Source of the DNA: a virus
Taxonomy: Duplodnaviria > Caudoviricetes
Strand: one strand, 5' to 3'
Virus record (IMG/VR): IMGVR_UViG_3300033463_000008
DNA: 64,000 bases
Part shown: piece after piece, positions 1-64,000 of the stretch
Position numbering within the stretch: the first letter of the stretch is position 1
How the letters are laid out: every line of letters begins with the position of its first letter
Position numbers and translations under genes: made by a program
Notes under the pieces: model-generated
The model's input: the letters and a program-made list of their open reading frames with translations, nothing else
Databases searched by the model: none
Told to the model about the DNA's origin: nothing

Positions 1-542
1 TGTGTGAATCCCAAGAGCACGTATTCGGGAATGTCAAACTCTTCAATCTTCGCCGTTGGAAGCGGAAGGACAAACCTGGACTCCGGAATCACGGGAGCCT
101 CGGATGTAACCTGCCCCGGTACGGTCTCTTCATGGTTGATTTTCTGGACCGTATCATTCATTCTAGCGGCTATCCGCTGAGTTTCACCTAGTCCAGAGAC
201 TTTATCACTGAGGAGATCATTTATTCTTCCTTCTCCACTGCCGGAGAATTCAAGCTGCATGACACCCTGGTCAACAGAATCCTTGAGCTCCTTGTTCCAG
301 TTCTTGCTAGCCAATGCGGCATTTATCTGTTCAAGAAATTTTTGCTTTTCAGCTTCGTTTTTGAATGTAAGCCATTCCGGCAAATCGGAAAGCCTGACGC
401 TGCGGTCCATGGGCACCCTGTCGAGTGCCTTACGCCAATTCTTCGGCGTGCCGTCCTTGTTGAATTCAAGCTTGGGGAAACCAGCCTTCTTGGCAGATTT
501 CTTGATGGCTGCCTTAATCTGTTTTACTGTTTTCTTGGCCAT
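1..542 (-). CDS. hypothetical protein, runs off the window start (partial)
   Basis: ATG at 542 with GAGGAGAGG RBS; frame read by hand is open to position 1 (MAKKTVKQIKAAIKKSAKKAGFPKLEF...); not in the ORF track because it is truncated. Confidence 0.75.
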   Translation of the reverse strand, partial: MAKKTVKQIKAAIKKSAKKAGFPKLEFNKDGTPKNWRKALDRVPMDRSVRLSDLPEWLTFKNEAEKQKFLEQINAALASKNWNKELKDSVDQGVMQLEFSGSGEGRINDLLSDKVSGLGETQRIAARMNDTVQKINHEETVPGQVTSEAPVIPESRFVLPLPTAKIEEFDIPEYVLLGFT

Positions 543-553
543 AAAGCCTCTCC

Positions 554-1972
554 TCATAAAAAGCTTCCAAAGTCATCAATGCCGGCGGTGTCGGCATAGG
601 TAAATCCCTGCATGGCGGGCTTGGTCACGGTCTGCGCGCCACCCGGAGGAATCGGCAGGAACGTCCTGTCGTCAAAACTTGAAGGCTGGATAGCGGGCAA
701 CGCGACTGGCGCCTTCTTCTTTGCCATTTCCTCGGTAATCATGGAACGGTAGCCATAGGAGCGCATGCTCTGCATGAGGTCCTTGTAGTACGGCTCGACA
801 TCCCAGAAATCAAGCAACTCGAAACCGCAAAGCTCCGGTTCCGGCTGATTGAGCAAGTCGTTCAGGCGGGTGACCACTTCCGGCGGTGTGCAGGAAAGGT
901 CAATCAGCTTACGGTTGCGCATGTACTGGTCACCCCAACCGTTGTTCTTCGCCACATCATATACATTCGGGAACGTCTGGATAAATGTGGCGGCAGTGCC
1001 CTTGCCGAAACGGTTCTTTACTGTAAAATCCAGTTTACCTGTCTTCGGCTTGATGAACGACATGCCGTGAATGTTATCGGAATCGTCGCCGGCAAGTACC
1101 TTGATGTCGAGGTACTTTACCGGATCGTCCACGGTCATGAAGTTGCAACTGATGTGGTCAAATACCTTCACCTTCGGGAAGTTCAACTGCAGCAAGTCGG
1201 AGTCATGCGTCACGACAATCACATCGTCAGACTTTCCACTGAACAGCTTAGCTGCCGCATATACGACATCGTCACCTTCGGCGTCTTCGCATGCAATTGC
1301 ACGGGCACGGAAAAGCGGTGCGAGTTCCCTCGCAAACTGTTCCTTGTACTTTCGCCAAATCTTGCGGTCGACGGTAAACGGCCAGTCATTGCTGTTTCTG
1401 GTACCCTTGTATGACGGAAGAATCGGATTCTTCCCGTTCGGCGCATAGATATTCCAGAACATCTCCTGCTTTTCAGGCGGAAATTCACCCAGCTGCTTAT
1501 GCTTCAACTCATCGAGCTTGGGAAAATCGGCAATAGGAATCGGGATGACGACAAACTTTCCATCCTGGGCCTTGCGGACTTCATAGCCGAGATTGTCTGC
1601 GCGGACGAAGTACGCCTTGTTATCAGGTTCGTTTATGTAGTACACCGTGGCATGTTCGGCATAGTAGTCCTTGACAAACTGCTTGCGCCATGAGCCCGGA
1701 CCTTCAAGGGCGAGCACGATATGCATCGGGTCAAAAAGGGCGATGAGCTTCATCACCTCATCGATCATGAAAGAACGCCAAAGCTTAATTTCACCCTCTG
1801 CACCGATGAACCCGTACTTTTCCCGGTTCTTGGCGGTATTTATCGAAAACATCTTGTGATAGGACATCGACGCCCAGTCCAGGACCAGGCAACGGTTGTT
1901 CACCGACCTATACGACTTCAGGGGAGGCAATTCAAACGCAGGTGCTTTGGGTTTCTTCTTATTTCCGGCCAT
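554..1972 (-). CDS. rnh: T4 RNase H-like 5'-3' exonuclease (FEN/PIN-like)
   Basis: Motifs LVLDW, YKGTR, EDAEGDDVV, THDSDLLQL, LAGDDSDNIHG, RNRKLIDLS. Start taken at MAGNKK (1972), just downstream of the TTGCTACATTT motif. Confidence 0.85.
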   Translation of the reverse strand: MAGNKKKPKAPAFELPPLKSYRSVNNRCLVLDWASMSYHKMFSINTAKNREKYGFIGAEGEIKLWRSFMIDEVMKLIALFDPMHIVLALEGPGSWRKQFVKDYYAEHATVYYINEPDNKAYFVRADNLGYEVRKAQDGKFVVIPIPIADFPKLDELKHKQLGEFPPEKQEMFWNIYAPNGKNPILPSYKGTRNSNDWPFTVDRKIWRKYKEQFARELAPLFRARAIACEDAEGDDVVYAAAKLFSGKSDDVIVVTHDSDLLQLNFPKVKVFDHISCNFMTVDDPVKYLDIKVLAGDDSDNIHGMSFIKPKTGKLDFTVKNRFGKGTAATFIQTFPNVYDVAKNNGWGDQYMRNRKLIDLSCTPPEVVTRLNDLLNQPEPELCGFELLDFWDVEPYYKDLMQSMRSYGYRSMITEEMAKKKAPVALPAIQPSSFDDRTFLPIPPGGAQTVTKPAMQGFTYADTAGIDDFGSFL

Positions 1973-1997
1973 CGATATATTCCAATTCCAATATGGT

Positions 1998-2008
1998 AAA
2001 TGTAGCAA
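1998..2008 (-). promoter_or_regulatory. TTGCTACATTT promoter-like motif (replication-gene class)
   Basis: Same 11-mer (TTGCTAYATTT) lies upstream of the helicase, SSB and polymerase genes. Confidence 0.6.
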
Positions 2009-2061
2009 GTGTTGGCAAACTTTGACGACTACTTGGCAAATTTTTCATGCATTTGTCAATC

Positions 2062-2111
2062 TATCAACAATTTCAACGACTTATCAACATTCTATCAACA
2101 TAATATCAACA
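2062..2111 (-). repeat. phased TATCAACA (TGTTGATA on coding strand) array, DnaA-box-like
   Basis: Exact copies at 2062, 2082, 2093, 2104, plus degenerate copies at 2071 and 2119. Confidence 0.75.
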
Positions 2112-2115
2112 AAAT

Positions 2116-3993
2116 CTAAATCAACGAGAACTTCGGCTTGTATGGAAGGTTCAGTTCCGTCTGGTCCTTCTTCTGCTTCTGCAACCTCTCGGCGGCACGG
2201 TCGGCAGCTTCCTTGCGATGTTTCTTGATATCCTCCGGGGTAAGCTGTGCCTCGTAGATGCCGTCCATGTGCTGTTCCTCTATCGGGATGTTCTCGGCAT
2301 CATAGTACGTCATGCGGTATCTGGAATGGACAAGCATGTAGTTGAACATCTGCTCCATGGTTCCATCCCTCTTGCGCTGCCAGCAGTTAGCATCGTCCAC
2401 AAGGTCATACACGTTGGCGACAGTCTTGTTCGGGTGCTTTCTCACCACACGGCCAATCGACTGCATCACCTTGTACATCGACTTTGCCGGTTCGGCAAGG
2501 ACGAGGTTGTTGAGCTGCTTGATGTTCACGCCCTGCTTCATGCACCCGTAGGTGGCAATGAGGATATTTCCGACACTCCCTTCCAGTTCCTTTCGGATCG
2601 ACTCGCGTTCGGATGCGCTGACTTCACCCTCGATGATGTGGTAGGTGTACTGCGGATACTTCTCTTTCAGGAAGTCATAAAGGTCGTGCAGGCGTTCAAT
2701 TCCGTCATACAGGATGACCGAATTCTGGTCGGCGCCAAGATGCCCCGCGTCGATGAGCATGGCAATCACGTCCTTGCGGGAACTGTTCCCGAGGACGATT
2801 GCCCGTTCCATCTGATATTTGGCATAGCAGATGCCATACCTCGTGTTCTGTGGATACGGGATGTAAATCATGTGCATCTGGACCGGGGTCAGCGTACCGT
2901 TGGCAATCAGGTCACGCAGGTGCACCACGTCATAAATCGGGCCCAACTGGGATTCGATGTTGCATGCGTCAATGAACTCGGCGCTGTCGGTAACATCCCT
3001 GGGCGCCAGGCTGAGGCCAATCTCCCCGTTCCTTCCCCTGTTCTCCTGGGTCGGCTTGATCAGTGGAAGCGTCCCGGAAACGCCGACCTTGAAGTTGTTG
3101 GCGTTCACGCAAAGTTCAAGTATGCCGCGCAGGACAACGCCGCGCATGCCGTGCGCCTCGTCGACGAGTACTGCATCAAAGACCTTGAAAAAGTCCGGGT
3201 GCTTATGCTGGAGCGTCTGCCACGTCGAAATTGTAATCTGCTTCAGGAGCTTTTCTTCACCAATCGACTGCTTCTGCAACTCTTCCAGCTTCTTCTTGGA
3301 AATCCTGTCGGAAGATTCGCCATGCAGCAGGGTGCAGTAGTCCCTTGCCTCATCCCATCCGTAGTCGGTGTAGAAGTTGTCATACAGCTGTTCCACCAGA
3401 CTCTTGCTCGGCACGATTATGAGGATTTTCCTGTTTTCCTTCTCCATCAGGTACCGGGCGATAATCATCATCGACACCGACTTCCCTGCCGAGGTGCATG
3501 CAAACAGAAGGCCCCTGCGCCGGTTTAGCGCAATCTCGACAAGGCGGTACTGGTGTTCATAGGGGACCAGCGATTTTCCGCTTTCGCGGTCATGGATGTT
3601 GAGAGTCTTGGTAAACTCCTCGATATCCTCCCGCGTCACCGTGCCGAATGGTGGGGAGAACATTTTCCTGATATCCTTGGAAATCGTCACGGCGACACGG
3701 TCGCCATACTGCATCTTCAGGTAATCGCGTGCCCTCGGGATCATCCCGGTCGGAATCCACCCCTTGGACTTGTCATAGAAATACTCGTTGCAGTCAAACC
3801 CGCGGATATGGTGCTTGGCTTCCCATGAATACTTCTTCGCCTTGTTGTAGAACGTAAAGGCGGACTGCATGAACATGTGGACTGTCTTCGGGTTGAAATT
3901 CGGGTTTACCGGATATGCCCTGACAGCGGTGTGCGACGAGTCGCCCACCGAGAACTGCACAACAAAATCGTATTTCTTTTCGGTTTCCGCCAT
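2116..3993 (-). CDS. uvsW: UvsW-like superfamily 2 DNA helicase
   Basis: Walker A ACTSAGKS, DEAH, SGT, QSIGRVVR; N-terminal half resembles T4 UvsW (IPTGM, PYEHQ, STWQTL). Confidence 0.88.
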   Translation of the reverse strand: MAETEKKYDFVVQFSVGDSSHTAVRAYPVNPNFNPKTVHMFMQSAFTFYNKAKKYSWEAKHHIRGFDCNEYFYDKSKGWIPTGMIPRARDYLKMQYGDRVAVTISKDIRKMFSPPFGTVTREDIEEFTKTLNIHDRESGKSLVPYEHQYRLVEIALNRRRGLLFACTSAGKSVSMMIIARYLMEKENRKILIIVPSKSLVEQLYDNFYTDYGWDEARDYCTLLHGESSDRISKKKLEELQKQSIGEEKLLKQITISTWQTLQHKHPDFFKVFDAVLVDEAHGMRGVVLRGILELCVNANNFKVGVSGTLPLIKPTQENRGRNGEIGLSLAPRDVTDSAEFIDACNIESQLGPIYDVVHLRDLIANGTLTPVQMHMIYIPYPQNTRYGICYAKYQMERAIVLGNSSRKDVIAMLIDAGHLGADQNSVILYDGIERLHDLYDFLKEKYPQYTYHIIEGEVSASERESIRKELEGSVGNILIATYGCMKQGVNIKQLNNLVLAEPAKSMYKVMQSIGRVVRKHPNKTVANVYDLVDDANCWQRKRDGTMEQMFNYMLVHSRYRMTYYDAENIPIEEQHMDGIYEAQLTPEDIKKHRKEAADRAAERLQKQKKDQTELNLPYKPKFSLI

Positions 3994-3996
3994 TGG

Positions 3997-4464
3997 CTAC
4001 ACCTTGTACCTGTGTCCCTTCGGTTCATCGCTTCGGATGGCATCTCTGCTGACTGCGTCAGTGGAAGCTATCCACATGGCGGTTATTTTACCCGGAGTGT
4101 CCGTCACGAACCAGACAATCACCCTGTATTCGAAGCCTGGCCGTATGTACCCGTCGGTCGATGAAAGGATCCATGACCAGTCGCCCTTCCGCTTGTCGTT
4201 CGGTATTTCGCCTTCGGCCTCAATTTCGGCCTTGACAGCCGACATGACCTTCCCGGCGACATACATCGGGTCCAGACCTTCCACGACATCCGGAAGGTCA
4301 CCTACCATTTCGGCATTGAACGACACCGATTCCCGATGAAATACCGGGAAAAGCTCGATGGTCATCGTCGGCCTTTTCATGCCGGCGTGCCAGTCCGTAG
4401 GGGAATATACGACGACCCGGAACTTCCGGTCCTTGGCAGATATGCTGATACTTCCTTCGCTCAT
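3997..4464 (-). CDS. hypothetical protein
   Basis: ORF abuts uvsW; start MSEGS at 4464 is 6 nt downstream of TTGTTACATTT (4471-4481), suggesting a leaderless transcript. Confidence 0.65.
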   Translation of the reverse strand: MSEGSISISAKDRKFRVVVYSPTDWHAGMKRPTMTIELFPVFHRESVSFNAEMVGDLPDVVEGLDPMYVAGKVMSAVKAEIEAEGEIPNDKRKGDWSWILSSTDGYIRPGFEYRVIVWFVTDTPGKITAMWIASTDAVSRDAIRSDEPKGHRYKV

Positions 4465-4524
4465 GCCCTGAAATGTAACAAATTTGCTACCGGATGTCAA
4501 TAACGGGCATGATTTTTCCACCAG

Positions 4525-4755
4525 GAATCGTAAACATCTTTATGGGAAGTGAGTGACTTTGCCGCAGGCCTGAATCCAGAAACCTTGCCTCCCCGGGCGG
4601 CCATGTACCTGTAGAACAAGCCCGCTTTGCCTGGAACTTACGATTCGCTTACATGGCCCGTCCATGGCAAGCCACGTCCGGTGCCTCCGAATCGTAAACA
4701 TCTTTATGGGAGGGAAGTTACTTTGGCGTGAGCCCACAATCCAGACCCTCCCCGG
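4525..4755. repeat. two degenerate ~70-bp direct repeats with an identical 23-bp core GAATCGTAAACATCTTTATGGGA
   Basis: Cores at 4525-4547 and 4689-4711; shared downstream ACTTTG..AATCCAGA..CTCCCCGG; inverted GAATCGTAA at 4638-4646. Confidence 0.85.
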
Positions 4756-4860
4756 AACGTTGTATCTACAGTATTATGTAAACTTAAATAATTTTTTACA
4801 ATGTATATCAGTGGCAACCTCTTGCTAAAGTCGAAAGCTTTTCGTAACTTTTCCGCTTGA

Positions 4861-5015
4861 GCCTGAGCTGGTGTAGTTCAACTGCACCCGGATATAAGCT
4901 ACGGGCAAACAAAAAATCGGTCTTCGCTGGACCCACGCATCAAGAATTTTTACATTAAGTGCCCCCCGCTGTCTTCTGTCCAGCGATTCATTATAGAGGA
5001 AGACATGGGGGCACT
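4861..5015 (+). promoter_or_regulatory. putative structured 5' leader RNA (hairpins plus pseudoknot/alternative pairing)
   Basis: Stem GGTGTAGTT/AACTGCACC at 4870-4888; stems 4958-4966/5007-5015 and 4970-4976/4999-5005; 4924-4932 is perfectly complementary to loop 4978-4986. Confidence 0.5.
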
Positions 5016-5033
5016 ATCCGTTCAGTAGGTGTC

Positions 5034-6587
5034 ATGCCGGAAACACGAACCAAGTTCGAATATGAAATACGGGTTCTCGACAAGTTCAGGAAACCCATCC
5101 GTGCACTGCTGAAGGAGCACAACATTCCCGAAAGGGACCATGACTATTACTGGTTAATCATACACTGGATAACGAAAGGGCTCATCGAGTCCTATCGCAA
5201 GGCGTATCTGGCAACCATGAAGCCGCCAAAGTGCCGCGAATGGTACTGCCGCCTCTATTCGAAAATCATGGACAACGCCATGGGACACAAGTACATCGAG
5301 GTCTTCGAGAACTTGAAGACCTGGGGTGTCGTCATGCGCGGCGCCTCGTATTGCAAGGCTACCGGGAACGCACCCGGACTGAGCAAGGCGGTATGGTTCG
5401 GTGAAGGGTTCGGGTGGATGCTCAAGGAATACTGCTATGCCAAGGATGTGGCCCATCTGTACGGCAAGGGCAATTTCCATGCTGGCCGTCTGATGCCGGT
5501 GAAGCTCAAGTCAAGAATCCTGTTGAAACGGTTGGAAAAGTGCGCCGAGGAGCGTAAACGGGTTCAGCTCATGGACCCGGTTGTCAATGATGCGCACCGC
5601 AACCTGAAACATTTCCACATCGACCGCGCAAAGGCACAGCGTGCCCTTGTGAGGGCCGGCGTCAAGGGGAAGAAACTTGTCAATGAGATGCGCAAGGTTG
5701 ACCGGTTCAATGACGCCGAGAAAAGCGATACTTCCCTGTTTGTCGTACGTGACGACTATGGCCGCGTGCATACCAATATTACCCAGGTAAAGCGCGAAGT
5801 CAGGGAATCCGCATTGACATGCGATGGCGGACCTGTCACCGAGGTTGACATCAAGAGCAGCCAGGGTGCCTTCCTTTGCTACATCATCGAGGGGTGCCTG
5901 AAGAACATTCCGGCAATGATAGGGAGAAACGGGCAGTCGTTCATCTCGATACCCAAGGACTTTGCAGCCAGCATAGGGGCGGACAGGATAGGACGCGAAT
6001 TCAATGATTTCCGTGACAGGCTGAACCGTCATGAACTCTATGAATTCTTCGCTTCCGAAATGTCGCAGGATTGCGACCTCGACATGGACGTGGACAGGGA
6101 TACCGCCAAGACGGCGTTCCTTGCAACATTGTTTGCCGGCATTAACCTGGACCCTGGCTGTGACCAGACATGGCACGCATGCCGCAGGGTTTGGGAGGAA
6201 CATTATCCATGCCTGAACCGTCTGATCCAGGAGCTGAAGCGAATTAACTACCGGGCCCTTGCTTACGAGCTGCAGAGGATGGAAAGTTCCTTCGTGTTTG
6301 ACTGTGTCATACCCAGGATACAGAGGGAAATAGGATGCCCGTACTGCACTGTCCATGACGAGGTGATTGTTCCGTCCGCCCATGGCGATGCCGTGAAGCG
6401 GATAATCGACGAGGAACTTGACAGGTTTGGTATCCCGACGACTACCGTGGAAGAAAAGGCCGTGCTTGATCCTGACGATGCGACAGTCAATGCCGAGATG
6501 GCTTCGTTCTACGAGGTCGGGTATTATTGCGGATGGGGTGACGCGGTTGACATGCACATCGCCGACGAGTACGCTAACGCGATATAA
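5034..6587 (+). CDS. divergent family A polymerase-like protein (TV-Pol-like) with probable N-terminal winged helix; candidate replication initiator/primase
   Basis: YGRVHTN (TGR-like), motif A EVDIKSSQ, motif B-like RDTAKTAFLATLF, LQRMES, motif C TVHDEVIV; no exonuclease domain; start MPETR at 5034. Confidence 0.7.
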   Translation: MPETRTKFEYEIRVLDKFRKPIRALLKEHNIPERDHDYYWLIIHWITKGLIESYRKAYLATMKPPKCREWYCRLYSKIMDNAMGHKYIEVFENLKTWGVVMRGASYCKATGNAPGLSKAVWFGEGFGWMLKEYCYAKDVAHLYGKGNFHAGRLMPVKLKSRILLKRLEKCAEERKRVQLMDPVVNDAHRNLKHFHIDRAKAQRALVRAGVKGKKLVNEMRKVDRFNDAEKSDTSLFVVRDDYGRVHTNITQVKREVRESALTCDGGPVTEVDIKSSQGAFLCYIIEGCLKNIPAMIGRNGQSFISIPKDFAASIGADRIGREFNDFRDRLNRHELYEFFASEMSQDCDLDMDVDRDTAKTAFLATLFAGINLDPGCDQTWHACRRVWEEHYPCLNRLIQELKRINYRALAYELQRMESSFVFDCVIPRIQREIGCPYCTVHDEVIVPSAHGDAVKRIIDEELDRFGIPTTTVEEKAVLDPDDATVNAEMASFYEVGYYCGWGDAVDMHIADEYANAI

Positions 6588-6612
6588 TGTGTTGGCAATA
6601 TCCGCCAAGAAC

Positions 6613-6620
6613 TATAAACT
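6613..6620 (+). promoter_or_regulatory. TATAAACT late-type promoter
   Basis: One of 10 exact intergenic copies; resembles the T4 late promoter TATAAATA. Confidence 0.7.
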
Positions 6621-6641
6621 CCTGAAAAACCGGGAGTTTCA

Positions 6642-8360
6642 ATGAAATCCTTCAATAGTAATATTAAGAACCTTGATGCTTTTGCATCGTTTAAGTCCAC
6701 CTTGGAAGATGCCGGTGCAGTTGTCGATGGGTCGGTGATATGTTTTGAAGCCGATAACTCGAACGCCCGCATGCTTGTTGAATCGCTTATCGAATACGAT
6801 ATCGCCTCCCCGCTCATGGAGGCGGTGACCGATCCGAATGCCGCAAAGGACATGCTTATCGGTAAAGTTGACGAGATTGTGAATGATGCCTACCAGTCAT
6901 CTTCCGAACCATTGCGTGCCAAGATTGCCCAGGCGGTCAAGAAAAGTATTGAAAACGCGGTCAGTTCCTCGCCGGATGTCCTGACGAGAGCCGCTACTGC
7001 GCTTGAAGGCAACGATGTGAACGGTTTGAAGAAGATTGTTCACCGTACCGTCAATGCCCTTACCGCGACAGATAGTGAATTTGCATCACAGGTTGACGCT
7101 GCCGATGATGTCCGAAAGGGTCCTGTCGATGAGCTGGTGGCAAAGACACTAGAAAAGCTTGGACTTGACGCCGACAAGCATCAGCAGATTGTCGCCACGG
7201 TGAAGAACTTTATCCAGGCAAAGGCTGAAGCCAATCCGGATTATTTCAGCTATCTTACCAAGAATCCGCCGACTCTCGCCAAGCTGGTGTTTACGGCAAT
7301 TCAGAAAGAGGCGCCGGACCTTTATGAACAGTTGAAGACTTCCGGAAAGTTGAAAAACCGCAATGATACAACTGCTTCCATGGCTGGCAAGCAAAGCGTT
7401 GACGATATCAAGGCCGAATTGATGCGGGTCTTGAACCAGGTTGAAGTTCCTAGCGCATTGGTTCTTGAAGAAGAAGATGATTCCGAAGCTGACAAGGCAG
7501 TCGTTACCGCCTATGGCTTCCCGATGATTAATCTCACCTCCACGTTGGTCAGGGAAATGCTTCGTGCCCAGGATCCGTCTGCGCAGAAACGCGCTTACAA
7601 GGTGTTCAAGAAGCAGCTTAAGGCTGACCCGGATATTGCATCGGCGCTTAGCATGGGAATTGGCGGGACGCTTGGTGTGCGCGGCAGCGGCCAGTCTGCC
7701 GGTAGGGATACTGGTGCCCGTATCGATGCAAGTGTTCCGGAAAAGAACGAAAAGACTGAGGCTGTTGGACAGGATGGAAAACCGCTTATGGAAGGTTTGC
7801 TTGCGACAGTCAAGAACGCATTCAAGAGTCCGATTAATATATTGAAGGCAATTGCACAGAACAAGGGTACTCCTTGCCTCAGAAACAACCTTGTTGTCAT
7901 GTATGATGATATTGCCGGCGCGGACAGCGACAGCAATAATACCGTGAAGGCTACACCGCTTGGCGTAAGCGCGGGTGTTTTTACCGACTTGAACAAGCAA
8001 GTCCAGGTTCCTGCTTCCCATCTCGCCAAGTTCTATAGCGTGCTTGACCCGAAGAAGGCGTTCGGCAGCTATGCAAAGGCTATGGCTGAAGTGAATACCA
8101 AGAGCAATAACGCTAAAAAGGATGCCGCATTGGCAACTGGAAACAAGAAAGCCGCTGAAGATTTGGCCAAGTACTTCGTCGAAAACGGCCATCCTCCGTT
8201 CTATCTCCTTAAGCCGAGGAGTGAACCGAAGGAAATCGCCCGCTGGTGCGATGAAGACATGAGCAATGGCTTCAACATGATTTTCATAACGCTTGAAGAC
8301 CATAAGTTCGGCATGGTCGTCAAGGAAGACGTTGCCAAGGCTCTCTTTAGGGTGGGTTAA
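6642..8360 (+). CDS. hypothetical late protein, probably head-internal
   Basis: 572-aa ORF with GGAG RBS and late motif; MKSF N-terminus and several hydrophobic-E-[SA] sites. Confidence 0.7.
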   Translation: MKSFNSNIKNLDAFASFKSTLEDAGAVVDGSVICFEADNSNARMLVESLIEYDIASPLMEAVTDPNAAKDMLIGKVDEIVNDAYQSSSEPLRAKIAQAVKKSIENAVSSSPDVLTRAATALEGNDVNGLKKIVHRTVNALTATDSEFASQVDAADDVRKGPVDELVAKTLEKLGLDADKHQQIVATVKNFIQAKAEANPDYFSYLTKNPPTLAKLVFTAIQKEAPDLYEQLKTSGKLKNRNDTTASMAGKQSVDDIKAELMRVLNQVEVPSALVLEEEDDSEADKAVVTAYGFPMINLTSTLVREMLRAQDPSAQKRAYKVFKKQLKADPDIASALSMGIGGTLGVRGSGQSAGRDTGARIDASVPEKNEKTEAVGQDGKPLMEGLLATVKNAFKSPINILKAIAQNKGTPCLRNNLVVMYDDIAGADSDSNNTVKATPLGVSAGVFTDLNKQVQVPASHLAKFYSVLDPKKAFGSYAKAMAEVNTKSNNAKKDAALATGNKKAAEDLAKYFVENGHPPFYLLKPRSEPKEIARWCDEDMSNGFNMIFITLEDHKFGMVVKEDVAKALFRVG

Positions 8361-9340
8361 TGCGCAAATCGCTTATACAGGCCAGACTCAAAACCTTCCT
8401 GGAAGGTACAATGAAGGACTTTACAGCCCCTCTGGATTCTGGCCGTATCGAGCGGTCTAAGAAACTCACTTACAACTACAAGGGAATCGAGAAGAATCCA
8501 TCGGGCGACGCTGTCGTCCGGTGGCATATTCCTTCCCAGACCAATCCAGGAACAGTTTACGAATGCTTCATATCGGTAAAGCCCAAGGGGATGTCTTTGT
8601 TTGCAGTGGCGAACAACGTACGCGACCTGAGGTCCAGGGTGAACGCCTTGAAGGAAGCCGATGTCAAGTGTTTCTGTCCGTGCAAGGATTTCAGATATTC
8701 AGGCGCGGCATACAACATGGCACACCTGAATGACGGGTTTGAGGCAGGGCATGGCGATGCCGGTTCCGACATTCCGCCTGACATCCGTGACCCCGAGCGC
8801 AAGCATACCATCTGCAAGCATCTTGCTGCCGCATTCAAGGGAATGCTTACTAATGCTGGCACCATAATGAAAGATGCCCGCACTGTAAAGTTTGCAAAGA
8901 AAGAACCCGACAATGTGGACATAGGTCCGCTTTCCAAGCGTAAAAAGACCGAGCCGGCTCCAGGCAAGAATCCTGATTTGTTCAATAAGCCGGTCGTGGA
9001 ACCGTCGGGCAAGAATCCGGAAGTGATTCCGGAAGCAAAAAATGTCGTCAGTGACAAGAATGCCATACCGAAAATGGAAGGCCTCAATCCGGTAAAGATA
9101 CCCGAGGCACAGGAAAGCTTGGATGCCCTTGCCGATGTTCTTGAAAAGGGCGAAGACGAAACTCCGTCTACCGCCCCCGAAGAATTGCCGGATACCGATA
9201 CCTCGGATGAAGAAAATGAAACCGAGGGCGGTGTTCCCGAGATGCCCGGCCTGAATGTTTCCAGCAAGAATGACAACTTGATGTATGATCTGGAAGATGC
9301 GGTCAGCGACCCGATTTTCAATCCGGACGAAAACGAATAA
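8360..9340 (+). CDS. SWIM zinc-finger protein with acidic C-terminal tail
   Basis: CFCPCKDF...CKHLAAAF (CxCxnCxH); TAATG translational coupling to the upstream gene. Confidence 0.75.
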   Translation: MRKSLIQARLKTFLEGTMKDFTAPLDSGRIERSKKLTYNYKGIEKNPSGDAVVRWHIPSQTNPGTVYECFISVKPKGMSLFAVANNVRDLRSRVNALKEADVKCFCPCKDFRYSGAAYNMAHLNDGFEAGHGDAGSDIPPDIRDPERKHTICKHLAAAFKGMLTNAGTIMKDARTVKFAKKEPDNVDIGPLSKRKKTEPAPGKNPDLFNKPVVEPSGKNPEVIPEAKNVVSDKNAIPKMEGLNPVKIPEAQESLDALADVLEKGEDETPSTAPEELPDTDTSDEENETEGGVPEMPGLNVSSKNDNLMYDLEDAVSDPIFNPDENE

Positions 9341-9365
9341 TGTAGTTTCTTCATGGAGGAAAACC

Positions 9366-10847
9366 ATGAATGAAGAAGCGAATGTAACCAACAATACCGA
9401 AACTCCCGAACTGGCTGACAAAGTAGATACCTTGCCGATGGATGACGTTAAGGGCGATGTGCCTGTTGACATTGAAGAACAGTATCTGGATGAGGGAGAC
9501 GCTGAAGATGAAAGCGGCTCTTTCGATAATGAACCGAGTGCAGCTAAAAACGATGCCGGCCTGCTTGACGAACCGTCCGATGAAGAAAATGAACTGAATG
9601 AAGTTCCTTCTGTCGAGGCGCTTAAGAAAGTTGATAAGGACATGCAGGATGCCATCCTTGGCAATTCGAAACAGCCGTCAGAACCAGATTCTCCGAATGT
9701 ACCTCCTGATATGCCGCACGAGATGGACGAAAAATATCCGCCGTTTGGCTTAGGGAATGAATTTTCTGGACAACAGCAGCCGAATATGGGCAATGACAGT
9801 AACGCTATTCCTCCGTACCTTACATACGAAGGTTCCCGCCTGCCTACCTATGAAGAAGCTTTGAAGCAAGTAAAACCGGATTATGACGATTTTTACTTTG
9901 GTGATCTTGGAATCAATGATGAACAGCTGCATGAGTATACTACGACACTATGGTATAAGGTGCGTACTCCAAAACAGCCCAATGGCCGCGACTACAAGGT
10001 TCTCGGAATGCCTAAATACCCGAAATTCCTGGAACGCCTGGGCGTAAAGAATATTTCCGAAGCCAGCCTGATGCAGATCTGGGAAACTTTTAGACCCAAT
10101 TCGCTAAAACGCAAACTGGAAGAGGAAGATGCGAATCGCGCAATCGTCATAACTGCACAGGCAATAGTCTCCAGGATGGTCAAGGAACATCGCCTTACGT
10201 CTGGCACCTTGACTAGCGCAGACATGAATTTCATTGCCACGAGCATCCCGGACTATTCCGAGGGGACTATCCTGTCCATCAAGGAGTACATCCGCCGTGT
10301 CTATGAAACTGACCAGAATGTGGGACCTACCTTGTTCTATGGTCCGGAGCCGAGAATGGACTGCATCGTCAGCGACCTTAATGCAGATGGTGGAAAGCTT
10401 GTTGACGGTGTTCCTTTGACTAAGCGGGATGTTGACTTGGTCAACGAGGCGACCAGGAAGGTTGCTGAAAATTTTGACAAGGGTCCAAAGGAGCCACCAA
10501 TGGTCGTGCCGCAACTCAAGATGCTCTTCTCCAGGCACAAGGACATTCCGGGCACCTTGTTTACCCGCATTTCCAAGATTCCTCCCAGTTCATGGAACAT
10601 TTCTCTTGAACGCAACCTGTTCATGATGAACTATGAAGATGGCGTCCGCAGTATCAGGATTGAAGTCATGCTGAATGACGACAGGCCGGCATTCTTCAAC
10701 ATCAACTGCAGTGCGTTGATGGATGGCAGCGGTTCGATGAAGTATCACGAAAGTTATGATACCGTAGAGGATATGGCATCTTCCGGTCCGAACGCTCTCC
10801 GACTCCTGCGCTTCGTGGCAAGCAAGTTCAGCGGCATAACCGCTTAA
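9366..10847 (+). CDS. hypothetical protein (PDYDDF/PKYPKFL domain; paralog of 22698-23486)
   Basis: GGAGG RBS before MNEEAN; acidic N-terminus; conserved ~120-aa block shared with the paralog. Confidence 0.75.
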   Translation: MNEEANVTNNTETPELADKVDTLPMDDVKGDVPVDIEEQYLDEGDAEDESGSFDNEPSAAKNDAGLLDEPSDEENELNEVPSVEALKKVDKDMQDAILGNSKQPSEPDSPNVPPDMPHEMDEKYPPFGLGNEFSGQQQPNMGNDSNAIPPYLTYEGSRLPTYEEALKQVKPDYDDFYFGDLGINDEQLHEYTTTLWYKVRTPKQPNGRDYKVLGMPKYPKFLERLGVKNISEASLMQIWETFRPNSLKRKLEEEDANRAIVITAQAIVSRMVKEHRLTSGTLTSADMNFIATSIPDYSEGTILSIKEYIRRVYETDQNVGPTLFYGPEPRMDCIVSDLNADGGKLVDGVPLTKRDVDLVNEATRKVAENFDKGPKEPPMVVPQLKMLFSRHKDIPGTLFTRISKIPPSSWNISLERNLFMMNYEDGVRSIRIEVMLNDDRPAFFNINCSALMDGSGSMKYHESYDTVEDMASSGPNALRLLRFVASKFSGITA

Positions 10848-10871
10848 CATATTTTCCAACTTGATGAAGAT

Positions 10872-10897
10872 GGCCACCTCTTGCGAGGTGGCCTTTT
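10872..10897 (+). terminator. intrinsic terminator
   Basis: GGCCACCTC-TTGC-GAGGTGGCC-TTTT between convergent genes. Confidence 0.8.
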
Positions 10898-10900
10898 CTG

Positions 10901-11596
10901 TTAGTAGATTGTCCTGATTTTTTCGCCTTCCGGCACGCCGGTTCGGAGGTATCTGAGTTCCAGCTTTGGCACCTTGGCCATCTTTGCATTTGCGATGGAC
11001 AGCCAGAAACCGAAGAAGTGTTCTGCCAGATATCCGTCAATTCTGCGGTTGGAATCATCCAGGCCAGCCTTCTTGTCGAATTCTGCAAGTAAAGTAAACA
11101 AATCTTTACAGTATGTATCGATAAGAGGCTTCTTGCCGATGAACATGTTGCACTGGATGAGGGACGGACCTTTCAGGTAGTTGACAAACCTGGTTCCGAG
11201 GTTGGTCTCGGTTTCTTCCAGTACCGACAGGAACATGTCAAGCCACTTCATGTACTTGGCATCGGCGAACCACATGAACGCCGAGTAGTTCTTCCTGTGG
11301 AAGAATTCGGTGACAATGATGTCCGACTTGTCGAGGAGCTCGTTCGCCTGGTTCTTGGTCAGCCGTGACCAGCCCTGGTTGTCCGCGTTTGCGAAGAATC
11401 TCCTGTAGTGTTCCAGGCCGATGATGTTTGCTGCCGAATGTTTCCACATGTAGTACAGCGCGGTTAGCTCACAGTACCATGGGTTGAGATTGTCGATATT
11501 GTCCCCCTTGTGCGGGGCGTCCACCAAGAATTTCTCCCTGCCCTCGTCGAGTTCAAGGAAATTGTTGCGTTTTGATCCTACTACATATATGCTCAT
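10901..11596 (-). CDS. DUF4422-family glycosyltransferase
   Basis: GDNIDNLNPWYCELTALYYMWKH, IIGLEHYRRFF, CNMFI, RIDGYLAEHFF are typical DUF4422 motifs. Confidence 0.8.
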   Translation of the reverse strand: MSIYVVGSKRNNFLELDEGREKFLVDAPHKGDNIDNLNPWYCELTALYYMWKHSAANIIGLEHYRRFFANADNQGWSRLTKNQANELLDKSDIIVTEFFHRKNYSAFMWFADAKYMKWLDMFLSVLEETETNLGTRFVNYLKGPSLIQCNMFIGKKPLIDTYCKDLFTLLAEFDKKAGLDDSNRRIDGYLAEHFFGFWLSIANAKMAKVPKLELRYLRTGVPEGEKIRTIY

Positions 11597-11612
11597 ACCC
11601 GAAAACTATATG

Positions 11613-11637
11613 AAAAAGACGGACCAGATGGCCCGTC
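11613..11637 (-). terminator. intrinsic terminator
   Basis: Minus strand GACGGGCC-ATCT-GGTCCGTC-TTTTT downstream of the 11660-12370 gene. Confidence 0.6.
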
Positions 11638-11659
11638 CCTGAAATTAAGTGTTGATGAA

Positions 11660-12370
11660 CTAGACTCGTTTTGGTTTTTCCTGCCACATATTGCGAGCGT
11701 AATCCAAGGATTCGGTATCGGAATTCAGAACGACGAGACCTTGTGGAAGAGTGTAGTTTCCAAATTTTCTGCACCACAGATACATGCTGCACGGTTCATT
11801 GATACCTGCAACAGTTACCGGGATGCCGTTGCCGTAATTCGGGTCGGCTGCCAATCCTTCGACTAAGTCTTGAATAAACTGTTCAGTAGTGGTTCCTACG
11901 AGATCAAGAATGTCGAACCCAAGACGGTCTTCAAGTTCGCCGTGCGCATAAACGCCTTCAGCGGGTTCGCTATTCATGTTATCTGTGGCATCGTTAGCTC
12001 CGATTAAGCGATACTTGCCTTCCGGCTGCGGTGTCGGCTGCGGATTTTCTTCATCCGGGGACCAGCCATTGCCATCGTAGTTGAAGGTAAAGCAGGAATC
12101 ACATCCAGACTTGATAGCTTCCACGAGCGCGGCGTTTTCCTCGGTGCGCATAGACATGATTGCGTCGCCTAGCTTGGTGATAGCTTCGGCTACCATCGGG
12201 GATGGGTGATTGCAGACCTGCGGGATGCAGGGGGCGGTTTTCTTCCCATCAAAGCTTTCGAATGTCGCCTTTGCACCTGCGGCAAGCGAGTCGATGATGT
12301 AGTTGTTCTTGCCGTCCTTCATCGATTCAAGCGCGGCGTAAAATTTATCTTGAAGTTCTTGGGGAATCAT
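11660..12370 (-). CDS. hypothetical late protein, probably head-internal
   Basis: GAGG RBS; TATAAACT at 12397-12404 (-); KFYAALES and TFES motifs. Confidence 0.7.
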   Translation of the reverse strand: MIPQELQDKFYAALESMKDGKNNYIIDSLAAGAKATFESFDGKKTAPCIPQVCNHPSPMVAEAITKLGDAIMSMRTEENAALVEAIKSGCDSCFTFNYDGNGWSPDEENPQPTPQPEGKYRLIGANDATDNMNSEPAEGVYAHGELEDRLGFDILDLVGTTTEQFIQDLVEGLAADPNYGNGIPVTVAGINEPCSMYLWCRKFGNYTLPQGLVVLNSDTESLDYARNMWQEKPKRV

Positions 12371-12396
12371 GTTAACCTCTGAATTATAACATTTTC

Positions 12397-12404
12397 AGTT
12401 TATA
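12397..12404 (-). promoter_or_regulatory. TATAAACT late-type promoter
   Basis: Exact motif 26 nt upstream of the ATG. Confidence 0.7.
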
Positions 12405-12407
12405 CGA

Positions 12408-12770
12408 CTACCAGTATTTTCTGGCGTCATGGATTATCGCCAGCAGCTTTTCGCGCTCTTCCGCATCGGTGGGGATTGCTGTGCGGATTTCAATCATTTG
12501 CAGTTCTTCCTTGTCGCCAGGCATCATGCGGTCAAATGTGAAACCGGTAATCGTGTTGGTATCGGCGTTAATCTGGTCCTCAAAATCATAGGCGAGTGTC
12601 TGGCTTTCGGTTTCGAGCACCCTGATGTATTCGCCTGTCTGGATTTGGGCGACGACCACGTACCGGTGTTCGCTATCCTTGCTTCTGGTGAAGGTGTGAA
12701 ATAAGTTCAATAACCAGTTGCCTACGATGCACCCGTAAACTGCCGATGCTACTTGATTGACTGTTATCAT
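12408..12770 (-). CDS. small hypothetical protein with N-terminal hydrophobic segment
   Basis: GGAGG RBS before MITVNQ; hydrophobic ASAVYGCIVGNWLLNLF. Confidence 0.65.
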   Translation of the reverse strand: MITVNQVASAVYGCIVGNWLLNLFHTFTRSKDSEHRYVVVAQIQTGEYIRVLETESQTLAYDFEDQINADTNTITGFTFDRMMPGDKEELQMIEIRTAIPTDAEEREKLLAIIHDARKYW

Positions 12771-12794
12771 TTGCTTACCTCCTGGCAAACTATG

Positions 12795-15497
12795 TTATAC
12801 CTCGGTAAAGAGCAGCTGCGTGGTCCTGAACGGCATGATGAATCCGCCGTGGTGAGAACCGATCTGCGCTTCCACCAGTGTCGGCTTCGAGTTGCTGGTG
12901 AAAAGGCGAGAAATGAAGCTGGATGCTCCTTTCCTGAATCCCGTACGTTCCTTAGGCACGAAGATGTACAGCGGGGGTCTTCCATTACGGTTTATCATGT
13001 TGGCATATTCTTCTTCGCTCATGCCAAGGGTATCCATGTAGATTTTTGCTCCCTTGACCGGCGAGAGGACATTGTACACTTCGACAATGAAGTCCCTGGT
13101 AAGCGGGACGGTGCCTATGGAAGTCTGCAAATCTGTTGATACTCGGGGATATACTGAGGCCATGACCTGTGCGTTGCCTACTTCAGTAAGGTCGTTGGCA
13201 TCAACAGTTATGCGGTTGATTGCGCAAGTAACTCCCTTGGCATTCTTGAAGTCCTTGAGAACCTTGATCGGGGAAGACAGGCCAACGCGCTTCATCTGCT
13301 TTTTTAGCTTCGCATAAGACTGTTTCACCTGTTTTTCATCTTTGCCCTTCAATATCATCTGGATTTCCGGCGCACCGAAATTGATGAACGGGAAACCCAT
13401 GGACGTTATGATAGGCTCGTTCCAAAGGACGGAAGAGTTGTCCTGAGTGAACCCGGCAGGCACTTCGACTGAACCTAGCGGCCTGGTCCGGCTGCCCGAT
13501 ATGAAGGTGTGACCGCCGGTGAGGTTGGTATGGGCTATGCCTTCACCACCCCGTGCCCCTGTCCTCGTGATATATTGCCCGCTTGGGGTGCGGTTGATGA
13601 GGATATCCTTGATTACTGACTGGGTAACGCCTGGTGCAAACCGGGTAAGGAATTCTGCATTTGCTGTACTTCCGGCAATATCGTCTTCGACCGCATGGAT
13701 AGCAGCGATGATTTGCTCGCGGGATGCTGCATGTGCGTAGATTTCGGCAAGGACCTTCTGGGGAATGTTTACACGGGGCGCAATCGGAGGCGGAGTTAAA
13801 TTGCCATCGGAATCACCCTCTTGATGTGCTCTTGTGCCATCAACACCGCTAGGTCCAGGATTTGGATTGGGGTCGGGATGGCCTATAAGTTCCAAAAGTT
13901 GTGCTATCTGGGATTCGGATAGCGATGACGACTGTTCACCAATTCGTGCAATTTCTTCCGCCGCTTGTTCGCGGGCTTCCTGTGCTGTTTGCATGGAAGT
14001 CCTGGTTTCAGCAGCGATACCTTGTATCTGTGCAAGGTAGTCTTCAATTTTTTGAAGAATTGTATTTGCTTGGGATTGGAAGGCTTCTTGTGTTTGGGTA
14101 GCGGTGTCCTTTGCGGCATCGACAATACCTTGTGCGTTGGCAAGAGCTTGATTTACTGTTGCGCTAGCCCGTTCAACCGATTGCACTGTTCCGCGTAGTC
14201 GTCCGAGTGCCTGTATCTGTTCTGGGGTCAACGAGGTGCCGGAATTTATGGATTGAATCCCGCTTATTGTTTGTTGTAATGCTGCTACTGCCTGCGCTGT
14301 ACGGTCGGAGGATTCAATTGCCTTACGGGCAAGAGCCTCCACACCTTGCAGTGAAGCCTGCAGTTCTTCAATCTTGGCATTATCCTCGTCGTTTAATGGG
14401 GTGTGTAGCCATTTTTCAAAATTGAAATCTTCATCGTGTTCCATATCATCCTCGGCATCATTGGGTTCTGATGAGGTTGGTTCTGCTGGTGGTTCAACAA
14501 AGTCTTGTGCTTCGGTGTCATTCCCAGGAGGTATAATGTTCGCTGCACCAGCTGTGAATAGTTCACCGTTTGACTGCTCACCTGGAGTTGTTTTAGTTGG
14601 TACGTTATTTTTTGCATCAAGCACCGTGCCATTTGGTGGCGTAACTTGCGGTGCCGACGTTTCCACCGGTTTGTCGTCGGAAATGGGTCTAGTTCTTGCG
14701 CCTACACGGCGCCGTCTGATGGTACGGGAACCACCAACATCGGTAAAAAATCCGGGTTGAACGTTTAAAGTTCTCCCATAAAGTGGTGTTGCAGAGTCGG
14801 TTGTGACGGAAGGTAGCGCCGACAATTTGGAGCTTAAATTGGACATGAATGCTTCATCGGGAACTTGGGATTGCGATATAAACGCCGTATCACATTTGTT
14901 AAATATCTCCGCAATGGCGTTAATTCGAGTATTGAATTCAACTTCCTTGGCGTGCTGATATTCATCAGGGTGTTTTTTGAGGTGCTTATACCTATCATCC
15001 TTTGGGGTCATCCATTTGAGGGTGCTGTCAAGCTGTGATTTGTCAAATGCAGTACAAAATAGGCCGAGAATGGCGATGGACAATGGTGCGGAAGGAACTT
15101 CTTCGACCACACGATTCCATAAGAATGCAGAATCTTCGTCAGATGGTGTAAAATTCGTAACATTTCCGATGAGAACGGAGGCTGCGTTTTCCAAGAAGGC
15201 GAGTACTTCGCTGGGCTGATCCGTATCTGGAATATTTGGATTTGGTGTGGCTAGTTGATATGTAGCAAGAAGATACAATCCGGCTTTTGATGGGTTTGCA
15301 ATGAATTTGCTTATTGCGCTTGATGTTGAAAAAGAGTGCATTACAGCATCTATGCAGTCTTGGGTGCATAGTTTTTGTGTCATTTGCAGGTACAACGCCT
15401 TAGCTGCCGGGGTACTATCGCATATATCCGACGGAAATGTTGTGTCGTTATTTAAATTTTCATCCGTTGGCACAAATTCAAAATTTGGTGTAGCCAT
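12795..15497 (-). CDS. large hypothetical late protein with central coiled-coil
   Basis: 900-aa ORF, GAGG RBS, TATAAACT at 15525-15532 (-); Q/A-rich heptad region. Confidence 0.75.
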   Translation of the reverse strand: MATPNFEFVPTDENLNNDTTFPSDICDSTPAAKALYLQMTQKLCTQDCIDAVMHSFSTSSAISKFIANPSKAGLYLLATYQLATPNPNIPDTDQPSEVLAFLENAASVLIGNVTNFTPSDEDSAFLWNRVVEEVPSAPLSIAILGLFCTAFDKSQLDSTLKWMTPKDDRYKHLKKHPDEYQHAKEVEFNTRINAIAEIFNKCDTAFISQSQVPDEAFMSNLSSKLSALPSVTTDSATPLYGRTLNVQPGFFTDVGGSRTIRRRRVGARTRPISDDKPVETSAPQVTPPNGTVLDAKNNVPTKTTPGEQSNGELFTAGAANIIPPGNDTEAQDFVEPPAEPTSSEPNDAEDDMEHDEDFNFEKWLHTPLNDEDNAKIEELQASLQGVEALARKAIESSDRTAQAVAALQQTISGIQSINSGTSLTPEQIQALGRLRGTVQSVERASATVNQALANAQGIVDAAKDTATQTQEAFQSQANTILQKIEDYLAQIQGIAAETRTSMQTAQEAREQAAEEIARIGEQSSSLSESQIAQLLELIGHPDPNPNPGPSGVDGTRAHQEGDSDGNLTPPPIAPRVNIPQKVLAEIYAHAASREQIIAAIHAVEDDIAGSTANAEFLTRFAPGVTQSVIKDILINRTPSGQYITRTGARGGEGIAHTNLTGGHTFISGSRTRPLGSVEVPAGFTQDNSSVLWNEPIITSMGFPFINFGAPEIQMILKGKDEKQVKQSYAKLKKQMKRVGLSSPIKVLKDFKNAKGVTCAINRITVDANDLTEVGNAQVMASVYPRVSTDLQTSIGTVPLTRDFIVEVYNVLSPVKGAKIYMDTLGMSEEEYANMINRNGRPPLYIFVPKERTGFRKGASSFISRLFTSNSKPTLVEAQIGSHHGGFIMPFRTTQLLFTEV

Positions 15498-15524
15498 AAC
15501 GCCCTCAAAATGACAGTCCCCTGC

Positions 15525-15594
15525 AGTTTATAAGGTAAAATGGAGAAATATACCATCCGTGGTGGCCTAAAATATTTGGTCCGCACTATAAACT
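15525..15594. promoter_or_regulatory. divergent pair of TATAAACT late-type promoters
   Basis: AGTTTATA 15525-15532 and TATAAACT 15587-15594 face the two giant genes. Confidence 0.7.
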
Positions 15595-15630
15595 ACCGGC
15601 AAATAACCATATTTTTTCAAAGGCTGTAGC

Positions 15631-18600
15631 ATGAGCGTTCGTTCATTATTTGAAAGCACAATCAATGACGCAAAACAGGATGTTGCCGGTATTCGTACCT
15701 CGCTGCTAGGTTTAAAGGGATTGGCCAAGGTATTTCCTGAAATTGTAAGTGAATCCCCATTCTATAGCATTGCCCGGCATAATACGTCGATGTTGCGCTT
15801 CCCGCCAACTTTGCAGTCGGTGATATATGCGGCGTTTCATAAAAACGATGACCCGCTGTACTACAGTATCATCGCCGATGCGGTCACTGACGACACGGCT
15901 CGCCTGAATGATGGCAAAAAGCATAACGATGCGTCTAACATAGCTGGTGGACGTAATGATCCGGAATCTGGCCGTTTGGTCCCGTATGCAATTGATTCAA
16001 ACACCTCAATGCAGGGTGATGCTATTGCCGAACAGCGGAAATCCAGACGGGGCGGTCCGACATTGGCGGAAGCTAGACACTACGTCATGGGTGTGTTGAA
16101 TAACCCCGAAAAGCTGAAGAATATTGGTAAAAATTTTGGTGTTTATTTGTTTGATTTGGAAGATCATATCGAAGGCTCCCGCACTCGAAAGGCGATGCTT
16201 GAAGATATGACCAATGTGATGAATGATGCTCGCAATGAATATGTTGAAGGGTTGTCTTCAAGCAAGCGGGTATCTGCTGATGACAATGGATTGCTTCGTG
16301 AACTCAGGCCGAATCCGGATGTCAAAATCTCGGACGATGAAGTGTATGCGTTTATCGCATGCCGTATGTCTGAACATTACGCCGATGACGTGGAACATGA
16401 AGTAAACGGTCTTGCCGGAAAGAAGTTTAACGACTGGTTCTGGTCGAACAGTCCAGACATTACCGAGATGCCTGATGTCGCAAAGGGAAACGATGTTACT
16501 ATTGCCGACACGGTTGAATTTGTGCACGACTGGGTTGAGGGTCGAGGTGCAACGGAAAGCCGCGAATACCAGACCGGTGAAGGGCGTTCTGAGTATATCG
16601 CGCTTAAAATCTTCAATGATTCCGTTGACTTGACAGGTGCGCCGGTTGCCCCGGAATATTTGCGCCCAATGTTTGCCCAGGATTGCGCTCAGTTCACTGG
16701 TAAGCGCGGCGCGAAAAATGAGATTTCGAAGCCTAATGTAATAGGTCTTGGCTATGAGTTGATTGCTGATGCTTTGGGCATGCAGGAACGCCTCCCAAGA
16801 GTTACGAATACAAAGGGCGAAGTAGTGCGAAGATGCGATGGTGCGGACTTGGATGCCATTCGCGCTCAAATTAATGATTTTATCGCAGAATTGGCAATGG
16901 ATCGTGACAGGGCGAATGAGGTCCGCAATGCTGCAATTGCCAAGTTGAAGTCTAAGCTCGGCGATGCTAATATTTCGAAGCTGGTGCAAAACATTTTGCG
17001 CCAGGTATTCCAGTTGATGCCGCCTGATTTCACTGATACACAATATCCTGGTGTTGCCGGATATGGTGATGAAATCTTGCTCCGTAAAACTAGCGTTGCC
17101 GAAGGTGAAATTACAAGCCGTATTTTAAAGGCTGTTAAACAGTTCCCGAAGCAATATGTTGTGGTTTCTGACGACAAGGGTTCCGGTGCTGTTACGGTGA
17201 AGCTTGGTGATGAAACGGTAACTTTCCGCCAAGGTGCTGGTGATGGTGCTGAAAATCCTGATTCGTTCATTAAGACGACGTTGTTCCCCTACATAGACAG
17301 TACGACATCCTATGCAACTTACACTGAATGGCTGGGTGTTGTTCCGTATAGCCGTGCAGTTGACAATCAGCTTGAACATCTCAATGTAGAAAGTGATGAA
17401 CTGAATGCAGTAAGGCAATCCGAAGGACCGGAAATAGCACAGGATACATTGGATTCCATGGTGGGCGCTCGCCAATCGGCTTCCATGTTGACCGGTACTA
17501 CTGACTTCTATGATAATCCGCCATCTAAGAAGGAAATTGCTTCCACGTTGCCTGCTGCCGATAGGCGTCTCATCAACAGCTGCACTGATGGTGAGCTTCA
17601 GGCGTATGCTATTGTTAAGAGCATAACTGAATATGACAGTAAACTGAAGTTGTATCTGCATACGGCTATTGGTTACAATAGGACTAGCCCGGTTGATGAT
17701 GATACCGCTATTGCAACGGCATCATATCGTTACGCTTTCTATGACGTGTTTGGCAACATCAAGAATCTGGTGTCTGATGCGTCATATGAAGACTTGAAGG
17801 CACAGGCAGTAGAAAAGGCACGCATGTATGCTGCGGTCATGTACAATAACCCTGACTATGATGCGCATGCAAAGGGTCCGGAAGCCATTCATGAGAAAAT
17901 GAATGAGGCGAAGGACTATGCAAGGGAAATGTGCTTTAATTTCACCAGTGCATTAAAATCCCGCGATATTCCAAGTGAAATTGCAAGCGCTTATAATGGT
18001 GACGCGAACGAGTCGCTGAATGCATTCAGAACGTTCCTTATGGATCTTGCGTTGTCCGGAACCAATTTTGTTAAGGGTTATGGCTATCAGTTCCTTAACG
18101 ATATCAATACTTATACCGGCGGTAAGTATGATACTGGCAACCGGATGCTGGTGACATATGATAGTGAAGAGAATATTCCGCTAGGACGCCTTGGTGATGC
18201 AAACCTGGCAGACATGATGCAACGTGTTGATTCCGCCCGTCAGGCGGAAGTGGAACAGATTGCTAAGCTGGCTTCAATTGTAAAAACTTCTTCGATGGGT
18301 TCATACACAAAGGGTCCACGCGAACGGGTAATTCCGGGCGCACGTCCGGAAACAAATAGGGCGCTGCTCAACCAGGTCAAGCAGATGATTGCGTCTATTC
18401 CTGGGGTTGATCAAGCCCGTATTGAAGAAGTGGTTGATGCTTTCAAGGGCCGAGGCTTTGAACAGGGCACTTTGGTTCAGGTATATGCATGCGTATATGC
18501 CGCATTAGTGGCGATTATTCTGAATGGCGATGTTGCAAAAACTATTACGCCGTTGCTTATGTCGCTGGTCCCCGACTCGTATACAACTGCGGTCGATGGA

Positions 18601-21600
18601 TTGATTGCCAAGGCCGAGGAAGTTGATTCAAAGTCCGGTACGGTATCGGGTATTTTGCTGAGTGTTGAAAATGCTCGAAAGAATCTTAAGCTTCTTACGT
18701 CCGATGGCAAGCTCCTTGAACCGATTTACAACGCATTCCGTGGTAATGCGGTCGGCGACGAGGCAGAACGTAAGGCATATGCCAAGATGGCTGCATCGGC
18801 CTTGTCTGTAATTAAGAATAGTCATGATATTGACTCTTTGAAGCAGAATGTGGCCCAGTTCTTCCATACTGAGCCCAGCAAGCTGTCGCAGATTTTTGAC
18901 GAAACCATCCCGTTGGATGATATGCCCGAATCCGAAAATGCCGTTGAACAGCAGGAATACGGAATTGGTGAATACGTTGCTGAAAATATGCCGCAGTGGA
19001 CGCCAAACGGAAAGAATTATGCTGGTCTAACCGGTTATTTTGGATTTGACTCTGTCAGAACCGGGGAAACACATAAAAGTTCTGCTGCAGAACGTCCATT
19101 GGTGGATGGCGAATCTGCGTTCGTTGGATTGAGCCAGGATGCAATGATTGCTTGCGCTGACCATATTCAGTCTGCTAGGGAAGAGTTGAAAGAACTTGAA
19201 TCCCGAGCAGGTTCTGCACAGGCTGATGCCCTGAAGACGGAACATCCACTGTTCTGGGCAGATGATGTAATTGATTACATCGGGACGAATTACATGGAAA
19301 TTCGTCTGAGTGCACGATTGCTTCATTCTCCTAACGGCGTTGTTTTGGATAACGCTAGTGGTGCAGAATGGCTTAAGATAACCAAGAATGCCATTGATGG
19401 CGTGAAGCAAATGTGTGCTAATGGCAAAATCATGCTTCCTGCCGCTGCTGCTATACGTTATGAAGTGTCAAACTTCCTTGATAGGAAGATGGTTGTTGGG
19501 GCGCTTCCGGTAAAGTATGATGATGTGATGAAGATAAGCACCGGCTTTGCTCACATTATCCTTCGCCTTGGCGACATGACGAAGATTGTCAAGATGCCTA
19601 ACCCGTTGCGTGGATTGGCTACGCCGAATTCTGACATTCCGGGTGCAATGCAGGATGTGGCAGCTGAACGTGCTTTCCCTAAGGAAGGACGCGATGACAG
19701 CGTGGAACATCAGTATCTAAATAAGAGTGACGCCCACGAGCTGCTAAACCAGGCGCGTGACAGTGTTACGGATGATAATCTTGCCCATGAATTGGAAAGT
19801 TTGTACAACGACTTTGCAATGGATGCAACTTCTGGCGCACATCGAGTACTGAATTATTTTGTCAGAAACGCTCATGATGTTGACAATAAGCTTCATCGAA
19901 TGGATACTGACATAAATGTCGGCGCCGCTGCAAATAGTACGGCTGCAATGTGGCTGGGACATATCCTTAGGTCTGAGGCAACTGGTGATCGTCAGTATAC
20001 GGCATTGAAAAAGATCTTGGCAGAACAGATTAAGGGCAATGCTGTGCAATTTATTGGGGATGTATTCGAACTTCTTGGATTGAATGAACCCGCTAAGTAT
20101 GGTAGTCGGGCTGGCATGACGTATGCTGAAATGGGATTCAGCAACACAAATACGTCGGCTAAATCCGCCAAGACAGTTGCTGCCAAAAACTTGCTCACTG
20201 TTCCGAAATATTTGGATTCTGTCGTTAGGGCCCTTCGATTCCAGATTGCTGATCGACTGATGGATAACCGTTCATTTAGCCAGCTGGCTAAAGAAGATCC
20301 TGCGTTGATTCAAAAAATCGCTGATACGTTCTTTAACCTTGCGGGCAATTTGGATGGTGGAAAGACGGCTGCAATATTTGCCGCTCTTGACCCGGCTGAA
20401 CGCAATGCCGCTCATGCTGCATTTGCTGGCAAGGTACGTGACGAGATTAATACGGATGAAACTATTGGTGCGGCGTATGACTCTGATGAGTTTACAAAAG
20501 AACTTACGGGTGCATACCCAACACATGATGTTGGTAGCAAATCCGAAATCAAACAGTTGATTGGTGATATTATTGAACCTGATGGAAAGACCAATGAAGC
20601 CAAGGCTAAAAATAGGGCTGATGCCTATGCCAAGCTAGGTGACCTTGCGGGTGAAGATGCTGTCGATTTTGTGCAGAGTAAACTGGGGTCCAGTGCTGCT
20701 TCTAAAATAATGGCTGACGGAACTTCTGTGTCTGAAAGAGATCGTATGAGTGAATTGCTTAGCAACAAAATCATCACTCTCTTTGGAACTGACCCTAGAG
20801 GAGCTTACGACCGTGGCACTAAAATCGATACCGCCATTGCCAATACAAGCGAGAAGCTTGCGAACGCATTGCATGGCGTATTAACCGCCCGAGAACAGGC
20901 TGCTAAACTTCTTGGTGTGCATACTGCTGAATTTGTTGCCGAAGTTGGGAAAAATTCAGCCTTGCTGAGTGACACTGGTATGCGCAGTTGGCTGAGTGCT
21001 AATCACGTCAACAATCTTGATGCATCGAATGTTGCTGAACTTGTTAAGCTCGCTGGATTGATGGCCGTGCGGCTTAATGAAATCAAGGCTATTGAAGGTG
21101 CTGGTTATATTGATTTTGTAGAATCTTGCCGCATAACGCTTGAATCCAGGGGCGATAATCATTATACGCTCGATGGGATTAAGGATTTGCTTGGTGAGAT
21201 TCGCGAATCCGGCGCGGGCGGATGGTATACTAGGTTGATGAAGTATGCTGCTAATCAGGCTCAGACGGATGCAAAACCGGGGCTGGTGGGTAAACGTCGT
21301 AAAAACTCCAATATGGGTGATTTTGAACGTGAGCTCGACACGGTTGACAATAAGCTTGTTGGTTCAGTGAATGCTTCCAATACCCGCTCTCGTGCAGTCG
21401 GTGGAAATTTTGGCGAATCTTATTTGAATCAGTCTAACACACGGACCTTTGACGCTATAAAGAATACCGTGCGTAAGGAATTGATGAATATTCCTCTTGG
21501 TGCTGACGAAGAAGAAATGAACCAAGTGTTCCAAAAGCTGAAGAAGGGTACTGGCTTTGAAGGTAGTATCCGTAAATTCATGCAAGAATTGCTTTATGGC

Positions 21601-22650
21601 CACGAATCTCGTCACCAGCTTGCATCACGGTATGCTAACGACCCGAAGAATTACAGCGCTAGCGGTGTTCGTAGGGCTATGAACGGTCCGATTGGTGCAT
21701 TGGCTCCTGAAGCTGCTAAGACGCCAATGCGTGGCGATATCACGGAAGCCGACATGAGATGGATTGCTCATATTGGTATTCCTGGCATCTCCATGGTAAT
21801 TGACGCCGATGGCGAGGAAACTGACAATATCATCATTGGTAATAACCAGCCGATGAATATCAATACGCCAGTTGCCAGAATGACCATGCGTACGCTCATC
21901 AACAAGGCTGAACAGAAACTCGGTAAGTCTATCTTTGACGATAAGGGCGATATTATCGAGGAGGCATATCCAGTTCTCAGAAGACTTGCCCAAGGCAACG
22001 TTGCTGCTTATGACCCGATCGTTGCTACGGACCGTGCGGTTCCGGTGTTCGTCGGCATCATTCAGAATTCCATGGATTCTTCGACTGGCCGTCCGTGGGC
22101 TGTTCGTGATGACAAGGGTAACTTCGTTCATAAGTTCACCGACGAAAACAAGAACATGTTCTCGGTTACGTTTGGTGTGGACAAGATTAAGAGCATTGTC
22201 AACAGCTTGTTCAACGGCAAGTATAGCGATGCTTCCCAGGAAGAACTCAAGCAGGCAATTGGTGAATTCCTTAGCCGCAAGAAGAGCTCCATCCCGTCGA
22301 ATATGGTGGTGATGGTTGAAAATCGGGTTAAGGGAGATATCAATGGGGTTGCCGAAAGAATTGCCAAGGACTTGGTTGCTGCCGGTGACATTAAGCGTAG
22401 TGATCGTGGTGTTCGGGTTGAGTGGTTGAATCCACCGGAACCGGAGAATCCACCTCCGGTGAGGGCTCGCGGCCCGGTCCGTGGCCCGAGGGCCAATGCC
22501 CCGGCACCGAAACCGGTTGCTGCCCCGGCCCCGGAACCTGTTCCGCCGGTGAACGCCGGTGCCCAGGCACCTAAGAAAGCCAGGGCTCCCAGAAAACCGA
22601 AGGTAACCCCGGCTGCTCCGCCTCCAGCAAGTGAGGAAGAACCTGTATAA
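15631..22650 (+). CDS. giant (2339 aa) hypothetical late protein, candidate virion-internal/ejected protein
   Basis: Uninterrupted 7-kb ORF, late motif, SLFES near the N-terminus, Pro/Ala/Lys-rich C-terminal tail; no recognised catalytic motif. Confidence 0.8.
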   Translation: MSVRSLFESTINDAKQDVAGIRTSLLGLKGLAKVFPEIVSESPFYSIARHNTSMLRFPPTLQSVIYAAFHKNDDPLYYSIIADAVTDDTARLNDGKKHNDASNIAGGRNDPESGRLVPYAIDSNTSMQGDAIAEQRKSRRGGPTLAEARHYVMGVLNNPEKLKNIGKNFGVYLFDLEDHIEGSRTRKAMLEDMTNVMNDARNEYVEGLSSSKRVSADDNGLLRELRPNPDVKISDDEVYAFIACRMSEHYADDVEHEVNGLAGKKFNDWFWSNSPDITEMPDVAKGNDVTIADTVEFVHDWVEGRGATESREYQTGEGRSEYIALKIFNDSVDLTGAPVAPEYLRPMFAQDCAQFTGKRGAKNEISKPNVIGLGYELIADALGMQERLPRVTNTKGEVVRRCDGADLDAIRAQINDFIAELAMDRDRANEVRNAAIAKLKSKLGDANISKLVQNILRQVFQLMPPDFTDTQYPGVAGYGDEILLRKTSVAEGEITSRILKAVKQFPKQYVVVSDDKGSGAVTVKLGDETVTFRQGAGDGAENPDSFIKTTLFPYIDSTTSYATYTEWLGVVPYSRAVDNQLEHLNVESDELNAVRQSEGPEIAQDTLDSMVGARQSASMLTGTTDFYDNPPSKKEIASTLPAADRRLINSCTDGELQAYAIVKSITEYDSKLKLYLHTAIGYNRTSPVDDDTAIATASYRYAFYDVFGNIKNLVSDASYEDLKAQAVEKARMYAAVMYNNPDYDAHAKGPEAIHEKMNEAKDYAREMCFNFTSALKSRDIPSEIASAYNGDANESLNAFRTFLMDLALSGTNFVKGYGYQFLNDINTYTGGKYDTGNRMLVTYDSEENIPLGRLGDANLADMMQRVDSARQAEVEQIAKLASIVKTSSMGSYTKGPRERVIPGARPETNRALLNQVKQMIASIPGVDQARIEEVVDAFKGRGFEQGTLVQVYACVYAALVAIILNGDVAKTITPLLMSLVPDSYTTAVDGLIAKAEEVDSKSGTVSGILLSVENARKNLKLLTSDGKLLEPIYNAFRGNAVGDEAERKAYAKMAASALSVIKNSHDIDSLKQNVAQFFHTEPSKLSQIFDETIPLDDMPESENAVEQQEYGIGEYVAENMPQWTPNGKNYAGLTGYFGFDSVRTGETHKSSAAERPLVDGESAFVGLSQDAMIACADHIQSAREELKELESRAGSAQADALKTEHPLFWADDVIDYIGTNYMEIRLSARLLHSPNGVVLDNASGAEWLKITKNAIDGVKQMCANGKIMLPAAAAIRYEVSNFLDRKMVVGALPVKYDDVMKISTGFAHIILRLGDMTKIVKMPNPLRGLATPNSDIPGAMQDVAAERAFPKEGRDDSVEHQYLNKSDAHELLNQARDSVTDDNLAHELESLYNDFAMDATSGAHRVLNYFVRNAHDVDNKLHRMDTDINVGAAANSTAAMWLGHILRSEATGDRQYTALKKILAEQIKGNAVQFIGDVFELLGLNEPAKYGSRAGMTYAEMGFSNTNTSAKSAKTVAAKNLLTVPKYLDSVVRALRFQIADRLMDNRSFSQLAKEDPALIQKIADTFFNLAGNLDGGKTAAIFAALDPAERNAAHAAFAGKVRDEINTDETIGAAYDSDEFTKELTGAYPTHDVGSKSEIKQLIGDIIEPDGKTNEAKAKNRADAYAKLGDLAGEDAVDFVQSKLGSSAASKIMADGTSVSERDRMSELLSNKIITLFGTDPRGAYDRGTKIDTAIANTSEKLANALHGVLTAREQAAKLLGVHTAEFVAEVGKNSALLSDTGMRSWLSANHVNNLDASNVAELVKLAGLMAVRLNEIKAIEGAGYIDFVESCRITLESRGDNHYTLDGIKDLLGEIRESGAGGWYTRLMKYAANQAQTDAKPGLVGKRRKNSNMGDFERELDTVDNKLVGSVNASNTRSRAVGGNFGESYLNQSNTRTFDAIKNTVRKELMNIPLGADEEEMNQVFQKLKKGTGFEGSIRKFMQELLYGHESRHQLASRYANDPKNYSASGVRRAMNGPIGALAPEAAKTPMRGDITEADMRWIAHIGIPGISMVIDADGEETDNIIIGNNQPMNINTPVARMTMRTLINKAEQKLGKSIFDDKGDIIEEAYPVLRRLAQGNVAAYDPIVATDRAVPVFVGIIQNSMDSSTGRPWAVRDDKGNFVHKFTDENKNMFSVTFGVDKIKSIVNSLFNGKYSDASQEELKQAIGEFLSRKKSSIPSNMVVMVENRVKGDINGVAERIAKDLVAAGDIKRSDRGVRVEWLNPPEPENPPPVRARGPVRGPRANAPAPKPVAAPAPEPVPPVNAGAQAPKKARAPRKPKVTPAAPPPASEEEPV

Positions 22651-22651
22651 C

Positions 22652-22680
22652 AAAAAATCCCGCCAAATGGCGGGATTTTT
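22652..22680. terminator. bidirectional intrinsic terminator
   Basis: AAAAAATCCCGCC-AAAT-GGCGGGATTTTT between convergent genes. Confidence 0.85.
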
Positions 22681-22697
22681 CAGTAGAGGAATAAAAG

Positions 22698-23486
22698 TTA
22701 ATTTTCTTCCACGCTCCACCCACCGGCGGTAGGCATGAAACTTCCGAAGTCATTGCCTTCGTCTTCGCCTTCGTAGGCGCCTTCTTCCCCATCTTCCGGT
22801 GCCGACTGCATGAAAAGCACGTCGGACGGGTTGAAGTCAATCGGGTTCTCGCATTCTTCACCCAGCTTGCTGAAGTCCGGGAGCATTTCGCGGAAGGAGT
22901 CTGCAAGGAGGTCGCTGTATGACGTGAAGCCGTCGGTATTCTTGATCCACTTTTTAAGGATTGCGAGGTCGCTTTCCTTCAGTTCGGCATCGAACGAGAA
23001 GCGGTTTTCTTTCTTCATGTTTGCCATGATTTCGGCTGCCGCTTCGGCAAGGTTGTTTTTGTGTTCGTCTTCTTCAAGCGCCTGGTCAAACTGTTCCTTG
23101 TTGAACTTGTTGTTGACATCGAAGAGAGTAATCTCATTGATAGTCTTCTTCCCTTCGAAGAGAGCTAGGAACTTGGGGTACTTGGGCAACTGTTCGATGC
23201 GATAGTTTTTGCCATTGACTGGCGGGTCTACCTTCACCTTATAGTAGAACACCTTGGTGAACTCGGCAAGTTCATCGCATGCCCCCATCTTACCACGGAG
23301 CACATCGAAGTCGTCGTAGTCGGGCAAAGTGTTTTTGATTACTTCATCGTATGTCGGCATGTCAAGCGTATCGAATGTGAGACACTTCATGGTGACTTCG
23401 CCTTCTTTCGGCTTGCAGTTTTCGTCAATCAGCACTTCGACAACACGCTTGGTTGGCGTGACTGGTTGGGTATTTTCTTCTGCCAT
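22698..23486 (-). CDS. hypothetical protein (paralog of 9366-10847)
   Basis: MPTYDE, PDYDDF, YKV, NGKNY, PKYPKFL, ALEEDE shared with the paralog; acidic tail. Confidence 0.75.
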   Translation of the reverse strand: MAEENTQPVTPTKRVVEVLIDENCKPKEGEVTMKCLTFDTLDMPTYDEVIKNTLPDYDDFDVLRGKMGACDELAEFTKVFYYKVKVDPPVNGKNYRIEQLPKYPKFLALFEGKKTINEITLFDVNNKFNKEQFDQALEEDEHKNNLAEAAAEIMANMKKENRFSFDAELKESDLAILKKWIKNTDGFTSYSDLLADSFREMLPDFSKLGEECENPIDFNPSDVLFMQSAPEDGEEGAYEGEDEGNDFGSFMPTAGGWSVEEN

Positions 23487-23491
23487 ATAAA

Positions 23492-23527
23492 AATCCTCGG
23501 GTTATTTCCGAGGATTAAACTACATTA
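23492..23527 (-). promoter_or_regulatory. RBS-occluding hairpin/terminator adjoining a TAATGTAGTTT promoter-like motif
   Basis: Minus strand TAATGTAGTTT-AATCCTCGG-AAATAAC-CCGAGGATT-TTTATATG; GAGG RBS lies in the 3' arm. Confidence 0.6.
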
Positions 23528-23538
23528 AAGGTGCCTGG

Positions 23539-24051
23539 TTAGTGACGGAATAGCCAATAATCTACACCGGAAACCGCCTTAAAGAGCTTGAGTGCGGTTT
23601 CGCAGTTGGCCGCAGCCGTCGCGATGAGGTTTTCCTTGACTATGTCTGCCGGAGCGCCATTCCCCATGCTTTGACATCCGTCTGCAGCCGAATAGAGGGC
23701 GGTATTGCATTGGCCTTGCTGGGCGCGATTGAAGATATCCATGACCTGATTAGCGATAGGAGTGCCTTCCATCTGTGCACGGACTGCTTCAAGACAGGCA
23801 TTGAAGGATTTGAGGTCGATAGATTCTCCGGTTGCCGGGGCAGCGTTGCTCCCGCCGGAAGTAGCGTAGCTGGCGTCCGCAGCTGCGGCTGCTTCGTTGC
23901 CCGGTATGTCGCTGATTGCACTACCCATAGCAAAACCATAGAAACCGGCTTTCTTCTTCTGTGGGCCGTTGCTTTCGATTGTGTGGGTGATTCCACCAGA
24001 GTTCTTCCCTGCATTGACTACGCTATTGACAAATGTGTCTTTTTTGGCCAT
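23539..24051 (-). CDS. hypothetical late protein, probably head-internal
   Basis: GAGG RBS; TATAAACT at 24071-24078 (-); SFNACLEAV motif. Confidence 0.7.
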   Translation of the reverse strand: MAKKDTFVNSVVNAGKNSGGITHTIESNGPQKKKAGFYGFAMGSAISDIPGNEAAAAADASYATSGGSNAAPATGESIDLKSFNACLEAVRAQMEGTPIANQVMDIFNRAQQGQCNTALYSAADGCQSMGNGAPADIVKENLIATAAANCETALKLFKAVSGVDYWLFRH

Positions 24052-24077
24052 GATGTAACCTCTTGGAGATAGTTTAT

Positions 24078-25343
24078 AGTATAGGGGCGGGAAAACTCAC
24101 CGCCTTTTTAGGCGGCGAGATGAAAGCCTCTTTAATAAACTGTTAAAATGGAGTATATTTGAGATATGTTTCAACGGGCATACAACATCCGGTTATATCC
24201 AAGCCGGCAGCAGGCGGTCTTGCTAGGCAAGACCTTCGGCTGTTGCCGCAAGGTGTACAACTGCATGCTGGATGCCCGTTTGAAGTCGTATGAGGCGACC
24301 GGCACACAGTGTCGGACAAAACCAACCGACTATTATGCCGAGTTTCCGTTTCTAAAAGAAGTTGACAGCAACGCCCTCACAGGCGAAGTCCTCAACCTGA
24401 ACGCGGCATTCAAGAACTTCTTCAAACGGAAGGCCGATGGGGTCGGGCTTCCGAAGTTCAAGGCCAAGCATCGCGACCGCGACTCCTATACCAGTTACCG
24501 GACAAAAGAAAATATCCGAATCGAGAACGGCAGGCTGCGCCTTCCGAAAATCGGGTTTGTCAAGTTCAAGGATTATAAGAATATCGACTGGAACGGGAAG
24601 GATATCAAGCACGCGACTGTAAGCCGGTCGCGTTCGGGAAAGTTCTACGCCTCGATAATGGTCGAGGAGGAAGCGCCGAAGACACTCTCAAAATCCGATT
24701 ATGCCGTAGGCATCGACATAGGAATCAAGGACTTCTGCGTGACGAGCGACGGCGAGGCCGTCGCCAACCCGCGCTATATGAAACAGGCCGAGGACCGCCT
24801 CGCGGTCCTCCAGAAGGCTTTTTCAAAGAAAAATGGCAAGTCAGTTCGACGCGAGGCGCTGCGCAAGCGCATCGCCCGCCTCCACGAGCACATTGCTAGC
24901 CAACGCAAGGATTTTCTCCACAAGCTATCATCCCGACTCATTCGCGAGAACCAAACGATTGCAGTCGAGGACTTGGATGTAAGGCAGGTCGCCGAAGGCG
25001 ATCTTGCCAAGTCCGAGCATGATACCGGGTGGGGAATGTTCCTGAACATGCTGAATTACAAGGCTGAATGGTATGGAAGGACCATCGTCCGTGTCGGACG
25101 ATGGTTCCCTTCCTCGCAAATCTGCCACTGCTGTGGCTTCAGGAACGAAGTTGTTAAAAATTTGAGTGTCCGGGAGTGGAAGTGCCCGCAATGCGGCACT
25201 TCCCACAATAGAGACCTCAATGCCGCCATCAACATCCTTGACGAAGGCAAAAGAATTCTCGCCGCCGGAACGGCGGTCCAAGGCGCGGGCGCTCCTACGG
25301 GGCTAACGCGAAGCGTGCAGCTTTCAAGCTGTGCGTAGTTCAC
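24078..25343 (+). mobile_element. IS200/IS605-family element, tnpB-only (IS1341-like, non-autonomous)
   Basis: TTTAT (24073-24077) 18 nt before left-end hairpin CTCACCGCC-TTTTTA-GGCGGCGAG (24096-24119); right-end hairpin 25314-25335 followed by TAGTTCAC; TTTAT/TCAC is a known TAM/TEM pair in this family; no tnpA. Confidence 0.8.
24166..25338 (+). CDS. tnpB: TnpB RNA-guided endonuclease
   Basis: AYNIRLYP...[12 protein letters not shown]; RuvC-I GIDIG, RuvC-II AVEDL, zinc finger CHCCG/CPQCG, Ruv[13 protein letters not shown]; all three acidic catalytic residues present. Confidence 0.95.
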
Positions 25344-25359
25344 AATTTGAGAGGAATAC
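25261..25359 (+). ncRNA. putative TnpB omega RNA (about 83-nt scaffold plus flank-derived guide AATTTGAGAGGAATAC)
   Basis: Hairpin 25261-25277 whose loop GAAC can pair with GTTC 25338-25341; hairpins 25291-25303 and 25314-25335; overlaps the tnpB 3' end; 5' boundary is inferred. Confidence 0.6.
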
Positions 25360-25360
25360 C

Positions 25361-26347
25361 ATGAAAGATGTCTATACTGTTATAGGTGTGGCTAGGAAAG
25401 CCAGCGATGAGGAAATTCTTGCCGCATACAAGAAACGGGCGCGCGAATTGCATCCAGACCACGGTGGAAGCCCGGAACAGATGGCTGAGCTTAATGAAGC
25501 GTATGCCAAGATTAAGACGCCGGAGTTGCGTCGGAAATATGATGCCTCACATTCGTTTTCGAGTACAATGGCTACGTGGAGTGCCGCGATGGGAAAGTCA
25601 AGCGTAGCCAAAAATTTTGGCAATGCACCAATTTCGACAGATCCGCGCAAGGTTGACGGCACTGATGCCCCGGTGAATGTGGAAATTTCCATGGAGGCTT
25701 TTGTAAAGGGCGCTCCTATCATGACGGTGCAGTACATGGTCGAGCATGAATGCCTTGAATGTTCGGGTACAGGGGGTGACCATCTGGAAACATGCCCGAA
25801 CTGCCACGGTGAACGTAATGTACGCACGGTAACGAATGAAGGTGACAAGGTTATCAGATGCCCGGTATGTTCCGGTACGGGCATGGTTCCGGTTGGACAA
25901 TGTGTCGTATGTGGCGGAACCGGGGTTTCCGGCAAGCAGGTGAGCCATTCATTCCATTACAAGAAAGGTACCGTCGATATGGTTGTCCCGGGAAAGGGGA
26001 ATGGTGGCCGATACGGGGGCATGAACGGAAATCTTGTATTGGAATTCCACCCAAAGGCGACGAAACATTTGAGCTTTGATGGCGACAAGTTCATTTATTT
26101 CCACCAATTGCCGGTAGAAAGCTTCATTTTGGGAACATCGGTCGAAATAGACTATCCGGGTCCATTGATGGTCAAGAAGATACCGGCTGGAAGTACGTAC
26201 AGTTACAAGGAAACTGTAGAAAATTTCATGGGCCTGCCATATCCATGCGATTTTGTGTTTACCCCCGCCGACGAACCTGCCTCGGATGCCATAAAGGGTA
26301 AGCTGGAAGAAATTTCAAAACTGCGAATGAATATAGTTTCCGACTAA
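25361..26347 (+). CDS. dnaJ: DnaJ-family co-chaperone
   Basis: J domain with LHPD; four CxxCxGxG-type repeats; GKGNGG...GNL C-terminal domain; GAGG RBS. Confidence 0.88.
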   Translation: MKDVYTVIGVARKASDEEILAAYKKRARELHPDHGGSPEQMAELNEAYAKIKTPELRRKYDASHSFSSTMATWSAAMGKSSVAKNFGNAPISTDPRKVDGTDAPVNVEISMEAFVKGAPIMTVQYMVEHECLECSGTGGDHLETCPNCHGERNVRTVTNEGDKVIRCPVCSGTGMVPVGQCVVCGGTGVSGKQVSHSFHYKKGTVDMVVPGKGNGGRYGGMNGNLVLEFHPKATKHLSFDGDKFIYFHQLPVESFILGTSVEIDYPGPLMVKKIPAGSTYSYKETVENFMGLPYPCDFVFTPADEPASDAIKGKLEEISKLRMNIVSD

Positions 26348-26360
26348 GAGGTTTAAGAAT

Positions 26361-26723
26361 ATGAGCAAGAAAATCAGTCTCACGATTGCCGAAAGGTATG
26401 ATATTGTCAAGTACGCCCACCAGATTCCGTCTACCATGGTGACATACTTTGCTTTTCCGGAATTCCTGGAAGTAATCCAGATTACCGATGAAGAAGCTAA
26501 GGAATTCGGCGTGAAAGTCGTTGATGGTGTTGTCGAGTGCAACTGTCCTGACCGCAAGTTTGAATATGATACGGACAGCTTCCCTAAGCCAATCATGGAC
26601 ACTATTTCCCAGTACGTCAAGGATGTGCAGGCAGAGATTGACGAAGAGAAGAAGAATACTCCGGACCACAGCGCATCTCCACTGTACGAAAAGATTGTTG
26701 CATCTCTTTCCAAGATTCTCTAA
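26361..26723 (+). CDS. hypothetical protein
   Basis: GAGG RBS; TATAGTTT upstream; codon usage like other genes here. Confidence 0.7.
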   Translation: MSKKISLTIAERYDIVKYAHQIPSTMVTYFAFPEFLEVIQITDEEAKEFGVKVVDGVVECNCPDRKFEYDTDSFPKPIMDTISQYVKDVQAEIDEEKKNTPDHSASPLYEKIVASLSKIL

Positions 26724-27658
26724 TGGTTTCCGTACCCTGTCAGCTTGGCCTAAGCTCGTGCTTTTCGCAGTATAACGTCATGCTCTCCGATGAGGATGGG
26801 GAGGATGTTGTGCAGCGTTTCAAGGATGAAATCGATGGCCTGATGGGTAGTCCGGAACTGTTTTACATCCCGGTGCCATTCTATGTGGCTACCGGAACGA
26901 TAGGCAGCATCCATGCGGAATTCATGATTGTATTCCTGTATGCCGGCATACCGTTTATCCTCACCTCCCCATATTCCATTGATGGGGCCGGGCTGGGTGA
27001 TGCCGAGGTTACCTATGATGGTGGGCGCCTGGTTGCCCGTATCTTTGGTGAAAACAACCGCCAGGTCTTTTCGTTGGGGTTCATTCCCGACGGTGAGAAT
27101 CCGCTGGAGTATGCAAAGACGTATCTTATGCATAATCCGCCCATTCCATCGCCGGATATTGACATGATGGTAGCCGAGGAACACTTGGTCAATGCCAAGG
27201 TGAATGAAAGAAAGGGTGTGATATCAAAGGACGGTGGAACCCGTCTCGAAATCTACGCGCTTGATACCGACGAAAGCCGGATGATACGCGCCAACAAGGA
27301 TTTTGGTGACGATCCGTACAAGGAGCGGGGGATACCTGCCGGGATGACCGAGGTCATTGCCTATGGCGGCATGCCCGATATCATCTCCTTTGGGAACATC
27401 TGTACTACCGATGGCTCTGTGTTTGAGGTATGGGCACCCAATGCCCCTGGATTGACTCAGGTTGCCAGGTCCATCTTCGACGATGAACTGCTTCCTGTCG
27501 ATTCAATGACACTGGATACTGACGGGGTGGAGGAATGTTATGCCAAGTTCCATAAGAAACTAAGGGAAATGGAAGATGAAATCGTCGATAAGGAAATTGA
27601 GGCGGAAAGTGATGAAGAAACACCGCCTACGATATCCGAAGATGAATATGAAGAATGA
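26723..27658 (+). CDS. hypothetical protein
   Basis: TAATG coupling; 311 aa; acidic tail; followed by a terminator. Confidence 0.7.
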   Translation: MVSVPCQLGLSSCFSQYNVMLSDEDGEDVVQRFKDEIDGLMGSPELFYIPVPFYVATGTIGSIHAEFMIVFLYAGIPFILTSPYSIDGAGLGDAEVTYDGGRLVARIFGENNRQVFSLGFIPDGENPLEYAKTYLMHNPPIPSPDIDMMVAEEHLVNAKVNERKGVISKDGGTRLEIYALDTDESRMIRANKDFGDDPYKERGIPAGMTEVIAYGGMPDIISFGNICTTDGSVFEVWAPNAPGLTQVARSIFDDELLPVDSMTLDTDGVEECYAKFHKKLREMEDEIVDKEIEAESDEETPPTISEDEYEE

Positions 27659-27660
27659 TG

Positions 27661-27687
27661 AAATGCGCTCCACTGGGGCGCATTTTT
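27661..27687 (+). terminator. intrinsic terminator
   Basis: AAATGCGCTCC-ACT-GGGGCGCATTTTT. Confidence 0.75.
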
Positions 27688-27738
27688 GATGAATATTTTA
27701 TAAAACTGTAGCTAAATTGACAATCTGGGAAACTGAAT

Positions 27739-30396
27739 ATGGCTAGTATTAACATGACTCCGAAAGCGGCGTTTGAAAACATCCAAAATCGTCTGTATGC
27801 CGCGATTAAAGAAGGCAAGGAAAAGACTGGAATCTTTGAGTCTATCATGGAAGCGACTGGTGGTTCTGGCTTCATTGATTTGGGTGAGGATGCCTTATTC
27901 GGTGATGGGGATGATGACCTTGATTCATTGTCTCCTGATGAATCCAATCCGGAACAGTCTGATACTCCGGTACAGCCTGAAAATAATGGTGCTGCGAAGC
28001 CGATGATTGATTTGGGCGAGGAAGCCGTATTTGGCGGTGACGATGATTTGGGTGAAGAAAGTCCGATTGTTCTCAGTGATGATAACCTGTTCAATCCCAC
28101 TCCCGTGGATAGTGCCCCGAAACCGGCAGCAAAGAGGAGAGTACGTAAGACTGCGGCAGAACGTGAAGCGGAAGAACGCCAGCATCGTGAAAAACTGCGC
28201 CAGCTTGCCAAAGATACCACTTTTTCATCTGCTGAAATTAGGGAGGGCTGGCTTAAGCTCTTTAGTATTGCCGATAAAAATAAGGAATACTTGAAAGATG
28301 CTGGACAGTTAGTTACCGAAGATGAAGTGCAGGTGCTATTCCTTACCGAATATAACAATTATTCTGGCCGTGAACATACCGACGCTTCCGACGCGGCAAT
28401 TACTGCTATACCGGATATTTTCAAGAAAAAGCTGGATTTCATTGTTTCCAGTATCGATGAACGCCTTCATGGCAGGGGCGACTTCATGCGTAACGGGTCT
28501 ATTGTCCAGTACCTTATGCGTGCCGGTACCCTTGAGTCTGCTCATAGAACTATTAGATTAAGACGTTCAGCAGATTTGGGTATTAAAGACAAATCGATTG
28601 CCTCGGAGAAAACCGACATTCTTAATCAGTTCATTCTGAAGTCGGACCTTGACCAATGCATGGCTTGGCTAAGCCATCGGTTTAATGGCTATAATGTACC
28701 TCTTGGTGCTTTGGAACACATGGCGCTTGAAATTCTGGGTAATGGCGTTCATAAAGGCGACCTTGCTACTAAACTGGGTGGGAAAACGGAAATTCCTCAT
28801 ACTTTTGATATTCCAAAGTATGGTACAATTTCTCAGTCCGGTGACAACGCGGTTGTCATGGGTCCACAAAAGTTTCTTGAAAATTTGAATAGACTTATTG
28901 CACCACTTTTGCCGAGTTCTGCCGTTAATGTTGCATACAGGGGTCTTAAAATCGAAGACTGTGACAGCATTGTGAGAGGCCGGCATCATGGCGGTGTCAA
29001 ATGCATTAGGATGAATGCGGCTCAGTTCTTGCCAATTCTTAACCGATTGACTGCCGATTCAGAAGATGGCGCGAACGATGCGCCGATTATTCCGATCGCA
29101 TTTAAGGTTGGTATGGTTGCCACTGATTCGATGACGGGCTCGGGTGATAAGAATGGAACAAGTGGAGCAGACGCTTTACTTTCTAATAAGTCAGATGATG
29201 GTACCGTTGAATTTTCTGCCGCATTTGGTGAACAGCGTGCGGCTAATGGATTGATGCGAGTGCTGCATTCAATGGCGGCTAGAGATATTGCCCGCATTGC
29301 CATTGCGGAAAAGGAGTTGTCTGATGCAGTAAGCCATCCGGGTGAAATTGGTGCATTGTCTGAATATTCATCCAGTATATTGAAGTGGCTGTGCGATGTT
29401 GCTAAAATTCCATACACCACGACTTCAAAGAAAGGCATTACGATATTGAAGCCGGAATCCGACAAGTCTATCGTTGCCCAGGCGGCCAAGTCTGCGGATT
29501 TGAGTAATGGAAAGCATGCTGTCGTGCAGGCTGCAATGCTTTTCAATAATTCCCTGCTTCATAGGTTCTCGGACAAGGATGACATGGGCGATATAAGTGA
29601 TATCCCCTCGATGAGTGCCGAGGAAACTCGTAAGGCTGCTATGCCGATACTCCAGCTTGGCGACCTTGCTGAAATGTGCTATGATAATTTGTCCAAGAAT
29701 TACGGCGGGACGAATGGTGAAGATGCCGGTGCTACTGATATCCTGACAGTTTTTGGTAAGGGATACATTGTGTACCGCATGGGTGCATTGTTTGACATTG
29801 ATACCCGTAATATTCTTCCTCTCGTTACCGATATGCGTACATTCAATAGGCAGGTTGCTGCGGGCACCGGTTTGGAAAATGTACCGAATGTCAATATGCT
29901 CCTTTATCGGTTGACTGAGATGGGTGCCGCTGACGTGGTCAGCATGGCTAACCGTCTTACCGAAGTGGCTGATGAAATGGATCTTGGCAATGTAGCGGCC
30001 CTTAGTAATGAAGAAATTACGACACCCGGCTTCTATGTCAACAATTCCATGAAGTTCTCTGATTTGGAACAGAGCGGCCTTCTTCAGGCTATAGCGCATG
30101 TTACCAATATGGAGCCGATGGAATGCGTATGCAGTGCTGCGGAAATACTTACCGGAATGGATAATGGTTCCATATCGAAGTATTACTCCGAACTGACAAG
30201 GGGCGTTGACAAGAATGCCATCGTCCAGGGTGCCCGGTACATCAAGAAACATGGCGGTGACTTGGTTGACATCGCAATGACTGATTCTGGAAAGGAAGTG
30301 ATTAAGAAGGCAGAGCCAAAACCGGCAGTTTCGACACCTCGCGCAGTTCCTACTACCAGGGTGGCTCCTAGACGCGTTGGCCGAGGCCGTTTCTAA
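27739..30396 (+). CDS. large hypothetical late protein, probably head-internal
   Basis: 885 aa; TATAAAACT variant at 27699-27707; IFESIMEA motif; repeated IDLGE..F..DDDL; basic C-terminal tail. Confidence 0.75.
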   Translation: MASINMTPKAAFENIQNRLYAAIKEGKEKTGIFESIMEATGGSGFIDLGEDALFGDGDDDLDSLSPDESNPEQSDTPVQPENNGAAKPMIDLGEEAVFGGDDDLGEESPIVLSDDNLFNPTPVDSAPKPAAKRRVRKTAAEREAEERQHREKLRQLAKDTTFSSAEIREGWLKLFSIADKNKEYLKDAGQLVTEDEVQVLFLTEYNNYSGREHTDASDAAITAIPDIFKKKLDFIVSSIDERLHGRGDFMRNGSIVQYLMRAGTLESAHRTIRLRRSADLGIKDKSIASEKTDILNQFILKSDLDQCMAWLSHRFNGYNVPLGALEHMALEILGNGVHKGDLATKLGGKTEIPHTFDIPKYGTISQSGDNAVVMGPQKFLENLNRLIAPLLPSSAVNVAYRGLKIEDCDSIVRGRHHGGVKCIRMNAAQFLPILNRLTADSEDGANDAPIIPIAFKVGMVATDSMTGSGDKNGTSGADALLSNKSDDGTVEFSAAFGEQRAANGLMRVLHSMAARDIARIAIAEKELSDAVSHPGEIGALSEYSSSILKWLCDVAKIPYTTTSKKGITILKPESDKSIVAQAAKSADLSNGKHAVVQAAMLFNNSLLHRFSDKDDMGDISDIPSMSAEETRKAAMPILQLGDLAEMCYDNLSKNYGGTNGEDAGATDILTVFGKGYIVYRMGALFDIDTRNILPLVTDMRTFNRQVAAGTGLENVPNVNMLLYRLTEMGAADVVSMANRLTEVADEMDLGNVAALSNEEITTPGFYVNNSMKFSDLEQSGLLQAIAHVTNMEPMECVCSAAEILTGMDNGSISKYYSELTRGVDKNAIVQGARYIKKHGGDLVDIAMTDSGKEVIKKAEPKPAVSTPRAVPTTRVAPRRVGRGRF

Positions 30397-30407
30397 GCGA
30401 GGGTTTC

Positions 30408-31658
30408 GTGAGTATCATTCATCCGACATATGATACCTATTTTGTGGTGGGGGACAATGGTGTCACGCACAGTGACGCCACTGTGCTTCCTATTTCGGAA
30501 AAGTCCTTTGCTGCATGCAAGTTTGCTATATCCGGGCTGGACGAAGTCAACCATCCTGAAGTACTCCTTAAAGTAACTGTCAAGTCCTCCAATATACTTG
30601 GCAATGTTATCGGCATGCTTGGGGTATACGAAATTTCCGATTCCAACTGGATTGGTACTGATTCATATGATAAGGTGGATGGAAAGGTGAGTGTCAGCCC
30701 CATTGCAATAAGCAAACCTGTCAGTTCCCTTGACTGGGCATGTGGAGGCGATGCGAAAGATCCGGAAATAACCTTTACCATTCCAGCATCCGTAGTCAAG
30801 CAGTGGAAGCGCAACCACCTGAGCTTGGTGTCCTTAGCCATTGCAAATTATGGTGATTTTGAACAGGATGGCGTGGTTGAGCTGGATTCTGCTGAAACTG
30901 CATTGGATATTGAGGAAAGTACGCAGCCTGCAGAGGAACCATTTGATGTGATTGCTACTCCGAGCACCTTGATTCCGGGTGGACGGGCTTCCATCACTAT
31001 AACTACGCCTGAACGTACGTTCGGTTCTGATATCGAGGATATCGTCGTTACGCTTGATGGCGAAAGTGTTCCGGTTATAGCAGGCGATGAACATTCCGTG
31101 AAGGTGGTAGTTCCTGACATTCCTGGCAAGGTTGAAGGCATGGCGGAATTGCTGATAACGAATGGGGATGGTGTTGCATTAAGCAATGTGACCCGTGTCT
31201 ATTATGACGCAAGTTCAACCAAGCGGAACAAGGTGTTTACTGCGCCGGCCCGCCTGGATGACGATAATGAACGGCTGAGTAATTCCGCGGTCTACAATCG
31301 TGACCTCGGGTTCAACAATTTTGCCGAAATCACTGATGAAAACAGCTTGGTGCAGAATATTTACAACATCCTCCTTACCAGGAAGGGCGAACGGCTGTTT
31401 AATTCCAATTTCGGGACGACTATCGAAGAACGTGTCTTTGGCATAATGAATGAGGATGATGAAACCAGTATCCTTCAGGAATGCTTTGCGGCTATTCAGG
31501 AATATGAGCCGCGAGTGTCTGTTGATTATGAGGAAAGCCGGGTTGATATCGACTATGACGGCAATACTATCCGCATAATTATCGCGGTCGTGCTGCCTAG
31601 CGGGTCATCGGAATACATTGTTCTTCCATTCAAGACTAGAGGGAATATCGTCAAATGA
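30408..31658 (+). CDS. baseplate wedge gp25-domain protein with N-terminal beta-sandwich and IPT/TIG-like domains
   Basis: C-terminal SLVQNIYNILLTRKGERLFNSNFG...IQEYEPRV matches gp25/GPW; TFG..IEDIVVTLDG..VPVI..VKVVVP is TIG-like. Confidence 0.8.
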   Translation: MSIIHPTYDTYFVVGDNGVTHSDATVLPISEKSFAACKFAISGLDEVNHPEVLLKVTVKSSNILGNVIGMLGVYEISDSNWIGTDSYDKVDGKVSVSPIAISKPVSSLDWACGGDAKDPEITFTIPASVVKQWKRNHLSLVSLAIANYGDFEQDGVVELDSAETALDIEESTQPAEEPFDVIATPSTLIPGGRASITITTPERTFGSDIEDIVVTLDGESVPVIAGDEHSVKVVVPDIPGKVEGMAELLITNGDGVALSNVTRVYYDASSTKRNKVFTAPARLDDDNERLSNSAVYNRDLGFNNFAEITDENSLVQNIYNILLTRKGERLFNSNFGTTIEERVFGIMNEDDETSILQECFAAIQEYEPRVSVDYEESRVDIDYDGNTIRIIIAVVLPSGSSEYIVLPFKTRGNIVK

Positions 31659-32581
31659 TGCTTGGACAGCAAGTTGCCGCCAATACCCACCTGGTATACG
31701 TGGATAACTACAAGACCGACTGGAAGGAAGTTGGCCTGCGTCTTGGCATTTGCGATAAGGATGGTACACCGAATTCGGGTACCTACATAATGGAATCCAA
31801 TTATTACAATTCCAACGGGGTGACAATGCCTGCGATGCGACTTGATGGCAAGAGCGTCGAGATATTTGTCGTGGACGGTGTTGTTGAAGGCGTCAAGGAT
31901 CCAATTTCCTTGGTTAACGCCCTGAATCATTTCCATGTCCCCACGATGGACTTTGGGACTTACAAGTTCTCTGGCAAGTTCAGTACGGCTCCAGGCAAGC
32001 CAAACATGGTATATGACAAGATGCGACGTGGCATTACCTTCAATACGGACCGTATGAAGGACTTACGCGGAATTCATGACCTGATGCGACGCATAGACTT
32101 TGACGATGGCAAGTTTATGGAGCCGTTGCTCAGCAGGTACATTTACACGGTGCAGAACATGCCAAGCAAAAAACATCGTGGGATTCCGGTGATTGGATAT
32201 TTTGACCTTGAAGAGTATCTGTCCATCATGCGTGACCCGAGGGTGGCGTTGTTCCATCCGGCTGGGGCGACTAGCGCACTGATGTACATTGAAGTCGCCC
32301 AGACACCCGGGAAGGTTGTCTTGAAGGACATTGCCGAAAACGGCTCGTGCATGCTATCGCTGGAAGGCTTCAAGTCGGTGCTTGATGTCAAGAAGGTGAA
32401 CTCGTTCCGACCGATTGTCCTGTTGACTATGGCGCCGTTTACTCTCCCGGATACGTCCAACTTCCCGTGGCATAAGGTGACGTACGGAAAATTCAAGGTG
32501 TTTTGCACACCGATGATTGGAAAGATGGATTTATGGGAACGGACGCAGGGCGGGGTGAATTTGTTGTCCCCAATGAAATAA
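31655..32581 (+). CDS. hypothetical protein
   Basis: 308-aa ORF coupled (ATGA) to the gp25-like gene. Confidence 0.65.
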   Translation: MMLGQQVAANTHLVYVDNYKTDWKEVGLRLGICDKDGTPNSGTYIMESNYYNSNGVTMPAMRLDGKSVEIFVVDGVVEGVKDPISLVNALNHFHVPTMDFGTYKFSGKFSTAPGKPNMVYDKMRRGITFNTDRMKDLRGIHDLMRRIDFDDGKFMEPLLSRYIYTVQNMPSKKHRGIPVIGYFDLEEYLSIMRDPRVALFHPAGATSALMYIEVAQTPGKVVLKDIAENGSCMLSLEGFKSVLDVKKVNSFRPIVLLTMAPFTLPDTSNFPWHKVTYGKFKVFCTPMIGKMDLWERTQGGVNLLSPMK

Positions 32582-32582
32582 G

Positions 32583-32610
32583 TGTTGATAAGTTGTTGAT
32601 AGTGTGGATA
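32583..32610 (+). repeat. phased TGTTGATA/TGTGGATA array upstream of uvsX
   Basis: Copies at 32583, 32594, 32603; same motif and coding-strand orientation as the array upstream of rnh. Confidence 0.7.
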
Positions 32611-32679
32611 TTTCAGTTATTTAGTAGTTGACAGTTTGGTATCAAGTAGTTAAATTTCAGTTGAAAAAAGAGGTATCTC

Positions 32680-34011
32680 ATGGCTAAGAAAGTAGCAAAT
32701 GTAGCAGCGACGGGTGTACAGGTTGCCCCAAATTTCGGTTTCTTCCGCAAGTTGAAGACCGGGGATAAATACCTGGACCATAACAAGAAACGTCCTGAAT
32801 ACGGTTTTATTAACAGCGGTTCCTATGCGTTTAACGCGGCTTTGTCCGGTGACGTATATCAGGGCTTCCACATGAACAAGTTCTTCATGGCGGTGGGTTT
32901 CTTCGGAACCGGTAAGTCCTTGATTGCCAAGTTGAACTTTGCCCTCGAACTCATGAAGCAGGGCTATTATATTTTCTGGTATGACACCGAAAATGAAACC
33001 ACCGAAGAAATGCTCATCGAGAACTTCGGGTTCATTCCTGGCCAGTTCGAAATTGTCCGTATGCATACGGTCGAAGAATTCCACCACAGTATGTCCATGA
33101 TCGTCAGCCAGCTTGAAGAAGACAAGGGTGAAAAGTTTGAAAATGAACGTAAGTGCGCCATTGTGCTTGACTCTGCGGGCGGTCTCTTTACGAACAAGGG
33201 TGTGGACGATGCCCAGAAGGGTGCCGATAGCGCTGACATGACCAAGGCTAAGAAGTTGAAGGCCTTCTTCACCGACATGACATTCCGTTGCGGTGAACTC
33301 GGTGTGCCGATGTACATTACCAACCACAAGTATTTGAAGCCGACCAGCTACGGCAACCCGGAAGAAATTGCTGGTGGTGAAGGCGCCAAGTATTTTGCCC
33401 GTGTCATCTTTGACCTTACCGTTGGATTCGAAGTTGTTTCTGCAACTGACAAGACAAAACTCGGCCTTATCCTGAACGTGAACATCAAGAAGAGCTGCTT
33501 TGTCCACGTCGGTACCAAGGTCAAGATGTACCTTGACTGGAAGACCGGACTGAATCCATACTACGGTCTTCATGATATCGCCAAGGCGGCTGGCCTCCTT
33601 GATGCTTATTCTGCCACAAAGTATCCGGATGTCACTCCTCCTGCTGGCCGTATCGGCAATGCCGGTGCATGGGTCATCAAGGATCCGCGCAAGCCGCGTT
33701 CCGAATGGATTACCTGCTTGAACAAGGACCTCCACAAGGCTGAAACCATCGGTACCATCCTTGACCCGATTAACGACTATGTCCATGAAACCTACAAGAA
33801 TAGGTCTCTTGCCGACAAGCTCGGTGAGAACGGCATCGACGAGAGCGTAAGTCTCGAAGTGGACGAGGAAGCAGTCGAACGCAACCTCGAAAGGGTCAAG
33901 AAGGAATCCAAGAAGAAGGCCGCCAGCATGGCGAAGGCCCTCGGCGAAGAGGAAGAGGCACCGGAACCGGAAACTGCCGCCATGGTGGTTTCGGACGAAG
34001 TTGCCGAATAA
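32680..34011 (+). CDS. uvsX: UvsX/RecA-like recombinase
   Basis: INSGSYAFNAALSG, Walker A GFFGTGKS, YDTENE, IVLDSAGGL, DMTKAK, ITNH, GGEG, GLNPYYGL. Confidence 0.92.
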   Translation: MAKKVANVAATGVQVAPNFGFFRKLKTGDKYLDHNKKRPEYGFINSGSYAFNAALSGDVYQGFHMNKFFMAVGFFGTGKSLIAKLNFALELMKQGYYIFWYDTENETTEEMLIENFGFIPGQFEIVRMHTVEEFHHSMSMIVSQLEEDKGEKFENERKCAIVLDSAGGLFTNKGVDDAQKGADSADMTKAKKLKAFFTDMTFRCGELGVPMYITNHKYLKPTSYGNPEEIAGGEGAKYFARVIFDLTVGFEVVSATDKTKLGLILNVNIKKSCFVHVGTKVKMYLDWKTGLNPYYGLHDIAKAAGLLDAYSATKYPDVTPPAGRIGNAGAWVIKDPRKPRSEWITCLNKDLHKAETIGTILDPINDYVHETYKNRSLADKLGENGIDESVSLEVDEEAVERNLERVKKESKKKAASMAKALGEEEEAPEPETAAMVVSDEVAE

Positions 34012-34026
34012 AAGAACACGTAAGTC

Positions 34027-34056
34027 GAAAAGAGTCGGGGACTTCCCGACTTTTTC
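34027..34056 (+). terminator. intrinsic terminator
   Basis: GAAAAGAGTCGGG-GACTT-CCCGACTTTTTC. Confidence 0.75.
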
Positions 34057-34074
34057 GTTTATTTTGCGATTGGT

Positions 34075-34096
34075 TTGCTATATTTTTGCTATATTT
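34075..34096 (+). promoter_or_regulatory. tandem TTGCTATATTT x2 promoter-like motif
   Basis: Perfect 11-bp tandem duplication upstream of the helicase gene. Confidence 0.65.
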
Positions 34097-34139
34097 CCGA
34101 ATGTAATGAATTGTGATTTTTATGCGTTGTGATTGACTT

Positions 34140-35801
34140 ATGCCAGAAACCGTGAATGAAAACATGTTACCTCCACCTTTCCAGCCGGTTCAACCGGTAA
34201 TGAATCCAGCACAGCAGGTGGTCGTTCCTACACAGCCAGATGCTCTAGCGGCAGCTCTCCCTCCCGCATGGGACCCGGCCTCAGCTAATGCCAGGGCGGT
34301 CCCTGTAATACAGCTGAGCAGGGAAGACTTAATTCTCAGAACCTTCTTCAATGACAATGTGATTGGCCCTAAGCTTAGGCCGTATCTGAACACTAGCATG
34401 TTCTTGGATCCGGTTAACCAGGCACTTGTCAAAGTAATCAACAAGTTCGACAAGAAACATAAACGCAGTCCTAGCGCCCAGGAACTTATATTGGGCATGG
34501 GCTCGACCGGTTTCTCTGAACAGTTGGTTCAAAAACTCGGATACATCTGCAACACACCGATGGTCGGTGTTCGGCAAGATTACCTTATCGAGATTCTGGA
34601 AGGATATTTCCGTGAACGAATGACGGAGAATATCCTCATAAATGCCGCTGAAAACGTCCATGACAGACATGTTGATGGCATCAACGGTCTCCTCCCCAAG
34701 CTTAAAGAAGCTGTAAACTTCTCCCTCCATACCAACCTTGGTCTCAACGTTTATTCCGACATCGGGACGGCACTGGCACTGTTGAAGGAACGCAAGGAAT
34801 GTATTCCTTCCGCAATCAACGAAATTCGCGCCAAGACCGGCATCATTCAAGCCGATGGTACCATCAGGTGTGGCGGTTATTATCGCAAGACACTTACCCT
34901 ATATGTTGGCCAGCCGAACGTCGGTAAGAGTCTTATCCTTGGCAATGAAGGTGTATTTGCGTATTCTTGTGGGTATAACGTTCTCTACATTTCCCTCGAA
35001 CTTGCCGAAGACTATCTATGGCAGCGATTGGCCGCTAACCTATGCGATGTGACCATGCCGGAAATCCTGCAGATGACCGAGGAAGAATGCCGGGCGAAGA
35101 TTGATGCGAAGCTTCGCGCAAACCAGGGCGATGGCGTTCATGGCAACCTGCAAGTGAAGCGCTTGAAGACGACGACTACGCCTGCCGATATCGAAATGTA
35201 CGTTGATCAGTTCGAAGCTACCTATGGCAAGCTTGATCTTCTGGTGATTGACTACATCGGCATCATGAAGCCAGGTCTTTCTGCAGCCGAACAGCGTAGC
35301 ATGTATCTTGACGGTGTTGCCAAGGCGGAACAGATACGAGATTTTCTCATTGAACGCAATATCGCCGGTATTTCCGCAGTGCAGTTCAACCGATTGGGAT
35401 ATAATTCACTCGATGCGGGTATCGAAGCTGTGCAGGGTTCTTCTGGCTATACGGAAACGGCTGACGTGATGATTTCAATCAAGTCCGACTCCGTGTTGCG
35501 TGAATGCGGCATGTTCTACCATGAGTTCTTGAAGAACCGTTTTGGTAGAAATTCCGACATTTTCCAAACCCGTTGCGACTTCATGCGGATGAAGTGGTTT
35601 GATGCGACGCAAGAAGAACTCACCCATTATCAGGAACTTCGTACTGAATCGGATGCGGTCATGGCCAACCAGATGATGTCACGCGGTCCGCGCCCTCCAA
35701 AACGCGGAGCTGCGCCTCCACCGCCACCAAAGGCACAGCAGTCCGCCCCGCAGGAGCAGTTGCCTTCAAGGCCGGGTGAACGGGTTGCCAGTATGATTTA
35801 G
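34140..35801 (+). CDS. gp41/DnaB-like replicative helicase
   Basis: Walker A GQPNVGKS, VLYISLELAE, LLVIDYIGIM, SAVQFNR, ETADVM, KNRFG. Confidence 0.9.
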   Translation: MPETVNENMLPPPFQPVQPVMNPAQQVVVPTQPDALAAALPPAWDPASANARAVPVIQLSREDLILRTFFNDNVIGPKLRPYLNTSMFLDPVNQALVKVINKFDKKHKRSPSAQELILGMGSTGFSEQLVQKLGYICNTPMVGVRQDYLIEILEGYFRERMTENILINAAENVHDRHVDGINGLLPKLKEAVNFSLHTNLGLNVYSDIGTALALLKERKECIPSAINEIRAKTGIIQADGTIRCGGYYRKTLTLYVGQPNVGKSLILGNEGVFAYSCGYNVLYISLELAEDYLWQRLAANLCDVTMPEILQMTEEECRAKIDAKLRANQGDGVHGNLQVKRLKTTTTPADIEMYVDQFEATYGKLDLLVIDYIGIMKPGLSAAEQRSMYLDGVAKAEQIRDFLIERNIAGISAVQFNRLGYNSLDAGIEAVQGSSGYTETADVMISIKSDSVLRECGMFYHEFLKNRFGRNSDIFQTRCDFMRMKWFDATQEELTHYQELRTESDAVMANQMMSRGPRPPKRGAAPPPPPKAQQSAPQEQLPSRPGERVASMI

Positions 35802-35810
35802 TTTTCCGGT

Positions 35811-36569
35811 ATGAAGATTGCCGGAATAGACCCATCAATGAATTCGTCGGGCAAGGTCATAATGGACCTTGACGACGCTACGCTTGACATCAAATCAGTC
35901 GATTATTATGGATACAGCTCCAAGTTGTGCTATCTTCATGACGAGGAGCATGTTCATATCTACGCCCTCGGTACAGATTACACAAAGCTCCCGATGATGG
36001 CCAGGATGGAACGCGCCTATACCTTGCTCAACAAGGATATGGAGGACGTGAAGTACATTTCCTTCGAGGACTATGCCTATGAAGAAGCCGAACGGCAGGG
36101 AAGCAACGCGATTTTCCAGATTGGCGAGTTCTGCGGAGGTGTCCGATACCATTTCTTCATGCAGGGCAAGGGCATCATTACTTACGGCATTCCGCAGATT
36201 AAGCATTTTGCCACCGGTAACGGCGGTGCGAAAAAGCCGGCAATGTGCCAGGCGGTGAAGGAAATCTATCCACAGTTCTACTATCCATACTTTGATACAT
36301 TGGCGCAGTTCGAGAGTCCACATTCCGACTTCTGTGATGCGTTCTGGATGTGCGAAATCTTGCGAAATCATATCAAGTTTGACGTACTTGGACCTGAGTC
36401 ATTGGAACCGGATACCCTCGCGCTCATGCGCTATACCTCCAAGCCGTTGTCCGGAAAGAAAAAGAAGACCAGGTGCCTTCTTGATTACGACCTGGCGCTC
36501 CGTTCGGACATGATGTTTGACCAGGAGGCCGCTGCAAAACGCCGAAAGCCAAAAAGGACCGCTAAATAG
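35811..36569 (+). CDS. RuvC-like Holliday junction resolvase
   Basis: IAGIDPSMNSSG, SFEDYAY, IKHFATGNGGAKK, DFCDAFW. Confidence 0.8.
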   Translation: MKIAGIDPSMNSSGKVIMDLDDATLDIKSVDYYGYSSKLCYLHDEEHVHIYALGTDYTKLPMMARMERAYTLLNKDMEDVKYISFEDYAYEEAERQGSNAIFQIGEFCGGVRYHFFMQGKGIITYGIPQIKHFATGNGGAKKPAMCQAVKEIYPQFYYPYFDTLAQFESPHSDFCDAFWMCEILRNHIKFDVLGPESLEPDTLALMRYTSKPLSGKKKKTRCLLDYDLALRSDMMFDQEAAAKRRKPKRTAK

Positions 36570-36614
36570 TGCTCAAATGGAGTAGTTTCTCGTAGGTAAT
36601 AAATAGGAAACATT

Positions 36615-37121
36615 ATGCTCCATCTGAACACTGATTCTAATGACCCGTCTAGCGCGGTAAACTTGAGCAAGGAAGCTGAAACCGAGCTTCTTGTCAGTGA
36701 AATCAACAAATTTTTAAGCTCCCCGCCGAGATATGATGGCGACATGGCCATTGTCCTTACAATGCCGGAATCGTACCTCAAGAAAGGCAGGGCAAAGCTG
36801 AACGAAGCAATCCATGTCGTTTATGACCGGTACAAGGAATATGGCGTCACCATGCTCACAATCCTGTGCGCGATTGAGAGCGTGGTCGAGTCTACAAAGC
36901 TTGGCCCGCTTGTAGATAACGACATCAAGCTCATGATTGCCGCTGAACAGGGGATTGAGATTTCTGTCGAGGAGCTTGAGCGGGTCAATGAACAGGTGAA
37001 GAAGGGCGAGCTGAATTTTGACATTCCTAGACCCCAGCCGCAGATTGATCCCGATGATGACGAGGATGCAAAATTTAACGCCATGATGGACATGGTGGCG
37101 GAGGATGACGAGGATGAGTAA
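36615..37121 (+). CDS. hypothetical protein (weak resemblance to T4 gp33 co-activator)
   Basis: AGGA RBS; position shortly upstream of the SSB gene; KLGPLVDNDIKLMIAAE segment is only faintly gp33-like. Confidence 0.6.
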   Translation: MLHLNTDSNDPSSAVNLSKEAETELLVSEINKFLSSPPRYDGDMAIVLTMPESYLKKGRAKLNEAIHVVYDRYKEYGVTMLTILCAIESVVESTKLGPLVDNDIKLMIAAEQGIEISVEELERVNEQVKKGELNFDIPRPQPQIDPDDDEDAKFNAMMDMVAEDDEDE

Positions 37122-37737
37122 GTATCACTTTCCAGGACATGGCGCCGTAGTGAAGGAAATCCAGGAAACCCTGGAACGCGAGGCTGAAGAACGCAACAAG
37201 GAAATCAAGAGTACCAGCTTGATGCTCCTTAATGCACAGGATGGCGTGTACGGCAGCCATCAGAACCTCCCGACGGTTTATAGAGAAAAGTGGCTCGCAA
37301 AGTTGCGCGAGGAACGTGACAACCCGATGCTCGGCAAGAGCTACATCGCCCGTGCGCCCGAGTACGAGACTGATGCCGATGTTGTCACCGAGGCGCATGA
37401 GCTTACCGACCAGGAAACCAAGGATATGTTTGTTACCGATGAAAACGGCAATAAGTACATCCCGGAAACCTATAATCCGAATGTGGACGATTCCCAGACA
37501 TCCGACTTGGATGACGAGGCTAAGAAGGTTATCGACTTGGCCATTATCCAGAATGTCGCGGCCAAGTGCATTGGCTGGGAATTCGAGGATGTCATGAAGG
37601 AATGCGCCATGGCGTTCGAGGAGGAATACGGTGAAGACTTTGTCCTCCCGGATAACATGGAAGAAATCGTTACTGCTGCGGTCAATGATGCCGAGGTAAA
37701 CGCCAGGATTGCGTATCAGAAGCCGGAAGCAAAGTAA
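37114..37737 (+). CDS. acidic hypothetical protein
   Basis: Start MSKYHF overlaps the upstream stop; 207 aa. Confidence 0.7.
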   Translation: MSKYHFPGHGAVVKEIQETLEREAEERNKEIKSTSLMLLNAQDGVYGSHQNLPTVYREKWLAKLREERDNPMLGKSYIARAPEYETDADVVTEAHELTDQETKDMFVTDENGNKYIPETYNPNVDDSQTSDLDDEAKKVIDLAIIQNVAAKCIGWEFEDVMKECAMAFEEEYGEDFVLPDNMEEIVTAAVNDAEVNARIAYQKPEAK

Positions 37738-37766
37738 AAATATATTTACATGCGAAAAATTTCATC

Positions 37767-37803
37767 AGGCGGTCTACAAACCGCCTTTCTTTTTGCTACA
37801 TTT
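37767..37803 (+). terminator. terminator whose T-tract runs into a TTGCTACATTT promoter-like motif
   Basis: AGGCGGT-CTACAA-ACCGCCT-TTCTTTT, then TTGCTACATTT at 37793-37803. Confidence 0.65.
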
Positions 37804-37831
37804 TATGATGGGTGCGAAAAGTGCTCCTACT

Positions 37832-37839
37832 TATAAACT
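37832..37839 (+). promoter_or_regulatory. TATAAACT late-type promoter of the SSB gene
   Basis: Exact motif; T4 gene 32 also has a late promoter. Confidence 0.65.
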
Positions 37840-37906
37840 GTGGATAGAAGATATTAGCAGATACTAGCAGCAATTTAGCATCAAGAACTAGAAATAAGGA
37901 TAACTT

Positions 37907-39469
37907 ATGGATCAAAATATTCCTCAGCAGAATCAATTCGGCATTGGCGGGCAGCAGCAGTTTGCTCAGCCTCAGTTCACTCAGCCAGGTGCCGCTCCTC
38001 AGTTTAATTCCATGTTCGCAGGCATGGGTGGCGTTCCGGAAACTCCGGCAGGACAAGGCGCTCCCGCAGACCCGAACGAATGGCAACTCCAGTGCGACGC
38101 ACAGCACGAAAGCGTTGAAGCCATCATCCGCATCCTCCCGAGAGGGCTTGCAGGTGTCCAGAACAATCTTTGGCCTCACGTCAATTGCAAAAAGCATTAT
38201 CTTAAGAAGCGCGATGGTCAGCGTTGGGGCGAAGGCCCGATCATCTGTCGCGGAAACATTCCCGACCCGAACGCAAAGTATGGCAAGGCTTATTGCCCGC
38301 TCTGCAAGGAAACGTGGGACCGTTACTACAAAATCAAGAACACTTATGGTGAACAGGCAGCCAAGGATTCCGGTATTTCCGGCAACCTCTCCGTTGATGA
38401 CATCTATGTGAACGTTCTCGTTATCAATGACTTCGTTCACCCGGAAAACAACGGCCAGATTAAGATTTGGCACGCCAAGACAAAGCAGTGGGACAAGGTC
38501 ATGGCTGCATTGCCGGAACGCAATGTCAACAAGAATGGCCAGGCCAAGCAGCAGTACACCAGTACGGTTAAGTATGTCGGTGTCCCTTGGAATGTCCTCA
38601 CCGGTGCAGTGTTCCACTTGAAGGGCACGTGGGACACCACCAAGGCATGGGGTACTCATAAGGGTGCTGCCGTGTGGGAGGCTTCCGAATTCGATCCGAT
38701 GCCAACTCCGCTTGCCAACAATGATGAAGGCATCATGCAGTACCTCAACCAGTGCCATGACCTTTCCAAGTACGAACTTCAGCCGAAGTCTTCCGAAGAA
38801 TTGGAAGGTATTACCCGCAGCTTCTATGCTGCCTACGATGGCGCTCCTGCACAGGCCGTGGACAACAATAACAACATTGCAGCTAACGGCTATCCGGCTT
38901 ATCAACAGCCTGCCCCGTTTGGTCAGCAGTTTGCTCAGCCGGCCCAGGGTGGCACTATGCCGGCTGCTACGCCGAGTGCCTATGTTCCGCCTCAGCCGAA
39001 GACTACTGTCGGTAATGCCGGTGCATTCTTCAATAACCCGTCTGCACCGAACTATGCACAGCCTCAGCCTCAGCAGAGCGCATACGTGAATCCGGCAGCA
39101 GCTCCTGCACAGCCGAGCGCATTTGCGGCACCGGGTGTAGCACCTGTTCAGCAGAGTGCATTTGCAGCTCCTCAGGCAACACCGCAGTTTGCAGCTCCGA
39201 CACCGCAGTTTGCGGCTCCGGCAGCAGCACCTGTTCAGCAGAGTGCATTTGCAGCCCCGGCAGCAGCTCCGCAGGCCAACTTTGGTGCTCCGACTCCGCA
39301 GGCAGCCCCGCAGTTTGGTGTTCCGGGCGCAGCTCCGGCTCAGCCGGCGGCATATACCCCGCCTGCAGCTCCTGCACCGCAGCCGACTCCATTCGGTAAC
39401 GCTCCGGTTGGTGGTGCACCTGCGGCCACGACCATCCAGGTTGATGACGACGCGGATTTACCTTTCTAG
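37907..39469 (+). CDS. gp32-like single-stranded DNA-binding protein with long Q/P/A-rich linker and DDDADLPF tip
   Basis: AIIRILP, C..CPLC zinc site, YVNVLVINDFVHPENNGQIKIW, TGAVFHLK, SEF, CHDLSKY are gp32-type motifs. Confidence 0.85.
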   Translation: MDQNIPQQNQFGIGGQQQFAQPQFTQPGAAPQFNSMFAGMGGVPETPAGQGAPADPNEWQLQCDAQHESVEAIIRILPRGLAGVQNNLWPHVNCKKHYLKKRDGQRWGEGPIICRGNIPDPNAKYGKAYCPLCKETWDRYYKIKNTYGEQAAKDSGISGNLSVDDIYVNVLVINDFVHPENNGQIKIWHAKTKQWDKVMAALPERNVNKNGQAKQQYTSTVKYVGVPWNVLTGAVFHLKGTWDTTKAWGTHKGAAVWEASEFDPMPTPLANNDEGIMQYLNQCHDLSKYELQPKSSEELEGITRSFYAAYDGAPAQAVDNNNNIAANGYPAYQQPAPFGQQFAQPAQGGTMPAATPSAYVPPQPKTTVGNAGAFFNNPSAPNYAQPQPQQSAYVNPAAAPAQPSAFAAPGVAPVQQSAFAAPQATPQFAAPTPQFAAPAAAPVQQSAFAAPAAAPQANFGAPTPQAAPQFGVPGAAPAQPAAYTPPAAPAPQPTPFGNAPVGGAPAATTIQVDDDADLPF

Positions 39470-39484
39470 CAATTGTCTAGTTCG

Positions 39485-39515
39485 AAACGGCATCGTCATT
39501 GACGGTGCCGTTTTT
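39485..39515 (+). terminator. intrinsic terminator
   Basis: AAACGGCATCGTC-ATT-GACGGTGCCGTTTTT. Confidence 0.8.
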
Positions 39516-39532
39516 CATTGAGTGTTTATTTA

Positions 39533-40693
39533 ATGGCTGTTGATTATTCAGAAATACCCGCTGCGGTGTATGATCAGTTCATTCATGAACTTTACGGGAC
39601 CCAGAACCTGAAAGAACGTTCTGACCATTATGAGTTCGTGTGTCCGAACTGTGGTGACATGCGTTTTCCAAACAAGCGGAAGGCCTGGATTTATAAGGAC
39701 ACGTGGAAGTATATCTGCTTCAAGTGTCCCTGTTCTATGCCGTTTGCCTATTATTTGAAGCAGACTGACCGCGAAGCTTACAAAAGGCTAATATATGCCG
39801 CATTTGGTGAAATGGGGCATGAAGGTACGCGAAAGGAGAAGCCGAAAGAAGACCGAGTGGAACTTTCTCCGGAATTGCCGTTCGTGGATGGCGAGCTCCT
39901 TCCCATTACGGCAAATCACCCGCTGGCACAGGCAGGCCTGGCTGAATGCAAGAAAAGAAAGATTCGCCCCGAAGTATTCGAGAAGTGGTACGTTTGCCAG
40001 GAAGGGAACCAGTTTCTCCATAGGGACGAAAACGGAAACCTGATTATAAACCCGAATACCGGAAGACCGGTCGGTAACGAGTATAAGAACCGTATCATTA
40101 TACCGTTTTACCATTTTGGTGGCAAATGGACACAGTTTGATGCCCGCGCCATTGATCCGAACAACCCTACCCGATATTTGAACTGGAAGGGCGTACACCG
40201 CGAGGCTTACAATATTGACTTTATCCGGTTTGACCGTCCGTTCTACATTCTGGAAGGGTCGATTGACTCCACTTTCATTCCGAATGCAATCGGTATCGGT
40301 GGTGTCGAACACATGCAGGAAATTCTGATGGACAACCCTAAGATTGCCCAGAACAAGGAAAACTGCGTGTTCATATGGGACAATGACGAGGCTGGCCGCA
40401 AGGGTCGAACCGCATCATGCCATTTAGGGTATAAGTGGTTTGACTGGGAAGGTATCAATGAAAAGGATGTCAACGCCGAAGTGCTACACGGTACCAACAT
40501 GCCGCTTGATTCGGATGGGTATGTCCGGCAGGAATATATAGATGCGCGTACCCGTCAGCCAGGTGGCTCCGACATATTGTTCATGCTGAAATATGGAAAT
40601 GTCGCCAAGGAAAAGTACAAAAAGGACATGCAGCGCCGTAAGGAAGCCAATGCCAGACGGCAGCTTGCCGTAACACCGGAGGTTTACTTCTAA
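39533..40693 (+). CDS. gp61-like DNA primase
   Basis: Zinc ribbon CPNCGD...CFKC, RIIIPF, TOPRIM ILEGSIDS, WDNDEAGR, KDVN. Confidence 0.9.
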   Translation: MAVDYSEIPAAVYDQFIHELYGTQNLKERSDHYEFVCPNCGDMRFPNKRKAWIYKDTWKYICFKCPCSMPFAYYLKQTDREAYKRLIYAAFGEMGHEGTRKEKPKEDRVELSPELPFVDGELLPITANHPLAQAGLAECKKRKIRPEVFEKWYVCQEGNQFLHRDENGNLIINPNTGRPVGNEYKNRIIIPFYHFGGKWTQFDARAIDPNNPTRYLNWKGVHREAYNIDFIRFDRPFYILEGSIDSTFIPNAIGIGGVEHMQEILMDNPKIAQNKENCVFIWDNDEAGRKGRTASCHLGYKWFDWEGINEKDVNAEVLHGTNMPLDSDGYVRQEYIDARTRQPGGSDILFMLKYGNVAKEKYKKDMQRRKEANARRQLAVTPEVYF

Positions 40694-42729
40694 TGCTTGA
40701 CCGACTTATCAAGAAACTGAATGAACCTGAACCGGAATTTGTAGACGAGAAGTGGGTTGCATCCTACATCAAGAAGGATGTCGAATACGTCCGGAAGATT
40801 AAGCTGTGCGAAATGGTCCCGTTTCGCCTGGACGAACATGGCAACAAGATTTACAAGACTTCGGTAATCAAGCATCGAATCATGCGGTATCGGCTGATGC
40901 CTGCATCCACTGACCATCCGCTGTATGAGATGACGCAGGAAGAGGCCATGGTGTACCTGAATATCCATAGCCCTGCAAAATACGTGAAGCATGTTCGGGC
41001 TGGCGACATCAAGGTTCACCTAAACGCAAATGGAAAGAAGCGTGTCTACCGTCAGGATGCCGATGAATTTCTTCGCACATTCGATCGTCTATATCTACTG
41101 AAATACATCAGGGAGCCGCTGGTCTTTACTGATGCCGCGCTTCTGTTTGGATTCAAGATGAGCAACATGAAGTTCATGCTCAAGCGCAAGCGTATTGAGG
41201 CTGAACCGCGCAAGAAGTATGAAATCCGCAAGGTTTCGCAGGAAACGCTAATCAAGTTTTCTCAGGCTAGGGTAGATAACGGCCACAAGTTTAGAAGAAA
41301 CCCCATCCCGGAATACATGTCCCGCAGCATTGCCGAAATATACTGTGGTGCGGTTCCGGAAGCAAGGAATGCCGTTCGCGGAAAGCTCATCAAGTGTGAG
41401 CAGTACACTGCCGCAAATGGCAAGGTGAAGTGGGGTATCAGCAAGGCGAAGCTGGATGCGCTGATTAACAAGTGCTGGCAGGGACGCTGTTACGGTAGCG
41501 GCAAGCAGCCTTATTACAACTCCAGGAATGTCGAGTATATCTTTGGTAAAAGTCAGGCGTGGATTGATAACTGTCTTCGTGGCAAATGTCCGCTGGTGGA
41601 CAAGTATGGCGATCCTGTGGAAAAGAAGGATGCCTTCAAGAAGATATGCGGGTGGGACAAGAAGGCTGTCGAGGAAATTATTGCATCGGGTGTCGAATAT
41701 TATCCGAACATCCGTATAGGCAAGACGATTAAGAACCCGGAACCGAAACGCTTTACCACTCCCAAGCCAAAGACTGTCATAACACATGCTGCCGTTGAGG
41801 CGATTGAATATGCGTTGGACAATGCGTATTCTGAAAGGGAATTTGCCAAGGAGCAGCATGCGCGTGAAGTGGTCAATGCCAAGAACGACAGGCAGCGTGA
41901 AAAGGAAGCTATCCGTGTAGAGCTTGGGTTCAAGCCGACCAAGGAATTGCTTCTTCGTCGCGACAATGTGCTGAAATACTCGGAGAACAGGGAAATAATT
42001 TCCCTTGTCTACACAAATGCCGGCTGCAACATATACAAGGACAGGTCACTGGGTAAATATGACCTGGCGGTATTTGTCCGTGACCATGATTTCAGGCTTA
42101 GGCGACGGGTTACCCCGAATTCATCCACCCGATTGATACGCCGGGGCATAGAAAATTCAATCATGCGCAAGGTGAAGATGTTGCCGGAGTGGATAATAAT
42201 TGTCCCGGGAACATCATTCATAAACGATATCAACCTTTATGAAACTTTGCGGCAGGTCCCTAGCGAAGTAATGGCAGTCGCTCCGTTTGGATATGAGTTT
42301 ACTCAGTTTGACGGTACATGGACGAAATGCACCCGCACTTACGGATTTTACCAGAAGTACCGGTTGAACCCGGCAAGCAACGAGATGGTGCTTGGGTCGG
42401 TAAGGGTTAACGGGATGAACCCGGTTGAAGTACTTGACGGTCCATTTGTTGCCGTCCGGGGCGAAATGCTTGACAAACTTAAAGAAATTCACTATTTTAA
42501 TGTACTGGGCGAATGCCGCAGCGCTATGGGCCCGATTATCTCGGCGGTTTGTAGAAGATATCGGCTCGGAATGATGCAGGTGCCGGTCAGTTCTTCGTGT
42601 TCAGGTGACTACATGGTGTCCTATGATAGTCCGAAATGGCACGAGATTGAGGATAGAATCATCAGCTACGTGGCGGCTACCGAGCAAGCCATAGCGTTTA
42701 ACCGCAGGAAAGAGATATGCAAGAAATAA
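40693..42729 (+). CDS. multi-HTH (Xis/MerR-like repeats) protein fused to a degenerate GT2-like C-terminal domain
   Basis: HTH_17-like units (MTQEEAMVYLNI..VRAGDI..KRVYRQDADEFL; LVFTDAALLFG; MSRSIAEIY; YNSRNVEYIFGKS); C-terminal PVEVLDGPFVAVRG resembles GT2-like domains. Confidence 0.55.
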   Translation: MLDRLIKKLNEPEPEFVDEKWVASYIKKDVEYVRKIKLCEMVPFRLDEHGNKIYKTSVIKHRIMRYRLMPASTDHPLYEMTQEEAMVYLNIHSPAKYVKHVRAGDIKVHLNANGKKRVYRQDADEFLRTFDRLYLLKYIREPLVFTDAALLFGFKMSNMKFMLKRKRIEAEPRKKYEIRKVSQETLIKFSQARVDNGHKFRRNPIPEYMSRSIAEIYCGAVPEARNAVRGKLIKCEQYTAANGKVKWGISKAKLDALINKCWQGRCYGSGKQPYYNSRNVEYIFGKSQAWIDNCLRGKCPLVDKYGDPVEKKDAFKKICGWDKKAVEEIIASGVEYYPNIRIGKTIKNPEPKRFTTPKPKTVITHAAVEAIEYALDNAYSEREFAKEQHAREVVNAKNDRQREKEAIRVELGFKPTKELLLRRDNVLKYSENREIISLVYTNAGCNIYKDRSLGKYDLAVFVRDHDFRLRRRVTPNSSTRLIRRGIENSIMRKVKMLPEWIIIVPGTSFINDINLYETLRQVPSEVMAVAPFGYEFTQFDGTWTKCTRTYGFYQKYRLNPASNEMVLGSVRVNGMNPVEVLDGPFVAVRGEMLDKLKEIHYFNVLGECRSAMGPIISAVCRRYRLGMMQVPVSSSCSGDYMVSYDSPKWHEIEDRIISYVAATEQAIAFNRRKEICKK

Positions 42730-43580
42730 GATTTAGTAGGCCGTTCTTCAATGTAATCAAGCAGGTGTGCTTGGTGACCAAGGCTAAGACTGTCAAGTTT
42801 TTCCATGACGGCGACAAGTCTTGCCTGAACATACACAATGAGAACAGCTTTATCCATATCAGCGCGGGTCCCACCGATTTTTCGTTTGACGGACTGGAAA
42901 TCAATTCGTCATCGTTTATCGAGTTCATCCGGTTTGCTGAACTTATTGGCTACCCGGAAACTGGCAGTATCGTAGTTGACAATGAAGAAACCATTGCTGG
43001 CCATATTTATGAGTTTATCCGCTTTGCCAACGGTTCTGAAACTGCCCGTAGTCTTACTGCGGAACCGTCGTTCTTTAATGAAGACGACACGAAGATTCCA
43101 GCTTCCCGCGAAGCTGACCCGATGAGCCTTTTGGCCACCATCAAGCTGAACAAGAAGGATTTGGAAAAGTATGTCCAGAAGCTGAAACTTGTTCCCGGGT
43201 GCCAGTTCTTTAGCGTGAATGTGACTCCGAAGGGCGAAGTCAAGTTCTATTTCAAGGGCCGTGTTGGGCAGCAGATTACTAGCAAGGTTGACTACACGAT
43301 GACTCTTCCGGGCGACAGCAAGGCTATCGAGGTTGCTTATGGGCAATCCTCCAAGCAGAGATACCGTAAGATTCCTGCATCCATCTTTACGGTACTTAAA
43401 GGTCTGGGCTGTGAAGAATATGACATGGAAATCCGCTACGTGGCTGCTGACTTCGACTCCATCGCATTGAAGTCGTTTGCCAACTTGCAGGGTCTTGACC
43501 AGCAGTACCCCATTGGCATCTATGCGATGATTGTGGAATGCTCCGGCGCAGAGGAAAATGCAGAAGAACTTGTTGATTAA
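42717..43580 (+). CDS. gp45-like sliding clamp (divergent)
   Basis: IRFSRPFFNVIK, DFSFD..EFIRF, TAEPS, LNKKDLEK patterns parallel T4 gp45; located in the replisome cluster. Confidence 0.55.
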   Translation: MQEIRFSRPFFNVIKQVCLVTKAKTVKFFHDGDKSCLNIHNENSFIHISAGPTDFSFDGLEINSSSFIEFIRFAELIGYPETGSIVVDNEETIAGHIYEFIRFANGSETARSLTAEPSFFNEDDTKIPASREADPMSLLATIKLNKKDLEKYVQKLKLVPGCQFFSVNVTPKGEVKFYFKGRVGQQITSKVDYTMTLPGDSKAIEVAYGQSSKQRYRKIPASIFTVLKGLGCEEYDMEIRYVAADFDSIALKSFANLQGLDQQYPIGIYAMIVECSGAEENAEELVD

Positions 43581-43592
43581 GGAGGCATAATC

Positions 43593-43964
43593 ATGAAAAC
43601 AGCAGCAAAGTGGCCTGCGATTGATCCGGTAGTCAAGGATTGGATAATCGAGTATTTCAGCAAATGCAACAAGATGGGTCGCCCATTGAAGGCCTCACAC
43701 ATTAAGCCGGAAATCGACATCGTGAAGTCCATTGTCCTGTATATGCCGGTATGGGGTTCCGATGAGACGTGCTGGGTGGACAATGAAATTATAACCATCA
43801 AGGTATTTTCCTACCGCGATAGTCCACATAAATACATGCTCGTGACCGCCAGAACACGATCCGGTGAAGTGGATAACCATTATTACACTTGTACGACGGT
43901 GGACCATCAGGCGGATGCCGGTGATATTGAATGGCTTGAACGGCTGGTGCGGGAGCGTGAATAG
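43593..43964 (+). CDS. hypothetical protein
   Basis: AGGAGG RBS; 123 aa. Confidence 0.7.
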   Translation: MKTAAKWPAIDPVVKDWIIEYFSKCNKMGRPLKASHIKPEIDIVKSIVLYMPVWGSDETCWVDNEIITIKVFSYRDSPHKYMLVTARTRSGEVDNHYYTCTTVDHQADAGDIEWLERLVRERE

Positions 43965-43977
43965 TTGCGGTTGACCT

Positions 43978-43985
43978 TATAAACT
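43978..43985 (+). promoter_or_regulatory. TATAAACT late-type promoter
   Basis: Exact motif 32 nt upstream of the GTG start. Confidence 0.7.
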
Positions 43986-44017
43986 TCTCCCAAAGAAGAA
44001 TTTTTTAGAGGTCAATC

Positions 44018-45535
44018 GTGCCGATTACTATATCTCGTCAGGAACTCCTGGAAAAATTGGGCAATATGGGTAAGATGAGCTATGTCAAGACCCAGAGCGG
44101 CCCGGTCGTTCCGGCTAAGAAAGAACTTATTGATACCATCACGAAGAATGTCCCGAAGCCTGTTGGCGACCAGACCAAGGCGAAGTGGGACCATCGTAGA
44201 TACGACAACGATCCGCTTACACTCAACAAGAATTACCTGAACTTGAAGGACCTTGGAATCAAGGTCATGACCGAGTCCAGGCTCCGTTCGTTGAATGAAG
44301 CTAATGGCATGACGTGCAAGATTGACTTGCCGGTCATGGACCAGCAGGTGACTTCCGGCAAGATGCAGTGCCTTGGCCATGAGATTCAATTGCAGATGAT
44401 GGCACCAAACGATGAAGGCGAAGTTACTATCATTCTCGATGACAAGAATACCGGCAATACTACACAGCGTGTGTTACCGGCGGATTCTGATGAACTGAAA
44501 GGCCGCCTTGACTTGGTAATCAAACGCTTGGCAATCGACCTCGTGAAGAATGGTGACCGTGCCGACAACTTTGACCAGATGACTGGCGGTGTTGGCTCTG
44601 TTACTGGGTTTGCCGGAAACGACAACTTCGGCGATGTTGATTTTGACAACCTGAATACGGCTGAAATGGGTCCAAGTGCGCTGGTTCGACAGGAATCCGT
44701 GGACTGGCAGCTTAATGCCCTTCTAGGCATGTGCAACAAGATTACGCTTGAAGCTGAAGGCGATTTCACGGCAGATGACTTTGCTGCGCCTGCGGATGGT
44801 GGTGCCGGTGGTGCTGACGGTGGTGCTGGAATGGATCCTAATGCCGGTGGTGGCATGAGCGCCGGTGATGTGAATGCCAATGCCGGTGGTACAGCCGAAG
44901 GTGCTAAGGAGACCATGGAATTTACCACGTTCTGTGACCCTGGCGTGGGCGATGACGGTGCCGGTCTGTCTCAGAAGGCTGTTGATACGCTTAACAAGAT
45001 TATTGCGAATGCGTATACCAAGGGCTTGAAGGATGACAGCTCGGGTGTTCAGCCGGACGAGGATGAAATTGCCAATGGTTGGGCCGGTACGTTGGCTCAG
45101 CCGCGTGTGGTTGCAGTTCCTACGTTCCTTAAGTTCCCGAAGTATGCTGCATTGGGCAGTCAGCCTCTTAACAAGGATGGCCTTGTCAAGATGGCCAAGG
45201 CTCTTGAAGACGGTATTGACCCCAAGACCTTCGACCAGCGTCTTGGCACATGGTTCCCCGAGGTTTACAACGAAGACGGCACGAGCATCAACGATGTCGA
45301 TGCTCAGACAGCCGCTATGCGCATGCCGGGCGATGACCCGACCGGTACTGGTGTTGGCTTTGACCCGAATGCCCAGATTGGCGATCCGAATGGTGGCACT
45401 GGCGATACCGGTGACATGATGGACAGGGCTAATAACTTGTTTGGCGAACCGGGAACCGAAATGAAGGAAGGCGAGGGTGACGACGGAAACGACAACGTAG
45501 ACTTCGACCTTGCCGCTCTGGACAATATTTATTAA
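44018..45535 (+). CDS. hypothetical late protein, acidic Gly/Asp-rich, probably prohead-internal
   Basis: GAGG RBS, GTG start, late motif; several hydrophobic-x-E sites. Confidence 0.7.
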   Translation: MPITISRQELLEKLGNMGKMSYVKTQSGPVVPAKKELIDTITKNVPKPVGDQTKAKWDHRRYDNDPLTLNKNYLNLKDLGIKVMTESRLRSLNEANGMTCKIDLPVMDQQVTSGKMQCLGHEIQLQMMAPNDEGEVTIILDDKNTGNTTQRVLPADSDELKGRLDLVIKRLAIDLVKNGDRADNFDQMTGGVGSVTGFAGNDNFGDVDFDNLNTAEMGPSALVRQESVDWQLNALLGMCNKITLEAEGDFTADDFAAPADGGAGGADGGAGMDPNAGGGMSAGDVNANAGGTAEGAKETMEFTTFCDPGVGDDGAGLSQKAVDTLNKIIANAYTKGLKDDSSGVQPDEDEIANGWAGTLAQPRVVAVPTFLKFPKYAALGSQPLNKDGLVKMAKALEDGIDPKTFDQRLGTWFPEVYNEDGTSINDVDAQTAAMRMPGDDPTGTGVGFDPNAQIGDPNGGTGDTGDMMDRANNLFGEPGTEMKEGEGDDGNDNVDFDLAALDNIY

Positions 45536-45551
45536 TCTATTCCTCCTGAGT

Positions 45552-45583
45552 AAAAAGAGGCGTCCCATTGGGGCGCCTTTTTT
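45552..45583 (+). terminator. intrinsic terminator
   Basis: AAAAAGAGGCGTCCC-ATT-GGGGCGCCTTTTTT. Confidence 0.8.
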
Positions 45584-45609
45584 GATGTAGTTTTCGAATG
45601 AGGTTAAGT

Positions 45610-46740
45610 ATGTCAGAAAAAACTCCATCTCTTGTAATGTTTAATACCGCCACTAGGTTCCGTTCCGCGATTTCGTTCCTGTATTCATCGACCAGGGATG
45701 ACAACATGAGGGCTCACGTCTGGACCGACAAGGACTCTGATGGCATTGTGATTTTGCATGTTCAGACTGAACATGGTGTCTATGTAAACACGGACTCCAC
45801 ATTGAAGTCCGAACTCCTTGATTGTGATGCCTGGGTCAATTTGCATGATTTCTGCGAACTATGCCGAGAAGTTTCCCAGGAAAACAATGTCACCCTTTGG
45901 GTGGATGGCGGGCGCCTTTATGTAGCGTCGTCCTTCAATGAAGACTTTGAAGGGTTTGAACTTGAATGCTACTGTGAGCCCGTTGAGTCGTTCGAATATG
46001 ACGATATGGGGGACAGCATTGATGAAACAATCAAGATTGAACAGGGTTCATTCTCCATCGTGACGGACAGCTCGTTTGACTTTGAATGGATGGAAATTCA
46101 CCGTCACGAAGGGTTGCTTTCTTACCGCTCCGGCAAGGACAAGGTTGTTCTCGCCACTGTCGTTGCTTCACTTTCTGGGCATGACGGTGTCGAAGTGAAC
46201 AAGGGCCTTCCGGATTTCGCAATTAGGATTCCATGCGACCTTTTCCGTATCATCCCGATGCTTGAAGTTTCCCAGGAATGTACCCTTAATCTTGACTACA
46301 AGAATAAGCGTCTTCGCATTGCCGGTGAAGTCATGCGCATTGATTATTCCTACAAGGAACCGGAATTTCCAGCAATGTCATCCGAAGGGATGACCGACTA
46401 CATGAAGTTTGATACCGCCGCGATGATTGCTACCATTGACACGATTTATCGAGTGAACTACAAGAACCCGAGTGCCATTGTCAAGATTACCCCGGTGGAT
46501 GAAGGGCATGTTTCTATCGAGTTCAAGGTGGAAGGCCGCTATGGTGCAACTGTGACCATGGGCGAAGTCCATATGTTCGATCTGGAAAAGTCGGTTGAAC
46601 TGTCGATGGATATCATTACGATTATGATCCGCAACTGCAACTGCAAGAATCTGCTATTGAAGTTGGGCCCGGATGACAAAATGATGCTTTGTTTCAGCAA
46701 CCAGCTGTTTGCTAGAAAGGTGTATTATCTTGGAAAATAA
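45610..46740 (+). CDS. DNA polymerase III beta-clamp (DnaN)-like protein, divergent
   Basis: 376 aa; three-domain pattern: VNLHDFCELCREV..VTLWVDGGRLYV, IRIP, EPEFP, FDTAAMIATIDTI, LSMDIITIMIRN..LLLKL. Confidence 0.5.
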   Translation: MSEKTPSLVMFNTATRFRSAISFLYSSTRDDNMRAHVWTDKDSDGIVILHVQTEHGVYVNTDSTLKSELLDCDAWVNLHDFCELCREVSQENNVTLWVDGGRLYVASSFNEDFEGFELECYCEPVESFEYDDMGDSIDETIKIEQGSFSIVTDSSFDFEWMEIHRHEGLLSYRSGKDKVVLATVVASLSGHDGVEVNKGLPDFAIRIPCDLFRIIPMLEVSQECTLNLDYKNKRLRIAGEVMRIDYSYKEPEFPAMSSEGMTDYMKFDTAAMIATIDTIYRVNYKNPSAIVKITPVDEGHVSIEFKVEGRYGATVTMGEVHMFDLEKSVELSMDIITIMIRNCNCKNLLLKLGPDDKMMLCFSNQLFARKVYYLGK

Positions 46741-46813
46741 AATAATCGTTGCAAATGCAACGATTATGTGCCAATAGATGGGATAAGCGGTGTATTTGCA
46801 CCGCTTATTTTTT
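46741..46813. terminator. two hairpins between convergent genes (terminators)
   Basis: ATAATCGTTGC-AAAT-GCAACGATTAT and ATAAGCGGTGT-ATTT-GCACCGCTTATTTTTT. Confidence 0.75.
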
Positions 46814-46817
46814 ATTC

Positions 46818-47432
46818 TTATGCCGGTTCTTCGACGGGTGTTTCATCCGTATCGACTGGTGTTTCATCCGCATTGTCGGTTGCTGTATCGGTTCCGACTT
46901 CCTCACCACCGGGTTCTTCCGCCGAGATGTTGTTCACGTCACTTGCCGTTTCTGCACCATCTTCCGCGGTGAAATCGTCAAATGCGTTATTGGCGGTATC
47001 GTTAAGGGAGCTCATGTCTTCATCGCTGAAACCCATGGCGTTGTTGTCTATTCCGCCACCGAAGTCACCGCCATCAAAATCACCACTACCACCAAGCATT
47101 TCGTTATCATCATCTGGGGCTGCAAATGCTTCTGAACCCGGATAGCTGTCGCCAAAGAAATTTTTGAATTCTTCATCCTGTTCGGTCTGGTTTTCTTCCG
47201 GATGAAGCAGTTCGTCTTCCACTTCCTTGTAGCTCTGTTCCTTCATGTCGGCAGTTGTGTTCCCAAACGGGACTTCGGATGGTGTTTTCAGGCGTTTCTG
47301 GTTGAGTTCCATAATCTTGTCATGCAACTTTGCCTTGATTTCGCTGATAGGTACCTTAGTGTCGTCGTGGAGTTGGGTAACTGCGGGGGATTCATGACTT
47401 ACTGAACCTGATGTGGGGACGTTAAGTTCCAT
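46818..47432 (-). CDS. acidic hypothetical late protein
   Basis: Start chosen at MELNV (47432), downstream of a TATAAATC variant (47461-47468, -); D/E/G-rich C-terminal half. Confidence 0.65.
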   Translation of the reverse strand: MELNVPTSGSVSHESPAVTQLHDDTKVPISEIKAKLHDKIMELNQKRLKTPSEVPFGNTTADMKEQSYKEVEDELLHPEENQTEQDEEFKNFFGDSYPGSEAFAAPDDDNEMLGGSGDFDGGDFGGGIDNNAMGFSDEDMSSLNDTANNAFDDFTAEDGAETASDVNNISAEEPGGEEVGTDTATDNADETPVDTDETPVEEPA

Positions 47433-47480
47433 AATTGATGCCTTTTTGATGTCGGATATAGATTTATAACGCAATTGGAC

Positions 47481-47510
47481 TATAAATATTTTTTCGTTGT
47501 ACTATAAACT
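47481..47510 (+). promoter_or_regulatory. TATAAATA plus TATAAACT late-type promoters
   Basis: Exact T4 consensus at 47481-47488 and local consensus at 47503-47510. Confidence 0.7.
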
Positions 47511-47544
47511 TTCAGCATAAGAAAAATGTCCAAAAGGATTTAAC

Positions 47545-48669
47545 ATGGGATACTCTATAGACCAAGATGTAGAAATCATGAAGGAAATCGAAAGGATTTC
47601 CCAGGAACCCATCAATGAAAGCCAGTACACAGCGGTTCGTCGTGGTGCAAAACCCATCGTTGAATCGATGGCTGTCTTTGATGACGTGAAGGTTGACTTC
47701 AGCAAATGGACCAGTGACAGCAAGAAGGTCAATAAGGCTAAGACTGCCAACACGGGTTCTGCCAAGCCAATCACCAAGAATGACACTGTCGAAGAAAAGA
47801 AGAAGGGCGGTCAGGTGACTGAAATCACCAATGTTGAACTGTCCAAGAAGAAGGGCCAGGTGGTTGAATCCAAGCAGGAATCTGATGGAGACAAGGCTAA
47901 ACCGGCACCTCAGGTCAAGAACTTCGACAGCAAGGCCAAGTCTGCTGCTGCAGCAAACCGTTCTGCTGCTGACAAGGAAAAGCACTTTGCCGAAACGGCC
48001 AAGAAGCAGAAGAAGTTCAAGACTTTCATCGAAAGCCTTGTAGTTGACGAAGCTTCTCGTCGTGCTGCTGATCTTGTTCTTGCCGAAGCTGAAAAGGTTT
48101 TCAAGGCTCAGTTCGAATCTGCTGCCATGATGGAATCTGTTCAGGAAACCGCTCAGAAGGTTTATGATGCCGTTGCCAAGAAAATTGGCCCGCAGCACGC
48201 AAAGGGTCTCGACCTTGGTGAAATCTGTGATGAACTCAATGCAGGCAAGACTCCGCAGGAAGTTGCCAACCGCATGATCCATTTGGTCAAGCGCAAGGCT
48301 CAGGATGCTGACAGTGCCTTCAATAATGGTGTTGACGGCCCGATGCCAACTCGAAACCAGCTTAAGAACAGGGAAGGCATTTCGGTTAACGAATCTGCTG
48401 CCATGATGGAATCTGTTCAGGAAACCGCTCAGAAGGTTTATGATGCTGTCGCCAAGAAAATTGGCCCGCAGCACGCAAAGGGTCTCGACCTTGGTGAAAT
48501 CTGTGATGAACTCAATGCAGGCAAGACTCCGCAGGAAGTTGCCAACCGCATGATCCATTTGGTCAAGCGCAAGGCTCAGGATGCTGACAGTGCCTTCAAT
48601 AATGGTGTTGACGGCCCGATGCCAACTCGAAACCAGCTTAAGAACAGGGAAGGCATTTCGCTTACCTAG
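47545..48669 (+). CDS. hypothetical late protein with duplicated 90-aa C-terminal module, probably head-internal
   Basis: AAGGA RBS; many xES sites (KFKTFIES, QFESAAMMES). Confidence 0.75.
   Translation: MGYSIDQDVEIMKEIERISQEPINESQYTAVRRGAKPIVESMAVFDDVKVDFSKWTSDSKKVNKAKTANTGSAKPITKNDTVEEKKKGGQVTEITNVELSKKKGQVVESKQESDGDKAKPAPQVKNFDSKAKSAAAANRSAADKEKHFAETAKKQKKFKTFIESLVVDEASRRAADLVLAEAEKVFKAQFESAAMMESVQETAQKVYDAVAKKIGPQHAKGLDLGEICDELNAGKTPQEVANRMIHLVKRKAQDADSAFNNGVDGPMPTRNQLKNREGISVNESAAMMESVQETAQKVYDAVAKKIGPQHAKGLDLGEICDELNAGKTPQEVANRMIHLVKRKAQDADSAFNNGVDGPMPTRNQLKNREGISLT
48115..48660 (+). repeat. tandem duplication, 270-bp copies with 276-bp period
   Basis: 48115-48384 vs 48391-48660 differ only at GCC GTT / GCT GTC (synonymous). 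Confidence 0.95.
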
Positions 48670-48689
48670 TCGCTGAAAGAAAAAATGTG

Positions 48690-48725
48690 AAAATCCACCC
48701 ATTGGGTGGATTTTTTGCTATATTT
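48690..48725 (+). terminator. terminator whose T-tract runs into a TTGCTATATTT promoter-like motif
   Basis: AAAATCCACCC-ATT-GGGTGGATTTTTT, then TTGCTATATTT at 48715-48725. Confidence 0.75.
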
Positions 48726-48734
48726 CCAAACGAA

Positions 48735-51659
48735 ATGTCATTGGTGTTAGAAAATAATAAGGTTGCAGACTCCCAAGAAGTCCATCCGATGTGGACTGCA
48801 ATTTATCATGATAGGGATACCGACCAGTTATTTCTTTGGTACGATACTGGAAAGCTGGAAACCAAGGTAATTTCCAATACATTCTATACGCCTAATCGAG
48901 GCGAGTACAACTCGATTCCCTGCGGGATGAAGGATATCTATGGCAGGGAGATGTACTCGGTCACATGTAAATCCAAGGTGGAACAGGACATACGAAAGCG
49001 TACCATGGGTCCGAATAACCACCTTTCCGAAATTGATATTGACCCAAGGGCTCGTTTCCTACAGAAGCATTATGCAAAGTCAGGCATGTTGAAGCCTGAC
49101 ATGAAGAAAATCAATCTATGCTTCCTCGATATTGAAGTGGAGACGGTGGGTCGCTTTCCTGCTGCCCACCGTGCCGAATATCCGATTAACTGTGTTACGG
49201 TCTATTTTTCCAAGACTGACCATTATGTGACGTATGGTCTTGGACGTGATGTATCTGATTACGTCAAGGAGGAAATGGCTAAGGAAAATGGCCATTATGT
49301 CCTATGTTATACGGAAAAGGAACTCCTTGAAAAACTTTTCTCGGAGATTGGACGTAACCAGGTCGATATTCTGTCGGGATGGAACTTCTCGTACGATACC
49401 ACTTACATGGTGAACCGTGCCGCCAAGTTGAAGGTGGACTTGAAGCTCATGTCCAGGCTCCCGGGCCAGTTCCAGAAGGCCTACTTTGACCGCGAGGGCA
49501 ACCTGCAGATTGCCGGTACGGAAGTTATTGACTTCCTTGCTCTCTACCGCAAGTACACTTTTTCGGAAGAACCGTCGTACAAACTTGACTACATTGGTGG
49601 CCTTGTTGTCGGTGAGCACAAGGCTCCATTGCCCGATGGCTACAAGTCATGGAAGAACTACTGGGATGAGTTCATCCTGTATAACTTCCAGGACGTTAGA
49701 CTGCTGAAAAAGATTGAGTTGAAGGTGCGCATGTTCCAGCTTGCCGTCATGGCTGCTTCGGAAGCCCGCGTGCCATTCTCTTCAGTATTTGAATCCAAGA
49801 AGATGCTGGTTGGGTTCGTGATGAACATGCTTCACGAACAGCATCTTGTGTTCCCTCCGATGCAAGCCAAGAATAAGGAAGAATACCCGGGTGCATTCGT
49901 GTATTCCATTCCTGGATATTATGAATTCTTGGTTTCTTATGACTATCGTTCCCTGTATCCGTCCATTATGATGACCTTCAACACCTCGCCGGAAACCAAG
50001 GTCATCAAGCCGATTGATTACGTGCTTACTCCGGAAGAGAAGGACAAGCTCATCGAGAGTCCGTGGACACATAATGGTCAGTACAAGGTATATTTCCGTC
50101 GTGACAAGGAAGGCATTGTTCCTCAGGTTACGAGAAAGTTGTTTGACGGTCGTGCGAAGCTGAAAAACAAGAAGAAAGCCGCTGAAAAGGCTGGCGACAT
50201 GGAAATGAAGGACATATACGATATGATGCAAAAGGTCTATAAGGTCCTTGGCAACTCTCTGTATGGTCTTCTTGGTTCCAACTTCTTCCCGTTCTATGAT
50301 GTCGATAATGCCGCTTCTATTACCGGTTACGGTCAACGGCTCATCAAGTTTACTATTGCTCAACTCGCCAAGTATCTCAATGAAGAACTTGTCAACGACC
50401 AGCGGTTCTATGATGCCTTTGGTTACAAGCCGACTATTGATCCTTCGTTCCTTGGAACTACGAAGGACGAGGATGGCCAGATTCTTTATCGCCGCATGTC
50501 ACATGGTGATACTGACTCGTTCTACTGCAAGATTGGTGATATTTTCAAGGAATTCGGTGCCAAGGCTGGCTCCGGTGTTGAGGTTATCGTATTTGATGGC
50601 CACAAGGAAATCTTCCGCCAGGGTTTCGACAATGATCATATTCTTGAATCCAAGAAATTGTTCAACGCGGCTTGCAACCAGTATCTGCATGATGTCTGGC
50701 ATGACCCGGAGAACCGTTCAGTGGACAAGAAGACTGGCCTTACGAAGGTGCAGATTATGTTCCATGATGGTATCGTCATGGGTAAGCGCTATCGCGTGAT
50801 TTATAACCGTTTCCGCCTCACGGATTTCTGTCGCATTATGGATGCTGCCATGCTTGAAGAGAAGCTGGATGAGTACATGCTTGCGTATGCGAAGAAATGG
50901 AACTACCTGACCAACGAATTGTTCTTGAAGCGTGAAAAGTGCATTTACAAGGCAATCGTTACTGCGAAAAAGAAGTACATCTGCGAAGCTGAATCCAACG
51001 AAGATATCGTGTACCTCGACCTTGGACATAAAGGCGAAGATGGTAAGTGGGTACCGGGTACGCTTGAACTCGAACCGCATTTTGCTATTACCGGTCTTGA
51101 AATTGTGCGTAGTTCTACCACCTTGTTCAGTAGGGAGCGTATGCTCGACATGGTGAAGCTGATGCTGAAAACCATGGACAGGGACGAGGTGCGCCGTAGG
51201 CTGCTTGTCATGAAGAAGGAATTCTTCGAGGCCGTCAATGCCGGCAACTACTCCTACATTGCATGCCCTTCCGGTATGAAGGAAGAACCCCTCCCGTACT
51301 TGAAGATGATAACGATGCCGCGTTCCGAAATCAAGGATATCGACTGGCGCCGCAGGGCCGCTTCTGTGTGGAACTACCTGATTGAGAATGACCCCGTTCT
51401 TACCCAGGAGCCGTACGAGCCTATCTATGCCGGTGACAAGATGAAGTTCATCAAGAAGGCCGATGACCGCTATGGTGTCTCAATCATCTGTTATAGCGGT
51501 GAGAAGTGTCCGGAACGCCTCCTGCAACTCTTCCATGCCGACTGGGAAGAACAGTGGCATGTCTCTGTCGCCCAGATACTTGGCCGTCTTTTCGAGGCTG
51601 TCGGGTGGCCGAAGGAACTCGAATACGACGAAACCAAGAAGGTTCGCGCATTCGTTTAA
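48735..51659 (+). CDS. family B DNA polymerase (gp43-like)
   Basis: ExoI FLDIEVE, SGWNFSYD, YNFQDV; motif A SYDYRSLYPS; motif B KVLGNSLYG; motif C HGDTDS; KKKY; GLEIVRSST. Start uncertain (48735 or 48789). Confidence 0.95.
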   Translation: MSLVLENNKVADSQEVHPMWTAIYHDRDTDQLFLWYDTGKLETKVISNTFYTPNRGEYNSIPCGMKDIYGREMYSVTCKSKVEQDIRKRTMGPNNHLSEIDIDPRARFLQKHYAKSGMLKPDMKKINLCFLDIEVETVGRFPAAHRAEYPINCVTVYFSKTDHYVTYGLGRDVSDYVKEEMAKENGHYVLCYTEKELLEKLFSEIGRNQVDILSGWNFSYDTTYMVNRAAKLKVDLKLMSRLPGQFQKAYFDREGNLQIAGTEVIDFLALYRKYTFSEEPSYKLDYIGGLVVGEHKAPLPDGYKSWKNYWDEFILYNFQDVRLLKKIELKVRMFQLAVMAASEARVPFSSVFESKKMLVGFVMNMLHEQHLVFPPMQAKNKEEYPGAFVYSIPGYYEFLVSYDYRSLYPSIMMTFNTSPETKVIKPIDYVLTPEEKDKLIESPWTHNGQYKVYFRRDKEGIVPQVTRKLFDGRAKLKNKKKAAEKAGDMEMKDIYDMMQKVYKVLGNSLYGLLGSNFFPFYDVDNAASITGYGQRLIKFTIAQLAKYLNEELVNDQRFYDAFGYKPTIDPSFLGTTKDEDGQILYRRMSHGDTDSFYCKIGDIFKEFGAKAGSGVEVIVFDGHKEIFRQGFDNDHILESKKLFNAACNQYLHDVWHDPENRSVDKKTGLTKVQIMFHDGIVMGKRYRVIYNRFRLTDFCRIMDAAMLEEKLDEYMLAYAKKWNYLTNELFLKREKCIYKAIVTAKKKYICEAESNEDIVYLDLGHKGEDGKWVPGTLELEPHFAITGLEIVRSSTTLFSRERMLDMVKLMLKTMDRDEVRRRLLVMKKEFFEAVNAGNYSYIACPSGMKEEPLPYLKMITMPRSEIKDIDWRRRAASVWNYLIENDPVLTQEPYEPIYAGDKMKFIKKADDRYGVSIICYSGEKCPERLLQLFHADWEEQWHVSVAQILGRLFEAVGWPKELEYDETKKVRAFV

Positions 51660-51672
51660 CGGTCCCAAATCA

Positions 51673-51680
51673 TATAAACT
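51673..51680 (+). promoter_or_regulatory. TATAAACT late-type promoter
   Basis: Exact motif upstream of 51722. Confidence 0.7.
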
Positions 51681-51721
51681 GCAGACCGATGTAGTTTTAT
51701 GGAAAATAGACGGGATTCCCT

Positions 51722-54700
51722 ATGTACGATTTTGAAAAATACTATGCTGACATGGACGTTAAGGCCGAAGCCAATATCGACCTGAGCGGTGTACAAATTG
51801 AGAATCCCCAGGGAAATCCGAACGAATATGTCACCAACAATGTCGTATATTTCATAACCGGCATTATCCTGTCGAATGATCCGAATTTTGGGTCGTATGT
51901 TTCGGTCGGAATTAACGACAGGTTGAAGATTACGATCGAAGAGGGTAGTTCCACCACAGTCCATTGTGTCGCACTCATGCACCCGATGGCTGATTTGGTT
52001 GAGGCGAATGTGGCCAGCCTGTGGAATCCGGGCAAGGAGCGGGAGAATTCCTTGACTCTTGATTCCAGCAATGGGGGCGCTGTCATAACATATACACCGT
52101 TGCATGATGGTACGTCCATTCCTTCAGTCAATTACTCTTACGCCCGGGCGTATGTCGCACCGCGTTATGAGTTTATTACCGGTATTGGCGGTGATGACGT
52201 GATTGCTCGTTTGGCATCCGGCTTGCTGAATCCGACACTGGTCAACCAGAACGTGATTTCACATCATTCAATGCCAGCTGCGAATTTGTCCGAGTCGATG
52301 CGTGCGATTTATATGATGCTTGGCCTTAACGGCAAGCGCAAGATATCGCTTAAGGCGTTTAGGAAGGGATTAGAAAGCAAGGCTGCGCGATATAACGCTG
52401 TAATCGGCTACGACCTGTTCCGGAAAAGAATGAACCAGATTTCTGACTGGTGTGGTGAGAACAATTACGGTGTCGATGTAAAGTACTATGACCAGAGTAT
52501 GTCTGATCCGTTGCCGGAAAGTGTCGAGGATGCTACCGACGCAGATTACAGGAAGAATCCCCAGGCAGCCCGCGTGAAACACCAGGCTTATCTGAATGCC
52601 GTTGCTAATGCCGATAAGACCAGGACTTCCATGCAGAACCGAACAAGTTTTGATGAAGCATATCAGATCCATCTGCCGGCATTCCTGGATAATCCTAAGA
52701 TATCCCCGCTTGTTGATGACTTGACACCGTCCGGTGATGGCGTGACTGCCCTCATTCCCCCGGTGAAAGATGCCGTGAAAGGCGTGTTTTATCCGAGAGA
52801 GGAGATTGAAACCGAGTTTTATGAGAACTTTGAAAACGTGTATGATGAAATCAGGGATGCCTTGAGTATCATGAGGCGGTATCTTAGCAGGAAGACTAAG
52901 AGAAAGATAACACAGCTCGATGCAAAATTTACCCATTATCCGTCCAATAATGGCGGACTGGCATTTGACCTGGATTCATTAATCAATTCATTCCAGACAA
53001 ATTACAATGCTGTCGGTACAGGGAATGGCGAATATGCCACCGGTAATGTTCAGAATATGCCGGAATACATAACCGCATATCCAAGAGTGTTTCAGATTAA
53101 CGGAAAATACGAACCGGATGCTGGGGGTGCCCCGGCTTCCTGGGTGGCGTTGACTCCACCGGATAATCCGACGTTTATTGGCAGGGCCTGGGTTACCAGC
53201 GGCACTGGCTTTTATCGGGCGTCGGATTATACTCTGAACAAGAAAGTGGTCTCAATGACCGGCCAGGAAGTGCGCGAAGCGATTGTAGATGCGTACAACT
53301 GGATTCTTAAGACGGATGGAAAGCAAGTGCTTGATTATGAAGCCGACATCAACGTAAATGATAATACATTCGATGGCGGTTATGATAGTAGTGCCGATGC
53401 CGACACCAGGGTAAAACAATGCAAGCGTCTTATCGAGTTGATTGGCGGATGGATGAACCTCTTCAAGAAATGTGGTTCCAGGGAAGGCGTCCAAATATTC
53501 CTGGCTGCACACCCATTCAATCCAGGAGAGAATATCATGTCATGGCTGAGCCGTATGGTTGTCGCGGGATACATGACATGGAGCTTGAAGGATAACTATG
53601 ACATAATCGACTGGGAATCATCCTCTAGTTCAAGTTCCGGTGCTACTGACTATGCCAACTTCGTTCCGGCATTTACACCGGAATGGGGTATCGATCCGGA
53701 AAGCGAAACCGACATTGACGATGCAATGCGTGCCGCGTCGGTAATGGTGAGCGCATACAAGGAAATGCGCAGTCAGTTGGTAACCCGTGCGTTCCTGATG
53801 AATCCGGTTCGTGTGGCCAGGGCATGGCTTGCGCTTGAGGATGCGTCTGATGCTATTTCGGCATTGCAGGATTCAATCGACAAAGTAATCTGGTATCAGG
53901 CGTTTGTAAATGAATCGGTCTTTACCAACCGGTCCATGTACCTCAATTTTGCCAACTGGCTTAACCGTGGTGATGGAAACGATGACGATTATGTCAAGAT
54001 TCCGTTCTCCGTCTGGTCTCTGCCTGCCAGATTCATGGTTCCGGTTGCGATGTACCGGAAGGTGAGGAAAAAGTATCGTACATGGTTTGGACGTACCCGT
54101 CATAAAACCGTCAAGGTGTTTGATGGCGTGCGTTGGGCAGAAGTTCGGTTCTATGACTTGAATGTGTACGGAGAATATCCGCAGATTGCTGAAACACCGG
54201 GCAACACTATTCAGCTTGATAAGCCGGCAACCATCGAACGGGTTGGAAATGTTTGGTATCTGAATTTTGATGAACCTCTGCCTGAAGATGTTTGGAATGC
54301 AGGCAGTGGTGAAGTGACGTTTGATGATATTGCAAAATCGGCATTGCAGGTTGTGTTTGATGGTGACATGTCGGCGCATGTACCGGAAGATGCCGACCCA
54401 CCAACGTTGATCGGAGAGCATGTGGTTGTATCTGTGAAGGTTCCGCCGGAACGCAGCCGCAACGACAGTGAAAATAAGACTCCGGTCACAGTTCATGTGA
54501 AGGCTCCGGGGCTCCCGTATGACGAAGAAATTCGCAAACAGGCGTTTGTTGAATACGGTCCGTTCTCGCAGGATAAATTGTTTGAAGTGGTTCGGTATGG
54601 AAACGGGGGTTTCCCGAATGTTCCCGAAACCCAGCGGTTTGATGGATGGAAGGTGTTTAGGCCGACCTCGCGCAAGATTGAAGACATGCGAGAAGGGTTT

Positions 54701-56308
54701 GGACTTTATGACAAGGTTGCCTTCCTGATGTCCATCCTTACGCATGAGTTTGGTGCGGGACGCGTCGAATTGATTAACACGTGGCGTTCCGCTGACGACC
54801 AGAAGAGTATTTGTATGGGCGGTCCAGAAAGCAGTATGCTTTCGTGGCATAACTACGGTATGGCCGCGAAAATTTTAATTTATCAGGCTGACCGTACTAC
54901 TCCCATTGAAGACAAGAGCGACGATATGAAGCGCTTGGTGAAGGTGGCCAAGGCGTTTACTGAAATATGCGCCGATGGAAGGGCAGGGGTTCCGTGCAAC
55001 GTGGTGTGGTGTGGCCGTCTTGTAGTCAATCCGAGCTTGTTTGACTGGGAATTCTTGCCAATGGGACTTGGCCACAAGGATGCCTTCAAGTTCCGCGAGG
55101 CGATACTTGCGCAGCGCGATCCGATTAAGGAATATGCGTACGTGGACGTTGACGCTGCCGGAATGGTTACCGGTAAGGCGCCAGAGGGAAATGAACCGTA
55201 TGTCCTAAAGACTTCCGCAACTTATCGGAATGCGAAGATTGTCAATGGGCATCATTATGTTTCTCCGGACCGTATCGTCAATTATCATACACCGGAAGAC
55301 ATTGTCCTATATGATCTGGTTGAATACATAGACCTAATTAACCTTAAGATGAATGCCAACGGCAACACGCTTGGCGATCGAGGAAACATCTATGAATGGA
55401 AGGCCTTGAATGATTCCGCGTGCTCCCAGTTGATTAGGTATTTTGCGCTGACAAACAACATCAAATCAGCCAAGGCCTTGATTGCTGGTGATTTCGTTGA
55501 AAAGTACCAGGCAATCGAGGATGCTTTCTATTCGACATCTACGGTAGATTATGTGAAGAACATGCTTGGCGAACATTACGAGGATGTGTACATTACAATC
55601 GATTCCATGAACGATGCCGGGTTTATTTCCCTCAGCAATGGAAAGATGTATATCAAGGTCCATGACCAGATACCTGACAATGTTCCTACCATGATTGACA
55701 TGCATGGGCAGCAAAGGGTGGACAGTAACCATATCAAGCGCGGTGTGTGGCGTAACGGCGTGTTCTACGGCCTGGATGAGATTGAGATTCCTTACACGGA
55801 AAGCGATGGCCCGGTAATAGAAGGGTATGTGGATGGCGTGGCGTCTTATGGGGAGGCAATTTTCTTACATAAGTCCGTTGCATCAGCTTTACATGAGGCT
55901 TTCCTGAACACCCGTGACATGTTCGAACGCTACCAGGGCGCTGTCATGTATGACCGTTTCCAGGATGGCCCGAATGCTTCCCGGTTCAATCAGCTGGAAA
56001 ACGAATTCGGTGCCATTGCCGCACAGGACTTAATGGACTTTGGCGAACTGGAAGCTATGCTCGCACAGGATGACATCAACAAGCGTGCGGACATTGAATC
56101 CAATGGGGACAGGAATGGCCTCATTGACGGAAGTATTTACGAAAAGGTCGTAAATAATGCACAGCTTGCCGGTATGCGCAAGGCAGTCAAGACCAATGAG
56201 CGCATACATATCACCGATAAGGGTAACGGGTTGACTCCGGGTGAAATATACCGTGCCGTAATGGAAGGACGGGCTCCGGGGGCTAACGATTTGATGTCCA
56301 GAAGGTAG
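51722..56308 (+). CDS. large virion (tail/baseplate?) protein with degenerate M15-like peptidase domain
   Basis: 1528 aa; NTWRSADDQ...SWHNYGMAAKIL...VVWCG matches the M15C layout, with the Zn-ligand Asp replaced by Lys. Confidence 0.65.
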   Translation: MYDFEKYYADMDVKAEANIDLSGVQIENPQGNPNEYVTNNVVYFITGIILSNDPNFGSYVSVGINDRLKITIEEGSSTTVHCVALMHPMADLVEANVASLWNPGKERENSLTLDSSNGGAVITYTPLHDGTSIPSVNYSYARAYVAPRYEFITGIGGDDVIARLASGLLNPTLVNQNVISHHSMPAANLSESMRAIYMMLGLNGKRKISLKAFRKGLESKAARYNAVIGYDLFRKRMNQISDWCGENNYGVDVKYYDQSMSDPLPESVEDATDADYRKNPQAARVKHQAYLNAVANADKTRTSMQNRTSFDEAYQIHLPAFLDNPKISPLVDDLTPSGDGVTALIPPVKDAVKGVFYPREEIETEFYENFENVYDEIRDALSIMRRYLSRKTKRKITQLDAKFTHYPSNNGGLAFDLDSLINSFQTNYNAVGTGNGEYATGNVQNMPEYITAYPRVFQINGKYEPDAGGAPASWVALTPPDNPTFIGRAWVTSGTGFYRASDYTLNKKVVSMTGQEVREAIVDAYNWILKTDGKQVLDYEADINVNDNTFDGGYDSSADADTRVKQCKRLIELIGGWMNLFKKCGSREGVQIFLAAHPFNPGENIMSWLSRMVVAGYMTWSLKDNYDIIDWESSSSSSSGATDYANFVPAFTPEWGIDPESETDIDDAMRAASVMVSAYKEMRSQLVTRAFLMNPVRVARAWLALEDASDAISALQDSIDKVIWYQAFVNESVFTNRSMYLNFANWLNRGDGNDDDYVKIPFSVWSLPARFMVPVAMYRKVRKKYRTWFGRTRHKTVKVFDGVRWAEVRFYDLNVYGEYPQIAETPGNTIQLDKPATIERVGNVWYLNFDEPLPEDVWNAGSGEVTFDDIAKSALQVVFDGDMSAHVPEDADPPTLIGEHVVVSVKVPPERSRNDSENKTPVTVHVKAPGLPYDEEIRKQAFVEYGPFSQDKLFEVVRYGNGGFPNVPETQRFDGWKVFRPTSRKIEDMREGFGLYDKVAFLMSILTHEFGAGRVELINTWRSADDQKSICMGGPESSMLSWHNYGMAAKILIYQADRTTPIEDKSDDMKRLVKVAKAFTEICADGRAGVPCNVVWCGRLVVNPSLFDWEFLPMGLGHKDAFKFREAILAQRDPIKEYAYVDVDAAGMVTGKAPEGNEPYVLKTSATYRNAKIVNGHHYVSPDRIVNYHTPEDIVLYDLVEYIDLINLKMNANGNTLGDRGNIYEWKALNDSACSQLIRYFALTNNIKSAKALIAGDFVEKYQAIEDAFYSTSTVDYVKNMLGEHYEDVYITIDSMNDAGFISLSNGKMYIKVHDQIPDNVPTMIDMHGQQRVDSNHIKRGVWRNGVFYGLDEIEIPYTESDGPVIEGYVDGVASYGEAIFLHKSVASALHEAFLNTRDMFERYQGAVMYDRFQDGPNASRFNQLENEFGAIAAQDLMDFGELEAMLAQDDINKRADIESNGDRNGLIDGSIYEKVVNNAQLAGMRKAVKTNERIHITDKGNGLTPGEIYRAVMEGRAPGANDLMSRR

Positions 56309-56349
56309 TTTTCATATAAGCTGCAGGAGAAAAGGAATTTGGTAGCCCG

Positions 56350-57936
56350 ATGCCTGCACAAGTAGCGATTAAAAAATATACCGGAAAGGATTCTGAGTTT
56401 GGGACACTGGTGTCATCCTTGGGTATCAAACGAGTTGACACGTGTGTCCCGTCCGTGTATAGCTCGGAGCGTCTCGGTGGGCGTACCGTACCTGCCGACG
56501 ATGGCAGTGAAAGCCAATTTTATTGCATCTATCGTCCGGACGATCCTAAATGCAAGGCATACTCGATGGAATGCGTGTTCAAGGTGCACCTTGTTGCCCC
56601 GCCTGACCGTCAATTGACCAACATTCGTCTTTATCCGACTGGCCCGAGGCCGCGTGGCGAACATCCGGCCATTTTGAGAATAGGAAACTCGATTTCATAT
56701 TCCCGTCCGACAAACAGCAAGTCGCTTATTGCAACTAACGATATTTGGGAATTTAGTCCGGAACATCCGTTTTATCTTACAGTTTCTGGACTGTATGGCC
56801 AGATGCCGCAACAGCAGCTGGGCCATACCCATTTTATCACGGAGTACCGTGATGTCGGCGCGGGGAACGTTGTTTTTCTTGACGGGATGCGCCAACCAGT
56901 AGTCCCAGTCGGCGTTTACACTGATGATGAGAAAGACATTACTATCACCTTTGAGGACCGTACATTTGCTGCCAACACTCACAAGTACACTCCTTGCTTG
57001 ATATTTGTCGATCCGAAAACAGGAAAGGACATCAACACGATTGCACAGGAATCTGGCATGGAACCGTTCTATCAGGTTGTTGTCCCTGATGACAAGAAAG
57101 CCGTTGATGGGGTTATTTATCCAAGCGATGGTCCTGTTGTTGAACTTCGTGTAAAGACGAAAGAATGGAACCTGATGAACATGTTCCCGTCCGGTCTTAT
57201 CTACCAGATTCCGCCTGATAGGGAATGCGACTATCGCGGGTCTGGATATGTGGTGGCATGGATGCCTCTGTACTGGGGAGAGCCGGGATGGCAGTCTACT
57301 GATTCCGGCGATTCTGAGCTTGTCGAAACGGCTTATGTTCCAAACCGCTGGTTCAAGCGCGTTTACACTTTGAGCGATGGTACGGTGAAGGAAGAAGATT
57401 TGCCTGACCACTTCAAAAACAAACCGACCGAGTACTATGATGTCGAGGTTCGTCCTGGCTCAAATGGATGCCCGACCTATTTCCTGAATGGGGTTGAACG
57501 TCCCCAGCTGATTTTCGATATCCACAAGACATATCATTTCTTCAACAAGAGCGGTTCCAAGTTCCCGATGCGGTTCATAGGAAACATGTTTGCTCCGCAG
57601 GCAATCATTCCTGAGGATGTCGTGTCTGCGGGTGTCGTTGTTCTCCGTGGAAATACTGACATGGAAGAGCTTTTTGTCAATCCGGAACTGATTTTGAAGT
57701 CAGGCGCCAGGATTAATGCATATCAGAGCGTGTGCGCACCTGGACTTGGCAATGTGGTCTACAACCATCCGTTGGCCATGTGCGGAAGCTACAATATGTG
57801 TCGCGTTGGCGGGGGCATCTATAATCCCCTTATGGCGGGTGAAACCGACTATGTTTACCTGCAACTCGAAGTGGACGGGAATACCGATCCGGGAAGCTGT
57901 ATTCCGAATATCAAGATGGAATACGACGAGGTTTAA
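56350..57936 (+). CDS. hypothetical virion structural protein
   Basis: TATAAGCT variant at 56315-56322; beta-rich; two related segments VFLDGMRQP / YFLNGVERPQLIF..TYHF. Confidence 0.65.
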   Translation: MPAQVAIKKYTGKDSEFGTLVSSLGIKRVDTCVPSVYSSERLGGRTVPADDGSESQFYCIYRPDDPKCKAYSMECVFKVHLVAPPDRQLTNIRLYPTGPRPRGEHPAILRIGNSISYSRPTNSKSLIATNDIWEFSPEHPFYLTVSGLYGQMPQQQLGHTHFITEYRDVGAGNVVFLDGMRQPVVPVGVYTDDEKDITITFEDRTFAANTHKYTPCLIFVDPKTGKDINTIAQESGMEPFYQVVVPDDKKAVDGVIYPSDGPVVELRVKTKEWNLMNMFPSGLIYQIPPDRECDYRGSGYVVAWMPLYWGEPGWQSTDSGDSELVETAYVPNRWFKRVYTLSDGTVKEEDLPDHFKNKPTEYYDVEVRPGSNGCPTYFLNGVERPQLIFDIHKTYHFFNKSGSKFPMRFIGNMFAPQAIIPEDVVSAGVVVLRGNTDMEELFVNPELILKSGARINAYQSVCAPGLGNVVYNHPLAMCGSYNMCRVGGGIYNPLMAGETDYVYLQLEVDGNTDPGSCIPNIKMEYDEV

Positions 57937-57951
57937 AATTTTTGAAACACT

Positions 57952-57959
57952 TATAAACT
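57952..57959 (+). promoter_or_regulatory. TATAAACT late-type promoter
   Basis: Exact motif. Confidence 0.7.
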
Positions 57960-58005
57960 TTCTGTCAAATCAGCCCCAATGGCTGCTCAAAAGGAACAAA
58001 TCTAT

Positions 58006-59691
58006 ATGACACAAGAAAAGAACAAGAAAGCTGTTGCGGACCTATTTTGCATGGAAGATGCAAGGGCCGTATGTGAAGCCATTGGCGGTCTTGGCCTCAA
58101 TACCGACAATCAGGCTACCGATGATCCACTGGAATACACTCCGGACAATATCCTGGATGTGACAGTGAATGAAAATCCTGATGGTATGCCGGCACTTCCG
58201 CAGTTCACCCCGAAGGAAATGGATAGCGAAACACAGGCATTCGTTGTCGATGAACTTGCCAAGGAATTGCAGGCTGATGGCCGTGAATCCCTTAATGACG
58301 AAGACCTTGTTCCGTTCATGGTGAAAATCAAGGGTGAAAACCGCATTTCCCAGGACTTGACTCCGTTCATTGACCAGATTACTGGTAACGCAAACAACCG
58401 TCTTGCTACCCAGAACGTTTCTGAAGCTCAGCCAAATGGTGTTGCTACTAACCTTACGAATGGTGGTAACGGTGCTGCTCCTGCTGCTCCTGCGGTCGCT
58501 GACCCGACTGCTGGTATGGGTGCACTCCCGCCGGAAGCTCCGGGTGGCCTTGATGCCCCGACCGAAGCTCCTGCTCTCGATGCCAACGCTGGCGACTCCC
58601 TCAACGGCGATGAACTGTGGGGAAATGATTCTGCTGCACCGGGTGCCGAAGGTGACTTCAATCTTGATGTGCCCGAACCGGGTGCCGAGGATGCCTCTGC
58701 TGGTGGCGATGATACATTCAATCTTGACATCGGCGATGAAGGTGGTGAAGCTCCGGCTGGCGATGACACTGACACAATTGGCGAATTGGACTTTGGCGAT
58801 GAAGGCGGTGAAGGCGCATCGGAAGGTGGCGACGCTTCTGCCGAAGGCGGTTCCAGTGAAGACGACCTTTTCAGTGCCCTCGATGGCATGAGCGATGAAG
58901 ATCTCGATGATGGTTCTGATTTGGGTGGTGACACTGGCGACGCCGGTGATGCTGGCGATCTTGGTGATCTTGGCGGTGAAGGTGAAGGCGGTTCCGAAGA
59001 TGAAAAGCCTACCGAAACCGAATGCGCAGCCGCACCTGTTAAAACCGAATGTGGCGAAGCTCCGGCTGACAACACCGACATTCAGCTTGAATCCATCAAG
59101 GCTAACTACGTAGCCAACCTTGCTAAGGAACGTGTCCGTGCAATTACGGAAGCTTATGACCGTAAGCGTGCTTTGGCTGAAAAGCGTGCCCTTTGCGAAA
59201 GCATCATCAGTAATTATCAGGAAAATGAGGCTGCCAAGGAACGCAAGACTGTGGTAGAATCTACCATGGGCGAAAAGTTATCTGAACTTGGTGACAAGGT
59301 TGCCACGCTTTGTGAAAATGCTTCCAAGGATAAGGGCCTCGATGCCAAGCTTGAATCCATTCTTAACAATGTGAAGAAAGGCAAGACGCTCGATGCCAAG
59401 TTCGAATCCATTTTGAGTGGTTCCAATAAGCCGAGGGTTCAATCTTCGTCCAGTGTCTTGGATGCCAAGCTCGAATCCATTCTTGGCAAGGTGAAGGCAA
59501 GCAAGGCTCTCGACGCCAAGCTTGAATCCATCGTCAACAAGGTTTCTGCTGACAAGGCAGTCGATGCAAAGCTCGCCGCCATCGTGGAATCCGTGAAGGC
59601 TCCGAAGGCTGCAGCGGCTAAGGCTCCGCTTGATGCCAAGCTTGAATCCATCATTGCTTCGACCAAACAGAAGATTGCTGCGGCTAAGTAA
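58006..59691 (+). CDS. candidate prohead core/scaffold protein with acidic linker and LDAKLESI repeats
   Basis: AAGGA RBS before MTQEKN (alternative start 57979); long D/G/E-rich segment; six C-terminal repeats. Confidence 0.7.
   Translation: MTQEKNKKAVADLFCMEDARAVCEAIGGLGLNTDNQATDDPLEYTPDNILDVTVNENPDGMPALPQFTPKEMDSETQAFVVDELAKELQADGRESLNDEDLVPFMVKIKGENRISQDLTPFIDQITGNANNRLATQNVSEAQPNGVATNLTNGGNGAAPAAPAVADPTAGMGALPPEAPGGLDAPTEAPALDANAGDSLNGDELWGNDSAAPGAEGDFNLDVPEPGAEDASAGGDDTFNLDIGDEGGEAPAGDDTDTIGELDFGDEGGEGASEGGDASAEGGSSEDDLFSALDGMSDEDLDDGSDLGGDTGDAGDAGDLGDLGGEGEGGSEDEKPTETECAAAPVKTECGEAPADNTDIQLESIKANYVANLAKERVRAITEAYDRKRALAEKRALCESIISNYQENEAAKERKTVVESTMGEKLSELGDKVATLCENASKDKGLDAKLESILNNVKKGKTLDAKFESILSGSNKPRVQSSSSVLDAKLESILGKVKASKALDAKLESIVNKVSADKAVDAKLAAIVESVKAPKAAAAKAPLDAKLESIIASTKQKIAAAK
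59338..59655 (+). repeat. six LDAK(L/F)ESI-type peptide repeats (GATGCCAAGCTTGAATCCAT core)
   Basis: Copies near 59341, 59392, 59461, 59512, 59563 (degenerate), 59632. Confidence 0.85.
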
Positions 59692-59710
59692 TCTGGATTG
59701 AAATTTGAAT

Positions 59711-59738
59711 AGACACCGCCCTTTGGGTGGTGTCTTTC
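59711..59738 (+). terminator. intrinsic terminator
   Basis: AGACACCGCCC-TTT-GGGTGGTGTCTTTC. Confidence 0.75.
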
Positions 59739-59788
59739 TGTTTGCTAGAAGAAGATAGTTTTACATCAACCTTGATAAACTGCAGAAC

Positions 59789-62017
59789 ATGGGACATTTC
59801 AACGGACGACTTAAAGAAGCTATACAGGCCGCTGCCGAGAAGGCTAGGGGGCAGGAGGGCTCGTTTTATGATATCCTCAAATTTTATAAGTTTTTTGATG
59901 TCGCCGATACTGATAATGGATTGACTGATTGGCAGCGGGCAGGAGTCCCGGAAGCGAACCAACATAGGATGAGCGCATTTTGTAGTGCGTTTGCCGATAT
60001 GATTGAGGACTTCCTCGCCAATGATGAATATGGTGTCTTGACTACCGCCATGGAAGATATTGTCAACAAGCTGGACCAGAGAGGTGCCCAGACTGCCGGC
60101 GAAATGGATGTTATCGGTGGCGTTGTAGGCGGATTGACAGGGGGTGCGAGTGAATCGGCTCGCCAAAGCCTTTCTTCTGCAATCGCTGCGGCTATGCAGG
60201 GCAACAAGTTCGACCCTGATGTGCTTCCGCCAATATCCATTGGCCTTAACGGCCTTCCGATTTCCCTGTCCAACTATTACAAGCCCGGCTTTTCACAGCC
60301 CAACTGGCCTTTCCTTTATGAGCATGAAGTTCGGAAAGAAACCGGGTTCTATGAGGGTGATGACGGCTATTTGATGGTTGGCCCGGGCATCCCGCTATCC
60401 CTTGGCGGAAAGGCCAAGATTCTTGTACTGAAGGCTATTTTTGCCGTACCGACTGTCGATGACCACGGAAATCCGGTGGGCGACATGGAAGGCGGGTTAA
60501 GCGAGGAACAGTTCGAAATTGTCAAGAGAGTAATGGACAAGCGCGTCTTGAGCGACTTGACTGATGAAGAAAAGAATTTTAGTCTGACAGCCGAACAGTC
60601 CCGTGCATCCTACTTCCGATATGTCAACATGGTATTGTGGGATGCAGTGTGCAACAAGAACAACTGGGCGTATCTGCACTGGGGCATCCTTTCGCATAAC
60701 TCAATGCCGGAACCGGTCAAGACTGCTGTATGTAGCTTCCTGAAGACAAACGGCTTGGCATTGGACGCCAATATTAATGGTCCTGCAGCGATGATTAGCT
60801 ATTGCTTGAATATCGGCATGGCTTATCTGATTGGTCGCAGGAATCCGGTTACGATCGTCGGTCTCCCTGAACAGGGCTTGAAGGCTATTCCTGAAAAGGG
60901 TTCCAAGGATGTTGAATTTTTGGCAGAAACGGGCAAGGCTGTCCGTTACAACGGAGGAGTCCCGAAGGATTTGAGACTGGCCAAACTGCATTTTACCTAT
61001 ATAGCCGACATCTTGGTTAGACTTACGAACGGGTCGTCCGAATACGATACTGAACTGAGAAAGCGCCGTATTGATGAAGCCAACCTGATTTATGACTACT
61101 GCGGGTTGCCTAAGGTGGAATACGGCATGTCGCCGGCTTCCGTTCCGCCGGAACTGAAGGCTGATGCCCTGGTGAAGCGTGGATTCCTTGACCTGATGCG
61201 CTCCACGATTTACGTATTCCCGAACAAGTCGGGCAACTATGGTTCCGGCGCCAATGTGAAAATCGAGATGCAGTCGAAGAACATCGACCCGGATGGCACT
61301 CGCCTCCAGCCGAGAACCAAGCAGGTGCTCCAGTGGCTTGGTGCACAAATCGGTGTCGATACTATCCAGGTTTCATCCCTTATCCGTGAGCCGGATGTCC
61401 AGGGACGCATCATGTGCGACAACTGGCACATGGGCAAGCGAATTTCCTATGGAAAGGGCGGTACCGCGGTCAATATGGTGTATGTGGACTGGACCAAGAA
61501 GCATGGCGGCACCGAGATTAACTGTGCCAAGCATCTTCCGTACGACACGCTGCTGAAGGTGAATGATGCTGACCTTCCGAAAGTCAGGGAACTGATGAAG
61601 AAGAAGGCAAACGAGGTTGTCGCGAGCGGAATAAAGGTATCAAACCATTGCTGTGACCCGACCATTTACCAGGCGGTCGATATTAGCGCTACCCATCTGG
61701 CGAGATACGGCAGGGCGATATGCGACAAGGCTGTCGCAATATGCGAAGATGCCAAGAAGAGAAAGATTTTGCAGGGCCTCATTCTTCCTGATGGATGGGG
61801 TTCTCCACCGGCAAAGACTGGTGAACCGGCACTCCACATCGAAGTTGACCCGCGCCGGACTGAGCCGGCAATTCCGATGGCGGGGGAGGATCCGTCCGCA
61901 CTTGCGCCGACACCGGGAAGTGATATCCAGATAAGAATTTACAACGAGAACCTTACAAGCAAGGGTGCATTGGATGCGGTCTTTGTAAAGGACTGCGTTG
62001 ACAACAAGAATGCGTAG
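59789..62017 (+). CDS. virion-associated peptidoglycan hydrolase candidate: GH24 lysozyme-like plus M15-like peptidase domains
   Basis: LYEHEV..GFYEGDDGYLMVGPG and LRKRRIDEANLI (GH24-like); VSSLIREPDVQ..SNH..AVDIS..ALHIEV (M15-like, His/Asp/His present); GATAAACT upstream. Confidence 0.6.
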   Translation: MGHFNGRLKEAIQAAAEKARGQEGSFYDILKFYKFFDVADTDNGLTDWQRAGVPEANQHRMSAFCSAFADMIEDFLANDEYGVLTTAMEDIVNKLDQRGAQTAGEMDVIGGVVGGLTGGASESARQSLSSAIAAAMQGNKFDPDVLPPISIGLNGLPISLSNYYKPGFSQPNWPFLYEHEVRKETGFYEGDDGYLMVGPGIPLSLGGKAKILVLKAIFAVPTVDDHGNPVGDMEGGLSEEQFEIVKRVMDKRVLSDLTDEEKNFSLTAEQSRASYFRYVNMVLWDAVCNKNNWAYLHWGILSHNSMPEPVKTAVCSFLKTNGLALDANINGPAAMISYCLNIGMAYLIGRRNPVTIVGLPEQGLKAIPEKGSKDVEFLAETGKAVRYNGGVPKDLRLAKLHFTYIADILVRLTNGSSEYDTELRKRRIDEANLIYDYCGLPKVEYGMSPASVPPELKADALVKRGFLDLMRSTIYVFPNKSGNYGSGANVKIEMQSKNIDPDGTRLQPRTKQVLQWLGAQIGVDTIQVSSLIREPDVQGRIMCDNWHMGKRISYGKGGTAVNMVYVDWTKKHGGTEINCAKHLPYDTLLKVNDADLPKVRELMKKKANEVVASGIKVSNHCCDPTIYQAVDISATHLARYGRAICDKAVAICEDAKKRKILQGLILPDGWGSPPAKTGEPALHIEVDPRRTEPAIPMAGEDPSALAPTPGSDIQIRIYNENLTSKGALDAVFVKDCVDNKNA

Positions 62018-62024
62018 GTAGAAC

Positions 62025-62750
62025 ATGTCCAAGCTGTACACGAAAAAGAAACAGGAATTTGATGACACCGTATTTGGCTATCTGGTGAAACGGTTGACTA
62101 CGCCCATTACGGATAGCGATGCATATCACACTGGCCATGTTGACGAAAAGGGCAATGAAATGAAGGCTCCCGACGACTGGTCGTATACAAGGCTTGATCG
62201 TTTGGTATTTGACCTGAAGGCAATCCTTGGTGACCGGGTGAACAACATTGCGGAATCCTATGCGGATGTTGATTCTTATGCCTTGATGAACGGGAAGGTT
62301 GATGCGGGGAAGTACACGGAAAAATACCATCAGGTGCTTTCGATTATCGAGGAAGCTGCCTACATTCCTCCGGCATTGCGCGGACAGGCCGGGGAAGCTA
62401 ATGAAACCAGTGACCTTCCGATGAGTGACCGTATTTCATTCGCGCTGTCTGTGGCGAACTTCCTACTGTTCTCGGCAAGATTTAGCCGTTTTCCGAATAC
62501 GGTCGAAATTGATGACGAAGTGCTCCCGTCTGTAGAATCGACGTTTGGTGTTCGTGCGCTTGGCTCGCAGCAGGAATTTCTTGATTACGCAAGGAATGCC
62601 AAGATTACCGACGGGCGCGGACTGAACAACAATGGATATGTGCTCCTTGTACGGGCCGCCAGGAAGATTGTGTCTTCTGACATATTGAAGCCACGCAATT
62701 TCGGCGAGCACAATCAGAGCGAGCAATGGAGGATTGTTGCGAATGCATAG
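62025..62750 (+). CDS. conserved T4-like phage hypothetical protein
   Basis: LVKRLTTP..AYHTGHVDEKGN..YTRLDRLVFDLKAIL resembles a conserved hypothetical of T4-like phages. Confidence 0.65.
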   Translation: MSKLYTKKKQEFDDTVFGYLVKRLTTPITDSDAYHTGHVDEKGNEMKAPDDWSYTRLDRLVFDLKAILGDRVNNIAESYADVDSYALMNGKVDAGKYTEKYHQVLSIIEEAAYIPPALRGQAGEANETSDLPMSDRISFALSVANFLLFSARFSRFPNTVEIDDEVLPSVESTFGVRALGSQQEFLDYARNAKITDGRGLNNNGYVLLVRAARKIVSSDILKPRNFGEHNQSEQWRIVANA

Positions 62751-62943
62751 GATGTACAACGGATTGCCATTGTTCGAGGTGGATTTCGGGGACTTCTCCT
62801 ATATAGTCGAATGCGTTATGCATGGTAAGCGCATGTTGGCCCGCAATATCTCTGACAATGGATTGAAGGAATATTTCAATACCGTGCGGCGTGCGAACTT
62901 TGCCGCGACCTACGGGGGCACGGTTATAATTTACGGAAGGTAG
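62743..62943 (+). CDS. small hypothetical protein
   Basis: GGAGG RBS; fills the gap between the preceding gene and the portal gene. Confidence 0.6.
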   Translation: MHRMYNGLPLFEVDFGDFSYIVECVMHGKRMLARNISDNGLKEYFNTVRRANFAATYGGTVIIYGR

Positions 62944-62947
62944 AGTT

Positions 62948-64000
62948 ATGCTTTTCAAGAAAAACAAGACACCGGAAACCCTCTCGTCGAGACTTCTCAA
63001 CTACGAGCGTAATTACGGTATCGGGAACCCGAAAGGGCCGTATTTTGACCGAATTTTTAATCGAATAGACACGGAACGCAAGGTCAATGCTTCCCGGAAC
63101 TCGGTTGCACAGGGCATGAATGACATGATGTTTCCGAACGGGACTACCCCGGACGGTTACAGCACGTTCACGCCGATGCTCGGCATATCCACGGAGTCGC
63201 TGGATCCGGACAAGGTCCAGGACTCGATTGCCCAGAAGGAATGCGACCTGTACTGGCGAAAGAACGTCGAGCGTTCATTGAAGTATGAAACGGTTGCCGG
63301 ACGTTCCGAAGTGAACGAGTCAATCATCCAGATTTGTAACGAGGCTGCGTACAAGGATGACATGGGTGAATCATGTTCCCTTGAAATTGACCCGGATGCA
63401 AAGATTGGCGATGCTACCCAGGACATCCTTCATTCAACCTTCCGTCGCAAGGTTCTTCGCGAGCTTCTCAATTTCCGAATTAACGGCTGGAACTACATGC
63501 GCTATCTGTGCATTCATGGCCGTATCTTCTTTGAAATCGAGTTTGACGAGAACAAGAGCCAGATTCTTGGCTTGAAGATGCTTCGTGAAGAGAACATGAT
63601 TGTCATCTACCATGACGACTTGATTATCGGTTATCGCCAGATGCAGTCGGGCTGGACGAACATGCGCAACGGTGGCAAGAACTACAAGGACTTCTCCCCG
63701 AACCAGATTCTGTACGCATCTCTCGACATGACAGGTCCTGGCGGCATCAATGACCCGCGTTCTATTCTGGAACCGGCAATGAAGCCATATAACCAACTCA
63801 ATACCATTGAGGATAGCGTTGTCATGTACCGTATTCTCTGGGGTCAGGAAAAACTGGTCATGAAGGTCGATACGGGTAACATGCCGAAGGATAAGGCCGA
63901 GAAGTACATGAAGGACCAGGCCAAGGTCTTCTCCCGTAAGCTGGATTACAATTCGCAGACTGGCGAAGTGACGAACTTTGGTAAGGCAATCGGCTTGACC
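62948..64000 (+). CDS. portal vertex protein (T4 gp20-like), runs off the window end
   Basis: Hand translation from ATG 62948: ...SILEPAMKPYNQLNTIEDSVVMYRILWGQEKLVMKVDTGNMPKDKAEKYMKDQAKVFSRKLDYNSQTGEV, matching the gp20 core. Confidence 0.92.
   Translation, partial: MLFKKNKTPETLSSRLLNYERNYGIGNPKGPYFDRIFNRIDTERKVNASRNSVAQGMNDMMFPNGTTPDGYSTFTPMLGISTESLDPDKVQDSIAQKECDLYWRKNVERSLKYETVAGRSEVNESIIQICNEAAYKDDMGESCSLEIDPDAKIGDATQDILHSTFRRKVLRELLNFRINGWNYMRYLCIHGRIFFEIEFDENKSQILGLKMLREENMIVIYHDDLIIGYRQMQSGWTNMRNGGKNYKDFSPNQILYASLDMTGPGGINDPRSILEPAMKPYNQLNTIEDSVVMYRILWGQEKLVMKVDTGNMPKDKAEKYMKDQAKVFSRKLDYNSQTGEVTNFGKAIGLT

Follow-up and report, generated by a model that had tools for sequence, protein, structure and literature searches.

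A candidate replication-origin module formed by a winged-helix/PolA-like polymerase gene and its conserved upstream motif in a huge rumen phage

Introduction

What is the role of a polymerase gene that a huge, T4-like rumen phage carries in addition to its T4-type replisome, and what is the meaning of the repeated DNA that lies upstream of it? To our knowledge, the way in which replication starts in huge phages is essentially unknown. The stretch analysed here (the window, 64,000 nt of a 198-kb record) encodes a 517-aa polymerase-like protein, P0001, and an initial annotation of the locus had proposed that it is an origin-specific initiator or primase with a PolA fold, possibly supporting a plasmid-like state. 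As had been noted, the enzyme is extra beside a family B polymerase and a primase, and a full T4-type replisome is in fact present: the window also encodes a DnaB-like helicase, an SSB and UvsX (Table 1 gives PolB and the primase). Given this set of proteins, P0001 is not the replicase of the phage.

Results

Features of the locus

Table 1. Features of the polymerase locus and replication genes, in window coordinates
Feature	Position	Strand	Details
Small divergent gene, left border of the gap	3997..4464	-	155 aa from ATG; fast-evolving
Non-coding divergent intergenic region, candidate origin region	4465..5033	.	569 bp; ORF map and alignment to relatives
Repeat unit 1	4525..4596	+	23-nt core 4525-4547; M1 = AAACAT CTTTA TGG at 4532-4545
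Repeat unit 2	4689..4755	+	23-nt core 4689-4711; M1 at 4696-4709
AT-rich tract, candidate DNA-unwinding element	4772..4808	.	89% A+T; aligns with relatives
Motif M2, TATTATGTAAACTTAAA	4772-4788		within the AT-rich tract; second conserved motif
Conserved block, CTTGCTAAAGTCGAAAGCTTTTCGTAACTTTTC	4821..4853	+	runs of invariant columns in the four closest phages
Structured 5' leader	4861..5015	+	several hairpins; long one 4958-5015
P0001, winged-helix/polymerase protein, whole gene	5034..6587	+	517 aa
Predicted N-terminal winged-helix domain	5046..5549	+	aa 5-172; pLDDT 90; best Z 5.8
Predicted polymerase core	5547..6437	+	aa 172-468: thumb, palm, fingers (PolA/T7-RNAP superfamily)
Primase (DnaG-type)	39518-40693		replication gene
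PolB	48687-51659		replication gene

A predicted winged helix joined to a PolA-like core

The initial annotation had read P0001 as a protein with PolA-type palm motifs, without an exonuclease domain and with a likely N-terminal winged helix, and had expected a winged helix and a PolA/T7 RNAP palm in the predicted structure. The model shows both, the N-terminal domain at the level of fold class (pLDDT 90, Z 5.8), and the exonuclease domain is indeed absent. In the model, the core adopts a right-hand polymerase fold of the PolA/T7-RNAP type: it matches Aquifex Pol I with a Z of 11.4 (rmsd 3.9, 238 aa), Klenow and yeast mitochondrial RNAP with 10.9 each and T7 RNAP with 9.0, the next unrelated folds lying at Z ~5, and the top 50 Foldseek matches in the PDB are family A polymerases without exception. 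The core carries the motifs D240xxGR244, D272, R355/K359/F367 and H441-D442, of which R244, D272, K359, H441 and D442 do not change in any of 129 diverse relatives, while R355 and F367 vary little or not at all within the close family. The palm motifs pointed out earlier are thus real and invariant in the family, in the form GRxHT, D272-IKSSQ, R355..K359, Q414..E417-S and TVHD442. In hhalign, R355, K359 and F367 fall on R518, K522 and Y530 of T7 DNAP, within an alignment that is not significant overall.

Sequence comparison places the protein less precisely. P0001 matches no Pfam family at E <= 1, PF00940 included, PF00476 (DNA_pol_A) has no match anywhere in the 198-kb record, searches by sequence against PHROGs and the PDB gave nothing usable, and hhalign of the family against T7 RNAP and against T7 DNAP is not significant. 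The best PDB match of the family profile is N4 RNAPII, a marginal one (E = 0.019, motifs B and C), followed by mitochondrial RNAP, with DNA polymerases absent. In addition, one distant relative matches Pfam RNA_pol (PF00940) at 16.2 bits, under the cut-off of 22, and an Atlas cluster that bears PF00940 gives an alignment with a TM of 0.47. The PolA-like family comprises 1582 cluster representatives at E <= 0.001; tblastn with two of its members against 50,697 phage records found unannotated metagenomic huge phages only.

By motif mapping, Q277 occupies the steric-gate position and F367 the place where T7 RNAP has Y639. Klenow E710 and T7 RNAP Y639 are known substrate-selecting positions, and the tyrosine selects rNTP. 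Judged from sequence, Q277 and F367 lean weakly towards the use of dNTP, as in the CCPol-MP primase.

All the top structural matches of the predicted N-terminal domain are winged-helix DNA binders, at Z values up to 5.8, which support an assignment to the fold class only. They include ORC/Cdc6, the MDR-plasmid initiator (Z 5.2), pi (4.8) and RepA (4.5), and these last three score no better than Fur, MarR, ORC and numerous further winged-helix proteins. The clusters matched by the domain are RepA_N, PadR, IclR/LexA and HTH_36. Within the domain, W70, G84, Y87, R102, Y106, G115 and K118 are invariant; its predicted recognition helix spans aa 86-96, and R102 and K118 belong to the wing.

The divergent gap and its conserved elements

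The gap upstream of the gene is the longest in the ORF map of the window, and its reported length of ~570 bp is correct when the divergent gene is taken from its ATG, as in the Atlas record; from an upstream GTG it would measure 512 bp. The Atlas entry for the divergent protein begins at residue 20, which is this ATG. Family searches with the 155-aa protein gave no family, and its clear homologues are confined to the three closest phages, where the helicase adjoins in every case. A protein gene hidden in the gap was considered and rejected, the minus-strand ORFs in the equivalent gap of relatives not being conserved as protein. An Rfam search of 3900-5300 (E <= 1) found no match.

The two degenerate repeats of ~70 nt with an identical 23-bp core, as first described, were recovered: they are direct, 77% identical and share the exact 23-mer GAATCGTAAACATCTTTATGGGA, a pair expected by chance in 570 bp at ~2e-9, with no further copy in the 198-kb record. 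The inverted half-copy said to lie between them exists as a complementarity of 10 nt (4638-4647 versus 4688-4697), but we take it as chance, because ~0.4 such pairs are estimated by chance in 900 nt and the alignment to the three closest relatives is poor over this stretch. The AT-rich tract stands as reported, and its motif M2 was found again at loci L002, L003, L015, L017 and L018. Further downstream, the conserved block at 4821 may be the promoter from which the polymerase gene is ordinarily transcribed.

The leader is structured, as had been suggested from the letters. The fold of 4850-5036 has a z of -2.6, and 13 of the 38 pairs in the consensus structure of four phages are maintained through two-sided (compensatory) changes; the long hairpin stops 18 nt short of the start codon, and L004 has an equivalent hairpin with an 18-nt arm that differs in sequence. 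Low-depth contigs from three rumen RNA libraries lie on coding regions, that of the polymerase included, and are no proof of transcription; they miss 4464-4933 and are uninformative, either way, on transcripts from the repeats.

A gene-oriented motif confined to the polymerase locus

The core of each repeat contains a motif, M1, made of an A-rich stretch, an invariant AAACAT, five non-G bases and then T-R-G (G or A at R). This layout, a fixed block suited to recognition, a G-free block suited to melting and then GG, is asymmetric and promoter-like. M1 is found again in related huge phages, upstream of the homologues of the gene and with the gene's orientation in every case, down to ~25% protein identity, so that the loss of the upstream repeats in homologues, named in the initial annotation as the outcome that would count against its proposal, is not what is seen. 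Two copies are present at 14 loci, all on the gene strand and 125-1030 bp upstream, one of these loci at 26% protein identity, and the spacing of paired copies varies from 96 to 820 bp. The variants of the motif follow the protein clades: a clade with 33-35% protein identity has a single copy, GTGAGAACATATAGTG, and one with 25-27% has the form GGGAAAACATAAATGG. In total, the 55 kb of DNA taken upstream of the genes contain 33 matches, the background rate being 0.035 per kb. Two complete genomes (422 and 419 kb) contain one copy each and the 355-, 253- and 198-kb records two each, in all cases at the polymerase locus only, and reversed-pattern controls in those genomes gave zero matches. A general phage promoter is ruled out as the identity of M1 because the motif is confined to this locus. 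In a 735-kb metagenomic huge phage, a divergent gap of ~700 bp lies upstream of the homologue, but without M1.

Coincidence with the skew minimum, and gene neighbourhood

GC skew had been put forward as a means of mapping the origin, and it places a cumulative minimum at the locus in three genomes. The global minimum lies at 68,247 in G000, the 198-kb record, where it corresponds to window position 5298 (motif at 68,834-69,020), at 211,043 in the complete genome G001 (motif at 207,650) and at 154,213 in G006 (motif at 152,934-153,769); both it and the switch in gene orientation, which turns from minus to plus at the minimum, are 0.4-3.4 kb from the motif. Since skew and gene orientation are confounded, the minimum may be no more than a mark of divergent transcription, and the three genomes, being related and syntenic, are not independent tests.

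The neighbours of the polymerase gene are an SF2 (ResIII/DEAD) helicase, a 5'-3' exonuclease and proteins without known function; no D5-like helicase, resolvase, integrase or transposase is found among them. Gene order is kept across the lineage, with the helicase near 35 loci and a 326-aa protein near 24. The SF2 helicase was considered as a dedicated partner and discarded: it is a widespread T4-like core gene, with relatives in hundreds of phages that have no polymerase homologue nearby.

Discussion

A model for the locus

We propose, giving this reading an even chance, that 4465-6587 serves as a replication-origin module: the polymerase would begin synthesis at promoter-like sites of its own. 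From the fold and catalytic motifs of P0001, the conservation, uniqueness and orientation of M1 and its match to the skew minimum and the orientation switch, we infer that P0001 binds M1, initiates there and thereby starts replication. According to this model, P0001 would recognise the two tandem copies of M1 just upstream of its own gene and, aided by the adjoining AT-rich tract, would start de novo synthesis at the G-G of the motif (4544/4545 and 4708/4709); the product might be a primer, or an R-loop or D-loop, to be extended by the PolB replisome of the phage, and replication would proceed bidirectionally from the M1 locus. As both copies of M1 point one way, a bidirectional start would require a further step, as in T7.

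The initiator or primase first envisaged thus survives in part: the fold, the extra enzyme, the kept and unique repeats and the skew fit an origin-linked initiator or priming enzyme acting on the adjacent repeats, whereas nothing points to a plasmid-like state and the layout is not iteron-like. The locus does resemble an iteron replicon in its predicted winged-helix domain (matching pi, RepA and the MDR-plasmid initiator in fold class only, no better than many other winged-helix proteins) and in its repeated sites beside an AT-rich tract and the presumed initiator's own gene; it differs in having one or two asymmetric, promoter-like sites, 96-820 bp apart, instead of a regular array of at least four iterons, in the fusion of the winged helix to a polymerase, and in its setting, a lytic-type huge phage genome with its own replisome.

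A closer parallel is offered by the primary origin of T7, where the tandem promoters phi1.1A and phi1.1B and an AT-rich region lie beside gene 1 and priming is carried out by T7 RNAP (PMC8373140). In both cases two tandem sites of ~20 nt in the same direction are followed by an AT-rich stretch, each site runs from a recognition block (putative here) through an AT block for melting to GG as the start, the adjoining gene encodes a polymerase of the same superfamily, and the replicase is another enzyme. The locus matches such an origin in layout, promoter-like sites and then an AT-rich region, with the skew minimum at the site in three genomes, and initiation would take place there. Differences are also evident. 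T7 RNAP is a general transcriptase of 883 aa with dozens of promoters, whereas P0001 has 517 aa and its motif occurs at one locus; the N-terminus of P0001 is a predicted winged helix and not the T7 N-terminal domain; sequence similarity to T7 RNAP is not detectable; the sites are upstream of the polymerase gene here and downstream in T7; and the product of P0001 may be DNA.

Priming by minimal family A polymerases has been proposed or shown for TV-Pol (Iyer et al. 2008, PMC2579912) and for the SCCmec CCPol-MP (Bebel et al. 2020, PMC7581432). P0001 shares with them a core of ~400-600 aa (thumb, beta-hairpin Arg, palm, RxxxK fingers), the lack of an exonuclease and a host that is a virus or mobile element with other polymerases; some TV-Pols also have an additional N-terminal helical domain. 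Unlike the TV-Pol systems, P0001 has no D5-like helicase, resolvase or integrase nearby, and the 129-sequence profile found no match in phage Ma-LMM01, the one genome searched that is said to carry a TV-Pol, in a search run with no positive control. CCPol keeps the equivalents of E710 and F762, whereas Q277 and a residue other than Phe at K359+4 mark the P0001 family, and CCPol-MP shows only a weak start-site preference and no 20-nt site. N4 RNAPII (gp15/gp16), in turn, is very small for an enzyme of the T7-like family, and its promoter is short and AT-rich; it is heterodimeric, depends on gp1 and gp2 and is responsible for the transcription of many middle genes (PMC4496689). It is the best PDB profile match of the family (E = 0.019) and also matches the fold (Z 7.3); the sequence match is marginal, however, and DNA polymerases fit the fold of P0001 better.

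Alternative readings

Some points speak against the origin reading. A DnaG-type primase is already encoded by the phage, and at T4-like origins priming normally comes from host RNAP transcripts. A cis element kept beside a gene, too, is what one would expect if the gene were autoregulated through an operator or had a private promoter. This last point leads to a reading that we regard as rather unlikely, in which the winged helix of the enzyme binds M1 as an operator or private promoter element and, together with the structured leader, controls expression of the polymerase gene. The polymerase would then work elsewhere, for example in repair, lesion bypass, gap filling or counter-defence, with the skew minimum falling here only as the main point from which transcription diverges. 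The position of M1, invariably upstream of the polymerase gene and oriented with it, agrees with this, as do the conserved leader, which suggests tight control of expression, the repressors MarR, Fur, IclR and PadR among the best winged-helix fold matches, and the confounding of skew with gene orientation. On the other hand, a distance of 125-1030 bp from the start codon is variable and far for a simple operator, in the window M1 lies upstream of both the AT-rich tract and the conserved promoter-like block, and an asymmetric motif with a G-free block followed by GG fits initiation better than a repressor site; a role in repair, moreover, leaves unexplained why, in three genomes, the gene lies where the skew reaches its genome-wide minimum.

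The promoter-like layout of M1 would equally suit a dedicated single-subunit RNAP, a minimal transcriptase like those of T7 or N4 RNAPII, whose only promoters would be the M1 copies. Such an enzyme would take no direct part in replication; it would make two short ncRNAs and/or transcribe the polymerase gene itself or the rightward operon. The profile matches (N4 RNAPII at E = 0.019, then mitochondrial RNAP and no DNA polymerase), the D-x2-G-R motif and the family consensus TVHDS, which resemble T7-like RNAPs (PMC4496689), the relative matching Pfam RNA_pol below threshold and the TM of 0.47 with the PF00940-bearing cluster speak for this RNAP reading. Nevertheless, one or two promoters per 200-420-kb genome are very few for a transcriptase, the repeat units are in 14 of 16 cases no stabler than shuffles and have no Rfam family, the fold scores of DNA polymerases equal or exceed those of RNAPs, and Q277 at the steric gate with F367 in place of the rNTP-selecting tyrosine argues weakly against a strict RNAP, so that we consider this reading improbable. 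Finally, M1 and the AT-rich tract might form an origin read by a host factor or another phage protein, the polymerase being merely a neighbour. As gene order is conserved across the lineage (35 loci for the helicase, 24 for the 326-aa protein), the linkage of M1 to the polymerase could be inherited and not functional, and the conserved M2 suggests further binding factors; yet P0001 has a predicted DNA-binding domain of its own, the variants of M1 track the polymerase clades, and the presence of an extra polymerase exactly at the origin would be left as a coincidence, which makes this the most remote of the explanations.

Implications

Returning to the origin reading, its broader form is more tentative: that a single polypeptide unites origin recognition by a winged helix with a minimal PolA/T7-RNAP-type polymerase, uses a single promoter-like site in each genome and makes the first primer, possibly of DNA, for the T4-type replisome of huge Bacteroidota phages, an arrangement that would not have been described before. 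If true, this would be a third priming route beside the DnaG and AEP primases, with a defined recognition site of 20-30 nt, and the pairing of a dedicated polymerase with a single cognate site in each genome would make for an origin system both simple and portable. A large PolA-like family would thereby gain a function, and a natural, very small and sequence-specific polymerase/site pair would be at hand, possibly of use as an orthogonal priming or transcription tool. The family mixes hallmarks of DNA and RNA polymerases and therefore bears on divergence within the family A superfamily.

As to the further suggestion that the enzyme copies the upstream RNA or the repeats as a template, it found no support, the repeat units not being unusually structured: 14 of 16 are no stabler than shuffles, and RNAalifold on eight units gives just a 4-bp stem. 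The two remaining units (L017 and L019) fold with a z of ~-3, and, among the closest phages, a mini-hairpin after CTTTG seems by eye to covary.

Results

The 569-bp non-coding gap and its elements

The gene for P0001, the winged-helix/polymerase protein, is preceded by the longest gap in the window's ORF map. The initial annotation had described this region as carrying two degenerate repeats of about 70 bp, an AT-rich tract and a structured leader, and all of these are borne out (see table). The direct repeats are 77% identical and contain the same 23-mer, GAATCGTAAACATCTTTATGGGA, which is found only at this locus when the whole 198-kb record is scanned. The tract is 89% A+T, and the leader has conserved hairpins (fold z = -2.6), with 13 of the 38 consensus pairs staying paired in four phages despite changes on both sides. 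The inverted half-copy also claimed for this gap is present as 10 nt, but at chance level, in a stretch that aligns poorly with relatives. Folding, consensus folding and Rfam revealed no consistent RNA structure in the repeat units.

Features of the polymerase locus and of the rest of the window
Feature	Coordinates	Strand	Remarks
5'-3' exonuclease	554-2008	-	left of gap
SF2 helicase	2116-3993	-	left of gap; ResIII/DEAD and Helicase_C
155-aa gene		-	left of gap; no assigned function
Non-coding gap	4465-5033		
Direct repeats	4525-4596, 4689-4755		
Motif M2	4772-4790		
AT-rich tract	4772-4808		
Leader	4850-5036		
P0001	5034-6587	+	517 aa
DUF4422 protein	10901-11596	-	right of polymerase
2339-aa ORF	15631-22650		
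Transposase and 338-aa protein	24166-26347		
UvsX-like recombinase	32680-34011		
DnaB-like helicase	34140-35801		
SSB	37907-39469		
Primase	39518-40693		
Family B polymerase	48687-51659		
1528-aa ORF	51722-56308		

P0001 combines a winged helix with a PolA-type core

Sequence searches of Pfam, PHROG and PDB with P0001 gave no matches; it fails both the DNA_pol_A and RNA_pol models of Pfam, and there is no DNA_pol_A match in the 198-kb record either. The protein has 42 close homologues and belongs to a family of 1582 cluster representatives (E <= 0.001), mostly of 380-550 aa and without names, whose broad profile found a single match in PDB, N4 RNAPII, at motifs B and C (E = 0.019). AlphaFold, given 36 sequences, yielded a model (mean pLDDT 79) in which residues 172-468 can be superimposed on both family A DNA polymerases and single-subunit RNA polymerases, with Z scores of 11.4 for Aquifex Pol I, 10.9 for both Klenow and yeast mitochondrial RNAP, 9.0 for T7 RNAP and 7.3 for N4 RNAPII, and the best 50 Foldseek matches in PDB are all family A enzymes. 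The catalytic residues R244, D272, K359 and H441-D442 are invariant across 129 diverse relatives, R244 being part of a GRxHT that is at once a D-x2-G-R motif. Judged by its predicted structure, P0001 is a member of the PolA/T7-RNAP structural superfamily. In a separate model of the N-terminal 168 residues (pLDDT 90), the top matches are winged-helix DNA-binding proteins, including Fur, MarR, ORC/Cdc6 and the plasmid initiators pi and RepA; with a best Z of 5.8, this establishes no more than the fold class. The winged helix (at that level) and PolA-type palm anticipated from the sequence thus agree with the models.

As to the branch of the superfamily, the motif C consensus of the family is HDS, shared with T7-like RNAPs, and in the model comparison DNA polymerases match the core no worse than RNAPs. 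Q277 stands where Klenow has its steric-gate Glu, five residues past the motif A Asp, where the next helix starts, and F367 aligns with Klenow Y766 and T7 RNAP Y639. Residues at these positions bear on the choice between dNTPs and rNTPs and, because of the established roles of their equivalents, Q277 and F367 lean weakly towards dNTP use. Within family A, the SCCmec CCPol-MP primase primes with dNTPs (PMC7581432). By description, P0001 also matches the minimal core published for TV-Pols (PMC2579912); a profile of 129 diverse relatives found no match in Ma-LMM01, a phage said to carry a TV-Pol, and the gene neighbourhood typical of TV-Pol is missing here.

A single-locus motif retained with the polymerase gene

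Comparison of 55 related loci from viral contigs, most in records of 130-570 kb, showed that homologues keep upstream repeats, a check that the initial annotation had proposed: two direct copies of the repeat core occur in 14, in one of which protein identity is down to 26%. The promoter-like motif within the core, M1, is made up of an A-rich stretch and an invariant AAACAT, followed by five non-G bases (G never appears in 28 instances) and then T-G/A-G. In these 14 loci all copies lie on the polymerase-gene strand, 125-1030 bp upstream of the start. A single copy, GTGAGAACATATAGTG, is found in a clade at 33-35% protein identity, and one or two copies of GGGAAAACATAAATGG in another at 25-27%. 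One loose pattern gives 33 matches in 55 kb of upstream DNA, against 0.035 per kb in the rest of the same loci. Whole-record scans found exactly one M1 in each of two complete, terminally repeated genomes (422 and 419 kb) and exactly two in the 355-kb and 253-kb records, all at the polymerase locus, with no matches to reversed-pattern controls. With this restriction, a general promoter was rejected; M1 is a single-locus element retained with the polymerase gene across deep divergence.

In one clade (L009 4842-5664, L032 957-1779) an inserted ORF of about 250 aa separates the two M1 copies, which lie about 820 bp from each other, so the pair tolerates a gene-sized insertion. A second conserved motif, M2 (TATTATGTAAACT(T/A)AA), in or near the AT tract, also occurs upstream in L002, L003, L015, L017 and L018, in clades at just 32-35% polymerase identity, in either orientation and sometimes between two M1 copies; possibly another factor binds there. 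A 735-kb metagenomic phage (L196, LR756501.1 523118-529110) encodes a 397-aa relative, 26% identical to P0129, below a divergent non-coding gap of about 700 bp with a two-copy repeat, TTTATCGTTAAWAAAAT, whose copies are 343 bp apart. This repeat differs from M1 and may be due to chance, given the AT-rich DNA.

Candidate origin signature and genomic context

The suggested GC-skew analysis placed the global minimum of cumulative skew near M1 in three genomes. For the 198-kb record it is at genome position 68,247 (M1 at 68,834-69,020); the complete 422-kb genome has it at 211,043 (M1 at 207,650) and the 355-kb genome at 154,213 (M1 at 152,934-153,769). In the latter two, genes are mostly on the minus strand up to this locus and mostly on the plus strand after it. 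Together these features are classically those of a bidirectional origin, but count as supporting evidence rather than proof, since skew is confounded with transcription direction and the genomes share gene order.

The 198-kb viral record has an estimated completeness of 53%. Bovine gut metagenomes are the source of both the DNA runs containing the stretch and the RNA libraries compared, and the nearest Atlas structure clusters are labelled mainly Bacteroidota. Within the window the phage has its own replication genes of T4 type: the family B polymerase and primase, to which P0001 had been described as additional, together with the DnaB-like helicase, SSB and UvsX-like recombinase. Genes on the plus strand lie to the right of the polymerase locus, where a DUF4422 protein (E = 3.7e-42) is also encoded. 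The conserved SF2 helicase was rejected as a dedicated partner, being a widespread T4-like core gene: other viral contigs, many of which are small, encode more than 589 relatives of about 30% identity. For the very large ORFs of 2339 and 1528 aa, PHROG gave nothing at E <= 1e-5. A transposase of 390 aa (phrog_506, E = 3.5e-123) followed by a 338-aa protein without assigned function looks like an insertion element within the phage genome.

Discussion

Our best reading, to which we give about even chances, is that the locus is an origin module with the polymerase acting at M1. The winged-helix/polymerase protein would recognise M1 and start a chain at its G-G, beside the easily melted AT tract, and the PolB replisome would then take over. 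The initial proposal, in which an initiator or priming enzyme linked to the origin acts on the repeats beside it, gains substantial comparative support, though the function is inferred, whereas its plasmid-like state and iteron-replicon analogy gained none. A closely parallel layout is that of the T7 primary origin, which has next to the RNAP gene a tandem pair of promoters, 75 bp from each other, and after them an AT-rich stretch (PMC8373140); in contrast to T7, the enzyme here is half the size and its site occurs only at the polymerase locus. Polymerase-primed origins and PolA-type primases are kinds already known; in the literature we found neither the P0001 family nor such an origin described.

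The main rival takes M1 as an autoregulatory operator or private promoter of the polymerase gene, with the enzyme acting elsewhere; it seems to us rather unlikely. A pure transcriptase role, for an enzyme whose family shares HDS with T7-like RNAPs, is improbable, because there are just one or two M1 sites per genome; the lack of consistent RNA structure in the repeat units also speaks against it.

With regard to the origin module, G001 and G002 are complete genomes with direct terminal repeats in which the single M1 lies nearly mid-genome, at 49.2% of 422 kb (L060, G001:C1:207643-207658) and 49.6% of 419 kb (L058, G002:C1:207965-207980). If their ends are the physical ends, this position would mean a central origin.
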